From positions 2,048,001 to 2,112,000 of the forward strand of contig OZ242372.1 of assembly GCA_965209035.1 (NCBI GenBank): a stretch of 64,000 nt of DNA, given 5' to 3'. The notes under the pieces are model-generated. The model was not told the origin of the DNA and did not search any database. It worked only from the letters and a program-made list of their open reading frames with translations. A program made the position numbers and the translations under genes. The stretch's first letter is position 1; every line of letters begins with the position of its first letter. Source of the DNA: Gammaproteobacteria bacterium. Its GTDB lineage: Bacteria > Pseudomonadota > Gammaproteobacteria > CBDBNL01 > JAAOII01. Shown here one piece after another: positions 1 through 64,000 of this stretch.

Positions 1-188
1 TCCCCCAATTTTTATGATTTTTATCGTTCTTTGTTTGCCTATCGCGAAGTTTTTGGCAGAACATCCAACAATTTTCTTATTTTAGAACCCGATAGTGAGT
101 TTCTAAACTATTTTAAATCCATAGACCGTCCCAACTAAAAAGACACAACTAAAAGCTAAAAGAGACAGCGAAGACAGGTAAAACAGGT

Positions 189-548
189 ATGAAAAAGATT
201 TCCGACTTGGAATTCAAGGAAGTCGGTAAAAAGGATAAGATCTTAGCGGGGAAACAACTGGAATCTTTTGTTCAACAAATGGAGCATTGGGAGGTAACAG
301 GTCTTGGCGGCAGTGAATCTCTTTATAAGATGTATCGGGTAAATAACTTTGTCAGTGCCCAGAAATTGGCACAGATGTTCGGCGATCTTGCGGAGAAGTA
401 TAACCATCATCCGATCATCAGTTATACTTGGGGGAAGTTGGAAGTTTACTGGTATACGCATTCTCTCAAGGGAATCCATCAAAATGATATTTTTATGGCA
501 CAAAAAACCGAAGACATTGCCTGTTCTTCCAAGTTACTCAAAGATTAA
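189..548 (+). CDS. phhB: Pterin-4-alpha-carbinolamine dehydratase (PCD/PhhB family)
   Basis: 119 aa with the family motif AEKYNHHP..., W.TH..GI..NDI.MA; no phhA in the window. Confidence 0.85.
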   Translation: MKKISDLEFKEVGKKDKILAGKQLESFVQQMEHWEVTGLGGSESLYKMYRVNNFVSAQKLAQMFGDLAEKYNHHPIISYTWGKLEVYWYTHSLKGIHQNDIFMAQKTEDIACSSKLLKD

Positions 549-551
549 CCC

Positions 552-848
552 GTGCCGATTTACGAATACGAATGCCGGCACTGTGGCAATCATTTGGATC
601 AACTGCAAAAGATCAATGATGCGCCGCTTACACAGTGTCCGTCTTGTCATAAGGAGGGTTTGCGCCGCCTGATGTCTCGCACCTCTTTTCAACTTAAAGG
701 AAGTGGCTGGTATGTAACCGACTTTAAGGACAAGCCGAACGAACCGAAGCCGGCACAATCGGCGGAACAGAAGACCGCCCTCAAGGATCCCAAGGATCTC
801 AAGAAGGCGGAAGGAAAAAAAGCATCCTCGGCTCCCCCCGCCGAGTAA
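552..848 (+). CDS. FmdB family zinc-ribbon protein
   Basis: MPIYEYECxxC...CPxC...F.LKGSGWY.TD signature; usual position upstream of aspS; GTG start. Confidence 0.9.
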   Translation: MPIYEYECRHCGNHLDQLQKINDAPLTQCPSCHKEGLRRLMSRTSFQLKGSGWYVTDFKDKPNEPKPAQSAEQKTALKDPKDLKKAEGKKASSAPPAE

Positions 849-872
849 CGAGCCGAGTAACAAAAGGAGAGA

Positions 873-2681
873 ATGAGTCTTCTGCGCAATTGTTTGTGCG
901 GTAAAGTCACCGCGGGCCATCTCACCAAGAAGATCAAACTTTGCGGATGGGTGCATGCCAGACGGGATCACGGCGGCATCATTTTTATTGATCTGCGCGA
1001 TCATAGCGGGTTGGTGCAACTGGTATTTGACCCGCAAAATAACTCCTTGTTTTCTTTTGCGGAAACTCTCAGAGACGAGTTTGTGATCTCTGCGGAGGGA
1101 ATTGTCAGAGAGCGTCCCGAAGGAACCGTCAATTCCCGCATTGCCACAGGTACTCTTGAAGTGCTGTGTGAAAGCGGGGAGTTGCTAAACCGGGCGAGCA
1201 TCCTGCCGTTTACCCCCGAAGAACATGCGCGCGCCAACGAGGACACACGCCTGCAGTATCGCGCCTTGGATTTGCGGTCCCAACAGATGCAAGATAACCT
1301 GCGATTCCGGGCATCTGTTACCTCGTCTGTGCGGCGGTTTTTGGAACAGAGAGATTTTTTGGAGTTGGAGACTCCTATCCTGACACGCTCCACGCCGGAG
1401 GGTGCCCGAGATTATTTGGTCCCGAGTCGGGTACGACACGGCAGTTTTTTTGCCCTGCCGCAGTCGCCGCAACTGTTTAAGCAAATTCTTATGATCGGCG
1501 GTATGGACAAGTATTACCAACTTGCCCGTTGTTTTCGCGACGAGGATCCGCGTTCGGATCGTCAAGCCGAGTTTACACAAATAGACTTGGAAATGGCCTA
1601 TGTGACAGAAGAGGATGTGATGCGGCTTGCCGAAGAGATGGTGCGTCATTTGTTTAAGGAACTATTGCAGACGGAATTGCCCGAGTTTCCTCGTCTGACT
1701 TACGCAGAAGCGGTTGCTCTTTACGGCACCGACCGACCGGACCTGCGTATTCCGCTTCGGTTCACAGACATTGACAAGGAATGTGTGGCGACGGAGTTTC
1801 GTGTGTTTCAAGATGCGGCCAAGGATTCCGATGCCCGGGTTGCGATGTTATCCGTCCCGAACGGAGCGCAATTCAGTCGCAAGGATCTGGATGATCTGAC
1901 AGAGTATGTCGGCAAGCGAGGCGCGAAAGGCCTGGCGTATATTCGTGTTACAGATCCCGCAGCCGGGCGCGAAGGACTTCAATCTCCTATCATTAAGTTT
2001 TTTTCCGATGAGTTTCTCGCCAAGATATTACAGTTGGCGAATGCCGAAGCCGGGCATATCCTTTTCTTTTCGGCCGACAAAAAGAAAGTTGTCAATGAAT
2101 CCTTTGGCGTCTTGCGGACGCATATTGGCAAAAAAATTAATCTGTTATCCAAAGAATGGAAGCCCTTATGGGTCACGGATTTTCCTATGTTCGAGTTGGA
2201 TGCGGACGGACAGCCGCAGCCCCTGCATCATCCGTTTACCGCATTGCATGATTATGATGTTTTTAAAGAACCGCAAACAGACCCGGATGCGCGCGCCGAA
2301 CTGCTTCGAAGTCTAAAATCCCGTGCCTACGATATGGTTATTAACGGTGTTGAGGTCGGCGGCGGCTCGGTTCGCATTCATAAGAGCGAACATCAGACAA
2401 AGATTTTTGAACTGATGGGGCTTTCCAAAGAGGACGCAACACAGCGGTTTGGTTTTTTTCTCAAGGCGTTGGAGTTGGGTGCGCCGCCGCATGCCGGCAT
2501 GGCATTCGGACTGGATAGACTGGTGATGTTACTCAAAAACCTGTCAAACATTCGCGATGTGATTTGTTTCCCTAAAACACAATCCGCTTATTGCCCCATG
2601 ACCGAAGCACCCGCCGAAGTGGAAGCGAAGCAACTGCGGGAACTGGGTATTCAACTGCGCCGGGATCCGCCGGTCAAATAA
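873..2681 (+). CDS. aspS: Aspartate--tRNA ligase
   Basis: GWVHARRDHGG, STPEGARDYLVPSR, ALPQSPQLFKQ, RCFRDED, GAPPHAG motifs. Confidence 0.98.
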   Translation: MSLLRNCLCGKVTAGHLTKKIKLCGWVHARRDHGGIIFIDLRDHSGLVQLVFDPQNNSLFSFAETLRDEFVISAEGIVRERPEGTVNSRIATGTLEVLCESGELLNRASILPFTPEEHARANEDTRLQYRALDLRSQQMQDNLRFRASVTSSVRRFLEQRDFLELETPILTRSTPEGARDYLVPSRVRHGSFFALPQSPQLFKQILMIGGMDKYYQLARCFRDEDPRSDRQAEFTQIDLEMAYVTEEDVMRLAEEMVRHLFKELLQTELPEFPRLTYAEAVALYGTDRPDLRIPLRFTDIDKECVATEFRVFQDAAKDSDARVAMLSVPNGAQFSRKDLDDLTEYVGKRGAKGLAYIRVTDPAAGREGLQSPIIKFFSDEFLAKILQLANAEAGHILFFSADKKKVVNESFGVLRTHIGKKINLLSKEWKPLWVTDFPMFELDADGQPQPLHHPFTALHDYDVFKEPQTDPDARAELLRSLKSRAYDMVINGVEVGGGSVRIHKSEHQTKIFELMGLSKEDATQRFGFFLKALELGAPPHAGMAFGLDRLVMLLKNLSNIRDVICFPKTQSAYCPMTEAPAEVEAKQLRELGIQLRRDPPVK

Positions 2682-2688
2682 TCCGGTT

Positions 2689-3429
2689 ATGGCGGGACAC
2701 AGTAAATGGGCGAATGTCAAGCATCGCAAGGCAAGACAGGATGCCAAGCGCGGTAAGTTTTTTACCAAAGCATTGCGCGAGATTACCGTGGCGGTCAAAC
2801 AAGGCGGCGCTGGCGAGGATAACCCCCGTCTTCGCCAAGCCAAAGAAAAAGCGCTGACACTCAATGTGCCCGGCAAAACAATTGAAAGAGCGATTGCAAG
2901 AGCACTGGGGGGCGAAGGGGGCGAGAATTACAGCGAAGTAGTTTACGAAGGATATGGCCCCGGCGGCGTAGCCATTTACATAGAAACTCTCACGGATAAC
3001 AAAAATCGCACAGTGGCAGAAATCCGACATATTTTGGGCAGGTTTGGCGGTAACCTTGGTCGGGAAGGGTGTGTCGCACACCTTTTTAAGCGCGAAGGAC
3101 TCATAGAGTTAGCCGGGGTTGCGGACGAAGGCCAACTTCTTGAGGATGCGACCAATGCCGGGGCGGAAGATATGCAATCCGGCGAAAACGGCATTTTTTA
3201 CCTGCAAACCGCCGCCGATAATCTGGTGGCCGTCAAAGAAGCACTGAGAGACAAGAAGTATGAGATTTCTTATGCGGATATCACCATGTCACCGTTGGAT
3301 GTTTGCCTGCTCTCGACTGACAAGCACGAAAAGTTGCAAAGTCTCTTGGAATATCTGGAAGACCTGGACGATGTCCGTTCTGTTTACAGTAATGCTCAAG
3401 AAGCCGCCGTATCTGATTCTGGGGCTTGA
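2689..3429 (+). CDS. yebC: YebC/PmpR family protein
   Basis: MAGHSKWANVKHRK start, YEGYGPGG, TDNKNRT, LEDLDDV. Confidence 0.97.
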   Translation: MAGHSKWANVKHRKARQDAKRGKFFTKALREITVAVKQGGAGEDNPRLRQAKEKALTLNVPGKTIERAIARALGGEGGENYSEVVYEGYGPGGVAIYIETLTDNKNRTVAEIRHILGRFGGNLGREGCVAHLFKREGLIELAGVADEGQLLEDATNAGAEDMQSGENGIFYLQTAADNLVAVKEALRDKKYEISYADITMSPLDVCLLSTDKHEKLQSLLEYLEDLDDVRSVYSNAQEAAVSDSGA

Positions 3430-3928
3430 TCCCGGTCTGGAAAATACCGGTTTTGGCTTACTTTGTATCAAAGATAAACATCCCCGGTATGAAGCCAGCG
3501 GGACGATTAGTTGCAAAAGAACACATTCTATGTCGCGACGGCTTGCGGAGTATTGGCAGGCCCTGGGCGAGTTACTGGAAAAGTATCAGCCGGATTGCTG
3601 TGCCATAGAAGATGTTTTCGTCGGTCCCAATCCGAAATCGGCATTAAGGTTGGGTATGGCACGGGGAGTCCTCTTGGCGGGTCTGGGGGCCCGGGAGATG
3701 GCGGTGTTCACTTATTCGCCCAAAAAAGTTAAGCAAAACATTGCCGGCAACGGCAACGCCACCAAACAGGTTTTGGCAACCATGACTTATCGTCATCTGG
3801 GAATTAACGGAAATCTGAGCCATCATGCAACCGATGCCCTGGCAATTGCGTTGTGTCATTTTTATGAGGATCAATTTACCGCAAAAGTGAAATCTTCCGC
3901 ATCTTTCGGGGTCGGAAGACATTTATGA
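3392..3928 (+). CDS. ruvC: Holliday junction resolvase RuvC
   Basis: ILGLDPG..TGFG, AIEDVF, ARGV, G.GNATK, DALAIA motifs; start placed at ATG 3392 within ORF 3260..3928. Confidence 0.93.
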   Translation: MLKKPPYLILGLDPGLENTGFGLLCIKDKHPRYEASGTISCKRTHSMSRRLAEYWQALGELLEKYQPDCCAIEDVFVGPNPKSALRLGMARGVLLAGLGAREMAVFTYSPKKVKQNIAGNGNATKQVLATMTYRHLGINGNLSHHATDALAIALCHFYEDQFTAKVKSSASFGVGRHL

Positions 3929-3960
3929 TTGATCATATCGTTTGGTAAAACAGTAAGGGG
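3925..3960 (+). pseudogene. Possible 5' stub of ruvA
   Basis: ATG overlaps the ruvC TGA (ATGA). Reads MIDHIVW*; removing one T gives MIDHIVGKTVR, resembling RuvA N-termini, at the expected ruvA position. Confidence 0.45.
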
Positions 3961-3980
3961 ACTTATTTAATCCGCATGTT

Positions 3981-5165
3981 ATGAAAAACAAGCAAGCGAA
4001 TTCTCGCTTTAAGATCCGTTATTGCTGTTTTCCGAGTAATAGAAAGAAAGAGTTGTTACTATCGGACAAAGTTAATACCGGCATAACACAATATATGCCG
4101 AAATATCCTGTGACTCGTGTGATGCAGCTAATGGCTGCCAGTCCCTACGAGTTTATTTATGATGAACGGCAACCGGATGTTATTTTTCTGCCCCATTATA
4201 CTTATTCTAAAAATGTCCTTAAATCCCGCCGATTGTGGGGAAGATATCCGGTACTCATAGGGTTTCTTGGAGAAAATGCCAAGTTTGATTTGCGTTATAT
4301 GGATCGATTATTTTCAGGTTATGCTTCTGCAGATCCCAAAAGAGTTACAGTAAGTGAGATGCTATTGCTGTTGAATCTGCGCCCTCGATTTCCCGACACA
4401 AACTATTCAAAACATGTGCTTGCGTTGAAAGCAAACGCACTTAATAACATTACCCGATATTCTGCCGCTCCCAAGAGCAGATTCTGTAACTTTTTTTATT
4501 CCAACGATTCCTCTCCTGAAACAATTATCAGACGACTATTTTGTAAAAGTCTGATGAGATACAAGCATATAGATTGTGCCGGTCGTTCGTTGAATAATAT
4601 CCCCGCATCCGCGCGCGAACAAGTAGTTTCTCGATATAAGACGAACTGGAGAAAAGGCAAGTGGAAGCACATCAAAGACTATAAGTTTACCATTGCCTTT
4701 GAGAATCAAGCATCCGCCGGCTATGTTACGGAAAAGATACTTGATCCTTTGCTTTGTGGCAGTATTCCAATTTACTGGGGAGCACCCGATATTGCGGATT
4801 ACTATAACCCGGATGCTTTCATCAATTGTCATGATTACAATACTTTTGATGAAGTAATAGAAAGAGTGATAGAAGTAGATAACAATCCAATTCTGTATCA
4901 AAAATATCGCAATGCCCCGCCGATGTTACCGGGCAGTCATTATGATGATATGTCGAATAAGGTGCGGATGGCTTGGGAAGATATTGTGTCGGAGATTTTG
5001 TCCCGGCGCGATGACAAGCAAACAGTAATCGGTAAACAAGTTTTTTCTATCGCGATATTTTGGCAAGAGTTGATGCAAAAAAATGTGGAAAATTTTTCGC
5101 AAAATTTGTCGTTTACCAAAAAATTGACCAAAAGTTATCTCTCTAACTTGAGGAGACATTTATGA
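3981..5165 (+). CDS. Glycosyltransferase family 10 (alpha-1,3/4-fucosyltransferase-like)
   Basis: FC.F.YSN and YKFTIAFEN...GYVTEKI.D....GSIPIYWG alpha-1,3-FucT motif; visibly AT-richer than its neighbours. Confidence 0.88.
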   Translation: MKNKQANSRFKIRYCCFPSNRKKELLLSDKVNTGITQYMPKYPVTRVMQLMAASPYEFIYDERQPDVIFLPHYTYSKNVLKSRRLWGRYPVLIGFLGENAKFDLRYMDRLFSGYASADPKRVTVSEMLLLLNLRPRFPDTNYSKHVLALKANALNNITRYSAAPKSRFCNFFYSNDSSPETIIRRLFCKSLMRYKHIDCAGRSLNNIPASAREQVVSRYKTNWRKGKWKHIKDYKFTIAFENQASAGYVTEKILDPLLCGSIPIYWGAPDIADYYNPDAFINCHDYNTFDEVIERVIEVDNNPILYQKYRNAPPMLPGSHYDDMSNKVRMAWEDIVSEILSRRDDKQTVIGKQVFSIAIFWQELMQKNVENFSQNLSFTKKLTKSYLSNLRRHL

Positions 5166-5242
5166 TTGTGCTATAATCTAAAAGTAAGCGTTATTATTAA
5201 TTCTTACTTTTTATCTTATTAAATTAAATTAAATATCAAAAA

Positions 5243-5626
5243 ATGAATAACTTAATTTTACTTTTTGCGCGTTTTCTTTTGGCGCATATGTTTCTACTCA
5301 GCGGTATCCAAAAAATTGGGGGCTATGCCGGCACTGCCGGTTATATGGTCAGCCAAGGAGTTCCGGCCTTTTTGCTGACTCCGGTAATTGTTTTGGAAGT
5401 GATCGGTGCTCTTTGTATCATTGCGGGTTTTGGGACTCGCATTGCCACTTATGCATTGGCAGCTTTCTGCATTGTTGCGGCTATAATTTTTCACGGCGAT
5501 TTTTCCGTTCAAGGGCAGACCGTGCAATTCATGAAAAACTTTACGATCGCCGGTGGCTTGTTAGTCCTGGGTGTATTTGGTCCCGGCAATTGGAAAGTTG
5601 GCGGAAAATTTTCGTGGAAACGATAA
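5243..5626 (+). CDS. DoxX family membrane protein, copy 1
   Basis: AR.LLA..FL.SG..KI, E..G...I..G..TR, FMKN..IAGGLL; TGCTATAAT upstream at 5169-5177. Confidence 0.9.
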   Translation: MNNLILLFARFLLAHMFLLSGIQKIGGYAGTAGYMVSQGVPAFLLTPVIVLEVIGALCIIAGFGTRIATYALAAFCIVAAIIFHGDFSVQGQTVQFMKNFTIAGGLLVLGVFGPGNWKVGGKFSWKR

Positions 5627-5844
5627 ATTGATTCGGTATTTTTACGAAGATTATAAACAGTTGCCGTAAATCATTCACTGATTACAAACCGGATTCCTGT
5701 GACATAAAAGGGTTCTCATTGTTCCCAATCGGTATTCTGGTTGGGCATGATATGATACGCGGGATTCTTTTAGCCGCTCCGGAGTCCGGTGACTCGGTAT
5801 TTTCAGTGAACCCTCTGAAAATATTAATGATAAGATTGCGTGAA

Positions 5845-6025
5845 AACATCCTCATCATGCTCTCAAACAACTCTCACCGATTCGGTTCTTGCAAAAACAA
5901 CAAAAGTCCGGAAATGGGTGGGATCATACAATAATCTCGAACGTCCTCATTATGCTCTCAAACAACTCTCACCGATTCGGTTCTTGCAAAAACAACAAAA
6001 GCCCGGAAATGGGTGGGATCATACA
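5845..6025 (+). mobile_element. Two tandem IS481-family right-end remnants
   Basis: Units end GGGTGGGATCATACA at 5930 and 6025 and match the last ~90 bp of the full IS (YN.ERPHYALKQLSP). Confidence 0.85.
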
Positions 6026-6122
6026 CAAATAAATTGGAATTTACGATTGTGCTATAATACGCAAGTAGAATTCATTTTTATTGATTCTGATTTATTAAAT
6101 TAAGATATTTACCAAAAGACAA

Positions 6123-6512
6123 ATGAACAATTTTATCTTATTTCTGGCGCGCCTTCTTTTGGCGCACATTTTTTTACTCGGTGGCATCCAAAAAGTGGGT
6201 GGCTATGCCGGCACAGCCGCTTATATGGTGAGCAAGGGAGTTCCGGCATTTTTGCTGATTCCGGTCATTGCTCTGGAAATCATCGGTGCCCTTTGCATTA
6301 TTACGGGTTTTGGCACACGGATTGCTTCTTATTTATTGGCAATTTTTTGCGTTTTGGCTGCTATCCTATTTCACAGTGATTTTTCGGTTCAGTTAGAAAC
6401 AGTGCTATTCATGAAAAACCTCACTATTGCCGGCGGCTTACTGGTTCTCGGTGTATTTGGTCCGGGCGGTTGGCGACCGGGTGCCCGCCCGTCCAAAAAA
6501 CTTTTTTCGTAA
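6123..6512 (+). CDS. DoxX family membrane protein, copy 2
   Basis: Close paralog of 5243..5626 with the same GATTGTGCTATAAT upstream element (6045-6058). Confidence 0.9.
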   Translation: MNNFILFLARLLLAHIFLLGGIQKVGGYAGTAAYMVSKGVPAFLLIPVIALEIIGALCIITGFGTRIASYLLAIFCVLAAILFHSDFSVQLETVLFMKNLTIAGGLLVLGVFGPGGWRPGARPSKKLFS

Positions 6513-6515
6513 ATG

Positions 6516-6589
6516 CGGGGTATAGCGCAGCTTGGTAGCGCGCCTGCTTCGGGAGCAGGAGGTCGTGAGTTCAAATCTCGCTACCCCGA
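6516..6589 (+). tRNA. tRNA-Pro (anticodon CGG); CCA not encoded
   Basis: CGGGGTA acceptor pairs with TACCCCG; D arm GCGCAGCTTGGTAGCGC; anticodon arm CCTGC-TTCGGGA-GCAGG; T loop GTTCAAATC. Confidence 0.95.
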
Positions 6590-6631
6590 GATATTTTCTT
6601 GTTCGCAATCGGTATTTCCCGAAATCGGTTG

Positions 6632-6934
6632 ATGGAGGAAGCATTGCATATTGCCTTGGTGGGTATGGGATATGTATTCTTTTTCCTCGCCTTATTGATA
6701 TTAATCTTATCCGCAACATCTTATGTCTTAAGGCGTTTTTTTGTTGCCGATGCGTCTTTGGTTGTTCCAAAATACGGGAAGATCGATGCCGAGGCTGCAA
6801 CCCAACTCGTTAAGGGGGGCATTAACAGGGAGAATGACAAAACGGATACTTTGCCGATCTCGGATACTACCCGGTTGAGCGTAGCGGTGGCCGCTCTGGA
6901 ACATCATATCAAGACTCAAGGTCCGGCTCAATAA
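6632..6934 (+). CDS. oadG: Oxaloacetate decarboxylase gamma subunit
   Basis: Single TM LVGMGYVFFFLALLI and C-terminal VAVAALEHH; upstream of oadA. Confidence 0.8.
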   Translation: MEEALHIALVGMGYVFFFLALLILILSATSYVLRRFFVADASLVVPKYGKIDAEAATQLVKGGINRENDKTDTLPISDTTRLSVAVAALEHHIKTQGPAQ

Positions 6935-7043
6935 AACCATAAAGAAAAAAATGCTTCTCCGGTTTGCATTTGTTAGAATGAATGGTTCTCATACTCCGGA
7001 ATTTCAAATTGCCCAATTAATATATTATTAAAACATCCAAAAG

Positions 7044-9026
7044 ATGAATAAAGAAATCCAACCGACTACCGCAGCAACGCCAAAGGCGGCAGTTCAACCT
7101 GTGCCGCGCGGCCGCAAAATTACTTTGACCGAACTGGTATTACGAGATGGCCATCAATCCCTCCTCGCCACTCGTATGCGTTTGGATGATATGTTGCCCA
7201 TAGCGGAGCAAATGGATAAAGTAGGCTACTGGTCTGTTGAGTCCTGGGGGGGAGCCACTTTTGATTCTTGCATTCGTTTTCTGGGAGAAGATCCTTGGCT
7301 GCGTATCCGCGAACTCAGTCGTGCCATGCCCAATACTCCTCAGCAAATGCTACTCAGAGGTCAGAATATCTTGGGTTATCGTCATTATGCCGATGATGTG
7401 GTGCATCGGTTTGTTGAACTGGCGCATAAAAGCGGTGTCAAGGTATTTCGAATTTTTGATGCTCTAAACGACATACGCAATCTGCGAACCGCCATTCGTG
7501 CGGTGATTGATTGCGGCGGTCATGCCCAAGGCACGCTTTCTTACACGGTCAGCCCGGTCCATACCCCGGACGGCTGGACGGATTTGGCAAAACGCTTGGA
7601 GGATGCGGGCGTGCATTCACTTGCCATTAAGGATATGTCCGGTCTTCTCACACCCTATGCGGCTTACAGACTGGTCAAGAAGATCAAAGACAAGACAAAC
7701 TTGCGTGTGCATATTCACTGTCATGCTACGACGGGCATGTCAACCGCTACCGCCTTGAAGTCAATTGAAGCCGGCGCCGATACCATAGACACTTCCATTT
7801 CTTCCATGAGCATGACTTACGGGCATTCCGCCACCGAATCTCTGGTCAATATTCTCAATGATTCTTCCTATGATACCGGATTGGATATGGAACTTCTCCA
7901 AAAGATTGCCGACCATTTCCGTTCGGTGCGTCCCAAGTATGCCAAGTTTGAAGGTTCTCTTAAGGGGATAGATGCGCGTATTCTTAAAGCACAGGTGCCG
8001 GGCGGTATGCTCAGTAATCTTGAAAATCAACTCAGAGAACAAAATGCTGAGGATAAAATGGACGAACTCTTGGAAGAGATTCCCGAGGTGCGCAAGGACC
8101 TGGGTTATATTCCGTTGGTTACCCCCACCTCGCAGATTGTCGGCACACAGTCCGTCTTAAATGTTCTCGGCGGCGAACGATATAAAAATATTTCCAAAGA
8201 GACCCTGGCTCTGGTGAAGGGCGAATACGGCAAAACACCAAGCCGTATTAATAGCGAACTATGGAAAAAAGTTTGGAAAGGCGAAGCCCCGAAAGATCGT
8301 GCCAAGTATGATCCGAGTGCCAGACCGCCCGAGTTATCGGAAATTACGAAGCAGTTAAGAAAAGAGGCGGAAGAAAATAAGTTCTCTTTGTCGGCGGATG
8401 AAAACGAAGATATTCTTACCTATGCGCTTTTTCCGCAAGTCGGGCTACGATTTTTTATGAATCGAGATAACCCGGCCGCCTTTGAGCCAAAACCCGGCGC
8501 CGAAACCCAAACCCAAATAAAAGAAGAAGCCCAACAGCCCTCCTCGGATGCGCCGGACACCAAGCAAGAGACATCCAAACCCGCGAAACCTTCGTTAAAA
8601 GATAAAAAGACGGATGCCGACAGGCAAGACACAGGCACCTACAGCGTCACAGTGGATGGCAAAGAATTTCTGGTGCGGGTGCGGCCGTCCGACACAACTC
8701 CCGCCGAATCTTCCGTGTCCGAGCCGTCCCCCCTCCCCGCGGATTCGCAAACGAAAACTGATGCGGCAAAAAACGAAACGGCAAAGGCAAATGACGCGGG
8801 CACAACCGACTCCATTAAACTGCAGACCGCGCCGCTTGCCGGAAACATCTTTCGTATTCTTGTAGTGCCGGATGAGACTGTCACAGAAGGACAGCCGTTG
8901 TTTGTTTTGGAGGCGATGAAAATGGAAACGGAGGTTTGTGCGATTTTGGGCGGACGGGTGAAAGAGATTTATGTTCGCCAGGGCGACAAGGTCTCGGTTG
9001 GTGACAAGTTATTGAGTTTGGTATAA
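7044..9026 (+). CDS. oadA: Na+-translocating oxaloacetate decarboxylase alpha subunit
   Basis: LRDGHQSLLATRMR, WGGATFD, IKDM, H.H.T.G, PLVTPTSQIVGTQ, biotin motif EAMKM. Confidence 0.96.
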   Translation: MNKEIQPTTAATPKAAVQPVPRGRKITLTELVLRDGHQSLLATRMRLDDMLPIAEQMDKVGYWSVESWGGATFDSCIRFLGEDPWLRIRELSRAMPNTPQQMLLRGQNILGYRHYADDVVHRFVELAHKSGVKVFRIFDALNDIRNLRTAIRAVIDCGGHAQGTLSYTVSPVHTPDGWTDLAKRLEDAGVHSLAIKDMSGLLTPYAAYRLVKKIKDKTNLRVHIHCHATTGMSTATALKSIEAGADTIDTSISSMSMTYGHSATESLVNILNDSSYDTGLDMELLQKIADHFRSVRPKYAKFEGSLKGIDARILKAQVPGGMLSNLENQLREQNAEDKMDELLEEIPEVRKDLGYIPLVTPTSQIVGTQSVLNVLGGERYKNISKETLALVKGEYGKTPSRINSELWKKVWKGEAPKDRAKYDPSARPPELSEITKQLRKEAEENKFSLSADENEDILTYALFPQVGLRFFMNRDNPAAFEPKPGAETQTQIKEEAQQPSSDAPDTKQETSKPAKPSLKDKKTDADRQDTGTYSVTVDGKEFLVRVRPSDTTPAESSVSEPSPLPADSQTKTDAAKNETAKANDAGTTDSIKLQTAPLAGNIFRILVVPDETVTEGQPLFVLEAMKMETEVCAILGGRVKEIYVRQGDKVSVGDKLLSLV

Positions 9027-9047
9027 CCGCGAAATCGGTTGCCTCCG

Positions 9048-10178
9048 ATGAGTGATCTTTATACTCTTTGGCTCGGAACAGGCTTGGTTGGCATGCATTG
9101 GAAACAGGCAGTCATGCTGGTCGTTTGCCTTGTTCTACTTTACATGGCAATCAAAAAGAAGTTTGAGCCTCTCTTGCTCTTGCCGATTGGCTTTGGCGGA
9201 CTTCTCGCCAATGCGCCTTTGGCGGGTCTTACCGAAGCAAACGGCATTCTCACAGTTCTATATGACTTCGGCATAGGTACAAGTTTATTTCCTCTGTTGA
9301 TCTTTATGGGAGTGGGGGCCCTGACCGACTTTTCTCCTATGCTTGCCAACCCGAGAACTCTGATGCTGGGGGCGGCCGCCCAGTTTGGTATTTTTTCGAC
9401 TTTGATAGGGGCCGTGGCACTAAGTGACCTGGGATTTTTTGATTTCACGCTCAGAGAGGCGGCCGCCATTGGCATTATCGGCGGAGCGGACGGACCGACG
9501 GCCATTTACCTTTCCAACAAACTTGCGCCCGAATTGCTGGGTGCTATTGCGGTAGCCGCTTACTCGTATATGGCATTGGTGCCAATCATTCAGCCGCCGA
9601 TCATGAAACTCCTCACCACAAAGAAAGAGCGTTTGATCGTGATGAAGCAACTGCGGCATGTTTCCAAGACCGAGCGCATTGTTTTCCCGCTTGTCCTCTG
9701 TATTCTGGTGATGTTGTTTTTACCCGCGGCCACTCCTCTGCTCGGCATGTTCTGCTTGGGGAACTTAATTCGCGAGAGCGGGGTAGTGGATCGTTTGAAT
9801 GATACGCTTCAAAATTCTCTGATCAACTCGGTTACTATTTTTCTGGGTCTCTCGGTCGGCTCAAAGCTCAAGGCCGCGGAGTTTCTGGACAGCAAAACAA
9901 TTGCCATTCTTTTGTTGGGCATGGCCGCTTTTGCTCTCGGCACAGCCGCCGGGGTCCTCATGGGGAAACTTCTCAACAAGATAAGCAAGATTCCTATCAA
10001 TCCCTTGATCGGGGCAGCCGGTGTCTCCGCGGTGCCGATGGCGGCCCGTGTCGCCAATAAGGTCGGGCATGCCGAGAATCCGCACAACTTTCTTTTGATG
10101 CACGCGATGGGACCGAATGTCGCCGGTGTCATAGGCTCGGCCATAGCAGCCGGGGTCATCATCCAGTTTTTGGGGTGA
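9048..10178 (+). CDS. oadB: Oxaloacetate decarboxylase beta subunit
   Basis: [48 protein letters not shown]. Confidence 0.96.
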
Positions 10179-12199
10179 GTTCCCTGCAAAGAACGCCCGG
10201 TATAAAAAAACTCCCGCCGCACCTGGCGGAAAAGATCGCCGCCGGCGAGGTGATTGAACGACCGGCATCGGTCATCAAAGAATTAACGGAAAACAGTTTG
10301 GATGCCGGTGCCACGGAAGTCAGCATCAGTGTTACCCAAGGCGGTCTGGACTTGATAGAAGTATCGGATAACGGCGCGGGAATTTTACCGGAAGAATTGC
10401 ATTTGGCGGTTGAAAATCATGCTACCGCAAAAATTGACAGCGAAGCGGACCTGGAAAATATCGGCAGTTACGGTTTTCGCGGCGAAGCCCTGGCAAGTAT
10501 TGGGGCGGTTTCCGAGTTAACTTTAATTTCATGCCCGCACCTGGGCGAAGCACACAGTATTTGCGTGCGCGACGGAGTGGCACAGCCGATGACCCCGGCG
10601 GCCCTGCCCGAAGGGACTATGGTGCGGGTGCGGGGACTGTTTTCCCGGATGCCTGCCCGTCGCAAGTTCATGCGAACCTTTGTCACCGAATATGGCTACA
10701 TTGAGCGAATGTTTGTCAAGTTGGCACTGACATCGCCGCGGGTTGCCTTTACACTCAAGCGAGATGACAAAATCATTTACAAGCTGCCCGCCTGTTCAAA
10801 GGACTCTGTCCGCGAACTCGGCACATCCGGTCGTTTGGCGGAACTTCTCGGCAAGGATTTTGTTGCCAATAGCCTCGGCATCTTCTCATCGGCAACGGAC
10901 AGTTACAACTTGGAAGGCTATGTGATGAAGCCCGCCCACTGCAAGGAGAAGGCAAAACATCGACTACTCTTTGTCAATGGCAGATCGGTGCAGGATCGGG
11001 TGATGATGCACGCCATTCGGCACGGCTATCGGGAGATGCTACACGGCGGCAGGCAGCCCGAGTATGTTCTTTTTCTGCAAGTTCCTCCCGCCGAATTGGA
11101 TGTCAATGTGCATCCCGCCAAGACAGAGGTGCGATTTGCACATAGTCACCGGGTGCACAATACTGTCAGTTCCGCCGTTCGCCGGGTCTTGCGTCGCCCC
11201 GCCACCGAATGGGCGAACAATGCTGCGGATATGGGAGGTGCCGCCGTAGCTGCTCGGTTCAAGAGAGCCAATGAGAGTAGAACCGGTGAGAGTGGCGCAC
11301 CCGGGAACTCCTATGCCGGGCATCCCAACTCTGCCCATGCCGAGCGTTGGCAAAGTAAATTCCTCCCGGGTGTGCGGCATACCGGAACCGGCAAGCCGGC
11401 AACAAAAGCCGACAGTTTTGCCGATTTTTTTGATATAGCCGAACATCATACCAAACAAGAGACTAATAATAACGCCGAAGATGTTCCCGAACAAACTGCT
11501 GAGGATAGTATCCAAGAACTGCCACCACACGACACTCACGATACTGCCCCGAGTTTTCAACTGTCCTCTTTTTCTCTCGGGCAAGCGGTTGCTCAGATGC
11601 ACGGTGTCTATATTTTGGCAATCAACAAAACGGGTCTGGTCGTTTTGGATGTGCATGCCGCCCACGAACGCATCGTGTTTGAAGAACTCAAGCATCAATA
11701 TTTCAAAAGCAAGCCCGAACTGCAACAACTTCTTTTTCCGGTGCATGTGGAATTGTCGCCTGCGGATACCCTGTTTGTGGAAGAAAACCTAACCAATTTT
11801 AACAATTGGGGCTTTGAGTTGCGTCTGTTGGGTCCCAAAGAAGTTGCCGTTCATACGCTTCCCGCCTTGTTAAGAACCGACGGAATGAATGACCTAATTC
11901 AAGAATTATGCGGCGTCTTGCGTGAAATTGGGACGGGCGAAACGGACGAAAGCGGCGAAGGAATCAAACTTGCATCTTGGCAAGAACCGCACATCGAAAG
12001 CGAAAGCGAAAAGGTTCTCGCCACCATAGCATGTTACGGTTCGGTGCGTGCCAACCAAAAACTCACTATGGACGAGATGAACGAACTCCTTAGAAAACTG
12101 GAAAAAACAGCCGGCGGTCATTCTTGTAATCACGGCAGACCGACGCATGTGCTGCTGAGCATGGAAGAGTTGGATAAGATGCTACTGCGCGGCAGATGA
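10175..12199 (+). CDS. mutL: DNA mismatch repair protein MutL
   Basis: [53 protein letters not shown] endonuclease motif, CNHGRPT. Confidence 0.96.
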
Positions 12200-12238
12200 T
12201 GATTGCGAGCGAGAATGTCTGCTTCTGTGAGTGAGACA

Positions 12239-12356
12239 GCCAAACTCGTTGACTAACTTCTTTGGTATCATCGCGAACATCCTCGGCATGCCTACAAATA
12301 ACTCTCGTCAATTCAATTCTTGCAAAAACAACAAAAGTCCGGGAATGGGCGGGATT
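12239..12356 (+). mobile_element. Degenerate IS481 right-end remnant that served as target of the full IS
   Basis: Matches the IS 3' end; its terminal GGGATT|ATACA is split by the full copy and resumes at 13661-13665. Confidence 0.75.
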
Positions 12357-13655
12357 TGCATAGTCTCATAAAGGTTCTGGACTCTGAGTTTGGTATTGTG
12401 CGTCCTCAGATCAAGCAGCCGGAGGTTCTGTCGGACGGGTCGAAAATAGATCCGGCAACGGGTCTTCGGTATGTGGAGCTAGATGAATGAAACGGGCAAG
12501 AAGGACGGATAGCTGTTTTGCTCTCACCGCCGCAGACAGCGGAGGCTTGTTGTTGATAAAACTGTCTAGGTGTATCCGCTGGCGAGACGGTACGGTTTGT
12601 GAGGGCAGCCGGACTGCACATTGGAAATGAGAGGAACACGTTTACGCTACATTGGTTATCGCGTGCGCGGTTTCAATAAAATGGTGGTTTTAGCAAACAA
12701 ATATTCAAACATGTCTAAAACCACCAAAATCAAACTGGACACCTTAGCGTTCGCGCGCAAACATGGTGTCGCGGCGGCGCTGGATCATGCCGGGATCAGT
12801 CGTGCTACATTCTACGAGTGGCAGCGGCGTTTCCGTGAAGGCGGGGTCGATGAACTGGCGAACAACTATGGGTATCAGCCCAAGCGGTCCAACACCTGGC
12901 CACCGGCACTGATTGACAAGATCCGGTCTTGGCGACAAGAGCGACCGAATATCGGTCCCAATAAACTGGTCTGCTTGTTACCCGAATGGTGCCAGCAGCA
13001 GGGGCTGCCGGCACCCAGCCGGTCAACCATTGCCCGCATCATCGCTGATGCACCGGGTAAGATGCGGCACCAGTCATCGCTGACCGAGCAGAAGAACCCG
13101 CGGCAAGGTGCTCCTCGCGAGCGCAAGGACATCTGCTTTGTTGCGGGCCGGAGAGGTGAATGTGTTGCCTTTGATACGCTCGTCCGCATCGTCGATGGCC
13201 GGCGCTTTTATTGGCATGTCGGCATTGATCTATTTTCCCGCATCGCGCTAGTCCATGTCGATACCTCGGCTGCTTCGGCCAGTTCCGCCCGGCTCTTTAC
13301 CGCCATGCAAAACATACTCGGCACTCGGATCGAAAAAGTCCTCACCGATAATGGCAGTGAGTTCGCCAAAGACTTTCACCGGATCGTGACCGCAAACGGC
13401 AGCACCCACTGGTATACTTATCCAAGGAAACCGCAAATGAATGCACACTGCGAACGGTTTAATCGCACTCTCTGGGAAGAGTTCGGTTGTCATATGCGGC
13501 ATCTCTTGGTTAAGGATATGCCGGCATTCAACGCCAAACTCATCGAGTGGTTGGCTTGGTATAATCTTGAACGTCCCCATTATGCTCTCAAACAACTCTC
13601 GCCGATCCAATTTTTGCAAAAACAACAAAAGTCCAGAAATGGGTGGGACCATACA
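12357..13655 (+). mobile_element. IS481-family insertion sequence, copy A (1299 bp)
   Basis: Ends TGCATAGTCTCA and TGGGACCATACA form imperfect IRs; 5-bp TSD GGATT at 12352-12356 and 13656-13660. Confidence 0.9.
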
Positions 13656-13697
13656 GGATTATACAGGTTTGTCTGTAAAGCCCGTAAAATAGATTAA
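12621..13697 (+). CDS. IS481-family DDE transposase (start uncertain)
   Basis: HTH (GISRATFYEW), rve core FDT...TDNGSEF...NAHCERFNRTL.EE, YN.ERPH; no stop inside the IS. Confidence 0.9.
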   Translation: MEMRGTRLRYIGYRVRGFNKMVVLANKYSNMSKTTKIKLDTLAFARKHGVAAALDHAGISRATFYEWQRRFREGGVDELANNYGYQPKRSNTWPPALIDKIRSWRQERPNIGPNKLVCLLPEWCQQQGLPAPSRSTIARIIADAPGKMRHQSSLTEQKNPRQGAPRERKDICFVAGRRGECVAFDTLVRIVDGRRFYWHVGIDLFSRIALVHVDTSAASASSARLFTAMQNILGTRIEKVLTDNGSEFAKDFHRIVTANGSTHWYTYPRKPQMNAHCERFNRTLWEEFGCHMRHLLVKDMPAFNAKLIEWLAWYNLERPHYALKQLSPIQFLQKQQKSRNGWDHTGLYRFVCKARKID

Positions 13698-14015
13698 AAC
13701 GATTACGCAGACAACCGAGCGGGGTTGGGCAATCAATCCTAAATTAAGTGTTATACTTATAAAAATGAAAGCCCTTATTCCCCGTTCGGTTGTCTTTTTT
13801 TGTGATGTCGCACCCGGGTTACCCGGAACAAACAAAAAGCATAATCCACAACCCACAACACGGCTTTATTTGGCCCGCCCGTAAAGCCCGTAAAATAGAT
13901 TAATGTGATTATGCAGATAACCGGACGGGGTTGGGTAAATAGCCTCCAAAAAATATATTTGCCCTCTTTGCCCCGTTCGGTTGTCTTTTTTTGTGATGCC
14001 GAACACCCGGAACAC
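13675..14015 (+). repeat. Two tandem non-coding units (206-bp period), each a long hairpin plus T7
   Basis: Shared GTAAAGCCCGTAAAATAGATTAA at 13675 and 13881; stems 13709-13724/13780-13795 and 13915-13930/13971-13986. Confidence 0.8.
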
Positions 14016-14061
14016 AAAGAGATGCGGCTCCCCGGCTCCAAGAATTAAAAATTAAAAATAT

Positions 14062-14838
14062 TCAAAAATGACTGTGCGTATGTCGATGCTTGTAAATAGC
14101 AAAGTGTCTGCCGACCTTGTCGCCAAAGAGGTTTTTGTAGGCGTCGTTATTGTTGATTTCTTGCGGGGTGCCGCTGCAGCAAAGATGTTGATTCAGACAC
14201 AGCACTCTGTCGGTGGATGCCATGACCAGATGCAGATCATGAGATACCAAAATGAGGGCACAGCGATGCTCTTTGGTATAGTTGCGGAGCAGTTCGTAAA
14301 AATGAATGCGGGCATTAATGTCCAGGCTGCGATCCGGTTCATCCAAAATCAAGAGTTTCGGGCTGTTGAGCAGGGCTCTTGCCAGCAAAACCAGTTGTGT
14401 TTGCCCGCCGGAAAGATCCTGTAGGGAAGTTTTTAACAGAGAGTCCAAGTTCAGTTGTTCGGCTACCCGGGAAAAGACAGAGGCGTTGTAATAGGGGCTC
14501 ATGTGTAAAAAATTTTTAACGCGCATCGGGAGGAGATTATTAAATGATACCGATTGCGGAATATAGCCGAGACGGAGTCCTTTGGGTTTGATGACCCGGC
14601 CGCTTGTCGGTGTGATGAGACCTACCAGGACCCGGATGAGTGTGGTTTTGCCGCCGCCGTTCGGTCCGATGATGCTGAGTATTTCGGTTTCGCCTGTTTC
14701 AAAGGAAATGTCGTCCAGGATCATTTTGTCTTTGTCAAAAAAAGAGAGCCGGTGGCAACCAAAAAATGTGGCAGAGTCGCCGCCTGTTGCCTTAATATTT
14801 TTCGCGCCGCGATTTTTTACGCCGTTATTTTTTGCCAT
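14062..14838 (-). CDS. znuC: Zinc ABC transporter ATP-binding protein
   Basis: GPNGGGKTT, LSGGQ, LILDEP, VSHDLHLVMASTD.VLCLN.H.CCSGTP, His-rich tail; znuA/znuB not adjacent. Confidence 0.88.
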   Translation of the reverse strand: MAKNNGVKNRGAKNIKATGGDSATFFGCHRLSFFDKDKMILDDISFETGETEILSIIGPNGGGKTTLIRVLVGLITPTSGRVIKPKGLRLGYIPQSVSFNNLLPMRVKNFLHMSPYYNASVFSRVAEQLNLDSLLKTSLQDLSGGQTQLVLLARALLNSPKLLILDEPDRSLDINARIHFYELLRNYTKEHRCALILVSHDLHLVMASTDRVLCLNQHLCCSGTPQEINNNDAYKNLFGDKVGRHFAIYKHRHTHSHF

Positions 14839-14920
14839 AAGGTATCATATCACACACACAGATGATAGGGCAGCGCGTATGAAGAATAGGCGGCATATTC
14901 AATAACGCTTAAAGAAACCC

Positions 14921-17900
14921 GTGAACTCCTTTAATAACTCCTTTATCCATCTGCGCGTGCATAGCACCTATTCCATTCGGGACGGTCTGGCAAGACCGGA
15001 AGAATTAACGGAGTCGGCAAAGAATTTGGGTTATGAGGGCATCGCCTTGACAGATCGCGCCAACCTGTTCGGGGCTGTCAAGTTTTGTAACAGTGCCAGG
15101 GCAAAGGCGATGAAGCCGGTTTTGGGGATGACCTTGCAAATCAGTGATGCGAACTTATCGGAGCAAATGAGTGCCGTCTATGAGATTGTCGTCCTGGCAA
15201 AAAATAAGAAGGGCTATGCAAATCTGATGCAACTTTCCACCTATGCGCAGACAAAAAGTGCGGATGCCGGCAGAAGGGGTACAGTCCCCTATGCCTTTTT
15301 TAGCGAGCATTGCCAAGACCTGATCGTTCTCGGTGGCTGGCTGGGCGGCGATGTGGGGCTTGCGGTTGCGGCCGGCGACCATACCGCTGCCAAAGAACGC
15401 CTGCGGAACTGGCAGAATTTGTGCGGCGATAACTACTATATGGAGCTGCAACGCTTGGGCGAAGAGCATACGGCGGAACTTGCCGATATGCTGAAGTTGG
15501 CGAAGGAGTGTTCTTGTCCGCCTGTCGCAACCAACGATGTGATGTTCTTAAGGCCGGAAGATGACGAAACCCATCGGCTGCGCATTCATATTAATCTTTC
15601 CGAGCCGGTTGATCGGGAGAATACTTCCAACCCTTATAACAGAAACCAGTATCTGCGCAGCCGCGCGGAAATGGAGCAGCTGTTTGCCGAGGTTCCGGCG
15701 GCATTGGAAAATGCGGGGCACATTTTTTGCAAATGTTCTTTTATCTTAAAAAAGAAAGACAATATTCCCCGCTATTCCGATAAGGGTTCGGCCGATCGAG
15801 ACCTTGCCGAACTGGCAAACACAGGTATGGAAAAATACCTGGGCAATGATTGGAAAGATGTGCGGGGCGGGATCTATGGGCAACGATTGCAATCGGAACT
15901 TGAGATTATCGCAAAGATGCGTTACAGCGATTACTTTCTCATTGTCAGTGATTTTGTGCGTTGGGCAAAAGGGCGGGATATTCCGGTGGGTCCCGGACGC
16001 GGCTCGGGTGCCGGCTCTTTGGTTGCCTATGCAACAGAGATTACGGGTTTGGATCCTCTGCAATACGATCTCTTGTTTGAAAGATTTCTGAACGAAGGGC
16101 GCGGTTCTATGCCCGACTTTGACATAGATGTTTGTATGGAAAGACGCGAAGAGGTGATTGCCTACATTCGTCAAAGATACGGCGATACTTCCGTGGCGCA
16201 GATTATTTCCTTCGGGACTCTGGGTGCCAGGGCGGCCATACGGGATCTGGTGCGGATCCTTAAGAAGCCCTATGGACTGGGAGACAAAATCGTGGATATG
16301 ATTGTCGGCGGGCCGCATATCAAGTTGGCGGAGGTTCGCAAGGATGCGCGTCTTTCCAATTACCTTGCGGCGGATGCGGAAGCGGATCTGGTGTATCAAA
16401 ATGCAATGTCTTTGGAAGGGCAGGTGCGCCATACGGGTTTGCACGCGGCCGGTGTGGTGATTACGACCGGCCCCGTGGCGGATTCTTGTCCTCTTTATTG
16501 CGACGAGGACGGCAAACTACTGACGCAGTTTGACAAGGATGATCTGGAAAGCATCGGCTTGGTGAAGTTTGATGTTTTGGGGCTGCGCACTCTGACTTTA
16601 ATTGATCACACCATTAAAGCAATTGCCGCCGATGGCAAAAATGAACGGCCTGTCCTGCGTTCCGATAAGACGGATGACCCCAAGGTTTTTGCGATGATCT
16701 GTCGCGGCGCGACGCGCGGTGTTTTTCAGTTGGAATCTTCCGGTATGCGTAATCTGGCGGAGCGTATGCGACCGAGTTTGTTTGAAGACATTGTCTCGTT
16801 GATCGCTTTGTTTCGTCCGGGCCCGATGGACTTGATAGACGAGTTCATTGAAAACAAGGCAAAAACGGAAAAAGGGGAGGAGGTTGCTTATTTATCAGAT
16901 TCTGTGAAAGATGTCCTGAAAGACACATACGGAATTACCTTGTATCAGGAGCAGGTGATGCAGATTGCCCAAATAGTGGCGGGCTTTAGTTTGACCGAGG
17001 CGGATGTGCTGCGATATGTGATGAGTAAGAAGGTGAAAGAGATCATGCCCAAACTGAAAGAAAGGTTCATTAAGGGGGCACTAAAAAATAATTACAAGGC
17101 GAAGGAAACGGAAGAAATTTTTTGGAAGATAGATAAGTTTTCCGGTTACGGATTCAATCGCTCGCATGCGGTTGGTTACGGCGTGCTTGCCTATTGGACG
17201 GCATATCTGAAATGCCATTATCCGGCTCAATTTATGGCAGCCGCTCTTTCTTTGGAGGAGAATGATCTGCGCCGAACCTCCGTTTATGTGGATGAGGTCA
17301 GGCGTCTTAAATTAGAGATCGTCCCGCCGGATATTAACCTTTGTAGTGCGCACTTTATTGCCAAGGAGGGCAAGATTTTTTACGGTCTGTCTTCTATTAA
17401 GGGGTTGGGGCGATACCATGCCCTGGAAATTGTGAAGGAACGCGCAAATGGCCCCTATAAGGATTTGTTTGATCTGAGTAGTCGGGTGTCGCAGATTTCC
17501 GGGGCGACAATTAACAAAAGAGTATTGGAAAACTTGATCCGAGTGGGGGCATTCAATCGTTTGGATGCCAATCAAGAAAGATTGATGCGACAACTAAGCA
17601 GGGCAATTCAACTGGGCAAAAAGCAAAAAGAAGAAGCCGAGAAGGGGCTGACGGATATGTTTGCCGAAACTCTGGATGCGAAGTCTTTGGAAAACACGGA
17701 GGAACAAGCATGTCGCGCTTGGAGTGAAAAGCGTGCCATGCGGGAAGAACAAAAAGCCTTGGGGTTTGATTTGCGCTATGATCCGTTTAAGGTGTATGCG
17801 GCCGAATTGAGACGCTATGTTAAGCAAGAGATACGCAAACTAACGCTCAACGAACGGGTTACAATATGCGGCCTGATTTATCACCGAAGATATATTATGA

Positions 17901-18364
17901 AAAACGAAAGACCGATGATACAGATTTCTTTGCGGGATAACAGCGGGGAAATCTCGATCATGCTGATGTCAAACATTTATGCCAAGATCGATGATCGGGT
18001 TCTCAAAGAAGGCAATTTGATTGCTCTAAAAGGAAAACTGTCCGGCTTTCGTAATTCGGAGAGAACCGGGTTTGATGTGGAGACTGTGTTCAGTCTGGCG
18101 GATTTACGGACGACAAATTGCGATTGCATTCTCTTACACACGGAGGCACAATATGCAAATAGTTCTTCGGTTAAGAAGTTACAGAACTTGGCAACCAAGC
18201 ACGCCGGCAATACAGGGTTGCCGTTGTTTTTACAAATTCGGGACGGTGAAAAAGACTATCGCCTTCGCCTGTTCAAACAATATCATGTGCATCCGGAGGA
18301 ATCCTTTTTTACCGAGTTGGAAGCGGAGTTCCCGTTTTTTGATTATGAGTTCCCGCTCAAGTAG
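14921..18364 (+). CDS. dnaE: DNA polymerase III alpha subunit
   Basis: HLRVHS.YS..DG PHP domain, GPGRGSGAGSLVAY, MPDFDID, KFDVLGLRTLT, FSGYGFNRSH. Confidence 0.97.
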   Translation: MNSFNNSFIHLRVHSTYSIRDGLARPEELTESAKNLGYEGIALTDRANLFGAVKFCNSARAKAMKPVLGMTLQISDANLSEQMSAVYEIVVLAKNKKGYANLMQLSTYAQTKSADAGRRGTVPYAFFSEHCQDLIVLGGWLGGDVGLAVAAGDHTAAKERLRNWQNLCGDNYYMELQRLGEEHTAELADMLKLAKECSCPPVATNDVMFLRPEDDETHRLRIHINLSEPVDRENTSNPYNRNQYLRSRAEMEQLFAEVPAALENAGHIFCKCSFILKKKDNIPRYSDKGSADRDLAELANTGMEKYLGNDWKDVRGGIYGQRLQSELEIIAKMRYSDYFLIVSDFVRWAKGRDIPVGPGRGSGAGSLVAYATEITGLDPLQYDLLFERFLNEGRGSMPDFDIDVCMERREEVIAYIRQRYGDTSVAQIISFGTLGARAAIRDLVRILKKPYGLGDKIVDMIVGGPHIKLAEVRKDARLSNYLAADAEADLVYQNAMSLEGQVRHTGLHAAGVVITTGPVADSCPLYCDEDGKLLTQFDKDDLESIGLVKFDVLGLRTLTLIDHTIKAIAADGKNERPVLRSDKTDDPKVFAMICRGATRGVFQLESSGMRNLAERMRPSLFEDIVSLIALFRPGPMDLIDEFIENKAKTEKGEEVAYLSDSVKDVLKDTYGITLYQEQVMQIAQIVAGFSLTEADVLRYVMSKKVKEIMPKLKERFIKGALKNNYKAKETEEIFWKIDKFSGYGFNRSHAVGYGVLAYWTAYLKCHYPAQFMAAALSLEENDLRRTSVYVDEVRRLKLEIVPPDINLCSAHFIAKEGKIFYGLSSIKGLGRYHALEIVKERANGPYKDLFDLSSRVSQISGATINKRVLENLIRVGAFNRLDANQERLMRQLSRAIQLGKKQKEEAEKGLTDMFAETLDAKSLENTEEQACRAWSEKRAMREEQKALGFDLRYDPFKVYAAELRRYVKQEIRKLTLNERVTICGLIYHRRYIMKNERPMIQISLRDNSGEISIMLMSNIYAKIDDRVLKEGNLIALKGKLSGFRNSERTGFDVETVFSLADLRTTNCDCILLHTEAQYANSSSVKKLQNLATKHAGNTGLPLFLQIRDGEKDYRLRLFKQYHVHPEESFFTELEAEFPFFDYEFPLK

Positions 18365-18378
18365 TGCAGCGGGAGGTT

Positions 18379-19236
18379 TTACTCCTTGGCGGGTTTATTT
18401 TTGGCCGGGTTGTATTTGTCTATTTCCTTAATAACCCAATTGTTTTCTTTAAAAAATTTGTTGCGGACATACAGGCGCGCCAGAAAACGCAGATTGGTTA
18501 AGGAACCGATTTCTTCTATCATTGACGCAAGATCTTCTTTCTCGGAGATGTTTGCTTCCACAAAAGAAAAAATTTCTTCTTGAATCTTGTAAAGATCCCC
18601 CGTATGCTTTTTGGATAGGTTGAGCGCATGCAATTGCTGACTCCATTCTTCCCAACGGCCGTCAACATATTTTTTAATGCCACTTTCCTCCAATGTTTCC
18701 CGACCAAGAGCTGTCATATCGAGAGGAGAATGCTCCGCGGCAATTAGTACTTGCATGGCAACACCTTTCTTATTCAAAAGCATCAACTTCAAAGTTTTGA
18801 CAACAACATCCAATTCAGTTCTGACTCCCGCAATATCCCCTTTTAGTTCAGTTCTGACTCCCGCAATACCCCCTTTTAGTTCAGTTCTGACTCCCGTAAT
18901 CTCCTCTTTTACTTCTTCTATATTAACTTCTATTTTTTGATTTGTTTTTGCCACAGCCAGGTATAACGAAGCTATGGCATATTCGCAGACCAGGCCAAGG
19001 ATCATCACAAAGAAGCCGAGCAGAAAAAGAATAAACCAACTGCCCTCCGGTATCAACTTGTATGCAAGGGCGGCATCGTAAAGGGTAAGAGTAGAAAATG
19101 CCGTAAATACTAGCAACCCAATTGCACATAGGATGTATGTCCAAACGCTAACCTTTACTTCCGGCAGACGTCCGGTATTGTATTTCCCCGCCGATTTTTC
19201 TGCGACTGTGTTACAGTCCATATCCTCCTTATTCAT
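18379..19236 (-). CDS. Hypothetical membrane protein (2 TM, hendecad coiled coil, C-terminal domain), copy 1, 285 aa
   Basis: Two hydrophobic helices followed by I(T/A)GVRTELKG(D/G) units; near-identical to the next two genes. Confidence 0.8.
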   Translation of the reverse strand: MNKEDMDCNTVAEKSAGKYNTGRLPEVKVSVWTYILCAIGLLVFTAFSTLTLYDAALAYKLIPEGSWFILFLLGFFVMILGLVCEYAIASLYLAVAKTNQKIEVNIEEVKEEITGVRTELKGGIAGVRTELKGDIAGVRTELDVVVKTLKLMLLNKKGVAMQVLIAAEHSPLDMTALGRETLEESGIKKYVDGRWEEWSQQLHALNLSKKHTGDLYKIQEEIFSFVEANISEKEDLASMIEEIGSLTNLRFLARLYVRNKFFKENNWVIKEIDKYNPAKNKPAKE

Positions 19237-19362
19237 CTATCTTCACATACCTTAAGCCGCTTGTCGGATCTCTTTTTACCCCGTCCGGCCGGACCTCCGG
19301 CCCTTTGATCTGAGGGCGCACCATCCCAAACTCAGAGTCCGGCACCTTGCTGAGGTTATGCC
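19231..19362 (-). mobile_element. IS481 left-end fragment forming the leader and ATG of copy 1 (repeated at 20364-20495 for copy 2)
   Basis: TTGATCTGAGGGCGCACCATCCCAAACTCAGAGTCC aligns with the IS left end at ~45126-45161; the IS sequence TAGATGAAT supplies ATG AAT. Confidence 0.75.
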
Positions 19363-19384
19363 CCTTATAGATACAAGAGTTTTT

Positions 19385-19413
19385 AAAATATAAAAACTGC
19401 TTTCTAAAGTCAA
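19385..19413 (-). promoter_or_regulatory. Putative sigma70 promoter TTGACT-17-TATTTT (duplicated at 20518-20546)
   Basis: -35 at 19408-19413 and -10 at 19385-19390 with a 17-bp spacer, reading into the IS-derived leader. Confidence 0.5.
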
Positions 19414-19424
19414 GATGGGCTGCT

Positions 19425-20369
19425 TCACTCCTTGGCGGGTTTATTTTTGGCCGGGTTGTATTTGTCTATTTCCTTAATAACCCAATTGTTTTCTTTAAAA
19501 AATTTGTTGCGGGCATACAGGCGCGCCAGAAAGCGCAGATTGGTTAAGGAACCGATTTCTTCTATCATTGACGCAAGATCTTCTTGCTCGGAGATGTTTG
19601 CTTCCACAAAAGAAAAAATTTCTTCTTGAATCTTATAAAGATCCCCCGTATGCTTTTTGGATAGGTTGAGCGCATGCAATTTCTTATTCCATTCTTCCCA
19701 ACGGCCGTCAACATATTTTTTAATGCCACTTTCCTCCAATGTTTCCCGACCAAGAGCTGTCATATCGAGAGGAGAATGCTCCGCGGCAATTAGTACTTGC
19801 ATGGCAACACCTTTCTTATTCAAAAGCATCAACTTCAAAGTTTTGACAACAACATCCAATTCAGTTCTGACTCCCGTAATCTCCTCTCTGACTCCCGCAA
19901 TATCCCCTTTTAATTCAGTTCTGACTCCCGCAATATCCCCTTTTAGCCCAGTTCTGACTCCTGCAATATCCCCTTTTAGTTCAGTTCTGACTCCTGCAAT
20001 ATCCCCTTTTAGTTCAGTTCTGACTCCCGTAATCTCCTCTTTTACTTCCTCTATATTAACTTCTATTTTTTGATTTGTTTTTGCCACAGCCAGGTATAAC
20101 GAAGCTATGGCATATTCGCAGACCAGGCCAAGGATCATCACAAAGAAGCCGAGCAGAAAAAGAATAAACCAACTGCCCTCCGGTATCAACTTGTATGCGA
20201 GGGCGGCGTCGTAAAGGGTAAGAGTAGAAAATGCCGTAAATACAAGCAGCCCAATTGCACATAGGATGTATGTCCAAACACTAACCTTTACTTCCGGCAG
20301 ACGTCCGGTATTGTATTTCCCCGCCGATTTTTCTGCGACTGTGTTACAGTCCATATCCTCCTTATTCAT
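19425..20369 (-). CDS. Hypothetical coiled-coil membrane protein, copy 2, 314 aa
   Basis: Copy 1 plus 29 aa (2x11+7) in the 33-bp repeat tract. Confidence 0.8.
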   Translation of the reverse strand: MNKEDMDCNTVAEKSAGKYNTGRLPEVKVSVWTYILCAIGLLVFTAFSTLTLYDAALAYKLIPEGSWFILFLLGFFVMILGLVCEYAIASLYLAVAKTNQKIEVNIEEVKEEITGVRTELKGDIAGVRTELKGDIAGVRTGLKGDIAGVRTELKGDIAGVREEITGVRTELDVVVKTLKLMLLNKKGVAMQVLIAAEHSPLDMTALGRETLEESGIKKYVDGRWEEWNKKLHALNLSKKHTGDLYKIQEEIFSFVEANISEQEDLASMIEEIGSLTNLRFLARLYARNKFFKENNWVIKEIDKYNPAKNKPAKE

Positions 20370-20557
20370 CTATCTTCACATACCTTAAGCCGCTTGTCGG
20401 ATCTCTTTTTACCCCGTCCGGCCGGACCTCCGGCCCTTTGATCTGAGGGCGCACCATCCCAAACTCAGAGTCCGGCACCTTGCTGAGGTTATGCCCCTTA
20501 TAGATACAAGAGTTTTTAAAATATAAAAACTGCTTTCTAAAGTCAAGATGGGCTGCT

Positions 20558-21469
20558 TCACTCCTTGGCGGGTTTATTTTTGGCCGGGTTGTATTTGTCT
20601 ATTTCCTTAATAACCCAATTGTTTTCTTTAAAAAATTTGTTGCGGGCATACAGGCGCGCCAGAAAACGCAGATTGGTTAAGGAACCGATTTCTTCTATCA
20701 TTGACGCAAGATCTTCTTTCTCGGAGATGTTTGCTTCCACAAAAGAAAAAATTTCTTCTTGAATCTTGTAAAGATCCCCCGTATGCTTTTTGGATAGGTT
20801 GAGCGCATGCAATTTCTTATTCCATTCTTCCCAACGGCCGTCAACATATTTTTTAATGCCACTTTCCTCCAATGTTTCCCGACCAAGAGCTGTCATATCG
20901 AGAGGAGAATGCTCCGCGGCAATTAGTACTTGCATGGCAGCACCTTTCTTATTCAAAAGCATCAACTTCAAAGTTTTGACAACAACATCCAATTCAGTTC
21001 TGACTCCCGTAATCTCCTCTCTGACTCCCGCAATATCCCCTTTTAGTTCAGTTCTGACTCCCGCAATATCCCCTTTTAATTCAGTTCTGACTCCCGCAAT
21101 ATCCCCTTTTAGTTCAGTTCTGACTCCCGTAATCTCCTCTTTTACTTCCTCTATATTAACTTCTATTTTTTGATTTGTTTTTGCCACAGCCAGGTATAAC
21201 GAAGCTATGGCATATTCGCAGACCAGGCCAAGGATCATCACAAAGAAGCCGAGCAGAAAAAGAATAAACCAACTGCCTTCCGGTATCAACTTGTATGCAA
21301 GGGCGGCATCGTAAAGGGTAAGAGTAGAAAATGCCGTAAATACAAGCAGCCCAATTGCACATAGGATGTATGTCCAAACGCTAACCTTTACTTCCGGCAG
21401 ACGTCCGGTATTGTATTTCCCCGCCGATTTTTCTGCGACTGTGTTACAGTCCATATCCTCCTTTGTCAT
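20558..21469 (-). CDS. Hypothetical coiled-coil membrane protein, copy 3, 303 aa from MTKEDMD
   Basis: Copy 1 plus 18 aa (11+7); has its own non-IS upstream region directly after bamA; upstream ATGs at 21484 and 21496 are possible. Confidence 0.8.
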   Translation of the reverse strand: MTKEDMDCNTVAEKSAGKYNTGRLPEVKVSVWTYILCAIGLLVFTAFSTLTLYDAALAYKLIPEGSWFILFLLGFFVMILGLVCEYAIASLYLAVAKTNQKIEVNIEEVKEEITGVRTELKGDIAGVRTELKGDIAGVRTELKGDIAGVREEITGVRTELDVVVKTLKLMLLNKKGAAMQVLIAAEHSPLDMTALGRETLEESGIKKYVDGRWEEWNKKLHALNLSKKHTGDLYKIQEEIFSFVEANISEKEDLASMIEEIGSLTNLRFLARLYARNKFFKENNWVIKEIDKYNPAKNKPAKE

Positions 21470-21605
21470 TTTTCTAAATTTCATAAAATAACTCATAGCC
21501 TGTAAGAATTATAACATCTCTTGCCGTATTTTTTATGCAATTGCCATATTTTTATGTGCCAATACAAAAAGTGATACCGGGGAAGTAGTAACCACAAAGA
21601 AAATT

Positions 21606-23984
21606 CTAAAAAACGCTTCCCAGAGTGAACTGGAAGTCGTCCGTTATGTCGCCTTCCTTGGGATTGATGGGGCGGGCAAAGACAAAAGTCAAAGGCACGA
21701 ATTGAATTTGCCAGCGCAAAGAAAAACCATAAGATTGCCGCAGTTGGTTGTAGGCAATCGGAATTTCACAATGAGGCACCTCGTAAATACAGCGGGTGTT
21801 GAATACATTGCCGGCATCCCAAAATAAACTGGTGCGCAATCCTGTGGCGTCGCTGGTCAGTCGCGGGATCGGGAAGATCAATTCCATATTCACAATGGTT
21901 CTGAGATTACCGCCCTGGCTTCTAAGTGAGGGGGATCCGCCCGAAAGCGTCGCTCTGGGACCGAGTGAGTTGACGCCATAGCCGCGCACAGTGCCGATGC
22001 CACCGGCATAATAGTGTTCGTAAAAGGGAATCGCTTCCCGTGTATTTAGATTATCCAGGTAGGAAACTCGGGTTCCCAAAAAGAAGATTAATTCTTTGAT
22101 TTCCCGGTGCAGTCTCAAAAAAGTTTGTTGCCGCATGCTTGCCTGATAGTATGGCGAGCGCTCGCGCTCTTTTTCTTGTTCGGTGGGTACTTTGAGATTT
22201 AAACGCAAGGAGACACTGTTACCGGATGTCGGCTTAAACCCGCTGTCCAGATTGTTGTAAGAATATCCGGTTGAAATGCCAACATCATTGTATCTTGTGC
22301 CATAGGTATCCGTATAGTTGACCACTTCTTGGGACGGACCGCTGCCCAACCCGACATTAATAGCATCAAAATCAAAGCCATAACTCACCCGCTCATATTC
22401 GGATACGGGGTATCCGAAGTCAACACCTAGGGCGGAGCTTTGAATTCCATAACTGCCAAGACTTGCTTGGTTAAAGTCCAGGTTGCGCAATCTGAGAAAA
22501 TAAGAGGCACTAACGCCGTTAGGGGTGACGAACGGCTGTGTGTAAGAAACGGAGAAAAGTTGACGGACATTACTGTAACTTATCGAAGTGGTCAGGCTGT
22601 TGCCGCTGCCAAATAGGTTGCGATCCGAAAAATCCAAAGTCAGTGAAACCCCGGTGAGGTCGTTATATACCAGGCCGCCGGAAATGCTGCCGGAAGGGGC
22701 TTCGGTCACCGTGAAGATTAAATCCACCCGGTCGGATCTTCCCGGCACGGCACGGGTCGTCACTTCGGCATTCTGTAAGTAGGGCAGTCTTCTCAATCGG
22801 GACAAAGACAAGGAAATTAACTCCGAAGAATAGTGGGCACCCTCCAACTGCGGCAAGACGCGACGCAAACGGGTATGCTTGCTCTTCTTGTTGCCGACAA
22901 AGCGAATATGACGGACATAGGTTTTTTCACCCGGGCGCACATACAGGGTGATGTTGATTTTACCGTTAACTTCGTCAAATTGGTAGGACGGGTTGACTCG
23001 GGCAAGTCCGTAGCCTTCGTTGCCAAGGGTGCGAGTTATGGCGCGGGTGCTCTCCGTAATCTTGCGCTGGCTAAAAATTTCGTCCGTCCGAAAGGCCAGT
23101 TGGGAGACTAATTGTTCTTCCGGTAGGATCAGATTACCGGCAATACGAACATTGCCGATTTTGTATCTTTTTCCTTCCATGATATAAATGCCAATATTAA
23201 TGAATTTTTTATTGTTGTCAATACTGACCACTGTATCTTCTATGCGGACCCGCGCGAATCCGGCATCCAGATAGTGGTTGCGCATGGTCTCCAGATCTGC
23301 CAGCAGGGACTGACGCGAATACTGGGTTTTTCGCGAATTTCCGTTCCAGTTTGTTCGTTGTTTGAGCAAGAGAAGATCAAGCAGTTGTCGTTCCCGAAAA
23401 AATTGATTGCCGAGGATGTTAATTTGAGATATTTGTGTCGGCTTGCCCTCGTCAATGTTGATTAAAATTTCAATTCGGTTACCGTCCAATTCGCTGACTT
23501 CGCTTTCAATGCTTGCTCCGTATCTGCCTTGTTCGGCGTAAAGTGCCTTGAGTTCTTGTAGGATGAGTTCAAAGCGTCCGTAGGGAAAAATGCGTCCCAC
23601 CTCTACGCCATTTTGTTTCATTGCGTCTTCCAAGTTTTCCGTTTTTATGAGTTTGTTCCCTTTAATCTCAAGAGCGGATACGGCGGGATGCTCTTCCACC
23701 CGAATGATCAGCGTGTTGTTGCTGCGCAGTATTTTGACATCCTGAAAATAGCCGGTCGCATAGATGTTTTTAATCGCATCTGCGACGGACTGTGCGCCGG
23801 CCAGCCGACCGCTGCGCAAGTCGGTGACACTCAGCACTCGGGCCAGGGTGACTCTTTGCAGTCCTTCTACCTTGAGTTCGGCGGGGACAAACAGTTCTTC
23901 GGCATGCGCCAAAAATGAAAAAGATCCGCAGAGAATGAAGGGAACAAAAAGGCGAACAATAAATATCTGACGGATGTGTCTCAT
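21606..23984 (-). CDS. bamA: Outer membrane protein assembly factor BamA
   Basis: Signal peptide, POTRA repeats (VEGLQRV, YATGYF.DV), GG..TVRGY motif, C-terminal FQFTLGSVF. Confidence 0.95.
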   Translation of the reverse strand: MRHIRQIFIVRLFVPFILCGSFSFLAHAEELFVPAELKVEGLQRVTLARVLSVTDLRSGRLAGAQSVADAIKNIYATGYFQDVKILRSNNTLIIRVEEHPAVSALEIKGNKLIKTENLEDAMKQNGVEVGRIFPYGRFELILQELKALYAEQGRYGASIESEVSELDGNRIEILINIDEGKPTQISQINILGNQFFRERQLLDLLLLKQRTNWNGNSRKTQYSRQSLLADLETMRNHYLDAGFARVRIEDTVVSIDNNKKFINIGIYIMEGKRYKIGNVRIAGNLILPEEQLVSQLAFRTDEIFSQRKITESTRAITRTLGNEGYGLARVNPSYQFDEVNGKINITLYVRPGEKTYVRHIRFVGNKKSKHTRLRRVLPQLEGAHYSSELISLSLSRLRRLPYLQNAEVTTRAVPGRSDRVDLIFTVTEAPSGSISGGLVYNDLTGVSLTLDFSDRNLFGSGNSLTTSISYSNVRQLFSVSYTQPFVTPNGVSASYFLRLRNLDFNQASLGSYGIQSSALGVDFGYPVSEYERVSYGFDFDAINVGLGSGPSQEVVNYTDTYGTRYNDVGISTGYSYNNLDSGFKPTSGNSVSLRLNLKVPTEQEKERERSPYYQASMRQQTFLRLHREIKELIFFLGTRVSYLDNLNTREAIPFYEHYYAGGIGTVRGYGVNSLGPRATLSGGSPSLRSQGGNLRTIVNMELIFPIPRLTSDATGLRTSLFWDAGNVFNTRCIYEVPHCEIPIAYNQLRQSYGFSLRWQIQFVPLTFVFARPINPKEGDITDDFQFTLGSVF

Positions 23985-25371
23985 AGAAATCGGGTGATAT
24001 CATTGAAAGTCACCAATATGAACAGGGAAATAAAAAATGCCAAACCGATGCGAAAATAATAGGATTGAAATTTCTTTGAAAGAGCTTTGCCGCGCACCAA
24101 TTCAATAACACAAAGAACCAGTTGGCCGCCGTCCAGCATGGGCAGGGGCAAAAGATTAAAGATGAACAGACTGAGGCTGATAAAGCCAAGGATAGACAAA
24201 AAGTTAATCAGTCCCGCGGCCGCCGAGTCGCTGGTGTACTTGACGATGCTGACCGGGCCGGAAAGACTTTTTACACTTAAGGAACCGATGAGAAGTTCGT
24301 AAAAACTGCGCCAGATTAACCGGACCATTTGCCCGGTTTGTACGGATGCCTTTTGCAGTGCCGGGATCAAACCCGCACGACTGACCACGAAATAAGATTC
24401 CAGTTGTGCCGCACTTGGCGGGGTAACGCGCAGACCGACAAAACCGCCCGGCATGCCGTTTTCATTTTCCGCTGTTGTCGGCGTGATGTGAATTGTAATT
24501 TGTTTTCCGCCCCGTTCAATGCTTAGCGAGGTTTCCAATTCGGCCCGTGTTTTGATATATTCGCTGAATTGCCCCCAGGAATTGATGTCGCGCCCGCCGG
24601 CCGCAATAATTTTGTCTCCGGCGAGGATGCCGGCCCGTTCGGCCGGGGTGTCGGGAAGAACCTCCCGGATATGTGCTTCTAATTGCGGTCGCTTCCCCCG
24701 CATGCCGAAGACAGTTTCCGGATCCGAGTTTTCCATGTCCGCCAAACGAACAGTATCCAGTTGCAATAAGACCGTGTTTTCGCGCCCGTGTTCTCTCAAA
24801 ACCCGAAGAGGCACATCCGTGCTTCCGATATCGGCCATTAGATGTGTGATCACTTCTTGCCAGGTTTCCGTTTTTGGCGCCGGACATGCGTGACCCGATC
24901 GTTCGCTTGCAGACTGCCGCCGGCTGCCGGCGTGTTCGGATAGACTTCGCCGATGACCGGCTTGAGCCCCGGCAGTCCGATCATTAAAATGAGAGCATAG
25001 ATCAAATAAGCCAACAGGGCGTTTGTTAGGGGACCGGCTATTAAGATAGCCATGCGAATTAATGGCGAAGATTCCTCGTATAGTCGTCCTTTTTTATTTT
25101 GGGTGGGCGTTGTTGTTACCGCTCCCATTTTCTCTTCTGTTTCTCCTTCCGTTGCAGATGTTTCAAACTGGACATAGCCGCCCAACAAGAGTGCACTGAA
25201 AACAAATTCTGTTTCGCTTTTTGCCTTAAAACGCAATAGCGTCGGTCCGAAACCCAAACTAAAACGCTTGACGCGTATCTTAAACAAAACGGCGGTCAGG
25301 TAGTGACCGAGTTCGTGCATCACAATCAGAAAACTCAAACCGAGAAGGGCAAACAACAGATTGATTAGCAT
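23981..25371 (-). CDS. rseP: RIP metalloprotease RseP, frameshifted into ORFs 24850..25371 and 23981..24853
   Basis: HELGH, GGYV and AGP..N in the N part; PDZ, LSGPV.I and NLLPLPMLDGG in the C part. One extra A in the A5 run (T5 at 24871-24875) joins them as VRRQKTETWQEV. Confidence 0.88.
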
Positions 25372-26555
25372 TTTTTCAAGAACTCCTCGGCGTAACTTTT
25401 ACTTTGTCGGGTTAATGCCAGAATCTCGTCGGCGCAATTCGGCAGAGTGTGACCGACAAATCGGTCCATCACTTTTTCTATGATTCCGGCCATGCGATCA
25501 AAAGAAATTCTTTTGGCAAGAAAAGCGGAAACGGCCGCTTCGTTGGCGGCATTCATCGCGGCCGGCTGGGCGCCTCTTTCCCGGGCGGCACGGCGGGCAA
25601 GTTCCAAAGCGGGAAACTCGTTTGCCGCAACCTCGCGAAAAGTTAACTCGGTTAAACGCAGCGGCTTGGAATTTTCGTATTCCAAATAATGCGGATAAGA
25701 AAGTGCCTGGTGAATCACCGGCTTCATATCCGGCGGACTGAGCTGAGCGATGGCGGATCCATCCGCGAACTCTGTCAGGCAATGTACGATGCTTTGCGGG
25801 TGAATGATGACCCGAATATCCTCTTGCGGCAAACAAAATAAAATACTTGCCTCGATCACCTCCAGTCCTTTGTTCATCATGCTTGCCGAATCCACGGATA
25901 TTTTGGCACCCATATTCCATATCGGATGAGCGAGAGCTTGTTCGGGGGTCACTTTTTTTAATTCTTCGGTACTATAGTTCAAAAAGGGGCCGCCGGATGC
26001 GGTTAAGGTGATGTTCCTCAGCCCAAACTCGTTCCTTGGATCTTCGCCAATGTTATAGGAGGGGGGTAAACAACGCAAAACGGCATTATGTTCGCTATCC
26101 AAAGGGATGATCTGCGTATTCTGTTTGCGTGCGATTTTCATCAGAAGATCCCCCGCACTGACCAGTGATTCTTTGTTTGCCAGTAACAGACGCTTGCCGG
26201 ATTGCAGTGCCGGGAAACAGGCTCGCAGTCCCTCGCCGCCGCTCAGGGCATTGATGACCCAGTCGGTGTTCTCGTCTTCGGCAAGTGTTTCAAGCCCGGC
26301 AGGGCCGCAAAAAATTTGAGGGGTGTGCTCACCGCCGAGAAGTTGTTTTAGTTCATTCACTGCGGCGGGGCTGCCGACCGAAACTTTTTGCGGCTGCCAG
26401 AAGGCACACTGGGCCGCCAGTTTTTTCATCTGTGAACCGGCCGCCAGCGAGGACACCCGAAATTTGTTTTGGTGTGCTTTTTGTTCTCTTAATACTTGCA
26501 AGGTATTTTCGCCCACCGAACCGGTGGACCCGAGAATCGCCAAAGAAATGCTCAT
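25365..26555 (-). CDS. dxr: 1-deoxy-D-xylulose-5-phosphate reductoisomerase
   Basis: LGSTGSVG, LANKESLV, PLDSEH, LTASGGPF, HP.W.MG.KISVDSA.MMNKGLE. Confidence 0.96.
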   Translation of the reverse strand: MSISLAILGSTGSVGENTLQVLREQKAHQNKFRVSSLAAGSQMKKLAAQCAFWQPQKVSVGSPAAVNELKQLLGGEHTPQIFCGPAGLETLAEDENTDWVINALSGGEGLRACFPALQSGKRLLLANKESLVSAGDLLMKIARKQNTQIIPLDSEHNAVLRCLPPSYNIGEDPRNEFGLRNITLTASGGPFLNYSTEELKKVTPEQALAHPIWNMGAKISVDSASMMNKGLEVIEASILFCLPQEDIRVIIHPQSIVHCLTEFADGSAIAQLSPPDMKPVIHQALSYPHYLEYENSKPLRLTELTFREVAANEFPALELARRAARERGAQPAAMNAANEAAVSAFLAKRISFDRMAGIIEKVMDRFVGHTLPNCADEILALTRQSKSYAEEFLKKC

Positions 26556-27397
26556 TGAACGAAAATAAAAAAGGTATAGAATAGAGGAATACCAAACAAC
26601 ATATTATCCATTCTGTCAAACATACCTCCGTGCCCCGGCAACAGATTGCCGCTGTCCTTGACACCGCTCGCTCGTTTTAGCACGCTTTGATAGAGATCGC
26701 CAAATTGTGTTACAAGGGCTATGGGGCAGATCGCCAATATAAACTCTGTTCCCCTGCTTTGGGGCGGCAAGGAATGCGGAGCCAAGACAAGAAACAGCGC
26801 ATAGACGATGTAGCAAAATGCAACACCGCCGAGCAGGCCGGCAACGGTTTTGTTTGGACTAACTTGGGGACACAAGAGTTTTCCGCCAAATGCTTTTCCG
26901 CAAACATACCCGCCGACATCAATCGAACATAACATTAAAAAAAGGAGCAGGGCTAAGTTGGCGGACAGAGATTGAATAAATAGCGCACTGATGTAAAAGA
27001 ACAAAGGTAAGACAAAGAAAATACCCGCGGAGATGAGACGCGACGGAGCATTGGCATTAACAGAGACAGAATCTGTCTTTTGCATTTCGTAGCGCAGAAC
27101 TTCCAAAATGGGTAAAAAAAGACAACCCAATATAAGAGATGCCCAAACAACGGGGTAATCGGCAACGATGTTCGCAGGCAGCCAAAATAGTCCGAATAAC
27201 AAAACAAGAATTAGAAAAACCGGAGTGAGTTCCCCGCCGGGAAACCGGATTCTTAACAGAGATTGCCATTCCAAAGCCACCAAAACCAGAACAAAGATCA
27301 AGAAAAAAGAAAGAAGGAGACCTTTGCCGTATAGGATGATTAGAGAGACCGGGAGCAGTAAGGCAATACCGGTCAAAAGACGCAGGAACAGTTTCAT
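26552..27397 (-). CDS. cdsA: Phosphatidate cytidylyltransferase
   Basis: SPNKT..G, GDL..S..KR..GVKDSG.LLPGHGG.FDR.D; start set at ATG 27397. Confidence 0.92.
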   Translation of the reverse strand: MKLFLRLLTGIALLLPVSLIILYGKGLLLSFFLIFVLVLVALEWQSLLRIRFPGGELTPVFLILVLLFGLFWLPANIVADYPVVWASLILGCLFLPILEVLRYEMQKTDSVSVNANAPSRLISAGIFFVLPLFFYISALFIQSLSANLALLLFLMLCSIDVGGYVCGKAFGGKLLCPQVSPNKTVAGLLGGVAFCYIVYALFLVLAPHSLPPQSRGTEFILAICPIALVTQFGDLYQSVLKRASGVKDSGNLLPGHGGMFDRMDNMLFGIPLFYTFFIFVQ

Positions 27398-27425
27398 TGG
27401 AACAGTTTTGTTGCTTTTCTTATTC

Positions 27426-28145
27426 TTAATGCTTTGAAACACCAAATCTTCGATCTCGGCGAGCAAAAGAGCGAAGGGCATAACGAAAGTGTCGGACATT
27501 AAAATCAGGCCAAAGTTTTTCGGAAAAAAAGAATTCCGTATAAGCCATCTGCCATAAAAAGAAGTTACTAATGCGTTTTTCATCTCCCGTGCGAATACAA
27601 AGATCTATGGCGGGTTGTTCCGCAAGGCACAGATGTGCCGCCATTTCTTTTTCGGAAACCTGTTGCGGCAAGAGTTTTCCGTTTTGAACTTCAAGGGCAA
27701 TTTTTTTACAGGCGCGCACGATGTCCCAGCGACCGCCGTAATTCAAGGCAATATTTAAAGTCAAAGTTTGATTATTGCCGGTCAGTCGCTCGGCGTCTTC
27801 GATCTTGTTGATCAGACTTTTTGGAAATCCGGAGCGGTTGCCAATAAATAGCAGACGGACGGATTGTTTGTGCAAAGCGGAAGTTTCTTTGTCAAGAACC
27901 TCTTCAAACAGAGAGAGAAGTTGTCTGATTTCCCGGGACGGTCTGCTCCAGTTTTCGCTGCTCAGGGCAAACAGAGACAAGGACTTTGTTCCCTGACGAC
28001 AGGACTCCTTGACGACGTTGTGAATGGTTTTTATACCGGCCCTATGACCGTAAATGGGGGTTTTTGATTGTTGTTTCGCCCATCTTCTGTTGCCATCCAT
28101 GATAATGGCAATGTGCTTGGGTTTGCTTGTGACAAAGGATGCCAT
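27426..28145 (-). CDS. uppS: Undecaprenyl diphosphate synthase
   Basis: HIAIIMDGNRRWA, S.ENW.RP, NYGGR, IRT.DE.RISNF.LWQ. Confidence 0.96.
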   Translation of the reverse strand: MASFVTSKPKHIAIIMDGNRRWAKQQSKTPIYGHRAGIKTIHNVVKESCRQGTKSLSLFALSSENWSRPSREIRQLLSLFEEVLDKETSALHKQSVRLLFIGNRSGFPKSLINKIEDAERLTGNNQTLTLNIALNYGGRWDIVRACKKIALEVQNGKLLPQQVSEKEMAAHLCLAEQPAIDLCIRTGDEKRISNFFLWQMAYTEFFFSEKLWPDFNVRHFRYALRSFARRDRRFGVSKH

Positions 28146-28236
28146 TGGAAGCCTAAACTAAGAAAAAGACAGGGAAGGGTAATGTGTTCCGGGTTGACGA
28201 GCAAACATCTCATCGCATCGGTTCGACGGAAGGCGA

Positions 28237-28785
28237 TTAGAAAGAAGCGAGGTCTTCTTCTTTTTGATGCAGCAAGTGATCCGCCCGCTTAATGTATTCT
28301 TCGGTGATCTTGTCCGCTTCATTGCCCATACGTTTCTCATCGTCTTGGCTGGGCTCCAGTTTTTTGATTTTATGCAGCGTATCGCGTCGGACATTACGAA
28401 TGGCAATACGGGCCTGTTCGGCTTCGTTGCGTGCCTGTTTTTGGTAATCTTTGCGTGTTTCTTCCGTCAGCGGAGGAAGAGCGATTAACACCTCGCCTTT
28501 GTCATTGACATTTGGATTTAACCCCAAGGAAGATGCCAACAGGGCTTTTTGCACGGTCTCGGTTTGATTCTTATCCCACGGCGAGATACTCAAAGTGCGG
28601 GCGTCCAAAATTCGGATACTTGCCATTTGATTCAAGGGAGTTGGGTTGCCGTGATAATCGGCTTTGATATCTTCCACCAACGAACTGTGGGCTCTGCCGG
28701 TGCGCAACTTGTTAAAATGTTGATTAAGGACAAGAATGGCGTTATCCATACGCTTCTTCATGTCCGTTTCCAATTGTTTGTCCAT
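28237..28785 (-). CDS. frr: Ribosome recycling factor
   Basis: LRTGRA, LGLNP, PPLTEE.RK, AIRNVRRD; ATG 28785 preferred over TTG 28800. Confidence 0.95.
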   Translation of the reverse strand: MDKQLETDMKKRMDNAILVLNQHFNKLRTGRAHSSLVEDIKADYHGNPTPLNQMASIRILDARTLSISPWDKNQTETVQKALLASSLGLNPNVNDKGEVLIALPPLTEETRKDYQKQARNEAEQARIAIRNVRRDTLHKIKKLEPSQDDEKRMGNEADKITEEYIKRADHLLHQKEEDLASF

Positions 28786-28827
28786 AATTTCTTTTGTCAA
28801 AAATATTTAATCTAAAGTTTGAATTTT

Positions 28828-29535
28828 TTAATCTCGAATAAGTGTTCCCAAACTTTCACTGCGAACAACTTCTTTGAGCGCGCCTTCTTTCATGATACTG
28901 AAAACACGAATCGGCAGGGTATTGTCACGGGCAAGAGCAACTGCGGTAATGTCCATCACTTCCAGTTCCCGGCTAAGCACTTCCGCATAGGCAAGGAGCT
29001 CGTATTTTTTGGCATCGGCATTCTTTTGCGGATCGCGGTTGTAGATGCCGTCCACCTTGGTCCCTTTTAGTAGAATATCCGCTTCTATTTCTATGGCACG
29101 CAAGCAGGCGGCGGTATCCGTTGTGAAGAAAGGATTGCCTGTACCACCGCAATATATGACAACCTCACCGTCTCGCAGATACCGAATGGTGTTAAGCGGG
29201 TTGTGTCTTTCCAGAATGCCTGTGACCGATATGGCGGATACCAGACGACAGCGCACAGATTTCTTTTGCAAGGCATCCCGCAAAGCAATGCCATTGATAA
29301 TGGTTGCCAACATTCCCATCTGGTCGCCCGCCATTTTATTTACCCCGTGTTCTTGCAGTTGCCTTCCCCGAACCAGATTACCGCCGCCGACCACTATGCC
29401 GATTTCTATTTTTTCTTCGGCCAGTTCGGCCAGTTGTTGCGCGATGCTTTCCATCTGCTGTGATTGAAAACCCAGTTTACCGGTTCCCGCAAGAAATTCA
29501 CCGCTAATCTTTAGAAGAATTCTCTTGTAAAGCAC
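28828..29535 (-). CDS. pyrH: UMP kinase
   Basis: YKRILLKISGE, VVGGGN, D.MGMLAT..N, GTGNPFFTTD; GTG start immediately after the tsf stop. Confidence 0.95.
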   Translation of the reverse strand: MLYKRILLKISGEFLAGTGKLGFQSQQMESIAQQLAELAEEKIEIGIVVGGGNLVRGRQLQEHGVNKMAGDQMGMLATIINGIALRDALQKKSVRCRLVSAISVTGILERHNPLNTIRYLRDGEVVIYCGGTGNPFFTTDTAACLRAIEIEADILLKGTKVDGIYNRDPQKNADAKKYELLAYAEVLSRELEVMDITAVALARDNTLPIRVFSIMKEGALKEVVRSESLGTLIRD

Positions 29536-29536
29536 T

Positions 29537-31429
29537 CTAAAAACCGACTCGGATTTCGTTTTGTCCAATCTCACAACGGACAAAGGCGACCTTTTGGACA
29601 CCGGCATTTTTGAGAAGATCACCAATCTTTTGTTTCGGGTCCTTGATGGATGCCTGCTCGCTCAGAGACAATTCCTTGGCATACTTTTTTAATCTTCCTT
29701 CAATCATTTTGCTTTTAATTTCGGGCGACTTGTCTTCATCCTCTGTTTGCTTTATGTAGATTTCTTTTTCTTTGTTCAGGATTTCCGGGGAAACATCTTC
29801 CGGTCGCACAGCCTGCGGACTCATGGCGGCAACCTGCATTGCCAGATCGTAACACAATTGCAAATCGGGTTTATCCAATGCAACAATTGCTGCGATACGA
29901 CGATTTGTATGCAGATAGGATGCCACACAGCCGCCTTTTTCCGCACTCAGCCGAATAAAAGGCGCCAAAACAATGTTTTCTCCCATTTTTTGCCGCGTAT
30001 CGGCAAATAACTTTTCCGTTTCGTTGTCCTTTTCAAACAGCTCGTCCGGTTCGGAAGATTGCTGTTGGTGTGATTTGACTGCCAATGTTTCCGCAAGGCT
30101 GATCATATCCGCATTTCTGGCAACAAAGTCTGTTTCGCAGTTAATTCGGGCAATGGTCGCCGTGTTCGCTTCCGCTTCCGTATGCACAGCCAAGAGTCCC
30201 TGTAAAGCGTCCCTGTCCGCTTTCTTTAGTGCCTTAACCTTACCGGTAATACGTAACTGCTCTATTGCCTTTTCCGAATCCCCGCCGGTTTCAATCAGTG
30301 CTTTTTTACAGTCAAGAATACCCGCTCCCGTTATTTCGCGCAGTTTTTTAATGGTCGCCGCGCTGATGTCGCCCGAAGGAAGCGTCTGAATCGGCGGAAG
30401 CGGCTTTTTATCGGCTATATGATTGCCGTCTTGTGTTACGGCCTCCCGGTGTTCCTTATTGGAAGGCGATGCGGTGTCATTTGGGGTCGCAGATGCGGTG
30501 TTATCCCTGTTAGTTTGCGTCTCGGCTTCTGCCGTTTCCGTCCTTTGCTCCTTGGCGGGTCCTGTTCTTCTTTTAATAAGGGTGGTGTTAATATGTTTTT
30601 CGGGTTCCGGCTGCGGCGCATTGTCCGAGTCGTCTGCTTCTTCATTCGTTTCTTCGAACTGCCGGCCGATTCGCCGGCCCGAATGCTCTTGCTCGGATGA
30701 CTTTTGCCAATCCGGTTTCGTTTGCCCCGGGCCTATGCCTTCCTCTTCCGCCACCTTAGTTCCTTGCTTAAAAGAGTCCGTAATAGCGGTCAAGTATAGT
30801 TCAATCGCTTTCACCGAATCATCGTTACCGGGAATGGCATAATCGGCTTGGGAAGGATCACTGTTCGTGTCCACCACCGCAATCACAGGTATGCCGAGTT
30901 TAATGGCCTCGGCGGCGGCAATATGTTCATGCTTAATGTCAATGATGAACAGGGCATCCGGTAATCCGCCCATATCGCGAATACCGCCGATATTGCGTTC
31001 CAGTTTTAACATTTCCCGCCGACTCATCATTGCTTCTTTTTTGGTGAATTGATCCAAAGAGCCGTCCGTGCTTTTCTTTTCCAAGTCCTTCAACTTTTCT
31101 ATGGACGCGCTCACAGTTTTGTAGTTTGTTAGCATCCCGCCCATCCAGCGATGATTGACATAACATTGTCCGATAGATTGGGCATGCCGGCGAATGAGTT
31201 CGCGAGCGGTTTTCTTTGTCCCGACAAACAAAATTTTATTTTTTCTGCGGGCAATGTCATACACTGTTTCACTTGCCTGTCTGAGCCGAACAAGTGTCTT
31301 ACTTAGATCAATGACATGAATGTTGTTATAGGTGCCATAGATATATTTCCGCATTTTGGGATTCCAGTACCGAGCCCGATGCCCGAAATGTGCTCCCACT
31401 TTTAGCAGTTCGTTGATTGTAACTTCCAT
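29537..31429 (-). CDS. rpsB-tsf: Fused 30S ribosomal protein S2 / elongation factor Ts (630 aa)
   Basis: aa 1-~223 are S2 (GAHFGH..WNPKM, RW.GGMLTN, VDTN.DP, IPGNDD); aa ~354-630 are EF-Ts (IKKLRE.TGAG..DCKKAL, NCETDFVA); the frame is continuous. Confidence 0.92.
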   Translation of the reverse strand: MEVTINELLKVGAHFGHRARYWNPKMRKYIYGTYNNIHVIDLSKTLVRLRQASETVYDIARRKNKILFVGTKKTARELIRRHAQSIGQCYVNHRWMGGMLTNYKTVSASIEKLKDLEKKSTDGSLDQFTKKEAMMSRREMLKLERNIGGIRDMGGLPDALFIIDIKHEHIAAAEAIKLGIPVIAVVDTNSDPSQADYAIPGNDDSVKAIELYLTAITDSFKQGTKVAEEEGIGPGQTKPDWQKSSEQEHSGRRIGRQFEETNEEADDSDNAPQPEPEKHINTTLIKRRTGPAKEQRTETAEAETQTNRDNTASATPNDTASPSNKEHREAVTQDGNHIADKKPLPPIQTLPSGDISAATIKKLREITGAGILDCKKALIETGGDSEKAIEQLRITGKVKALKKADRDALQGLLAVHTEAEANTATIARINCETDFVARNADMISLAETLAVKSHQQQSSEPDELFEKDNETEKLFADTRQKMGENIVLAPFIRLSAEKGGCVASYLHTNRRIAAIVALDKPDLQLCYDLAMQVAAMSPQAVRPEDVSPEILNKEKEIYIKQTEDEDKSPEIKSKMIEGRLKKYAKELSLSEQASIKDPKQKIGDLLKNAGVQKVAFVRCEIGQNEIRVGF

Positions 31430-31553
31430 AATTTTCTTATTTCAAGGGTTGTAACAAATTCTCTTTTCTACAAACCGACGCTATGCGCACCCTGATCTGT
31501 AATGTAAAAAAAGAATGATAATATAATTAATTTTCCTGTAAATTATAACACAC
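31430..31553 (-). promoter_or_regulatory. rpsB extended -10 promoter and S2-type autoregulatory leader
   Basis: GTGTGTTATAAT at 31542-31553. Leader TACAGATC-AGGGTG-CGCATAGCG-TC-GGTTTGTA...ACAACCC resembles the gammaproteobacterial S2 leader (GGGU internal loop plus AACCC). Confidence 0.6.
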
Positions 31554-31749
31554 GGCGTTTGTAAAGAACAACTTGTGAGGCAAAAATTCTTATTACGCGG
31601 ACGGAAAAAGAATTCGTTTTGGAGAAAGGTTGCCCGGATAATAAACCGATGTCCGTCGATGTCCGTATTCTTTGGAATTTTGTGGGTTGCGACGACTTCT
31701 GCGGGATGATTCAATACGGACAAAACTTGTCTTTTTTAATCTAAAAAAT

Positions 31750-32149
31750 TCTATCGGCGACCCGGTTCTTGCAAAAATACCAAAAGTCCGAAAATAGGTG
31801 GGATTATACACGCTCATCCGCATCATCGGTGGCCGCCGCATTCCATCGGGTCGTGACAGCAAACGGCAGCACCCACTGGCATACCCATACTATTTTATTT
31901 TTGGGGAAACCACAAATGAATGCACACTGTGAACGATTCAATCGCACTCCTTAAAAATATCTCGGGGGAAGAGTTCGGTTGTCATATGCGACATCTCCTA
32001 TTTAAAGGATATGCCGGCATTCAATGCCAAGTTCATCGCATGGCTGGCTTGGTATCATCGCGAACATCCCCATTATGCTCTCAAACAACTCTCGCCGATC
32101 CGGTTTTTACAAAAATAAAAAAGTCCGAAAATAGGTAGGATTATATGCA
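31750..32149 (+). mobile_element. Degenerate IS481 3' fragments with two right ends; copied at ~36189-36588
   Basis: Frameshifted remnants of FHRVVTANGSTHW, KPQMNAHCERFNRT, EEFGCHMRHLL; ends GGTGGGATTATACA and GGTAGGATTATATGCA. Confidence 0.85.
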
Positions 32150-32224
32150 TGCAAACTTGTAAATCGGTGTTATAATGCTAACCTTATAAAAAAATTGTAT
32201 AAACCAGTAACTCTTAAATAAAAA

Positions 32225-34702
32225 ATGATCAATAAACTTAACCTTTTATCAGTTCGGTCGGCGAAAGGAACAGCCGGCCAACTGTCCCGCCCGGCATTCG
32301 CACGGGGTCTTAATAATGTTCCGAATACTTCAAAAGCTTTTTCAAAAGCTTTGATGTTGTTTGTTGGGCGAATTGCGTTGCCCTTAACGGCAGTTTCCAA
32401 TGCTTTCCGGCGGATGAAACGGTCATCTCGTTTGGCTCGTTTAGGTCGTTTAGTGTGCACCGTTCTGCTGGCAGGCACATTCGGCTTGGTCCTTGCCGGT
32501 TGTGGCGGAGGCGGCGGTTCCGGCGGCGGAGGCGGTGATCCTCGTGCTGTTGCCAAGATTGGAGTCAAGGCAGGTGAGGAGCATATTCTCGTGAGTTGGA
32601 ACAACCCGGATCAGGCGAATATCACCGGGTTCAATATTACTTGGGTCAATGTTGGTAATGATGCCGATGTGAACGATAAGGGAATGAGGATCCTTACTGA
32701 TGCTGATTTGCTGCAGCCCGGGAGTCGGGTGATGTACAACATTACGGGTCTAACCAATGGCAAACGCTATGAGATCAGGATTGCGGTGCTTTATGCGGAT
32801 GGCACATCCTCGACCTTGGTTTCCGTTCAAGGCACGGCCGGGATGGATCCGGGTGACGGCGGTGATCCCAATTTTCCGGCTGTTTCCAATGTCCAAGTCA
32901 TGGTCAGTGGAAATAATATTACCGTGAGTTGGACCAATCCGAGTCAGGATGGTCAGGAGGCTATCATCGGGTTCAATATTAATTGGATTAATGTGGATGA
33001 TAATGCCGATGCGAACGATAGAGGAATGGAACCATTTAATCCTCCCATGGCAAATGTTACAGCCGGTGCTTCGGTTACATATAAGATTCCGAATCTAAAC
33101 TATGACAACACCTACAAGATCACAGTTTCGGTGCGTTATGCGGGTCGTCAAGATCCCGTCCCTTCGACTGCGGTTGAAGGCAAAACCGGAATCAATCCGG
33201 ATATTGATGGTGATGGATTGTTGAATACGGATGATAATTGTCCGCTAGATAGGAATCCGGGGCAGGATGATAATGACACAGATGGGTCAGGCGATGCCTG
33301 TGATGATGACGATGACAATGATGGCACAAAAGACGCAGAGGATGCGTTTCGCACAGATGCATGTGCCAGTACCGACACGGATAAGGATGGCATGCCGGAT
33401 CGTTTGGTTGCCGGTTGTCAAAGTCCAACAGGCTTGACCGAAGACTCGGACGATGACAATGATGCTGTCCCGGATGAGACGGATGTGGATGACAATAATA
33501 ATAGTCTCATAGAAATTCGCAATTTGGATCAGTTAGCCCTACTGCGCGGCGATCTGAATGGCGATGGGGATGATGATGATGAGAATGACGGGATTACCGC
33601 GGTGGGCACTGTGGGTTGTCCGAGTTCCGGCTGTGCCGGTTACGAACTGACCCGCTCGCTCAATTTTAGCGATGCGGATTCCTATAACGGAAGCAGTGTT
33701 AATATGGACGACTGGACGGATCGCGATGGCAGCGGCTGGGTGCCGATTGGCTCCTGTGTTGCCGTTGATGATTGCACCCCTTATACGGGAATCTTTGATG
33801 GCAGGGATTATGCTCTTGCCGATCTGTTCATTGCTGCGGAGGCTACCGACAATGGAGTGGGCTTATTTAGTGCGTTCAATGGTAGTCTTCAAAATCTGCA
33901 TCTCCGGGATGTGAGTGTCAGTGGCGGTGCCAGTGATGTGGGTCTGCTGGTAGGCCATGGAAGGAATGCCCGTTATGTAAATCTGTTGGTTACTGGTGGC
34001 AGTGTGGTGAGTCCGGGATCCGACGTGGGCGGACTGGTTGGAGATGCGGATAGTGCGGAGATTCGCTATGCCGGTATATCCGATGTAGATGTTTCCGCGG
34101 GGGGAAATACTGTAGGCGGACTGGCTGGATCTGGGGAGATGATGGATATTCGCTATGCTTATGCATCCGACGGAAATATTTCCGGAGGCGCTCGTGTTGG
34201 CGAACTGGTTGGAGATGCTGATAATGCTGATATTCGCTATGTTTATGCGTCCGGCGGAAGTGTTGCAGGCAGCAGTGGTATTGGCGGACTGATTGGAGAT
34301 ATATCGAGCACTCAAATTCATGTTTCTTATTCCGCCACCGGATCTGTTTCAGGAGCTGGAATTGCTAGTGGCTTGTTCGGTATTTCCGATTCAGAAACCT
34401 TCGTCAATGTTTCCTATTGGGATACTCAGACCACCGGGCATTTAACCAATGACGGTAATTTTGGTGTGGGCTATACCACAACAGAATTGCAATCACCGAC
34501 CGATTTTACTACCGCCGGCGCGGATGGTTCGGACAATATCTATGCCGACTGGGACGGCATCTGGTGTCATCCGGACACGGGTGAAGTGATGGAAGTGGAT
34601 GATCAACCGGCCGGATTCTTAAGTGTTTGGGATCTTGGTAACGAGATGCAATACCCGGCTCTGAACTGCATGCCGGGCGGCCTCTCGGCACAGGGAAGAT
34701 AA
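32225..34702 (+). CDS. Surface lipoprotein/adhesin: 2 FnIII-like domains, thrombospondin type-3 repeats, GLUG-like domain
   Basis: Lipobox LAGC at Cys93 followed by a Gly linker; VSW.NP...YNITGL; DGDG..DNCP...GDACDDDDDNDG; GGLVG repeats; WDLG..YP.LNC end. Confidence 0.8.
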   Translation: MINKLNLLSVRSAKGTAGQLSRPAFARGLNNVPNTSKAFSKALMLFVGRIALPLTAVSNAFRRMKRSSRLARLGRLVCTVLLAGTFGLVLAGCGGGGGSGGGGGDPRAVAKIGVKAGEEHILVSWNNPDQANITGFNITWVNVGNDADVNDKGMRILTDADLLQPGSRVMYNITGLTNGKRYEIRIAVLYADGTSSTLVSVQGTAGMDPGDGGDPNFPAVSNVQVMVSGNNITVSWTNPSQDGQEAIIGFNINWINVDDNADANDRGMEPFNPPMANVTAGASVTYKIPNLNYDNTYKITVSVRYAGRQDPVPSTAVEGKTGINPDIDGDGLLNTDDNCPLDRNPGQDDNDTDGSGDACDDDDDNDGTKDAEDAFRTDACASTDTDKDGMPDRLVAGCQSPTGLTEDSDDDNDAVPDETDVDDNNNSLIEIRNLDQLALLRGDLNGDGDDDDENDGITAVGTVGCPSSGCAGYELTRSLNFSDADSYNGSSVNMDDWTDRDGSGWVPIGSCVAVDDCTPYTGIFDGRDYALADLFIAAEATDNGVGLFSAFNGSLQNLHLRDVSVSGGASDVGLLVGHGRNARYVNLLVTGGSVVSPGSDVGGLVGDADSAEIRYAGISDVDVSAGGNTVGGLAGSGEMMDIRYAYASDGNISGGARVGELVGDADNADIRYVYASGGSVAGSSGIGGLIGDISSTQIHVSYSATGSVSGAGIASGLFGISDSETFVNVSYWDTQTTGHLTNDGNFGVGYTTTELQSPTDFTTAGADGSDNIYADWDGIWCHPDTGEVMEVDDQPAGFLSVWDLGNEMQYPALNCMPGGLSAQGR

Positions 34703-34766
34703 GCAGATAAGCAAGTAAGCGAGAAGGCAAAGCGGACAAGCAAAAGCAAGAAGCAGACCGAAATCT

Positions 34767-34792
34767 CGTTTGGCTGCTTCGGCGAGCCAAAC
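34767..34792 (+). other. Hairpin with C-UUCG-G tetraloop downstream of the lipoprotein gene (copy near 39388-39412)
   Basis: GTTTGGCT-GC-TTCG-GC-G-AGCCAAAC is identical in both units while the surrounding sequence diverges. Confidence 0.6.
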
Positions 34793-35139
34793 AGATCGTT
34801 TTGGCGGCGATGCAGTGTCTATGCAGCAGCTGTGAAACGAAGATGAAGCGTCTGTGAAGCGTCTATGCATCTTCTGTGAAACGAAGACGAGTGTGCGGCC
34901 AAGAGTGCATCTTTAACAAGCGCCGATTTTTCTACAAGTTAAACCCCGCAATCGGGCGCGGCTGGGACGGATACGGTGGGACGGCAAGGCAAGTCCGCCG
35001 GCTGTGTTTCTGATGCCGGTGAGATCGCGAATGAGCATCCTATCCTTTTCATCTCTTTTTCTTTTTTTACGGATGCCCGTATCCGCTTATTCTTGTTATA
35101 ATGTATCTATTAAATGTATCTATCTAAAAGATTTGTTCT

Positions 35140-35844
35140 ATGAGTTGGCTAAATAAGATTGTTTCCGGGGTTTCCGGCACGGAGTCCCGTAAAAAGGAAG
35201 TTCCGCAGGGTCTTTGGCAGAGGTGCACCTCGTGCAGTGCGGTTCTTTACAAACCCGAATTGGAAAAGAATCTGAATGTTTGCGGTAAGTGTGATTTTCA
35301 TATGCCGTTGCCCGCCGGTAAGCGATTGGACTTTTTCCTGGATAAGGGCGAAAGAATCAAACTGGGCGAAAAAATTCTGCCTGCGGATCCGTTGCGCTTT
35401 AAGGATAGCAAGCGATATAAAGACCGTTTGACACAGGCACGCACGGACAGCGGCGAAGATGAGGCCCTGTTGGTGATGGAGGGCACATTGGAAACGCGTC
35501 CCGTGGTTGCCGCCGCATTTGAGTTTAAATTCATGGGAGGGTCTATGGGTTCGGCGGTGGGACAACGATTTGTGGCGGGAGTCGAAGTCTGTTTGAAAAA
35601 ACGAATCCCCTATATTTGCTTTTCCGCCAGCGGCGGGGCGCGCATGCAAGAAGGATTAATTTCGCTGTTTCAAATGTCCAAAACCAGTGCCGCTCTCGCC
35701 AGACTTGCCGAGGAGAAGATTCCTTATGTTTCCGTGATGACCCATCCGACCTATGGCGGTGTCAGTGCCAGTTTGGCCCTGCTGGGTGATATTAATATAG
35801 CCGAACCGCGCTTGACTTATCAGCAGCTCATCGGGAGGCGGTAG
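35140..35844 (+). pseudogene. accD: Truncated accD copy (224 codons) fused to a foreign tail [10 protein letters not shown]
   Basis: Protein identical to 39742..40602 up to EPR; lacks GFAG.RVI and the C-terminus. Confidence 0.9.
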
Positions 35845-36169
35845 GTGAGCAGATGAGAAAGAAAGTGGCTGCAGCCGCCTCGCTAGCATGGTGTTTATCA
35901 GGATTGGAGTTTGAGGCAACACGATGAAGAAGACCCATTCAAAAGAAGATCCTCGGTGCAAGATCAAGTTGCAAGAGTTTGAGGAATTTTTCAGGCATCT
36001 GGCGAGTGCCAAGAAGTCCAAGACGTTAAAGGGTCAAGCGGGTTATGATCCTACCAAGAAAGAATTGGCACAGAGGTTTCAATATGATCCTAAAACAAAA
36101 AAAATTAATTTAATCGAAGAATGATCCGTACTTTCTTATTTTTTATGGGTAATCAAGTATATAATTCCC
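35813..36169 (+). mobile_element. Probable IS1595-family right-end remnant with a small passenger ORF
   Basis: RLTYQQLI resembles IS1595 transposase C-termini; the end reads GGGAATTATATACTTGATTACCC on the minus strand (36147-36169), exactly at the duplication junction. Confidence 0.55.
35924..36124 (+). CDS. Small basic hypothetical protein (66 aa)
   Basis: ATG with GAGG upstream; lies inside the putative IS1595 remnant. Confidence 0.45.
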   Translation: MKKTHSKEDPRCKIKLQEFEEFFRHLASAKKSKTLKGQAGYDPTKKELAQRFQYDPKTKKINLIEE

Positions 36170-36663
36170 CTTTTTTAATCTAAAAAATTCTATCGGCGAC
36201 CCGGTTCTTGCAAAAATACCAAAAGTCCGAAAATGGGTGGGATTATACACGCTCATCCGCATCATCGGTGGCCGCCGCATTCCATCGGGTCGTGACAGCA
36301 AACGGCAGCACCCACTGGCATACCCATACTATTTTATTTTTGGGGAAACCACAAATGAATGCACACTGTGAACGATTCAATCGCACTCCTTAAAAATATC
36401 TCGGGGGAAGAGTTCGGTTGTCATATGCGACATCTCCTATTTAAAGGATATGCCGGCATTCAACGCCAAGTTCATCGCATGGCTGGCTTGGTATCATCGC
36501 GAACATCCCCATTATGCTCTCAAACAACTCTCGCCGATCCGGTTTTTACAAAAATAAAAAAGTCCGAAAATAGGTAGGATTATATGCATGCAAACTTGTA
36601 AATCGGTGTTATAATGCTAACCTTATAAAAAAATTGTATAAACCAGTAACTCTTAAATAAAAA

Positions 36664-39336
36664 ATGATCAATAAACTTAACCTTTTATCAGTTCGGTCGG
36701 CGAAAGGAACAGCCGGCCAACTGTCCCGCCCGGCATGTGCACAGGGCATTCATCATTCTGTCCCAAATGTTTATCCTTTAATAAGGCTATTTACCGGGCG
36801 GATTATATCGCCGCTAACTGCGGTCTTTTTTAATGCTAATGCCGGCCTGCGGATGAAACGGCCGTCTCGCCCGTCTCGCCCGTCTCGTTTATCTCGTTTA
36901 ATATGCACCGTTCTGCTGACAGGACTATTCGGTTTGGTCCTGGCAGGTTGTGCTGGCGGTGGTGGCGGCAGTGGCGGCGGCAACTCTATTTCTTCCAACA
37001 TCTCGGTTGTCTCGAACATTCAAACCCTGGTCGGCGAGGATCATATTCTCGTGGGTTGGACCAATCCGGCTGAGGAGAATATTACGGGGTTTAATATTGT
37101 TTGGTTCAATGTTGCCAATGTGAGTGATGGCGACATGGCGGAACTTAATGCTACCGGCGCGGATGTTTTGCAAGGTGCCCGTGTGATATACAACATTACG
37201 GGTTTAACCAATCAAATCACCTATAACATCACGATTGCGGTACTTTATGAGAACGGCGATGTCGGGCTGTCATCTTCTGTGGGTAGCAGGGCCGGAGCGG
37301 ATGCGGGTGTGGGTACGGATATTGATCTTGATGGTACTAATAATGACGACGATGCGTTTCCGACGAATGCCTGTGCGAGCACCGATACGGATAATGATGG
37401 TGATCCGGATAGTGTGGTTGCCGGTTGTCAAACAGACTTGACGGCGGACCCGGACGATGACAATGACGGTGTGAATGATCTTGCCGACGACGGAATGAGT
37501 CCGTTAGATGCATGTCCGCGCGGCGATACAGGCTGGACTTCCGATACAACGACGGACCATGACAACGACGGCTGTCGCGATGACAGCAACGAGGATTTGG
37601 ACGATGACAATGACGGTGTGAATGATCTTGTGGATCTTTGCCGGCGGGGGGAAACGAGCTGGAAATCCAATAGGATGACGGATAATGACGGTGACGGTTG
37701 TCGTGATGCCGATGAGGATCCGGATGATGACAATGACGGCACAGAGGACACGGCGGATGTGGATGACAATAATAATAGCCTGATAGAGATTTACACTTTG
37801 GATGACTTGGTGCGGCTACGCGATGATCTGGATGGCAATGGGGTGGATGATGGCAATAACGGCACCATTACCGCTGTGGGTTCTGTGGGTTGCCCGGTCC
37901 CAGATGGCTGTGCCGGTTACGAACTGACCCGCTCGTTGAATTTTAGCGATGCGGATTCCTATAACGGAAGCAGTGTTAATATGGACGACTGGACGGATCC
38001 TGCCGGCAGTGGCTGGGTGCCGATTGGCGAATGTTCTGATACGAATACTTGCAACGCCCGTTATACGGCAACCTTTGACGGCGGCGGTTATCATATTGCC
38101 GATCTGTTCATCTCTGCGGCTGATGATGCGATTGGAGTGGGGTTATTTGCCTCTTTACAAGATGGTAGCATTCAAAATTTGCGTCTCTTGAATGCGAATG
38201 TTAGCGGTGGTGCCGCTAATGTGGGTCTGCTCGCGGGCTTTAGCGGCTCGGCTCGTTATGAAAATCTGTCGGTGATTGGGGGAACGGTAACGAGTCCGCT
38301 GCGGAATCGAGTGGGCGGGATGATCGGTTACGCGGAGAGCGTGAGCGCGAGCGGGTCGCACGTTGAGATTCGTAATTCCTATGTATCCGATATTGTTGTT
38401 TCCGGTAATGCTCAAGTCGGCGGTCTGATTGGTCAAGTCGGCGATATGGCTGGTCAAGTGGACGAGGCTACGATTCGTACTGTGTCTGTGTTCAATGTCA
38501 CTGTTACCGGTCGGGGGGCGGGGGTCGGCGGTCTGATTGGTCAGGCGGACGAGGCTACGATTCGTGCTGTATCCGTGTTCAATGTCAATGTCAATGTCAC
38601 TGTTACCGGTGCCGTTCGGGGGGTCGGTGGCCTGGTCGGAGTGGTGGATGCTGCTATGATTCGTGCTGTGTCCGTATTCGGTGGCACTGTTACCGGTAAT
38701 AATAATGTCGGCGGCATGATCGGTGACAGACCGGATGGTGGAAGCATTCCTGGCGGCACTCCAAATTTGGAGCCTGTTGAGATTCATCATTCCTATGTGT
38801 CCGGCGTAGATGTTTCCGGTGATAATCAAGTCGGCGGTTTGATTGGCAGAGGAGATATTAGTACTATTAATCATTCCTATGTGGTCGGCGGCACTGTTGA
38901 CGGTAGTAATAAGATCGGTGGTCTGGTTGGCGCTGGCGGGCCCGATATTCGTTATTCCTATGCGGCTACTCCTGTCTCGGGCAGCGGGAATGTCGGCGGG
39001 TTACTTGGTTCCAATGAGACACTTAGCACTTTCACACCAACGGTTATCGCCTCCTATTGGGATAATGAAATCACGGGACAGCCAACCAGTGTGGGCGGTG
39101 GAATGGGCCTGACCACCAACGCTCTGCAAAGCCCGACTACTTTCACAGGCATCTATGCCGATTGGGATAATTTTTGGTGTGATCCGAGGACGGGCGAAGT
39201 GAGAGAGGATTCTACTACTGACGGTCTGGGTGCCCCCTTTGTCCCTGTCTGGGATCTGGGCGAGACAGGCCAATACCCCGTTCTGAACTGTCTTTCTGTC
39301 AGCGTAGAAGATCAACAGCAACAGCAGCGGCAGTAG
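36664..39336 (+). CDS. Surface lipoprotein/adhesin: FnIII-like domain, expanded TSP3-like repeats, GLUG-like domain
   Basis: Lipobox LAGC at Cys96; D.D.DGC.D repeats; VGGLIG repeats; WDLG...YPVLNC end; paralog of 32225..34702. Confidence 0.8.
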   Translation: MINKLNLLSVRSAKGTAGQLSRPACAQGIHHSVPNVYPLIRLFTGRIISPLTAVFFNANAGLRMKRPSRPSRPSRLSRLICTVLLTGLFGLVLAGCAGGGGGSGGGNSISSNISVVSNIQTLVGEDHILVGWTNPAEENITGFNIVWFNVANVSDGDMAELNATGADVLQGARVIYNITGLTNQITYNITIAVLYENGDVGLSSSVGSRAGADAGVGTDIDLDGTNNDDDAFPTNACASTDTDNDGDPDSVVAGCQTDLTADPDDDNDGVNDLADDGMSPLDACPRGDTGWTSDTTTDHDNDGCRDDSNEDLDDDNDGVNDLVDLCRRGETSWKSNRMTDNDGDGCRDADEDPDDDNDGTEDTADVDDNNNSLIEIYTLDDLVRLRDDLDGNGVDDGNNGTITAVGSVGCPVPDGCAGYELTRSLNFSDADSYNGSSVNMDDWTDPAGSGWVPIGECSDTNTCNARYTATFDGGGYHIADLFISAADDAIGVGLFASLQDGSIQNLRLLNANVSGGAANVGLLAGFSGSARYENLSVIGGTVTSPLRNRVGGMIGYAESVSASGSHVEIRNSYVSDIVVSGNAQVGGLIGQVGDMAGQVDEATIRTVSVFNVTVTGRGAGVGGLIGQADEATIRAVSVFNVNVNVTVTGAVRGVGGLVGVVDAAMIRAVSVFGGTVTGNNNVGGMIGDRPDGGSIPGGTPNLEPVEIHHSYVSGVDVSGDNQVGGLIGRGDISTINHSYVVGGTVDGSNKIGGLVGAGGPDIRYSYAATPVSGSGNVGGLLGSNETLSTFTPTVIASYWDNEITGQPTSVGGGMGLTTNALQSPTTFTGIYADWDNFWCDPRTGEVREDSTTDGLGAPFVPVWDLGETGQYPVLNCLSVSVEDQQQQQRQ

Positions 39337-39741
39337 ACTGTCAGCAGCGGGTAAGTAGAAACGGAATAAAAAAGCAGACCAGGTCTCGTTTGGCTGCTTC
39401 GGCGAGCCAAACAGATCGCTTTGGCAGCGATGCAGCGGCTATGAAGATGCCGTGAAGCAGCAATGCAGTGTCTGTGAATCTTCTGTGAAACGGCGATGCG
39501 TGCGCGGCCAAGAGTGCATCTTTAACAAGTGCCGATTTTTCTACAACTTAAACTAAACCCCGCAATCGGGCGGGGCTGGGAAGGTAGGACAGTGGGACGG
39601 CAAGGCAAGCCGGCCGGCTGTGTTTCTGATGCCGGTGAGCTCGCGAATGGGCATCCTATCCTTTTCATCTCTTTTCTTTTTTTACGGATGCCCCTATTCC
39701 GTTTGTTCTTGTTATAATGAATTTATTGAAAGATTTGTTCG

Positions 39742-40602
39742 ATGAGTTGGCTAAATAAGATTGTTTCCGGGGTTTCCGGCACGGAGTCCCGTAAAAAGGA
39801 AGTCCCGCAGGGTCTTTGGCAGAGGTGCACCTCGTGCAGTGCGGTTCTTTACAAGCCCGAATTGGAAAAGAATCTGAATGTTTGCGGTAAGTGTGATTTT
39901 CATATGCCGTTGCCCGCCGGGAAGCGATTGGACTTTTTCCTGGACAAGGGCGAAAGAATCAAACTGGGCGAAAAAATTCTGCCTGCGGATCCGTTGCGCT
40001 TTAAGGATAGCAAGCGATATAAAGATCGCTTGACACAGGCACGTACGGATAGCGGCGAAGATGAGGCCCTGTTGGTGATGGAGGGCACATTGGAAACGCG
40101 TCCCGTGGTTGCCGCCGCATTTGAGTTTAAATTCATGGGAGGGTCTATGGGTTCGGCGGTGGGACAACGATTTGTGGCGGGAGTGGAAGTTTGTTTGAAA
40201 AAACGAATCCCCTATATTTGCTTTTCCGCCAGCGGCGGGGCGCGCATGCAAGAAGGATTAATTTCGCTGTTTCAAATGTCCAAAACCAGTGCCGCTCTCG
40301 CCAGACTTGCCGAGGAGAAGATTCCTTATGTTTCCGTGATGACCCATCCGACCTATGGCGGTGTCAGTGCCAGTTTGGCCCTGCTGGGTGATATTAATAT
40401 AGCCGAACCGCGCTCGGACATAGGTTTTGCCGGTAAGCGCGTGATCAAACAAACGGTCAAGCAGACACTGCCCGAGGGCTTTCAAACCAGTGAATTCCTG
40501 TTAGAACACGGCGCCTTGGATTTAATCGTGCAGCGGGATGAACTGCGAACAAAAATTGCCTCGCTTCTCAATATTCTTTATCCTCTCGCCAAAGCAGACT
40601 GA
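39742..40602 (+). CDS. accD: Acetyl-CoA carboxylase carboxyltransferase beta subunit
   Basis: CxxC..CxxC zinc finger, [33 protein letters not shown]. Confidence 0.97.
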
Positions 40603-40725
40603 GGTTCCGAACCGGTTACCGGTTTTGCCGTACATAGCAAAGATGCCCGGCTTCTTAAATGGCTTCTTGCAAGGGCTTCTTAAATAATTTCTTAAGCGGC
40701 TTCTTAAATGATATCTTAAATAGAT

Positions 40726-42117
40726 ATGCCACCAATGACCCCGGAAGCACCGGAAGCATACATTAAAGAACAGATAGCAAAGCAGGGGCTGTCTGCGGAA
40801 GATGTGTTGCTCGGGTTGGACCGGATATCGGCTGTCCTCGGACGCACGGAGATTCGCCCGCCGCCGTTTATTTTTACGATTGCGGGGACCAACGGGAAGG
40901 GAAGTTGTGCCAATCTTATTTATCAGGCACTATTGGTTGCGGGTTATCCGGCGGCATTTTTTTCTTCGCCGCATTTGTTGCGGTTTAACGAACGGGCGCA
41001 AATCAACGGCGAGGAAGCACATAACGAAGAATGGTTGGCTTCTCTGGAAAGAGTGCACCGTGCCAAACAAAAAGTCAAACTAACCTACTTTGAATATTGC
41101 ACTTTGGCCGCTTTGGATATCTTTTCTCGCAGGTCCGCGTTTCCTTGGGTTTTGGAGGTGGGTTTGGGCGGCCGTTTGGATGCGGTGAATGTTCTTGATA
41201 CAAACTGCGCGGTGATTACTTCCATCGACATAGACCATACGGACAGGCTGGGTAAGGACCGTGTGTCTATCGGGCACGAAAAAATGGGTATTGCGAGGAG
41301 AGGTGTGCCGTTGATATGCGGCGAGCCGTCTCCGCCGGCTGAAGTCATTAATGCCGCAGAGCAAGCGGGTGCGAAATTGTTGTGTGTTAATCGCGATTAC
41401 GGCGTTCGGGGCAAGGGCCTAACCGAGTGTTGTTTTGCGGAAGAGCCGATCGTCGAATACTATGCTTCTCGCCGCTTTGTCCGGGGTAACACCGATGACC
41501 CGCAAACCGATGCACTAAAAAGAGAGCCGGCGGTGTTGTGTGCCACAAACGAAGATCAGTTGGCGGTGAACCTGGCAACCGCTTGGCAGGCGTTGAATGT
41601 TTTTGACGACAAATGGGATGCGGATCTTGTCGCCGCGACCTGGCATAAAGCCCGATTAATCGGCAGGTGGCAAAAGATCCGTTTCGGTCAACATCTTTTG
41701 ATTTTGGATACGGGGCATAACCCGCAAGCGGCGCGCATCCTGGTGCATAGGCTGCAAGAAAAGATCTTTCCATATGCCCGGGCGGAAATTATCTTTGCGA
41801 TGCGCGCGGACAAAGACTGGCAAGAGTTTTTAAAAATCACCTCGCCTCATATTAAAGAATGGCATCTTTTCCCGCTGTTTATGCAAACCGACGAGGGTGC
41901 GCCCAAAGAAATCTCCGTTGCCAAAACTTCTTTGGAGAGAGCATTGAATCGTTTGCACGCCCGCACCCATTGGTACGATCATGCCAAGCAATTGCTACAA
42001 TCGCTTCGTCTCAGAAGTGAGCCGACTGTGTTTTGGGTTTGCGGTTCTTTTCACACATTGGGCGAAGTGATGCAACAATTACGGGAGGACACCCCGGCCG
42101 TCAAAGCGGTGTCTTGA
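40726..42117 (+). CDS. folC: Folylpolyglutamate/dihydrofolate synthase
   Basis: IAGTNGKGS, SPHL.RFNER, LEVGLGGRLDAVN, DH..LG, D..HNP, GSF; follows accD. Confidence 0.94.
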   Translation: MPPMTPEAPEAYIKEQIAKQGLSAEDVLLGLDRISAVLGRTEIRPPPFIFTIAGTNGKGSCANLIYQALLVAGYPAAFFSSPHLLRFNERAQINGEEAHNEEWLASLERVHRAKQKVKLTYFEYCTLAALDIFSRRSAFPWVLEVGLGGRLDAVNVLDTNCAVITSIDIDHTDRLGKDRVSIGHEKMGIARRGVPLICGEPSPPAEVINAAEQAGAKLLCVNRDYGVRGKGLTECCFAEEPIVEYYASRRFVRGNTDDPQTDALKREPAVLCATNEDQLAVNLATAWQALNVFDDKWDADLVAATWHKARLIGRWQKIRFGQHLLILDTGHNPQAARILVHRLQEKIFPYARAEIIFAMRADKDWQEFLKITSPHIKEWHLFPLFMQTDEGAPKEISVAKTSLERALNRLHARTHWYDHAKQLLQSLRLRSEPTVFWVCGSFHTLGEVMQQLREDTPAVKAVS

Positions 42118-42336
42118 CGGACTTGATGGATACCGGTTTTGAATTTTGCTGTTTTGCTGTTTTGTGGTGGCGAAACTTTCCATCGCTTACCCGCTTTCTT
42201 TTTATTTTGATCAAGAATTAAATACGAAACAGCAGAATTCACAATGCGCTGCCTTCCGCAGGATGCGTCTGCTATCCGGTTTAAGCCGGTGCCGAGCGAA
42301 TAATCAGTGCGGGTAGATTTTGGGAATATATCCGGA

Positions 42337-42444
42337 CTGGCTGGCTTGGGATCATCTTGAGCGTCCCCATTATGCTCACAAACAACTATCGTCGATCCGG
42401 TTTTTGCAAAAACAAAAAAATCCGGGAATGGGTGGGATCATGCA
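42337..42444 (+). mobile_element. IS481 right-end remnant upstream of the giant lipoprotein gene
   Basis: CATTATGCTCACAAACAACT...GGGTGGGATCATGCA; TATAAT follows at 42465-42470. Confidence 0.8.
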
Positions 42445-43741
42445 AAAACCGACATTCTTTAGTGTATAATATATATGTGTTTGGAAATATTGTTTATTTT
42501 TCGTATGATGGCGACCGATGATTGCGACCGGATGCCGCATTACGATTCTTACGCAAGGGATGTTCGTGTCTCTGTTTTTTATTTCCTTAAGAACATTTTT
42601 CACATTATTAAAACTACAAATATATAGGAGAAAATAATATGTATCATATACACCTCATCATTAGTAACCTGATTAATAATTCCATTAATCGGGTTCATTC
42701 AATTGGAAGTTCGGTTGCAAATGCGATTGCAAATACAATTGCAAATACAATTAGAATCTCAACTGTGATTAAAGGAAACATTAAAGGAAGCTGCGGGAAA
42801 GAAGCATCGTCTTTTGCCCGATGGCGAATAACACAGGTCCTGCCGGGTTCTTTAAATCTGCGCGCCTTTGGATTTGTGTCTGTTCTCTGCTTGGCATCGT
42901 TTCTCACGGCATGTGCGGTTTCCTCCGATAGTGGATCCGCTGCCCCCGCTCCCGACCCAAAGGATCCTCGCTCCGTATTTTCGCACGCGAGTTACAACCT
43001 GGTCGGTTGGGGGGAGACTACGACATCGGCTAATCAGGTCTTAGGAAAGGTGGTTCTGGAACCGAATGAGGTTCTCGCACTCTTGCCGGAAGGAGTGAGT
43101 TCGTATAATACTTCTTTTCAACTGGAAGGCAGTGAACTTGCCAATGAGTTTTTTGGGGTGAACGACGCGGGCGAGATCCGTTTCAAAGATGGAAATAGTT
43201 ATGGTCGCGAATTCCAATTGCACTATGTGGTTAATGTGTTAGAGGTTTCCGAGTTTGAAGTGGTGGCAAGGATCTCCTATACGAATGCCGCCGGTGAATC
43301 GGTTAATGTGGAACATCGTGTTACTATCAAGATTGCGGCTGTTGCAATCGATCCACAAATTACCAACTTTGTCCGGTTTGATGGCAAGGCTGACGAAACT
43401 GTACAAAATCAAACTAAAACATACGGGCTGAGTGGCACAATTCCTGAAAACAGTGATCCCGGGACACCTGTAAGCGGTACGGGTAATTTACTGACAGGTC
43501 TGGGAATTAGCACGGTGATTCCGGATGATGCGGAAGAGCAGGGATACCCTAGCGGATTCACGCCAACAATTTACTATCAACTGGCATCCGCTCCCGGCGA
43601 TACCTCTTGCATGGGCCGCTATTATGTGGACAATCAGAATAATCGCGCTCGGGTGCGTTCGGATATCGGCGATGCCTTGAATTACGAGGCGGAAGGACGC
43701 AACAACGCATGTGCTTTGCAAGCCTCCTTGAACGGAGTGGA

Positions 43742-44908
43742 TTATGAGAATGTAACGACCGGGGCCCTGTCAGCCGAAGATTTGGAAAATGTGGAGGAGC
43801 TTGTTGGTGCTGTGAGTTTCGGTGTTGATGCGTCTTGCACGAACAATGTTACGGCGGCAAAAGACTTGGAAACCTGTAGTGTATGATCCCACCCATTTCT
43901 GGACTTTTTTTGTTTTTGCAAAAACTGGATTGGCGAGAGTTGTTTGAGAGCATAATGGGGACGTTCCAGATTATACCAAGCCAACCACTCGATGAGTTTG
44001 GCGTTGAATGCTGGCATATCCTTAACCAAGAGATGCCGCATATGACAACCGAACTCTTCCCAGAGAGTGCGATTAAACCGTTCGCAGTGTGCATTCATTT
44101 GCGGTTTCCTTGGATAGGTATACCAGTGGGTGCTGCCGTTTGCGGTCACGACCCGGTGAAAGTCTTTGGCGAACTCACTGCCATTATCGGTGAGGACTTT
44201 TTCGATCCGAGTGCCGAGTATGTTTTGCATGGCGGTAAAGAGCTGGGCGGAACTGGCCGAAGCAGCCGAGGTGTCGACACTGACCAGTGAGAAGCGGGAA
44301 AATAGATCAATGCCGACATGCCAATAAAAGCGCCGGCCATCGACGATGCGGACGAGCGTATCAAAGGCAACACATTCACCTCTCCGGCCCGCAACAAAGC
44401 GGATGTCCTTGCGCTCGCGCGGAGCACCTTGCCGCAGGCGTTTCGGCACGGACCGCGATGGTTTGCACCGCATCTTATCCGGGTCATCGGCAATGATGCG
44501 AGAGAGCGTTGATTGGCTGGGCAGCGGCAGCCCGCGCTGCTGACACCATTCGGGTAACAAGCAGACCAGTTTACCGGCACCGATGTTCGGACGCTCTTGT
44601 CGCCAAGATCGGATCTTGGTAATCAGTGCCGGTGGCCAGGTGTTGGACCGCTTGGGCTGATACCCATAGTTGTTCGCCAGTTCATCGACCCCGCCTTCAC
44701 GGAAACGCCGCTGCCACTCGTAGAATGTAGCACGACTGATCCTGGCATGATCCAACGCGGCCGCGACACCATGTTTGCGCGCGAACGCTAAGGTGTCCAG
44801 TTTGATTTTGGTGGTTTTAGACATGTTTGAATATTTGTTTGCTAAAACCACCATTTTATTGAAACCGCGCACGCGATAACCAATGTAGTGTAAACGTGTT
44901 CCTCTCAT
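43742..44908 (-). CDS. IS481-family transposase, reading through the IR into host DNA
   Basis: Near-identical to 12621..13697; everything after NGWDHT is antisense host sequence. Confidence 0.9.
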   Translation of the reverse strand: MRGTRLHYIGYRVRGFNKMVVLANKYSNMSKTTKIKLDTLAFARKHGVAAALDHARISRATFYEWQRRFREGGVDELANNYGYQPKRSNTWPPALITKIRSWRQERPNIGAGKLVCLLPEWCQQRGLPLPSQSTLSRIIADDPDKMRCKPSRSVPKRLRQGAPRERKDIRFVAGRRGECVAFDTLVRIVDGRRFYWHVGIDLFSRFSLVSVDTSAASASSAQLFTAMQNILGTRIEKVLTDNGSEFAKDFHRVVTANGSTHWYTYPRKPQMNAHCERFNRTLWEEFGCHMRHLLVKDMPAFNAKLIEWLAWYNLERPHYALKQLSPIQFLQKQKKSRNGWDHTLQVSKSFAAVTLFVQDASTPKLTAPTSSSTFSKSSADRAPVVTFS

Positions 44909-45183
44909 TTCAAATCACCTCCGCGGTGCAGCCGCTCTCGCACACCGTACCGTCTTGCCAGCGGATACACCTAGACAGTTTTATCAACAACAAGCCTCCG
45001 CTGTCTGCGGCGGTGAGAGCAAAACAGCTATCCATCTTTCTTGCCCGTTTCATTCATCTAGCTCCACATACCGGAGACCCGTTGCCGGATCTATTTTCGA
45101 CCCGTCCGACAGAACATCCGGCTGCTTGATCTGAGGACGCACAATACCAAACTCAGAGTCCAGAACCTTTATGAGATCATGCA
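43880..45183 (-). mobile_element. IS481-family insertion sequence, copy B (1304 bp)
   Basis: Ends TGTATGATCCCA and TGAGATCATGCA; 5-bp TSD TGTAG at 43875-43879 and 45184-45188. Confidence 0.92.
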
Positions 45184-48100
45184 TGTAGTTATTATGCCGC
45201 TGTCAATATTGATTTAACCGATGTTAACGAAGCTCCCGTATTGACATTGACGGACAATAATAATGACGAAGTGAATAATGGCGCAACGCCCGAAGGGGAT
45301 GTGGGAACTGCGATTGCTCTTGCCGGGGAAGTGATTTCCGCGGAAGGCCCCGCCGATGCTGATGCGGATGACGCGGAGTTGGCGACAGTGAACTATACGG
45401 ATGTGGATGCTGCGGATAATCCGGCGGTATTGGGCTTGGACATGCCCAAGATTTCGGTCAGCCCGCTGTTGCCCGATGCGGATGCGGCGAACAATCTGTT
45501 TTACTTGGAGCCGGGTTCCGGTGCCGGTGAGGCGACATTAATGCTTAACAGTAGCGTATTATCGGCAGTAGATTTTGAGATACTCAATAAAAGCGGTTAC
45601 AGTGGCTATAGAGTGACTTTGGAGGCTGCGGACAATCGTTCGGCTGACCTGACGGCCGAGGCTTCTTTTATGCTTGAAGTGACGGATGTGATTTATAAGC
45701 CGGTGCTGTTTAAGTACCGGAGTGCTCGTGTTAACACGACGAGCGGCATCCAGAATCTCTTGCCGGGCTTCGCCCAGTTCATTGACAATGGAGGTCCGAT
45801 TCTTGGCACAGTCGATGCGATAGATCCCGAGAGCAACAGCAGTGATGGGATAGTGTACGAATACAACCCACCGCCTCCGGCGGGAGAGGGTCCGTTCAGT
45901 TTGAACCCGGTTATTTTGGAAACGCTCACTGCGGCTAGTGTCAATGTGTCCGCAGTTCGGGAATCAATCATTCCACAAATTGCGCCGAACTTTGACTTGA
46001 ATGCCAATGGCCGTCTCAGTATGCGCGGTTTGGGACTTCGCCCACTTTTGGATTATGCTTTGCAACCGGGAACTTTGCCTCCCGGAGTGAGTTTGCCTTC
46101 TGATCTTCTCTTTGATTTCACGATTAACCTGGCCGCTTACAATGAAGCGGCTGTGGTGCGGGATCCGACAAATGGGGCAACCTTGGCAATTAATACAAAA
46201 GTATCTTACGATAACACCCTAGGTTTTGGCGGTGAGCCGGCAGTTCGCTTCCCGAGCGGTCTGTATGCGGGTGCGGTTTCCGAGGGGGTGCCCGGCCGAG
46301 GCGAGCCCGGTCCGGGTGTTTCGGTGTTGGATGCTCGCGAACTTGCTTCGGGAACACAAACAGAGTTGCAGTTAGGTGCTTCGGGCGAGGATGCGACTCC
46401 GTTTTACGCGCTCATGCAGCCGGCGGACTTGACGGACTTAATCGAGAGCGATAGTATTGATGTGCCGGGACTTGACGAATTATTTGGTGGCAATAATCCG
46501 AGTATTGATTTGTCCGGGACGGATAACTTTGCCATCAGCAGTTCAACCGGTCAGTTGTACCTGGCAGATACAGTGACTGAAGGGTTGAATTTCGGTCTTC
46601 GTCCTTTTTACACCTTGTTAGTGCGGACAGCCGCGAGTGCGGATCCTGCCCTTCTGCCACTCAGCGACTATGCGGTCGTTCTGGTGACGGTACTGGATAC
46701 CAATGCGGCGCCCGAAATCATCGACTTGGAGGCTGTGCATGCCGATGTCACGGTCAATGCGAGTGCTCTGTCGGTGTCGGCGAATCTTCTCGAATCTGTA
46801 CCGCCCGGAACAGTGTTGGCACGATTCACTTTGATAGACGACAATCCGTTTGATCCTTCTCCGGGCTTATTGAATGTTGCGGGTGAGCCGAACTTTAGAG
46901 TGCAGTCCACAAATGCGGCCCCAGTGCGGGACGACACAACCGGGATCTTCAGTGCCCCCTATGAAGTGGTGTTGGCACAACCGTTGGATTATGAAAATGC
47001 AAGTGCTCGCGTGTTGTCGGAAGAGTATAACTTGACCGATGCCGGTAGTTATCGGTTCGATCTGCAGCGTTATATGTTGGATCCGAACGACGGATTGGTG
47101 CGATTAGGAACGGACACAGAAGTGGTGATGTTGGAAATCAATGCCGAAATCCAAAATGTGAATGAGCCGATTGAGTTGAGGGTGACCGCTACATCGGATA
47201 CGCCGGCACTGTCCGTCGAATCTCTGTCGAAAGTCTCCGTTGCCGAGTCCGCGGCGGCAGAAACTGTCGTAGCCTATGTGCATCTCATTGATCCGGAAGG
47301 TGAGGTGAATGCAACCAATGTCCCGACTCACGACTTGATGTTGCCCGATGCGTTGCAAGGGGCATTAAGATTAAGATTAGTCTTTGAGGATTCCGGTCCC
47401 TATTACCAATTGGAAGTTGCGGACGCGGCGATTCTGGAAAATGCCGGCGATGGCCGCACCTTTGGACTCACTGTGACAGTGACTGAAAATGCGACCGGCT
47501 TGGTGCCGGATCCGGTTTCGGTTTCCTTTGATTTGCAGATTACCAATGAAAATCAGGCTATTTTGGGTCTTGCAAGCATTGGTGTCACCTTGGACGACGC
47601 ATCCGTCAGCGAACAACAAGGATTGGATGCCGCCGGCAATTCGGATGCTCGGATTGTGGTTGACGGCTTGTTTAATTTGACAGACATTCATCCGGATTAT
47701 GACGAGACCTTTCCGGGAACGAGCATTCGCCTTGTGGATTTGAGTGCCGCAGTTCGGAGCATAGGTTATGCAACTGATGTTGCCGATGCTTTGGGAGAGG
47801 AAGGAAACTTTTCGTTGTTTGAATTGTCGGTGGCAGATGATGATGCCGGCACTGTGAGTTTGTTGCTCAAAGAAGGCAAGTTGATAGACCCCGCTTTGAT
47901 TGGAAACTCTTTGACCTTGAACTTGGAAGCGTTTGATCCCAATGGCGAATCGGCGGCGGGTATTGCGTCGGCGGATGTCGGCAGACTGACGGTGACAGTT
48001 GATCCGACAGACCCGGATGAGATCATTTTTGGAGATGCTCGCAATACCGATCCTCGCACACCGGCAGTCTATACTTTTGAATATACGCAGAGCAATTATG

Positions 48101-51100
48101 CGGAGGTGGTTGCCGGTGTAACCTCTTGCGATGGCAGAGACGCGGTCGCTGCGAATCTGACTGAGCGCATTGCCATTGACGGCAATTGCTATTCGACAAT
48201 TCAGATAGAAACAGCGGACGGCGAACGCCGATATGTGGTTGAACGTGACACTACAAACCAGCGTTACTACACAGGGGATGGTCCGAATGCGGTATTGAGT
48301 GCGGTTGAGACCCCCGGCAGTTTTGGCGTGATCTTCACGGATGCCATTATGAATGTATCCAATCTGGGTGTGTATCAAGTGAATGCCGACGGAGTTTTGG
48401 AAGAGGCGGCGGATGCCTTTGGCAAGTACTTTACACTGGTAGCGAACAACAGCTATTCGGTGAATTCTGACGGCAGTGCCGCCCGTCCGGCCCTGGTGAT
48501 TTCGCAGAATGTTCTTGCGGAATTGAATAGTTCGGGATTACCGAGTGGCGAGGAATATCTGTCCCTGGACACCTTGGATTTGAATATGGAAAACCAAATG
48601 CGGACTTTGAGTTACTTTGTGGTTGCCGGCGCGGAAGGCACCGACGGCAACAACGCCAGTCGCCGTGCGATTGCCCAAGTTAACTTTGAGGTGACGGTGG
48701 CGGGTCTGAATGAACCGGCTTTCTTGTCGGAATTGACGATTGGCGGTGTGTCGTTTTCAAATGATAGTGTAACAACAATCAGTGCAAATCAATTTGAGGA
48801 CGCGATTAATGCGCTAGCGAATATTTTAAGTTTTACGGTGGTGAACCCGGATGGCAACGGCACGAACAATGACGGTGAGAGCAAGCAAATTGTGGAAGTC
48901 CGGTTGGAAGTAACGCCTGCTCCCGGTGTTGCAGGCAGTCAGCTCTCTGTATCCAGTGGGGAAGCCCGTGGTACCCAATTAATTCGTTTGGGAGTTCAAT
49001 CGAATGATGATATTACCCAAGAGATAGCAGCGGGTGTCAGAGAAGAGGCTTTCTCTTCGCAGCCGTTTAGTTTGGCACGTAATGTGTGGGGTGAGGCGGT
49101 GATCAAAGCAACCATTAGCGAATACTTGGAGGAAAATGGAATTCGGGGTCAACAAATCAACATAGGAGCGGAACCGGAATTGTATAAAATTCGAGTGACG
49201 GAGCCGGTGAATAGTCCGCTGAGAGTGGACGCTGTGGAGTTGTTGGCGGGCGATGGGGCGCAAGGCTCGCCGGTGTTGGAAAATGAGGATAGTTTGACGG
49301 GCGGTGCGCTAACCTTTCGATTTAATGTGAGTGATGCGGATTTTACATTGCCGCGCAATCAAGTGTTGTCTGCTCCGGTCATCGGTATTGAGGGCACGAG
49401 TGTGGTTTTTGCCGGCGATAGTCCGGTGACGGCGATTACGGAAGCGGGGACGAACGGCCGGGCGACGGTGACCTACTCGGGCTTGGGGCACAACCCACAC
49501 TCGTATGGCACGACAGGCTTCTCGATCACTTTAACCGAGGGGGAACCACGCGGATTTTCGAACATACTTGCTGCTGTTTCCATAACAATGAGTTCTCAAT
49601 CCTTTGAAGTCACCCCGGAAAATGATGACCTCATTTCTTGTGCGGCTGATTCGCCGGATAGAGCCTTTTGTGAAGGTCGGGATAATACGCCCGCCACCTT
49701 TGTGCTGGCAACTGCTTTCGGTAATTCCGATGGAACCGCATTTGAAGCGGATCCCGGTGAAACCACCGCAAGCAGTACGACTGATCTGGTCATTTACCTG
49801 CAAGACGATGATTTGACATTTTCGGGAAGTGGCAGTGATGCCGGCTTGCCGAATGTGACTAACTTGGCTTCCCTGGCTTTTACTTCCGCCGAGTTGACTG
49901 CGCCGGAAAATTTGATCTCTGTCGGAATGCCGATAATTGTCGCAGAGGGAGACGAAGACGATGGCGGGATTAAGGTCACAGTGCCGGTGACAGTGACATT
50001 GACATCGGAGCAATATGAGACGATCAACCTCTTGGACGGTGGTGCCGGTGTTTCGTTTGCTCTTGCGTTTGAGGACGGCGGTGATAATAGTGTCACGCGT
50101 ACGGCTGAAGCAAGGATTAGTTTTGCGGTGAATACGACGGCCCTTGAAGTGACGCCGCTGACGGACTTGTCGGATGTTGTGACGGTATCGGAACATACGG
50201 CGAAGGATGCTTTACTGGCGGATTTCAATCTGACGGATAACGATATTCGGCGTAGCAATGGCGACACTTTGACTTACACGGTCACGGCGGCGCGAAGGGG
50301 TGTGGCCGCCGAGCGTGCTATTTTGGCCTGGTATGAAGAGACAGCAGGGTCTGTTTTGAGACAGGTGAGTTCGGAAACGCCGGCCGGTTTGGATTCGGAT
50401 ACGATAGTGCGTTCGCTGCGTTTTGCCACAAGTTTGAATGATACGGATGTCGGTGAGTACACGGTGACCTGGACGATTGCGGATGGCAAGAACCCCGTCA
50501 GCGGAGCGGTTCAACAAGGAACTTTTGAACTTAACATTACGGATGTTTATGAGGGGCCTGTTCTCTCCGTGAGTGCCCCCAATCGGCCGACAGGTGCCGG
50601 GGGTGTAACCGGAGAAGTAATGAACAGTTTGGCAGACCTGCTGGGAGCCGGCAGTGATTTTTCGGTGCAATGGGATCAATGGAATTTGCCGGCAGGTGCG
50701 GATGATTATAGTCTGAGACTGGATTATCGTTTGGAGGTGACCAACGATGTAACTGGTTTGAATAAACAAGATCCGTTGTATTTCACCTATCCGGCTGATC
50801 TCAGCGGAGAGGTCCCGGGCGAGCTGCTCCGGCGCACCGATTCGGCACTCACAGCGGCGATGGTGGGTGGTATTCGTAGTTTCCTAACGAGTGAGCTAAT
50901 GGATGCGGATGCGGATGCCGATGGTAGTGTGGCAGTGGGTTTGGCTGATCTTCAATTACATGCCAGCGATTATAACGAGGGGACGGTGCATACTCTGGCT
51001 GTGCGGCCTATGGTCATCACATCCGATGCAAGAGCGGGAGGCACAGAAGCCGTCGCCGTGAGCCTGGCGACCGTCACCTATACGGATGACTTTGATCCTG

Positions 51101-54100
51101 CGACTGTCAGCGAAATCACGATCAAGGGAGATGGAGGTGAAGGTGTGAACGGGACTTCTACTGAGACCAATGATCCGAGTAAGGTTGAAAATACCTTGTC
51201 TTTTCGCCTGCGAACGCCGGATATCTGGACGCGGGAAGAGATCACCGTTGGTAGATATATTGAAAGGATCAATGCAACCGGTGTCGCCGGCACGGGAGGT
51301 GTTGAGGGTTTGACTGCGTTTGCAACTTCCGAACTTCTCGGCGTGTATGTGGAAGCAGGCGCCGGTAACTTGTCGGAAACTACGAGCACGACTGATGAGA
51401 CCGAACCAGATCCGAGTGTTTCCAAGCCCATCATCTTTAATGTGTGGGTTGGCGACAGGCAGGTCAACACAGACTATGAAATTGATATTGTCCGCAAACT
51501 GACAGAGGACGGTTCGGATACGGATGTGGCAAGCATTTCGGTGTCGGCGGCGAATATTGAACGCACAGATGATGAACCTGTGCTGGTATCTGTTGAGGTA
51601 GAGCGTGTGAACTCACAATCATCGGCGTTCACAGTGCGTTACCTTGTGGAAGATCCTGATCTTCTGGAACATTCGGGCCATAATTTGACGGCACAATTCA
51701 TCGCTGCATCGGCTATTCAATTGTTTGAAGCGGGAACGGACACTGAGGGATGTACGATTTCGGTGAATAATGAAGTATTAGAGCGGGCCCCGGAAATTCC
51801 GGCAACCGAGATCCAACAAACCTTTAGCATTACTTTGAATGCGGCGACTTGCGATAACCCATTGCCGGACGGAGGCTATGATGTGGTGACCGACGGTAGA
51901 ATACAGTTTGCTTTGGAGAACTCTGAGGCTGATCTTGCTGTCAGTGACACCGGCACGATTGAAAATTTTGGCGATATACGTGAGACATTAAACTATGATG
52001 TGGATCAGCCCGGTATGTTCACGACACCGGGCGACCAACAAGATCTGATGTTTGACGAAGGAGCGAGCGGCAATATTTTGAGCAGTTTGCCCGATGGGAA
52101 TAGGTTCTGGACGATTACGGATTCCGACTTTGCAAATGACGGCACGGATAGTAATTATGAGTATACATTGGAGGTGACGCGCACATCGGGCGGACCCGCG
52201 GTAGACCCTCTCTTTGAGTGGGTGCGGGTCACTCCCGCAGGCGATCCGGGTGATGCGATTGCGTCGGGAATAGCGGTTGCAGAATCGGCGGCGAGTGGCA
52301 GCACGGCGATCAATCGGACCATCGCCTTTGCCCGGACGCCGGATGATGCGGATGTCGGCACCTATCGAGTGGTCGCGACCATCATGGATACGGGATCCCT
52401 GGGATCCGATGGCATGGCGACGAACACCTACACTGTGGAGATTCGCAATGTTTACGAGGCTCCCGTGGTTGTGGCGCAAGGTGCGAGCATTGAACGCACT
52501 GTGATTGTGACCGGCGATGATGTGACGACCGCGCTCAATGGTGCAACCATTGAGTGGGAAGATTGGAATCTGCCGACAGCAAGCGAGAAAAATGCGCGCA
52601 CCCTCACCGCCAATATTACAGTCACTGTGACGCCGTTAGTTGGCAACTCGGCTCGTAATCTTTTGACGGAAACACACCCGGACGATGCCACTTTTGCGGA
52701 TGTTCGGCGGGAATTGCTGAGCGGAGCGGGGGTGACCGCAACCGGCGGTGGCGGCGGTAGCACTTCCGGTGGTGTTGTGAATGCATATGCGGATTATGAG
52801 GTTTTATTGACAAGAAGTGGCAATCAAACCACTTTGCCGGTAGATCTGCTGCTGCATGCAAGCGATTACAATGAGAATACAAGACATGTGGTGACATTGG
52901 AAGTGGTGCCTCAAGTTGGCGGTGTTGAGCAAGACGGGGTAACAGAGGGCTTCCCGACGCATACGATCACCTACCCGGAAAACTTTGATCCGGTCACCGC
53001 CGAGAATTCCGGCTTTTTGGTGCCGGACACCCTGATCGAAAGTGAGCGTGTTCGAGGTTCGACTACTATGGCTCACAACACTCTGACTTTTTGGATGGTG
53101 ACGCCGGATATCTATACGAATGAGAGTTTGAGTCTCAGCGATGAGGATGCCTTAGAGAGATATGTTCAAGACATTGGAGTCGTGCCTTTTTATCTCCATC
53201 CAGAGTGGCGTGACCCGGACTTCGAACTTGCGGATAACGCACCGTCTAATGCCGACTTGCAAGGAGCGGAGGCCAGTTTCCCCCAAAGTTTTGATGTTTC
53301 CGGTGTGGCGAATCTGACAGTCAGGTTCGATCTGTTCATCGGTGATATTGCCGTGGGTGAAGATTCTTTGGGAGTGGAATATTCCGTATGCTCCGATGCA
53401 ACCTGCGGTTCACCAACCCTTGTTCCAGGTGCACTGCCGGGTCCGATACAAAGGAGAGAGGATGATGCTTTTATTTCTCGTCAATTAAATATTTTCACAC
53501 AGGACACCTCTGGCAGCAATGCGTTTAATATTGGTTCTGGCTTTGTAGATTATGATATTCTTGAAACCTTTGATGTCAGTGCCGGGAGCATCCCGAGTGA
53601 CATTCATTGGGATGTCACCTCCGGCAGTTTGAGCAATGTTAATTTTCTGGATGCGTCGGATGTTTCGGTGGTGGTGTGCACTGTGCCGGGAAGTTTTGCA
53701 CTTGATTCCTTGACCGGTCCGGACACTCCGATATTTGGCAGAATACCGTTTCCAGACGATGCTCATATTTTTGCGGGCTTATTCGGTAGCGTTTCACTCC
53801 CCGATGCGGGTGCCGGCATTATCTGTGACGACGGCAGTGTTCTTCCAAGCGGGGACTATCACTTGAATGGAACGCTCACGGTGGAAACTCAGTTGATTAA
53901 TATAACAAGCGGGGCACTGATTGGAGATGGGTTCGCGGATTCTGCGACAGCAGATGTGAGGTCAGCGAGGTTTACATACACCCGGCCTTACGATCTGGTG
54001 GCAAACAACTGTGTTCCGGAAGATCCCTCTTCTATTCCCGTCGAGTTCAGGGATTATCAATATATTTGTACCGAGACGAACTTGACCGAGGTGCGTGATA

Positions 54101-55431
54101 ACCGAGATGGTGATGGAAACATAGTTGGTAATTATGTGTTGACCGATAACATCACATTGACCGAAGACTGGATGCCTATCGGCGATGCCGATGCGCCGTT
54201 CACCGGTAACTTCCACGGCAACAACTTTGAGATTTCCAATCTGTCGGTCGCGGCTGAAGGTGCATATGAATATGCGGGCTTGTTTGGCTATATTAGGGGT
54301 AGTGAGAGTGATCCTGTGGAAATCAGTAATCTGAGCATTGTGGCACATCGTATTGTTGCCGATAATTTGGGAAGCGCTTATGCGGGTGTTCTTGCGGGTA
54401 GGAGTGAGAACAGCGACATTCGTGATGTGTATGTCAACCTTTCGGATGCGGAAGGGATGTCGGATCAGTTGTTGTTGAGTGCCGAAGCGTCCGGGGCTGA
54501 TGGTAATACTCCCGATGCGTTTGCCGGCGGTCTGATTGGTCATAGTATGGACAGCAGGATTACTCGCTCTTATGCTTATGTTGCCGGCAACCTGACGGTG
54601 TCTTCTCGGGAGGGGACTGATACTATCGGGGATATCCAAGTTACGGCAGGCGGTTTGGTTGGCAAGCTAATCGAGGGTTCTATTAACCATTCTTATGCGG
54701 TTGCGACAGGCGATATTGTGGTCAAGTTGCATAGAACCTCCGCTGCTAATGATGATAAAATTTTCGGGTTTGCCGGCGGATTGATAGGACGAACTGACGG
54801 GGGGCTGGTAAATACTTCTTATGCAATTGTAGGCGGTGAGGTTGTTACCGAGGCTGTGTCAACAACAGACACTGCTATAAGACTAAGACATACCCTGGCA
54901 GCCGGTGGCTTGATTGGAAGACATAGCAACGGTGCCGAAGTTGCGAATTCTTATACGATAGTTGAGGGCGGTGTTTATGTCAGAGCAGGTCGGATAACCG
55001 CTTCAAGGGGTGATGCGGGTGCTCTAGTGGGACATCTTACCGGCAGCGAATCAGAAATTTTGGATAGTTATGCGGTTGCAACTGGTGTTGCCAGTGAACA
55101 TGGACACAACGCCGCGGCTGGTGGTGTTGTTGGGTTTTTACCCCCATCCCCAGGTTTTGTCTTTGCCGACGTCGTAACCAATTCCTATTACAATTCTAAC
55201 TCTGTAATTACTGTGTTGGCGGGTAATGATTCTGATCTATCGACCGATAATGTGCGCATTGTGTCTGAGTTACGAGGAGGAAAAACCGGTACTACTTATG
55301 TAGGTTGGAGTGAGGATATTTGGAACTTCGGGACTGCTGCAGAATTGCCGATCTTGGTTGGTCTGCCGCCTTGTCCTAATAGGAGTCCTACGTTGAACTG
55401 TCGCTTGACTACTCGTTAGAAATATGTCGTT

Positions 55432-55498
55432 CCCTGTTTCTCGCGAACAATAACAATCAATCGTTTGTTGTTCTCGGGGAAACGGGGGGTAGGTGGGT
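55432..55498 (+). terminator. Long hairpin just after the giant gene stop (terminator or 3' stabiliser)
   Basis: CCCTGTTTC..GAACAATAA pairs with TTGTTGTTC..GAAACGGGG using G-U pairs; no clear U tract. Confidence 0.45.
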
Positions 55499-55806
55499 GG
55501 CATCATAAGTTAAATAGGCGAGTTCAAAGGAATAAACTTAAAAAAACTTGAAAAAACTTGAAAGAAACTTTCTGATTTTGACCCGGTTCGGTTCCTAGCC
55601 TGCGGACAAATAAAAGAACATCGTTTATTGTTAAATTCGTCACAAAGGCATTCGTTATTAAAGATACGCTCTTTTTGTCGGATGAAACCAAGTATGCAAC
55701 GCATATTCGCCATGCCATATAGAAGAGAAGTATAATAAGTTTATGAGACATCCAATAAGCCGGCGTTTGCGGGAAAGATAAAAAGAGCATTGAGGTTATT
55801 GTTATC

Positions 55807-56727
55807 ATGCACCCTTTGAACTGGCTGCTTCTGTTTTTCTTGGCGTGTCTTTGGGCGGTGTCTTTCCCGGCGTTTTCGGTGGCATTGACCGAGTTGAGCC
55901 CTATTTCAACGGTCTTCTGGCGTTTGTTCCCCGCCGGCATCGCGATGATGGTATTGGCGCTTATTATGGGGCACCGTTTTCCGCTGCGTTTCAAGTTCTG
56001 GTTTCCGTTTATTATTCTCGGCATATTCTTTAATCTTGCCCCCTTCCTCTTGATTGCAACGGGGCAAAAATACATAGAAGCGGGCTTGGCATCCATTCTC
56101 AATGCGACCACGCCAATCTTTACCGGTGCTTTGGCGCATTTTGTGTTTGCCAGCGAGAGATTAAACCTCTTGAAAGTTTTCGGTCTTCTCCTTGGTCTTT
56201 TCGGAATCAGTATTTTGTTTGGCATAGATGCTTTGACGAATTTTGATCCGCGCAATTTCGGGCAACTTCTTATCCTCTTGGCAGGCTGCTGCTATGCATT
56301 TTCCGGTGTCTTTGCAAAAAAATTCGTCATGAATTATTCCGTTATCAAAACCACGGCGGCGATGTTATTTTGTTCCGGTATGTTGTCGTTTTTTGTTTCT
56401 CTTTTTATCGCAGGCCCGCCACAACTTGCCCGCACAGCCGAGGTTTGGGGCGCTCTTATGTTCATGTCTTTCGGCGGAACCGCGGCGGCCTATGTTCTGT
56501 ATTACCTTCTTATGCGAAAAATGGGGGCAACCGGTGTTTCTTTGGTAACTTTCATTGTTCCGCCCATCGCAATATTTGTCAGTTGGGTGTTGCTGCGTGA
56601 GACGCTTGGTCTGAACGCCTATGCGGGTATGGCTGTTATTTTTCTTTCTTTGGTTTGTATGGATGCGCGGGTTCAGAAATTTTACTCCCGACTGAGAGAG
56701 GGCGCGGGTGTTCGGAGTGCGTCCTAG
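55807..56727 (+). CDS. DMT/EamA family transporter
   Basis: About 10 TM in two EamA repeats (W..SF, AG.ASIL.AT.PIF, LL.E.L). Confidence 0.88.
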   Translation: MHPLNWLLLFFLACLWAVSFPAFSVALTELSPISTVFWRLFPAGIAMMVLALIMGHRFPLRFKFWFPFIILGIFFNLAPFLLIATGQKYIEAGLASILNATTPIFTGALAHFVFASERLNLLKVFGLLLGLFGISILFGIDALTNFDPRNFGQLLILLAGCCYAFSGVFAKKFVMNYSVIKTTAAMLFCSGMLSFFVSLFIAGPPQLARTAEVWGALMFMSFGGTAAAYVLYYLLMRKMGATGVSLVTFIVPPIAIFVSWVLLRETLGLNAYAGMAVIFLSLVCMDARVQKFYSRLREGAGVRSAS

Positions 56728-56798
56728 TATGTCCTAAGTATGTCCTAGTGCGTCCTACGAGAACAGTCACACAAAATGAATAAAGGCAAAGACAAGAG

Positions 56799-57338
56799 AT
56801 GAACAACTGCTTAATTGAAGTGGTTCGGGATGGCTTTTTGGCAATAGTAGCGGACGAAATTGGGCTTGTTTCCGTTTCTCTCGGTGAGGAACGAGAGAAA
56901 CTTGCAAACGACATACAACAACGGTTCGGTGTTTCGGCGGACGAGACCGGCCGAGCGTCTGCATCCTCTTTCCCCGCTTTATCCGTCGGGATGAGAACAT
57001 TAAGAGGCTATTTAAACGGTAACAACGACGATTTGAGTGATCTCAAACTGCATATTACAGGGACGGATTTTCAACAAAGAGTCTGGCGGCAGCTTGCCGG
57101 TATTCCGCGCGGAATGACCTTGAGTTACGAAGAACTTGCCGCCGCATTAAACAGCCACCCGCGTGCCGTCGGCGGTGCTTGCGCGGCCAACGATCTTGCC
57201 GTGGTGATTCCTTGTCATCGCATACTGCCAAAACCAAAAGGCGGTGGCGGTGGTATGGGGAATCCCGACTTGGGGCATTACAGATGGGGGACGAAATGGA
57301 AACGCAGGCTGTTGCGTCTGGAACATTCTATTATATAA
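56799..57338 (+). CDS. ogt: Methylated-DNA--protein-cysteine methyltransferase
   Basis: GTDFQQRVW..L..IP.G...SY, RAVGGAC..N, IPCHR active site. Confidence 0.9.
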   Translation: MNNCLIEVVRDGFLAIVADEIGLVSVSLGEEREKLANDIQQRFGVSADETGRASASSFPALSVGMRTLRGYLNGNNDDLSDLKLHITGTDFQQRVWRQLAGIPRGMTLSYEELAAALNSHPRAVGGACAANDLAVVIPCHRILPKPKGGGGGMGNPDLGHYRWGTKWKRRLLRLEHSII

Positions 57339-57373
57339 GAAGGCGAAGCCTGTTGAGTAAGTTCTCCCCAAAG

Positions 57374-58156
57374 ATGCCGCAGCCAACCATACTAACAGAC
57401 CCAACGGGGCCAACAGACCCAACAGACCCAACAAAGCCAACAGGGCCAACAAAGATGCCTTCAACAGTTCTTGCCGATGTGATGACCCAACTGGAAAATT
57501 ACGGAACGGCGCAGAACAGAAAAATTTATGTGCGACACGGCGCATCCCCCGACAATGTCTTTGGTGTGAGTTTTGCCAACTTGAACATCCTTCTTAAAAA
57601 GATCCGGCGCGACCATTCTTTGGCAACCCAACTTTGGGCGACCGGCAATTACGATGCGCGCAATCTGGCAACCAAGATTGCCGATCCGTCAAAAATGAAT
57701 ATTACGGTGGCTAATCGTTGGGTGAGTTCCGCGGACAATTATCTGCATTCCTCCCTTTTGGGTGGGATGCTTGCACGCTCGCCTGTGGCAAAGCAATTGA
57801 TGCAAAAGTGGTGTGCCTCCCGGAAAGAATTTACCAAGCAAAGCGGTTATGCGTTACTGAGTGCCTGCTTGCGAGACAATGCCGATGCGATTTCGGCGGG
57901 AACCGGTCGGGACTATTTGCGTTTAATAGAAACGGAAATTCATCGCAGTCCCAACTGGGCGCGGTATTCTATGAATTGGTCTTTGATAGCGATTGGAACC
58001 TACATAGATGCTCTTGCGGATGAGGCGGTGGAAACGGCCGGGCGGATTGGCAAGGTGGAAGTAGATCATGGAGAAACATCATGTAAAACACGGGCTGCGG
58101 CCGCTTATATTGTCAAGGCGCGTGATCATCCGAAACGCAAACGCGCCCGCCGTTGA
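57374..58156 (+). CDS. DNA alkylation repair protein (AlkD-like HEAT repeat); start at 57374 or 57455
   Basis: FGV....L....KKI..DH.LA..LW.TGNYDAR, MN..LIAIG, IGKVEVDHG.T.CK; lies between ogt and tag. Confidence 0.8.
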   Translation: MPQPTILTDPTGPTDPTDPTKPTGPTKMPSTVLADVMTQLENYGTAQNRKIYVRHGASPDNVFGVSFANLNILLKKIRRDHSLATQLWATGNYDARNLATKIADPSKMNITVANRWVSSADNYLHSSLLGGMLARSPVAKQLMQKWCASRKEFTKQSGYALLSACLRDNADAISAGTGRDYLRLIETEIHRSPNWARYSMNWSLIAIGTYIDALADEAVETAGRIGKVEVDHGETSCKTRAAAAYIVKARDHPKRKRARR

Positions 58157-58187
58157 TGTTAATTCGCTCGGATAGATTCGTAATCCT

Positions 58188-58790
58188 GTGAAGCAACAGC
58201 CTGAATCCGCGAAGGAACGGGAACAAGACAAAAAGAGGTGTAAATGGTGTCTCGGACACCCTCTTTATGTTGCCTATCATGACGAGGAGTGGGGTGTGCC
58301 GGTGTTTGACGACAGAAAACTCTTTGAGATGCTGCTCTTGGAGGGATGTCAGGCGGGGTTAAGTTGGCTCACCATACTGAAAAGACGAGAGAATTATCGC
58401 GAGTCTTACGATGGGTTTGATTTTAACAAAATAGCCGAGTATAACGACAAAAGATGTGAGGAGTTGCGGCAGGATGCCGGCATCATTCGCAACAGGCTCA
58501 AGATAAAAGCATCGGTCCTCAATGCCCGGGCATTTATCCGACTGCGGGAAGAGAAGGGGAGTTTTGCGAATTACCTTTGGGACTTTACGGACGGCAAACA
58601 GATCGTGAGTTCGGTTGCCACAATGCAGGATGTTCCCGCCACAACCCCGTTGAGTGATCGCATTTCCAAAGACTTAAAAAAACGCGGCTTTGGTTTTGTC
58701 GGTAGTACGATTGTTTATGCGTTCTTACAAGCTGTTGGGGTGACGGACGATCATTTAAACGATTGTTGGCGAAAGAGGGGAGGGGGATGA
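58188..58790 (+). CDS. tag: DNA-3-methyladenine glycosylase I
   Basis: RC.W, YHDEEWG, LFE.L.LEG.QAGLSW.TIL, IIRNRLKI, F.FVG.T, DH...C. Confidence 0.95.
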   Translation: MKQQPESAKEREQDKKRCKWCLGHPLYVAYHDEEWGVPVFDDRKLFEMLLLEGCQAGLSWLTILKRRENYRESYDGFDFNKIAEYNDKRCEELRQDAGIIRNRLKIKASVLNARAFIRLREEKGSFANYLWDFTDGKQIVSSVATMQDVPATTPLSDRISKDLKKRGFGFVGSTIVYAFLQAVGVTDDHLNDCWRKRGGG

Positions 58791-58893
58791 ACAGTTTAAG
58801 TTTCTATGTTTCCATGTTTCCATTGCATCCCTTTGACGGATGTCTTGGAAACATCAAAACCCAAATATTCCTTAAATCGTTTTCAAACCGTTT

Positions 58894-59586
58894 TCAAACC
58901 GTTTTCTTGTTTTCGGCGGGTTTGGTCATCTCGGCTTCGGCGTAAAACTTGATACCGCGTTTTATTCTGCTGCGGCCCTTGGCAAGTCTCCATTTGTTGG
59001 TATCGCGCAGACTGAACACGCAACCGCAATATTCTTGCTGATAAAACTGTTCTTCCTTGGCGATCAGGATCATGCGTTCCGCGCCGCCTTTTTTACGCCA
59101 GTTATGCGTCCAATAGTGCATATCGGGGTAGCGCACCGCGGCACGCTCACCGCAGGCATTGATTTGGTCCAGGTTTTTCCATCTTGAGATCCCAAGCGAA
59201 CTTGTGATGACACTAAAGTTATTTTCATAGGCAAATAATGCGGTGCGTTCAAAACGCATATCAAAACACAGAGTGCAGCGATGTCCGCGCTCCGGTTCAT
59301 TCTCGTAACCGCGGATCCGCTCAAACCAGTTATCCGTATCATAGTCGGCATCTTCAAAGGGGATGCCCAGTTTTTTACAATATCTGATATTTTCCGCTTT
59401 ACGGATATCGTATTCTGTTCTCGGGTGGATATTCGGATTGTAGAAAAAAACAGTCAGATGTAAGCCGGAAGCGATGATGGCTTCCATGATCTCGCCCGCA
59501 CAGGGAGCACAGCAAGAATGCATCAGAACTCGCTCACTTTTGTTTGGAGTGGTTAGAGTTTCCCGGGAAACAGCGGCAGTGGTCAT
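58894..59586 (-). CDS. queH: Epoxyqueuosine reductase QueH (DUF208)
   Basis: [36 protein letters not shown]. Confidence 0.92.
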
Positions 59587-60206
59587 GACGGCAATAGTCC
59601 GAGTTTGGCAAGAAGATCTTTCAAGTTTTTCTGTTGATAGTTGCGACGCAGCCGGTGACAGTAAACAATGGTGGCAAGGTCTTCCAATGCCTTGTTAAAA
59701 TCTTCGTTCACGATCAGGTAGTCAAACCGATCATAGTGCCGCATTTCCGAGACGGCTTCTTTAAGGCGGTGGTCAATCACTGCGGAAGAATCGGCGGCAC
59801 GCGTTTCCAATCTTGCTCGCAGGGTGTTCATGTCCGGCGGCAGAATAAAAATCATAACCGCCTTGGGGTACTGTTTTTGTATTTGAACCGCACCTTGCCA
59901 ATCAATTTCCAGCAGGACATCTCGCCCGTCGTTTAACATCCTTTCTATTTCCCGCCGCGGCGTTCCGTAATAATTGCCGAAGACCTCCGCGTGTTCTATG
60001 AATTCTCCTTGCTCGCGCATCTTTGTAAACTCTTCAACCGAGGCGAAATAATAATTTTTTGTATGTGTTTCGTTTTCTCTTTTGGGACGCGTGGTATAGG
60101 ATACGGACAAGCACAGCTCGTCAAGTTTTTGCAAAAGTGCTTTTACCAGGCTGGTTTTTCCCGCTCCGGAAGGAGCCGATACAACGAACAGATTATTACA
60201 ATTCAT
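59583..60206 (-). CDS. gmk: Guanylate kinase
   Basis: [36 protein letters not shown]; ATG at 60206. Confidence 0.96.
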
Positions 60207-60228
60207 AAGTTCAAGGACGACCCAAGGA

Positions 60229-61605
60229 TCATGCGGGCGAGTATGCCGGCAACCTTTTCGCGCCACAAACAGGTTCGTCGCGGTCGGTGATGGGAATGCC
60301 GCGCAAGGAATGATTAAGAGCCTCGATAATCTTGATGTCGGCAAACTCGCCTATGGCGTGCCGGTCTGCGGTTGCCTTAAAGTGGGTGAGTCTGTTGTTG
60401 TCCGTGCGTCCTTGCAAGAGGCTCGGATCTTTTTTTGAATAATCGTTGATTAAGATGCGTTGCACTGTGCCGACCATGTTTTGGCTAATTGAGGCGGTTT
60501 GTTCGTTCAAGAGTTGTTGTAATCTTTGTAAACGTTCGTTCTTTTCGGCATGCGAGGTTTCGTCCGCGTAATAGGACGCAGGTGTTCCCGGTCTCGGACT
60601 GTAAAGAAAACTAAACGATTTGTCAAAATGCAGTTCTCGGACCAATTGCATGGTTCTTTCAAAATCTTCGGCGGTTTCGCCGGGAAAGCCAACAATGAAA
60701 TCTGAAGAAAGAGCGAGTTCCGGGCGGGCCGCGCGCAACCGGTATATTTTTTCTTTGTATTCCAAGACAGTGTAATCGCGTTTCATCCTTGCCAAGATCC
60801 TATCCGAACCGCTCTGGACGGGAAGGTGTAAATGACTGACCAGTTGCGGCAGATGTTTGTAAGCATCCGTCAGTGTGCGAGTGACTTCCACCGGGTGGGA
60901 TGTGGTGTATCTAATGCGTTCAATGCCGTCTGTTTCCGCCACCCGAAACAACAAAGCGGCAAAATCGGTCTTTTCGTGCAAATACGCGTTGACATTTTGG
61001 CCGAGCAGAGTGATTTCTTTGACGCCCTGTTGTGCCAGCACCGCAATTTCACGCAAAATATCATCCCGGGGGCGGTTTACTTCTTCGCCGCGCGTATAGG
61101 GGACCACACAAAACGAACAGTATTTGCTACAGCCTTCCATAATAGAAACGAAGGCTTCGGTCCCTTCGGTGCGCGGCGGCGGAAGATGATCAAACTTTTC
61201 AATTGCCGGAAAACTGATGTCCATAACGGATATGTTCTTTTTGGATACAACTTGGCGAATCAGTGCGGGCAACCGATGAATGGTTTGCGGGCCAAAAATC
61301 ACATCCACATAGGGAGCGCGCTTGAGAATCATGTCGCCTTCCAACGAAGCCACACAACCGCCTACGCCGAGCAAGATGTCTTTGTTTTTAGTCTTTAGTT
61401 TTTTCCATTGACCGAGGCGTGAGAAGACCTTTTCGTGCGCCTTTTCCCGCACGGAGCAGGTATTCATTAGAAGTAAACGGGCATCCTCCGGTCTGTCGGT
61501 GCGTGACATATTAAAGTGCGAACACAGAATATCCGCTATTTTTTGCGAGTCATACACATTCATCTGGCAGCCGTGGCTTTCAATGAAAAACTTTTTATTT
61601 TTCAT
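60229..61605 (-). CDS. miaB: tRNA-2-methylthio-N6-dimethylallyladenosine synthase
   Basis: [32 protein letters not shown] radical-SAM motif, TRAM domain. Confidence 0.96.
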
Positions 61606-61733
61606 TTTTATCGGACAGAATTGCCGGGATGACTTGCATTGCTTGCCTTACTTGCATATGTTTGGTGGAAACTTACTTCTTCTTAAATGGTGTTAACAAA
61701 ATTATAGTATAAGAGGAATCAGACGCCGAAGCA

Positions 61734-62867
61734 TTAAGAAGAAAGAGCGGAGCAAACCGTAGCCAAAAAGGAGCGGCCGCCGGCCGGCTTGTAGCCGCGG
61801 CGGATGTTGTCTTTGGCAATGGCAACGACCGATCTGCAGTATTTTGCAAGAATGCCATAGGCGCGCAGGATGGGAGTGTTTGGATGATACAGATGTCCCG
61901 GTTCGCCCATAACACCGTTGAGTTCTATGATCTTCAAATTCCGAGCCTGCTTGAGATCTGCGTCGCCGGGAGCAATCAGATCGTATCTGCCGACATAAAA
62001 GTCGGGCAGTGCTTTGCTAATATTGTCTATGTGTTCTTCCAATTGCGGGGTAATGAGATCCGGGGCGGAGCGAAACACAGTCCCGCGTGAGTGGGCGCCT
62101 ATGGTAACAAGTTGGATCTGTTGATTTTTTAGAGGAACGGAATGCAGTTGATCCGCATGGAAGGCAAAGTGTATTTTTGCCATGATGAATGCGCGCGGAT
62201 GTTGCAAAATCAATCTTTCCAGAGTATTGATTCCGTCCCCGTTCAAGACAATTTTTTCCTTACGTATGAGAGAGTCAATTTGCCCCTTTTTCCGGCCGGG
62301 CAACCGAATATAATGGATGCCGTACTCGGGACCCGAGATGTATTCTTGGACCAGGTGATCCTGTTCCGGGCGGGGACCTGCCAGGAAATTTTGCAATTCC
62401 GATGCATTGTGAATAATATGCACATCTTTACCTCTCTCGCCGCTTTCCGGCTTAATGACCAGAGGATAGGCGTTGAATTTTTTTTGAAAAACGGTGATTC
62501 GATGATGCCATTTTGAATATTCATTCCGGGGCAAATGTATACAGCCCGCAACATCCTTGCCGAACTTGGGATGTTTGGCGAGAGGAGATAAGATTTTTGT
62601 TTTTGGAGTATGAAAGGGGTTTTGCATCCCGGGATTTACCGGGGTGAGAAGATCAAGACGTCTGCAAGGAATGCAAAGGTAAAGGTAATACATGACAATC
62701 GGCAAGTAAAACAAGGGTGTTGGCCAGAATTCGTATCGGGTTAAGCGAATAAAAAATGCCAAACATAAACGCCTTCGTTTGTAATTGGTGGCAAGCCACA
62801 GGAAACCGCATGCAACCAAAACACAGGCAATCAAAATGATAACTGACAGAATCCAAAATTTGGTCAT
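61734..62867 (-). CDS. Membrane-anchored ATP-grasp fold protein
   Basis: N-terminal TM, YEFWP, PLVIKP..GERG, LVQEYI.G.EYG, GRYD, IIELNG. Confidence 0.75.
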   Translation of the reverse strand: MTKFWILSVIILIACVLVACGFLWLATNYKRRRLCLAFFIRLTRYEFWPTPLFYLPIVMYYLYLCIPCRRLDLLTPVNPGMQNPFHTPKTKILSPLAKHPKFGKDVAGCIHLPRNEYSKWHHRITVFQKKFNAYPLVIKPESGERGKDVHIIHNASELQNFLAGPRPEQDHLVQEYISGPEYGIHYIRLPGRKKGQIDSLIRKEKIVLNGDGINTLERLILQHPRAFIMAKIHFAFHADQLHSVPLKNQQIQLVTIGAHSRGTVFRSAPDLITPQLEEHIDNISKALPDFYVGRYDLIAPGDADLKQARNLKIIELNGVMGEPGHLYHPNTPILRAYGILAKYCRSVVAIAKDNIRRGYKPAGGRSFLATVCSALSS

Positions 62868-62986
62868 TGCTTTTTACCCGGATGTTTGAGAGAACTTTAT
62901 TTTGCTGCTTTCGCTTTTGCGGTGCTTGGGGGAAGAACCGATGCGAGCGATCGATTGTTCAAAATAACCAAATGATCATAACGAAG

Positions 62987-63772
62987 TCAGAACAGACGCT
63001 TGCGATCACCAAAAAACATTTGATAGTGTCTGTCGGACATTTGCGCGGTGTCGTGCAAAATTAAGAATTCAATGCCTCTGAAATCTTTGTGAAAACACGG
63101 ATCACTGCACACCAAGCATTTAAATCTCAGATAAAGACCAAATATGGCGGGAAGAGAAACCGTGTTGATGTCCACAGGTCTGTCCTCATAGATACATTTG
63201 GAATCCGGCAACACCGGAACATGAATGGAATCGTGGTAAACATCCATTGCTTGGAACAACTTAATGTAATCATCGGCGTCTTGCATATTGGAAGACGGGA
63301 TAGTCGAGCAGCCGAAAAAGTATCTGAGTTTGTTGTGATAAAGCACATTGGCCAATCCTTTCCACAGGATACCGAATACGCGCGAATTCCTGTATTTCGC
63401 CCCAATACAGGCGCGACTGACACTGAGGCCTTGTTTTTGAATATCTAACGGCAGCTTACTGAAGTCATAACGGTTTGAGCCGCAGAATCCCCCGTTTTCG
63501 GTTGCCATTTCGTATGTTTGCATGCGGTAGGTGGCAATAATCTGTTGTTCTTTTTTTGTCTTGATCAGGAGATGGGAAGAATAAGCATCATACCGGTCAA
63601 TATCGGTTTGAGCTTCCGCCGCTTTGGGGTTTCCAATTTGCATTTCCACATTGTAAATTTGATATCTTAGCCTGTAAAGTTGGTCATAATCGGCATCCGT
63701 TTCTGCAACCAAAACCACATATTCATCCGTTTCAGCGATCGGATCATTGAAAGACAAACTGGGATGCAGCAT
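62987..63772 (-). CDS. GNAT N-acyltransferase (OlsB/Acetyltransf_5-like)
   Basis: RLRY.IY..E, D.D.YD....HLL, IATYRM, SRACI...YR, LW.GLA, FGCS. Confidence 0.8.
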   Translation of the reverse strand: MLHPSLSFNDPIAETDEYVVLVAETDADYDQLYRLRYQIYNVEMQIGNPKAAEAQTDIDRYDAYSSHLLIKTKKEQQIIATYRMQTYEMATENGGFCGSNRYDFSKLPLDIQKQGLSVSRACIGAKYRNSRVFGILWKGLANVLYHNKLRYFFGCSTIPSSNMQDADDYIKLFQAMDVYHDSIHVPVLPDSKCIYEDRPVDINTVSLPAIFGLYLRFKCLVCSDPCFHKDFRGIEFLILHDTAQMSDRHYQMFFGDRKRLF

Positions 63773-64000
63773 TTTTTACTTCCGGTCTTTTATTGTTCTA
63801 TTGTTCTATTGTTTTATTTTTCGCTCCAAAAGAAGCACATGAACAGCATATCATTTGTTTATATTTTATGTTCTAAATCACCGAGTATGCGGAAAAAAGA
63901 ACAAACGCACCCATTTTGTAGTGAAAACGCGTTTGAATTTTGAAAATAAACCACAAGAGAAACCGGCGGTCATCAAGATACAATTCCGGCGAGCCTATGA

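What the first reader, a model, noticed from the sequence alone, without database searches (positions are those of the whole stretch)
29537..31429. Ribosomal protein S2 fused to EF-Ts: a possible ribosome-tethered nucleotide exchange factor
Seen: one open frame carries a complete S2 (aa 1-~223), a ~130-aa Glu/Thr/Pro/Ser-rich low-complexity linker and a complete EF-Ts (from aa ~354, SGDISAATIKKLR). The linker has no Met, and there is no in-frame ATG/GTG/TTG near the EF-Ts start; the only linker GTG is at the S2 end. The nearest out-of-frame ATG reading stops at 30436, so one indel error would not easily create this. Known: rpsB and tsf are normally separate cistrons; the nearest precedent I know is the plastid PSRP-7/EF-Ts polyprotein. 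Inference: EF-Ts may be held on the 30S subunit at 1:1, recharging EF-Tu locally, or the product is a processed polyprotein.
Basis: partly seen in the sequence, partly recalled or inferred. Interest (0 to 1): 0.88.

Follow-up and report, generated by a model that had tools for sequence, protein, structure and literature searches.

The report
Ribosomal protein S2 fused to EF-Ts
In this small gammaproteobacterial genome the genes for ribosomal protein S2 and the EF-Tu recycling factor EF-Ts are truly joined into one gene, the only copy of either, so EF-Ts is first made attached to a ribosomal protein, a rare arrangement that has arisen in several bacterial lineages.

Summary
Window 29537..31429 (minus strand) is one 630-aa frame: S2 (aa 1-225), a 128-aa linker predicted to be disordered, and EF-Ts (aa 354-630).

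- **Not an assembly error.** Contigs built from three runs of one sample match it exactly across the linker.
- **Only copy.** It is the only S2 and the only EF-Ts gene found in the genome.
- **Conserved.** All 5 species genomes of its GTDB family carry the fusion. The sister family and 29 other in-frame gammaproteobacterial candidates are split.
- **Linker is coding.** Linker dN/dS is 0.26, its indels are in frame, and only this frame is open.
- **No separate EF-Ts start.** G000 has no usable internal start codon, so EF-Ts must be made as a fusion.
- **Recurrent.** One unrelated gammaproteobacterium and about 16 other 50%-identity protein clusters show the same architecture. An S2 tree needs at least 16 changes of state.

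Whether the product stays whole (EF-Ts tethered 1:1 to the 30S subunit) or is cleaved cannot be decided by computation. I favour the intact tether at about 0.5.

The family's EF-Ts has also lost the C-terminal module that 51 of 51 other gammaproteobacterial tsf genes keep. The closest precedent is the plastid PSRP-7/EF-Ts polyprotein. Five literature searches found no paper on S2-EF-Ts fusions.

The parts
29537..31429 (-). Fused rpsB::tsf open reading frame, 630 aa plus TAG stop. It is the only S2 and only EF-Ts gene found in the genome.
   Evidence: Sequence identical in Logan contigs of runs X1-X3.
30755..31429 (-). S2 (uS2) moiety, aa 1-225.
   Evidence: PF00318 aa 8-223, 1e-88. TIGR01011, 307.9 bits. 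Aligns to E. coli S2 residues 4-225 of 241. Mean pLDDT per 10-residue block is mostly 70-91 over aa 41-230 and 41-50 over aa 1-40.
30371..30754 (-). Linker, aa 226-353. Low complexity, predicted disordered, no Met. Probably derived from a long S2 C-terminal tail plus the former rpsB-tsf spacer.
   Evidence: pLDDT below 50 for aa 233-239 and 242-352. 0 stops in frame against 3 and 8 in the other frames. Composition. Linker length in the family is 55-134 aa.
30566..30595 (-). Short basic motif in the linker (aa 279-288, around the invariant L284). The family consensus is R-I-x-G-T-L-x-K-R/K. It is the only conserved element of the variable part.
   Evidence: Alignment A1 of 17 fused proteins; L284 is invariant. 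Similar basic K-R-K-V-V-T-K-K motifs occur in unfused S2 tails of other gammaproteobacteria. The equivalence of the two motifs is judged by eye.
29540..30370 (-). EF-Ts moiety, aa 354-630. It has the N-terminal TGAG-x-x-x-CKKAL domain and the core with the CETDFVARN Asp-Phe motif. It lacks the C-terminal module.
   Evidence: TIGR00116 aa 355-623, 229 bits. PDB 1efu_B residues 2-263 of 282. D434 and F435 are invariant in A1. The missing C-terminal module is shown.
31430..31500 (-). 5' leader of the fused gene. It holds a conserved AGGGTGC ... AACCCTT pair of complementary elements just upstream of the ATG. It may be the S2 autoregulatory leader. No SD-like sequence is present.
   Evidence: Alignment of upstream regions of L003, L004, L005, L010 and L060. 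No Rfam match at E<=1. The functional assignment is inference from recalled work on E. coli rpsB.
28828..29625 (-). pyrH (UMP kinase), the longest ORF. Its possible starts overlap or directly abut the 3' end of the fused gene, so no tsf-pyrH spacer remains.
   Evidence: PF00696, 115 bits. Coordinates. Sequence read.
28237..28800 (-). frr (ribosome recycling factor), the next gene of the conserved tsf-pyrH-frr cluster.
   Evidence: PF01765, 179 bits.

Best explanation
SHOWN. rpsB and tsf are joined in frame into one gene. This gene is the sole source of both S2 and EF-Ts. It has been inherited by every sampled species of the family.

INFERRED ORIGIN. An ancestor had a long S2 C-terminal tail, as many gammaproteobacteria do. 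It lost the rpsB stop codon, and the tail plus the former spacer became the linker. The tsf start codon and ribosome-binding site then decayed. Reversal would now need a new stop, a new binding site and a new start together, so the fusion is locked in.

INFERRED MECHANISM. One polypeptide is made. Its S2 part assembles late onto the solvent side of the 30S subunit. EF-Ts then hangs from S2's surface-exposed C-terminus on a 55-134-residue disordered tether. There it exchanges GDP on the freely diffusing EF-Tu, at one EF-Ts per ribosome. The fusion is tolerated for three reasons:
- S2's C-terminus is free.
- EF-Ts accepts N-terminal additions.
- Cells need about one EF-Ts per ribosome (recalled for E. 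coli).

No kinetic advantage is required. EF-Ts synthesis would fall fully under whatever controls S2 synthesis.
For: **Real sequence.** Contigs from three runs of one sample are identical over 30101-30800, with 0 differences and no indels, at mean word depths of 29.5, 38 and 11.5.

**Sole copy.** There is 1 S2 and 1 EF_TS match in G000. The same holds in each of G001-G004 and G163, always inside one open frame. A normal EF-Tu (732 bits) and a full-length S1 match are present.

**Conservation.**
- 5 of 5 genomes of family f1 (3 genera) are fused. The whole order has 6 genomes, and the sixth (G005) is split.
- 19 further 90%-identity clusters at 43-87% identity have the same architecture.

**The linker is translated.**
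- Between G003 and G002, dN/dS is 0.255 for the linker, 0.011 for S2 and 0.126 for EF-Ts. The one indel is 13 codons, in frame.
- The coding frame has 0 stops in all 6 fused loci.

**No independent EF-Ts start in G000**. No promoter- or terminator-like site on the coding strand lies in the linker.

**Catalytic parts are intact.** D434 and F435 are invariant. Their role comes from the Asp-80/Phe-81 passage of PMC3747624.

**Feasibility.**
- A chromosomal S2-mCherry fusion in E. coli is found in assembled small subunits, with proper autogenous control. The C-termini are described as surface exposed (passages of PMC4081057).
- PDB 4toi is an engineered S2-S1 chimera.
- The Arabidopsis homologue seems to lack processing (PMC8343077).

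**Recurrence.** The same architecture is in G163. It is also in about 16 other 50%-identity clusters, with linkers of 42-135 aa and no Met at the junction.
Against: - There is no protein-level or RNA-level evidence of any kind. No RNA run was listed.
- A 128-aa disordered linker is an easy protease target. The best-studied precedent, Chlamydomonas PETs, is processed into two proteins.
- S2 sits on the solvent side of the 30S subunit, away from the factor-binding site. This is recalled ribosome structure and was not modelled here, so a local-recharging benefit is not evident.
- Linker charge ranges from -15 to +12 and linker length from 55 to 134 aa. This argues against a tuned tether.
- AF2 gives no fixed arrangement of the two domains (pTM 0.37).
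- The origin scenario (stop loss) is inferred from comparison and not reconstructed.
Confidence: 0.5

Rival explanations
1. Processed polyprotein. The fusion is translated as one chain but cut in the disordered linker, by a housekeeping protease or at the conserved basic motif. Ordinary S2 (with a tail) and free EF-Ts result. The fusion then only enforces equimolar synthesis.
For: - Chlamydomonas PETs is processed post-translationally into PSRP-7 and EF-Ts (PMC8343077 passages).
- The linker is predicted to be disordered and evolves fast (dN/dS 0.255), as expected if only its presence matters.
- One short conserved motif around L284 could be a recognition site.
Against: - Similar basic motifs occur in unfused S2 tails of other gammaproteobacteria, so the motif is probably a feature of the S2 tail and not a cleavage site.
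- No protease gene is linked to the locus.
- The Arabidopsis PETs homologue is reported as apparently unprocessed.
- Independent lineages have unrelated linkers, so a specific processing site would have to evolve each time.
Confidence: 0.33
2. Two proteins from one frame. EF-Ts is also, or only, translated from an internal non-canonical start or from an internal transcript. The long frame is then partly an annotation illusion.
For: - In 4 of the 5 family loci a GTG codon encodes the conserved Val of the V-K-E-L-R motif at the EF-Ts N-terminus. L004 also has an ATG just before it.
- The S2 start itself lacks an SD-like motif in the 30 nt printed upstream of it in the five family loci.
Against: - G000 has no ATG/GTG/TTG between aa 227 and aa 373, and the corresponding residue is Ile.
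- No SD-like motif lies upstream of any candidate near the EF-Ts start in the five family loci.
- No promoter-like site lies in the linker.
- No stop ends S2 translation, so the fusion would be made regardless.
Confidence: 0.05
3. Artefact or pseudogene. A sequencing or assembly indel removed the rpsB stop, or the locus is decaying.
For: - Some database proteins with both domains do look like frameshift products: P0027, P0036, P0037, P0040 and P0163. This was judged by eye.
- The three supporting runs come from one sample, which may be the source of the assembly.
Against: - Five species in three genera keep the frame open through linkers of different length.
- Purifying selection acts on all three parts.
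- It is the only copy of two genes held to be essential.
- Two of the family genomes are single contigs.
Confidence: 0.02

Closest known systems
PETs polyprotein of plastids (PSRP-7 plus EF-Ts; Chlamydomonas PETs, Arabidopsis EMB2726, rice OsAL7)
   Same: A small-subunit ribosomal protein is encoded upstream of, and in frame with, EF-Ts. Manuell et al. describe EF-Ts as covalently linked to the ribosome (passages of PMC1939882, and PMC8343077).
   Different: - The partner is an S1-domain, plastid-specific protein, not S2.
- It is eukaryotic, nuclear-encoded and plastid-targeted.
- There are often two EF-Ts domains.
- It is processed in Chlamydomonas.
Here the partner is the universal protein uS2, there is one EF-Ts domain, and the host is a free bacterial genome.
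Canonical bacterial rpsB-tsf operon with S2 autoregulation (E. coli; Aseev et al. 2008, seen only as a reference entry, otherwise recalled)
   Same: Same two genes, in the same order, followed by pyrH and frr. A conserved leader element lies upstream of rpsB.
   Different: In the operon a stop codon, a spacer and a separate tsf start are present. This held in 53 of 53 split loci with both genes that were read here (14, 12, 24, 2, and G005). In this family all three are gone.
Engineered S2 C-terminal fusions (S2-mCherry strain, PMC4081057; S2-S1 chimera, PDB 4toi)
   Same: A folded domain is attached to the S2 C-terminus. S2-mCherry is incorporated into assembled 30S subunits.
   Different: These are artificial, and the added domain has no role in translation.
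Engineered EF-Ts-EF-Tu fusions for Q-beta replicase structures (PDB 3mmp, 4r71, 3agp)
   Same: EF-Ts works while covalently joined to another translation protein (molecule names).
   Different: These are artificial. Most (4r71, 3agp) join EF-Ts ahead of EF-Tu, through its C-terminus, while 3mmp is named 'Elongation factor Tu 2, Elongation factor Ts'. In the natural fusion here EF-Ts is joined at its N-terminus.

Membership tests
Bacterial ribosomal protein uS2 (PF00318 / TIGR01011) | Full-length match above the curated cut-off. | tested here: met
   PF00318 296.6 bits (cut-off 26.1), profile 1-216/216. TIGR01011 307.9 bits (cut-off 76.3)..
Bacterial ribosomal protein uS2 (PF00318 / TIGR01011) | It is the organism's functional S2, meaning no other copy exists. 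| tested here: met
   1 match in G000. 1 match in each of G001-G004 and G163.
Elongation factor Ts (PF00889 / TIGR00116) | Match above the curated cut-off that covers the N-terminal domain and the core. | tested here: met
   TIGR00116 229.2 bits (cut-off 104), aa 355-623. PF00889 177.4 bits.. 1efu_B residues 2-263.
Elongation factor Ts (PF00889 / TIGR00116) | The Asp-Phe pair of core subdomain N that contacts EF-Tu domain I (E. coli Asp-80/Phe-81; passage of PMC3747624). | tested here: met
   D434 and F435, in C-E-T-D-F-V-A-R-N, are invariant in 17 of 17 fused family proteins. The equivalence to E. coli residues 80/81 is taken from the motif and not from a printed alignment.
Elongation factor Ts (PF00889 / TIGR00116) | The C-terminal module (about 20 aa, G-E-G-I-E-K-K ... 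E-V) of proteobacterial EF-Ts. | tested here: not met
   Absent in 5 of 5 family loci. Present in 51 of 51 other gammaproteobacterial tsf genes with a readable end. It is typical of the proteobacterial form and does not define EF-Ts as a whole (recalled: Thermus and mitochondrial EF-Ts lack it).
Elongation factor Ts (PF00889 / TIGR00116) | Nucleotide-exchange activity on EF-Tu. | not testable with these tools
   Inferred from its being the only EF-Ts gene beside a normal EF-Tu.
PETs-type ribosomal-protein/EF-Ts polyprotein | N-terminal S1 domains (PSRP-7). | tested here: not met
   Pfam finds Ribosomal_S2 and no S1 domain.
PETs-type ribosomal-protein/EF-Ts polyprotein | EF-Ts domain(s) C-terminal to a small-subunit protein in one frame. 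| tested here: met
PETs-type ribosomal-protein/EF-Ts polyprotein | Post-translational processing into two proteins. | not testable with these tools
   No proteomic data were available.
NCBIfam NF051451, '30S ribosomal protein S2, sunset domain variant' | Score above the curated cut-off (710 bits). | tested here: not met
   222.4 bits. The match is carried by the S2 domain.

The most novel reading that the evidence does not exclude
EF-Ts in these bacteria works as a permanent, stoichiometric ribosomal appendage. It is a natural 'ribosome-tethered exchange factor' that has evolved convergently in more than ten bacterial lineages and in plastids. If so, free diffusion of EF-Ts is dispensable for life. 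It would also suggest that EF-Tu recycling at the ribosome surface is functional and perhaps favoured. The loss of the EF-Ts C-terminal module in this family could be an adaptation to working on the tether.
Probability: 0.2. Interest if true: 0.8.

Novelty: new variant of a known kind. Interest (0 to 1): 0.6.

Why it matters
EF-Ts is normally thought of as a soluble factor that recharges EF-Tu away from the ribosome. Here a whole bacterial family, and several unrelated lineages, have no EF-Ts other than one synthesised as the C-terminal part of ribosomal protein S2.

This is a ready-made natural experiment on two questions. Does the exchange factor need to diffuse freely? What does fixing it at one copy per ribosome do to elongation and to the control of its synthesis?

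It is directly testable by expressing the gene in laboratory E. coli and looking at ribosome fractions.

It also matters for annotation. Such genes should not be 'repaired' into two genes. A 630-aa S2 and an apparently missing tsf in these genomes are real.

Tried and rejected
**Assembly error: rejected**.

**Alternative genetic code: not relevant.** The frame contains no stop at all.

**Internal start: rejected for G000**.

**Internal promoter or terminator in the linker: none found.** None lies on the coding strand, and the counts for the region are not above the shuffles.

**Rfam leader or other RNA in 28000-32300:** 0 matches at E<=1.

**Expression:** no RNA holder was listed by the look-up of sequencing runs. 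Run X4 holds raw reads of a 90-99% relative. It covered parts of S2 and EF-Ts but put no read on 30288-30657, so it says nothing about the linker.

**The 'open_frame_aa' column.** In one search it first suggested fusions in many class members. Reading the loci showed that they are split.

**Second lineage.** I tried to test conservation of the G163 fusion among its relatives, but its order holds only that genome.

**Taxon name.** I could not name the organism beyond Gammaproteobacteria. That assignment rests on its nearest named S2/EF-Ts relatives. I did not try to identify samples.

**Literature.** Five searches found no paper describing an S2-EF-Ts fusion. 'Sunset domain' also gave nothing relevant. 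About 1.7 million PMC articles and subscription journals are not covered by these searches. Supplementary files were not consulted.

**Not run:** Complex prediction. EF-Tu with EF-Ts is a textbook pair, and the result would not change my odds.
Full report
**1. The observation**

Window 29537..31429 holds, on the minus strand, one 630-aa open reading frame with an ATG start and a TAG stop.
- Pfam places Ribosomal_S2 at aa 8-223 (296.6 bits, the whole profile) and EF_TS at aa 424-623 (177.4 bits).
- NCBIfam places rpsB_bact at aa 3-224 (307.9 bits against a cut-off of 76.3) and tsf at aa 355-623 (229.2 against 104).
- The 128 residues between them (aa 226-353) contain no Met. They are 20% Asp+Glu, 17% Ser+Thr, 13% Gln+Asn and 9% Pro.
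- Between aa 215 and 373 the only in-frame ATG/GTG/TTG is a GTG at aa 226, and nothing SD-like precedes the EF-Ts part.
- The linker has no stop in the gene's frame but 3 and 8 stops in the other two frames.

I add that the gene is on the minus strand and that the EF-Ts part is not quite complete (section 5).

**2. Is it real?**

Contigs assembled independently from three runs each cover 30101-30800 with no difference and no indel, at mean word depths of 29.5, 38 and 11.5. The three runs come from one sample, which may be the source of the assembly. They show internal consistency, not independent confirmation.

The independent confirmation is comparative.
- G000 is 2.24 Mb in 2 contigs and 92.7% complete. 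It has exactly one S2 match and one EF_TS match, both in this frame.
- Its GTDB order contains 6 species genomes. All five of family f1 (three genera) have S2, linker and EF-Ts in one frame without a stop: 630, 633, 598, 611 and 586 aa. Two of them are single-contig genomes.
- Each of those genomes also has only one S2 and one EF_TS match.
- The sixth genome (G005, sister family) has a 319-aa S2 with a long tail at one locus. An ordinary tsf-pyrH pair lies about 300 kb away.

The database search adds 19 clusters (90% identity) at 43-87% identity with the same architecture, 550-632 aa long.

**3. Is the linker coding?**

Between the two closest genomes (G003 and G002), dN/dS is 0.011 for S2, 0.126 for EF-Ts and 0.255 for the linker. 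The only indel is 13 codons long and in frame. The linker is thus translated sequence under relaxed but real constraint.

In an alignment of 17 family proteins the linker varies from 55 to 134 aa and from net charge -15 to +12. Only two parts are conserved:
- a continuation of the last S2 helix (L-A-E-x-x-S-M-M-R);
- a short basic motif around the invariant L284 (R-I-x-G-T-L-x-K-R).

Similar basic motifs (K-R-K-V-V-T-K-K) lie in the long tails of unfused S2 proteins of other gammaproteobacteria. I therefore read the linker as a former S2 tail plus the former intergenic spacer. This is inference.

AlphaFold2 with that alignment folds the bulk of S2 (roughly aa 40-232) and EF-Ts with confidence; blocks over aa 1-40 score only 41-50. 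It gives pLDDT below 50 for aa 233-239 and 242-352. The pTM is 0.37, so no fixed arrangement of the two domains is predicted.

**4. How rare is it, and did it arise once?**

- Twelve named gammaproteobacterial loci with both genes are all split (Kistimonas, Cellvibrionales, BD1-7 and several MAGs). A thirteenth locus ends inside S2.
- In an even sample of the class, 401 genomes were drawn and 400 scored. Of these, 32 gave a single in-frame match at E<=1e-100. I read all 32 loci: 3 are fused (G000, G001 and G163) and 29 are split.
- This count is a floor. A fusion that scores as two separate matches, as G004 did, would fall under the threshold used.
- G163 belongs to another family and is the only genome of its order, so its fusion could not be checked in relatives.
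- Among 1.84 billion 50%-identity representatives I examined 26 of the best 150. I chose those long enough to hold both domains, or nearly so. Of these, 19 have both domains. One is a truncated fragment (P0221) and one looks like a frameshift product (P0163). That leaves 17, one of which represents this family.
- The other 16 have unrelated low-complexity linkers of 42-135 aa and no Met at the junction. I could not check their DNA.
- The ESM Atlas holds a cluster of 263 members that it names automatically after both domains. Its commonest phylum label is Actinomycetota.
- I built a FastTree of the S2 domain with 209 rows, 34 fused and 175 unfused. Rows with under 180 matched residues and the near-duplicate L005 were left out. 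The tree needs at least 16 changes of state.
- This family forms one clade of 9 rows (support 99). Other all-fused clades have 5 rows (100), 4 rows (85), 2 rows (90) and 2 rows (80).
- The tree is short and quick, and the unfused rows are a biased sample. I take from it only that the fusion arose several times and has persisted in some lineages.

**5. An extra feature: loss of the EF-Ts C-terminal module**

The EF-Ts part aligns with E. coli EF-Ts residues 2-263 of 282.
- In all 5 family loci the protein ends zero to a few residues after the last core strand.
- All 51 other gammaproteobacterial tsf genes with a readable end carry 18-22 further residues with the G-E-G-I-E-K-K ... E-V motif. These include the sister family (G005) and the independently fused G163.
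- One further locus is cut by a contig end.
- A passage of PMC3747624 says the N- and C-terminal modules contact EF-Tu domain I.
- In G000 the tsf stop directly abuts or overlaps the possible pyrH starts. The loss may therefore belong to a general compaction of the operon.

Whether the loss is connected with the fusion is open.

**6. Mechanism**

*Shown.* EF-Ts in G000 cannot be made other than as the C-terminal part of an S2 polypeptide. The protein keeps the conserved Asp-Phe pair of the core (D434 and F435, invariant in 17 of 17). A normal EF-Tu and S1 are present.

*Inferred.* The S2 part enters the 30S subunit and EF-Ts stays on a flexible tether. Support for feasibility:
- A chromosomal S2-mCherry fusion in E. 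coli is found in assembled small subunits, with intact autogenous control (passages of PMC4081057).
- The PDB holds an engineered S2-S1 chimera and engineered EF-Ts/EF-Tu fusions.
- In plastids EF-Ts is encoded as a polyprotein behind the small-subunit protein PSRP-7. It is processed in Chlamydomonas, apparently not in Arabidopsis, and has been described as 'covalently linked to the ribosome' (passages of PMC8343077 and PMC1939882).

From recalled figures for E. coli, EF-Ts is about equimolar with ribosomes, so a 1:1 fusion does not upset the balance.

I see no evidence for a kinetic benefit. S2 lies on the solvent side, far from the factor site (recalled), and the linker is not tuned in length or charge. 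A neutral stop-loss that became irreversible once the tsf start decayed is sufficient.

The main rival is cleavage in the linker. I give the intact tether about 0.5, cleavage about 0.33, internal initiation about 0.05 and artefact about 0.02.

**7. Comparison and novelty**

It is a member of the uS2 and EF-Ts families by every sequence criterion, except that it lacks the proteobacterial C-terminal module. It works like, but is not a member of, the PETs polyprotein family, because the partner is S2 and not an S1-domain protein. It does not reach the cut-off of the NCBIfam 'sunset domain' S2 variant (222 against 710 bits).

The architecture exists in sequence databases. Five full-text searches found no paper that describes it. 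I rate it a new variant of a known kind, with moderate to high interest as a natural test of whether EF-Ts must diffuse freely.

**8. Limits**

- The organism could not be named.
- No RNA or protein data exist for it here.
- Supplementary files of papers were not consulted.
- Statements about S2's position on the ribosome, EF-Ts abundance, the essentiality of both genes and S2 autoregulation in E. coli are recalled knowledge, not tool results.

Noticed in passing
window 29540-29600 (3' end of the fused gene); loci L004, L005, L006, L010: EF-Ts of this family lacks the roughly 20-aa C-terminal module (G-E-G-I-E-K-K ... E-V). All 51 other gammaproteobacterial tsf genes read here keep it, including the sister family and the independently fused G163.
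   Followed up: partly
window 31731-40602: There is a tandem duplication of about 4.4-4.6 kb next to the fused gene. Each unit holds a large fn3-domain repeat protein (32225..34702 and 36664..39336, plus strand) followed by an accD-like gene (35140..35844, 234 aa, and 39742..40602, 286 aa). The flanks of the units are 98-100% identical and the interiors 72-94% identical. The first accD copy is shorter.
   Followed up: partly
window 31430-31500 (minus strand); upstream regions of L004, L005, L010, L060: Conserved complementary elements AGGGTGC ... AACCCTT lie just upstream of the S2 start codon, with no SD-like sequence. They are shared with the unrelated fused gene of G163. This may be the S2 autoregulatory leader. 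Rfam gave no match.
   Followed up: partly
G005 (L011 and L037): In the sister family rpsB and tsf are about 300 kb apart. rpsB (319 aa, long tail) stands alone before a convergent gene. tsf sits between a murE-like gene and pyrH. The order therefore shows both a fusion and a separation of the usually adjacent pair.
   Followed up: partly
window 19425-29625 (minus strand): The genes downstream of the fusion are tightly packed, with several overlaps of a few bases between neighbouring ORFs (for example 23981/23984, 24850/24853, 25365/25371, 26552/26555). pyrH, frr and the undecaprenyl-diphosphate synthase gene were identified by Pfam. The others were not scanned. This fits a compact, reduced genome.
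   Followed up: no
L006 (G001), linker of its fused gene; protein P0020: The linker of this genus contains four tandem copies of a roughly 22-aa unit (K-E-V-G-A-K-V-K-P-D-Q-T-Q-Q-E-A-x-S-Q-K-A-Q). Linkers can therefore grow by internal repeat expansion.
   Followed up: no

Follow-up and report, generated by a model that had tools for sequence, protein, structure and literature searches.

Tandem duplication of a lipoprotein-accD segment with two unlike lipoprotein genes in a gammaproteobacterium, and its possible origin through allelic recombination

The window analyzed here, a 64,000-nucleotide stretch of a genome assigned to the Gammaproteobacteria, carries genes for two predicted lipoproteins, LP1 and LP2, in tandem between rpsB-tsf on the left and accD on the right. 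A segment made up of an upstream block (block A), a lipoprotein gene, a spacer, and accD codons 1-224 is present twice in direct order (collinear segments 31731-35811 and 36170-40413), with 359 bp of orphan filler DNA (filler J) in between. With its direct order, its novel junction, and a gene cut at that junction, the repeat has the sequence layout of a tandem segmental duplication. The reading that we favor, and that we judge to have about an even chance of being right, is that a recent local tandem duplication was followed by recombination with DNA of a related lineage, and that the locus is not a purpose-built antigen switch.

Results

The left-hand neighbor of the repeat matches Pfam Ribosomal_S2 (1e-88) and EF_TS (3.5e-52), as well as TIGR01011 and TIGR00116, within one ORF, and the order accD-folC found to the right is kept in relatives (Table 1).

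Table 1. Features of the duplicated locus, in window coordinates
Feature	Position	Strand	Remarks
Context gene, rpsB and tsf as one 630-aa ORF	29537..31429	-	left bound of locus
Block A, unit 1: IS481-family debris, promoter/leader, and 24 codons	31731..32297	+	565/567 vs 36170-36736
LP1, 825-aa predicted lipoprotein (longest ORF)	32225..34702	+	
94-bp island in LP1	33629..33722	+	92/94 vs 37906-37999
Spacer of unit 1, LP1 stop to accD' start	34750..35139	+	
accD', truncated accD copy	35140..35844	+	Pfam Zn_ribbon_ACC, partial Carboxyl_trans
Filler J at duplication junction, orphan DNA	35812..36169	+	
Block A', unit 2	36170..36736	+	near-identical to block A
LP2, 890-aa predicted lipoprotein	36664..39336	+	
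Island copy in LP2	37906..37999	+	
Spacer of unit 2	39365..39741	+	
accD, full length, 286 aa	39742..40602	+	TIGR00515
Context gene, folC-like Mur ligase	40726..42117	+	

A sliding-window comparison of the two units, proposed in the first-pass annotation of this DNA, showed non-uniform identity with sharp borders at 32297/32298 and 35126/35127. Neutral divergence falls into discrete classes, namely 0.35% in block A, 6.5% at accD synonymous sites, and 11.5% in the spacer, and block A is separated by Fisher tests from both the downstream spacer (p = 9e-16) and the accD synonymous sites (p = 7e-6). The lipoprotein bodies are no more than 45-75% alike, and single 100-bp windows are 15-75% identical, with many gaps. 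These tests and discrete classes, together with the different clades to which the two lipoproteins belong, bear out the earlier argument that duplication and drift cannot yield divergence as uneven as this.

Block A and its copy are equal at all but two of their 567 positions (31796 and 32025), in keeping with the near-exact upstream match first described, and the similarity ends abruptly at both edges. The IS remnant that had been noted in the block is the decayed 3' end of an IS481-family transposase: in a blastx comparison with the intact transposase, block positions 84-418 correspond to residues 243-352, in three frames and with an internal stop, and a second, shorter IS end fragment occupies positions 15-80. 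The intact IS481-type element is 1.3 kb long and present in about 21 copies in the genome, 20 others, each 1298 bp or longer, being 94-99% identical, and its transposase carries HTH_32, rve, and rve_3 (Pfam). An rve transposase with an N-terminal HTH, a length of ~1-1.3 kb, and many copies place the element by sequence in the IS481 family, a label that derives from one plasmid annotation ("IS481 family transposase"), the best annotated plasmid match, at only 34.7% amino acid identity. Block A carries two decayed right ends of this genomic element. The block also includes ~150 bp of promoter and leader, with an extended -10-like TGTTATAAT at 32168 and 36607 that is a putative promoter by consensus match only, and the first 24 codons of the longest lipoprotein ORF. 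IS right ends are strongly associated with the 5' ends of lipoprotein family genes.

The full-length accD scores 390.6 bits against TIGR00515 (cut-off 317.45; positions 1-280 of 285 covered), an equivalog match that identifies its predicted product as AccD, the acetyl-CoA carboxylase carboxyltransferase beta. Codons 1-224 of accD' (35140-35811 vs 39742-40413) show 10 differences from it, all of them third-position and synonymous, and the earlier statement that these 224 codons carry silent changes only is thus correct. For S = 155 sites, pS is 0.065, and non-synonymous changes number 0/517; under random placement, the probability that 10 of 10 differences are synonymous is 4e-7. Because the differences are all synonymous, the divergence of accD' appears to have accrued while it was a working gene under purifying selection. 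All of the differences lie within 35202-35589, leaving the last 222 bp of the homologous stretch without any, which by simple arithmetic has a probability of about 0.02 and represents modest clustering. After codon 224, accD' continues for 10 unrelated codons to a stop, and homology ends at 35812. The right flank, which had been described as constant, therefore carries 6.5% synonymous-site divergence, and it looks constant because accD is under purifying selection. Between the spacers, 41 of 355 aligned columns are mismatched and a further 35 columns are gaps, with mismatch rates of 16.7%, 8.4%, and 8.1% in successive thirds. A genome search found no copies of the 375-bp spacer or of accD outside the locus, and the nearest accD elsewhere is 62% (metagenome contigs) or 70% (genomes) identical at the amino acid level.

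Within the lipoprotein bodies lies the 94-bp island with two mismatches that the first-pass annotation had pointed out, flanked by sequence that is 72% alike. Of 1729 paralog pairs whose flanks are less than 0.8 identical, this one has the island of highest identity. The island encodes the cap just ahead of the first beta-helix rung and corresponds to residues 55-85 of the LP1 head model, in which rungs begin near residue 96. The LP2 island is 94.7% identical to that of a paralog at 826 kb (flanks 85.6%), and the sequence is thus of LP2 type and native to the LP2 clade. It could be either a short conversion tract between the units or a retained patch of the original copy, the retained patch being weaker than a later micro-conversion because heteroduplex could hardly form between bodies with 50-70% similarity.

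Both proteins have a canonical lipoprotein signal peptide (MKR...LAGC) that begins at codon 64 (ATG at 32414 in LP1 and 36853 in LP2), with the lipobox Cys at residue 93 in LP1 (MKRSS...LVLAGC) and residue 96 in LP2 (...LVLAGC); by pattern and inspection of this lipobox (L-x-G/A-C), they are predicted to be bacterial lipoproteins. LP1 comprises two fn3 domains, TSP3-like motifs, and a capped beta-helix head, in that order, whereas LP2 has one fn3-like domain, more numerous TSP3-like motifs, and a longer beta-helix head. The earlier count of two FnIII domains against one holds for LP1, which has two Pfam fn3 stretches (PF00041; 64.2 bits, cut-off 25 bits), but the single stretch in LP2 scores 20.9 bits, below the cut-off. 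The reported difference in TSP3 repeat number was recovered as three TSP3-like calcium motifs (DxDxD[GN]xxD) in LP1 vs six in LP2; against Pfam TSP_3 (PF02412; cut-off 25 bits), LP1 scores 15.7 bits and LP2 has no match, and PF02412 is found in paralogs in the precomputed annotation. Strict rung motifs number four in LP1 vs eight in LP2, and Pfam Glug (PF07581; cut-off 20.5 bits), which occurs in many paralogs, reaches 8.7 bits over six stretches in LP2 and has no match in LP1. Neither gene contains a homopolymer tract. The LP1 head model (pLDDT 83.8) is a predicted capped beta-helix, with 3n6z as its best PDB match (E 2e-4, TMq 0.42) and 7uvk at E 2.9e-3.

LP1 and LP2 are members of a ~90-strong family of capped beta-helix lipoproteins in this genome, and most of the other family ORFs that were inspected have a lipobox-type signal. 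In an 81-head tree, the LP2 head is sister to the last head (826412_2125) of paralog C1:826412-834244 (81% amino acid identity, SH-aLRT 100), with which it is 82-85% identical in DNA over about 1.5 kb, and the LP1 head falls in a three-row clade with 1414568 and 1471299 (support 98). A tree that unites LP1 and LP2 in one clade is rejected in an AU test (delta lnL 147.5, p = 0.003). Given these separate clades and this rejection, LP1 and LP2 are not diverged duplicates of each other. Beyond residue 60, nearly all 60-aa windows match another paralog better than the tandem partner, except for the island window, which is tied, and a single leader window that is slightly nearer the partner. In LP2, the head clusters with a single head of a giant multi-head paralog, while the N-terminal modules cluster with other paralogs. 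A genome-wide donor search returned no match of at least 80 bp at 95% identity or more for either body; among matches of at least 80 bp and at least 80% identity, the best outside the partner were 90% over 120 bp and 84.8% over 846 bp. Outside the genome, the nearest LP2 homologue reaches at most 48% identity in alignments over 58% or more of the query. Common tracts of at least 60 bp at 96% identity or more, mostly TSP3-type modules of ~140 bp, occur in 24 of 2505 diverged paralog pairs, and the pair 2139835 and 718346 is a second case of a common leader (97.5% over 161 bp) with a diverged body (67%).

Filler J holds a 66-aa ORF (35924-36124). It is unique in the genome save for one 115-bp match at 73%, it resembles neither the region upstream of rpsB nor the 3' part of accD nor folC, and a protein homologue search with it found none. 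In two runs, a read-derived k-mer contig covers 35783-36199 with 0 mismatches and links accD-type to A-type sequence by way of J; the read evidence consists of k-mer contigs, none spanning the whole stretch, from three runs of one sample that is probably the assembly source. Depths in run X1 were 9.7-10.3 for unit 1, 11.6 for J, 10.8-13.8 for unit 2, and 13.6 for the flank, and in both X1 and X2 the two units and J were about equal, with J at single-copy depth. In run X3, the J bin had a depth of 8 vs about 29 in the flanks, which could reflect a mixed population. One variant contig, over 37970-38336, has 23 differences and is deeper than the unit-specific contigs, and as a contig it is compatible with strain, paralog, or switching alike. 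Another sample with the same species label contains a lineage with reads 90-95% identical (184 of 250 reads).

Discussion

In the history that we favor, a recent tandem duplication of a piece comprising the promoter block, a lipoprotein gene, accD codons 1-224, and the 359-bp filler would have left two copies of block A, a stump of accD (accD'), and a junction with filler. Homologous recombination would then have exchanged about 3.3 kb of one unit (in unit 1 coordinates, 32298 to about 35590) for the corresponding stretch of a diverged allele that a related lineage carries at this locus, with crossovers in the leader and within accD; a one-step event that placed two alleles in tandem would be an equivalent variant. 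Such a replacement would account for the 11.5% spacer divergence and for bodies drawn from unrelated family members, and the accD differences, having arisen in two working genes, would be synonymous only and confined to 35202-35589. Because accD and the spacer occur only at this locus, a donor providing both arms would have to be a same-locus allele from another lineage or the sister unit, and could not be a paralog at some other place in the genome; a donor allele from another lineage is hypothetical. The outcome would be two distinct surface lipoproteins with identical promoter blocks, allelic diversity having become paralog diversity, and it is best read as a side effect of ordinary recombination and not as a dedicated switch. 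The earlier proposal that modules are exchanged by recombination from a paralog pool thus survives in that recombination shaped the locus, but the genome holds no near-identical donor; similarly, of the anchors then suggested, the leader and accD could plausibly serve as homology arms, but accD, present only at this locus, offers no anchor for exchange with paralogs.

The spacer divergence of 11.5%, with its gradient, would also fit an old repeat. On that account, which we consider rather unlikely, an in situ tandem duplication included a full second accD, and both copies were long functional until a deletion or IS-mediated rearrangement cut the first one and left the filler behind; gene conversion between the units homogenized block A and the island, and at least one body was replaced from the paralog family. 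The island indicates that short conversion between units happens, and the nested IS right ends in block A speak for repeated IS activity there. An old duplication nevertheless requires more events, including a large duplication, body replacement, and truncation, a redundant essential gene long kept under full constraint, and conversion of block A exactly to the left limit of the repeat. The absence of non-synonymous changes (0/517) is unexpected for a redundant copy, and neither the accD 3' part nor folC has left a trace in the filler. It is extremely unlikely that the assembly concatenated two strain haplotypes of a single-copy locus. Synonymous-only accD differences do resemble alleles of two strains, the sample is mixed (with variant contigs such as that with 23 differences over 37970-38336), and the J bin is shallow in X3, but the novel junction occurs in the reads (contig 35783-36199, 0 mismatches), in X1 and X2 with the depth of a single copy, an assembler does not make up 359 bp of unique sequence, and the two units and J have about the same depth in these two runs; in X1, moreover, this is also the depth of the flank, and the units do not sum to it.

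Neisseria pilE/pilS and Borrelia vlsE have one expressed gene and promoterless partial cassettes, with near-identical donors in the same genome. Our locus resembles them in its conserved flanks, variable surface-protein core, and large same-genome reservoir, but both of its genes are complete with a promoter block, and near-identical donors were not found. The first-pass likening to antigenic variation is not supported by this layout, which is not one of an expression site with silent cassettes. Programmed variation of the cassette type, with a pool of ~90 paralogs copied between fixed anchors at high frequency, is thus a very unlikely explanation, although leader and cap island are conserved across the family, high-identity tracts connect 24 of 2505 diverged paralog pairs, the LP2 head and N-terminal modules group with different paralogs, and 2139835 and 718346 repeat the pattern of common leader and diverged body. 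Against it stand the lack of any donor at 95% or more over at least 80 bp for LP1 or LP2, the lipobox-type signals of most inspected family ORFs alongside the two complete units, the restriction of accD and spacer to this locus, which makes them unusable as anchors with paralogs, and the absence of homopolymer tracts from both genes; in an unsystematic look, no recombinase, G4-type element, or like device was noticed beside the locus. It is also quite improbable that the IS481-type right end and leader form a family-wide portable promoter or landing pad, at which genes and alleles of co-resident strains are added or swapped by homologous recombination. If they did, the ~90-gene repertoire would grow via captured allelic diversity, and the locus would be a fresh example.

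If the favored history of duplication and inter-lineage recombination is right, two alleles of one locus became two neighboring genes, and the locus is a datable snapshot of growth in a very large surface-protein family. The dead accD stump, with differences that are synonymous throughout, provides an unusually clean internal marker, which on the same reading would record the entry of diverged-lineage DNA into this uncultured bacterium. A pattern of "constant flanks, variable core" need not signal a dedicated antigen-switching device.

In Streptococcus pneumoniae, two tandem, different alleles of pspC with IS1167 between them have been described (PMC10383233, citing Iannelli et al. 2002). As at our locus, very different variants of a polymorphic surface-protein locus are adjacent in some genomes, with an IS at the joint (PMC10383233). 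In contrast to pspC, the repeat here takes in a housekeeping-gene stump as well as a promoter block of 567 bp that is identical in both units, neither organism nor protein family is related, and the locus comes from one genome where pspC is known from strain surveys. Natural transformation of S. pneumoniae is reported to make merodiploids (PMC3784515), which likewise involves tandem partial duplication during recombination with incoming DNA and the participation of IS repeats. In contrast to those merodiploids, the junction here is illegitimate, with filler, and not repeat-to-repeat, and transformation is hypothetical.

The predicted capped beta-helix of the LP1 head is like that of 3n6z, a putative IgA1 protease of Bacteroides ovatus, and of the N-terminal domain of M26 IgA1 proteases (7uvk, 6xja). 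Unlike the GLUG-motif IgA1 proteases, to which it is 14-18% identical, the LP1 head has no protease domain and shares its polypeptide with a lipoprotein signal, fn3, and TSP3-like modules.

Layout of the locus

The genome comprises 2.24 Mb in two contigs, of which contig C1 holds the region described here; coordinates without the C1 prefix are window positions. Two collinear units sit between rpsB-tsf and accD-folC. Unit 1 consists of block A, the lipoprotein gene LP1, a spacer and a truncated accD (accD'), and unit 2 of block A', LP2, a spacer and the full accD, with a filler, J, between the units.

Features of the duplicated locus
Feature	Coordinates	Strand	Remark
rpsB-tsf	29537-31429	-	left border of locus
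block A (unit 1)	31731-32297
LP1 (unit 1)	32225-34702		longest ORF
spacer (unit 1)	ends 35139
accD' (unit 1)	35140-35844
filler J	35812-36169		359 bp
block A' (unit 2)	36170-36736
LP2 (unit 2)	36664-39336
spacer (unit 2)			between LP2 and full accD
full accD (unit 2)			286 aa; TIGR00515 390.6 bits, cut-off 317.45
accD-folC	39742-42117	+	right border of locus

On the left border, rpsB and tsf form one 630-aa ORF, in which S2 and EF-Ts are joined by an acidic low-complexity linker of ca. 115 residues that has no stop and no obvious tsf start codon; either the two genes are truly fused or translation restarts in an unusual way. An Rfam scan of 28000-44000 with E values up to 0.1 gave no match, and the promoter and terminator scan yielded counts not above those of shuffles (16 vs 12.7; 14 vs 9.8). 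Filler J matched only itself in a tblastx search of the genome. It contains an orphan 66-aa ORF (35924-36124, +) with no homologue and a Pfam match only at E 0.042; the start of a short ORF at C1:1350223-1350337 resembles it (…SKE…KIKL.EFE.F…), with DNA 73% identical over 115 bp.

The accD-folC order is conserved in the three related complete genomes inspected, none of which has a family lipoprotein directly upstream of accD; the lipoprotein insertion here is therefore lineage-specific. Of the accD proteins from 30 relatives in the genome collection, the closest has 70% amino acid identity, and of 80 accD loci kept from metagenome contigs in a search for other strains, the best reached 62% and none was usable. 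Matches to the LP2 protein from outside the genome that covered at least 58% of the query were no more than 48% identical. A lineage 90-95% identical to this region does exist in another sample with the same species label: in run X4 (about 12% of the run read, depth ca. 1), 184 of 250 placed reads fell in that range, and 0 were on the filler, at a coverage too sparse to bear on the locus itself.

Divergence between the two units

The first-pass annotation had described near-identical sequence upstream of both genes, silent-only changes in accD, and a 94-bp island of near identity within very different lipoprotein bodies, a description that is accurate as written. Blocks A and A' are identical at 565 of 567 bases (0.35% divergence), the likeness beginning abruptly at 31731/36170 and stopping just as abruptly at 32297/36736. 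The two accD copies are collinear over 224 codons and differ at 10 sites, each a synonymous third-position change (10/155 synonymous sites, pS 0.065; 0/517 non-synonymous sites); these are confined to 35202-35589, leaving the last 222 bp of the repeat free of differences. From 35813 on, accD' has no likeness to accD and ends after 10 unrelated codons. In the spacer between lipoprotein stop and accD, 41 of 355 aligned columns are mismatched (11.5%), with 35 further gap columns. The island (33629-33722 vs 37906-37999) matches at 92 of 94 bases, and a sliding-window comparison confirmed that identity is uneven, LP1 and LP2 being only 15-75% identical per 100-bp window, with many gaps, between the conserved blocks. 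Pfam fn3 was found as two stretches in LP1 (64 bits) and as one sub-threshold stretch in LP2 (20.9 bits); TSP_3 in LP1 (15.7 bits) and Glug in LP2 (8.7 bits) were both under cut-off. By simple motif counts, LP1 has 3 TSP3-like calcium-binding motifs vs 6 in LP2, and 4 strict rung motifs vs 8.

The earlier argument that drift after duplication would not suffice also holds, since block A has diverged significantly less than either the spacer (Fisher 9e-16) or the synonymous sites of accD (Fisher 7e-6). Were accD' drifting as a dead stump, the chance of all ten changes being synonymous would be 4e-7, or an estimated ~1e-4 even if the stump took four fifths of the changes and the constrained gene the remaining fifth. 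Because ten synonymous-only changes are improbable under random drift, accD' diverged from accD while both were working genes.

LP1 and LP2 within the lipoprotein family

LP1 and LP2 are different members of a large lipoprotein family. A phmmer search with both proteins against all 4547 ORFs of at least 100 aa retrieved 91 ORFs at E ≤1e-5, a count that takes in the two queries themselves as well as fragments and one or more antisense ORFs, and therefore corresponds to ca. 85-90 family genes. Beyond the first 60 residues, nearly all 60-residue windows match another paralog better than the tandem partner, the exceptions being the island window, which is tied (85.2% vs 85.0%), and a single leader window that slightly favours the partner. 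A maximum-likelihood tree of 81 heads, the capped beta-helix domains of the family, placed LP2 as sister to the last head of a 2610-aa paralog (C1:826412-834244; 81% aa identity, SH-aLRT 100) and grouped LP1 with the heads of 1414568 and 1471299 as a clade of three (support 98). Forcing LP1 and LP2 together cost 147.5 log-likelihood units (AU p 0.003). At the DNA level, the LP2 head (37756-39262) is 82-85% identical to the C1:826412-834244 paralog over ca. 1.5 kb and only 50-70% identical to LP1.

The LP1 head (411 aa, 40-row alignment) is predicted to form a beta-helix with a cap (mean pLDDT 83.8, pTM 0.86), the model's best PDB matches being 3n6z (E 2e-4, TMq 0.42) and the IgA1 protease 7uvk (E 2.9e-3); a PDB sequence search with LP2 returned nothing. 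No literature specific to this family was found, and we consider the family itself a more unusual object than the tandem locus.

No homopolymer phase-variation tracts occur in LP1, LP2 or block A. Long poly-C runs lie directly before the called start of two family ORFs without signal peptide (C1:48587, 1575239), and LP1 and LP2 have no such run. In LP2, an in-frame 9-bp tandem repeat of ca. 2.8 copies (36862-36890; PSRPSRPSR) lies within the charged start of the signal peptide, where LP1 differs. A third lipoprotein is encoded at 42639-43886 (+; 415 aa, lipobox LTAC, no Pfam match), its N-terminal part resembling by eye the start of giant lipoproteins at C1:186873-202012.

The 94-bp island

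The genome-wide island comparison proposed by the first-pass annotation, made over 63 paralogs, set the LP1-LP2 island apart. Its 97.9% identity ranks sixth of 1953 pairs; the five above it are recent duplications whose flanks, too, are identical at 0.90 or more. When only the 1729 pairs with flanks less than 0.8 identical are considered, it comes first, against a 99.9th percentile of 90.4%, so mere family-wide conservation was rejected as an explanation. The LP2 island agrees with its own clade (94.7% to the 826-kb paralog, whose flanks are 85.6% identical), and the LP1 island is out of keeping with the LP1 flanks. The island in LP1 is a short LP2-type tract; it maps to residues 55-85 of the LP1 model, in the predicted cap ahead of the first rung. 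It may have arisen by micro-conversion between the neighbouring units, or be a surviving patch of the copy that preceded replacement.

Origin of the tandem arrangement

We give an even chance to a reading that combines duplication with allelic replacement. A recent tandem duplication of block A, lipoprotein gene, spacer and accD codons 1-224, with the filler at the joint, would account for the near-identity of A and A' and of the outer accD parts. One homologous replacement, in which ca. 3.3 kb came from a diverged allele of this locus through crossovers within the leader (32297/32298) and within accD (near 35590), would then explain why the accD differences are synonymous only, why the spacer is 11.5% diverged and why the bodies are unrelated. 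Because the donor needs both arms, and accD and spacer occur only here in the genome, it would be an allele contributed by another lineage and not a paralog. Joining the two alleles in tandem in a single step would be equivalent, and is included in that estimate. The closest published analogue that we can name is pneumococcal pspC, for which the passage on this locus in PMC10383233 describes two different variants in tandem with IS1167 between them, 'as already described in other clinical isolates'. Transformation-generated merodiploids, as outlined in PMC3784515, suggest a possible route to tandem duplication here.

The spacer divergence would also fit an old duplication in situ, in which both accD copies kept working for a long time, truncation of the first came later, and conversion homogenised block A and the island. 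That history needs more events, demands full constraint on a redundant accD copy and has the 3' part of accD lost without trace in J; we hold it to be unlikely.

Silent-cassette systems such as pilE/pilS and vlsE have constant flanks around a variable core. The locus shares this look, which had led the first-pass annotation to propose cassette-type antigenic variation, but two features that define those systems were looked for and not found here: neither LP1 nor LP2 has a donor of at least 80 bp at ≥95% identity, and in place of one expression site with silent copies there are two full genes, each preceded by that promoter block. Nor can accD serve as an anchor for exchange between paralogs, as had been suggested, since it and the spacer are found nowhere else in the genome. 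Module exchange is to some extent hinted at across the family. Among paralog pairs less than 82% identical overall, 24 of 2505 share tracts of 60-295 bp at ≥96%, mostly ca. 140-bp TSP3-type repeat modules (for example 1654147 vs 724562, with 97-98% tracts in a pair 71% alike overall), which suggests module-level conversion or recent module amplification; a second pair combines 97.5% leader identity with a 67% body. A programmed cassette system at the LP1/LP2 locus is nonetheless highly improbable.

We give least credence to an assembly artefact. In read-derived contigs from runs X1-X3, which represent one sample, probably the assembly source, and hence are not independent, a 417-bp contig covers 35783-36199 with 0 mismatches in X1 and X2, passing from accD-type through J to A-type sequence. 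Depths in X1 (unit 1 9.7-10.3, J 11.6, unit 2 10.8-13.8, right flank 13.6) and X2 (unit 1 17.3-18.6, J 18.5, unit 2 13.8-14.7, right flank 16.2) fit one molecule carrying everything once. Pointing the other way, the J bin in X3 has a depth of 8 against flanks near 29, and none of the contig pieces listed spans the whole stretch.

At 37970-38336, the sole contig in X1 and X2 has 23 differences from the assembly plus a 6-bp insertion, at a depth of 23-28, above that of unit-specific contigs. It could be a co-existing LP2 strain variant or a k-mer chimera with a paralog.

Block A and the IS481-type element

A blastx comparison of block A with the intact transposase of the window (12621-13697; Pfam HTH_32, rve, rve_3) revealed two remnants. 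Positions 84-418 correspond to the last 110 residues of the transposase in three different frames with an internal stop, and positions 15-80 to a second, shorter copy of the element's extreme right end. The best annotated plasmid match of the transposase is an 'IS481 family transposase' at 34.7% identity. The intact element is ca. 1.3 kb long and recurs 20 more times over at least 1298 bp, with 94-99% identity. Right ends of this type occur in the window at 31745-32148, 36184-36587, 42338-42441, 12357-13655 and 43877-45183, the third of which lies upstream of the third lipoprotein and is 85% identical to the final 104 bp of the IS end. The idea that block A is a mobile unit in its own right was rejected, as neither its first 14 bases nor its ends recur elsewhere.

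The 305-bp remnant has 71 BLAST matches genome-wide, of which 29 closely precede a family ORF in the same orientation, where ca. 2 are expected by chance. These lie 25-787 bp upstream, plus one that overlaps the ORF start by 74 bp, and involve 25 of the 91 ORFs. Five or six of 21 full-length IS copies are located 53-103 bp before a family ORF, and in one tandem array only the last 63 bp of the IS end precede every gene. This link, to us the most interesting loose end, could reflect target preference, an outward promoter or a role in gene spread.

Downstream of the IS debris, a TGTTATAAT box at 32168/36607, a putative promoter by consensus match, lies 57 bp before the long-ORF ATG, and several paralogs have similar GTTATAAT boxes 55-90 bp ahead of theirs. 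The first 24 codons of the long ORF lie in block A, and it is only from codon 64 that the ORF encodes a canonical lipoprotein signal peptide (MKR..., hydrophobic core, LAGC). An in-frame extension of 60-90 residues (MNQLHFFPVRSAKAM... or MINKLNLLSVRSAK...), similar in sequence, likewise precedes the signal peptide in many paralogs; in the window it occupies 32225-32413 and 36664-36852, and it had no Pfam match up to E 10. Its ATG is conserved in the family and preceded by an A-rich stretch; the extension may lengthen the signal region or represent a leader that is translated.
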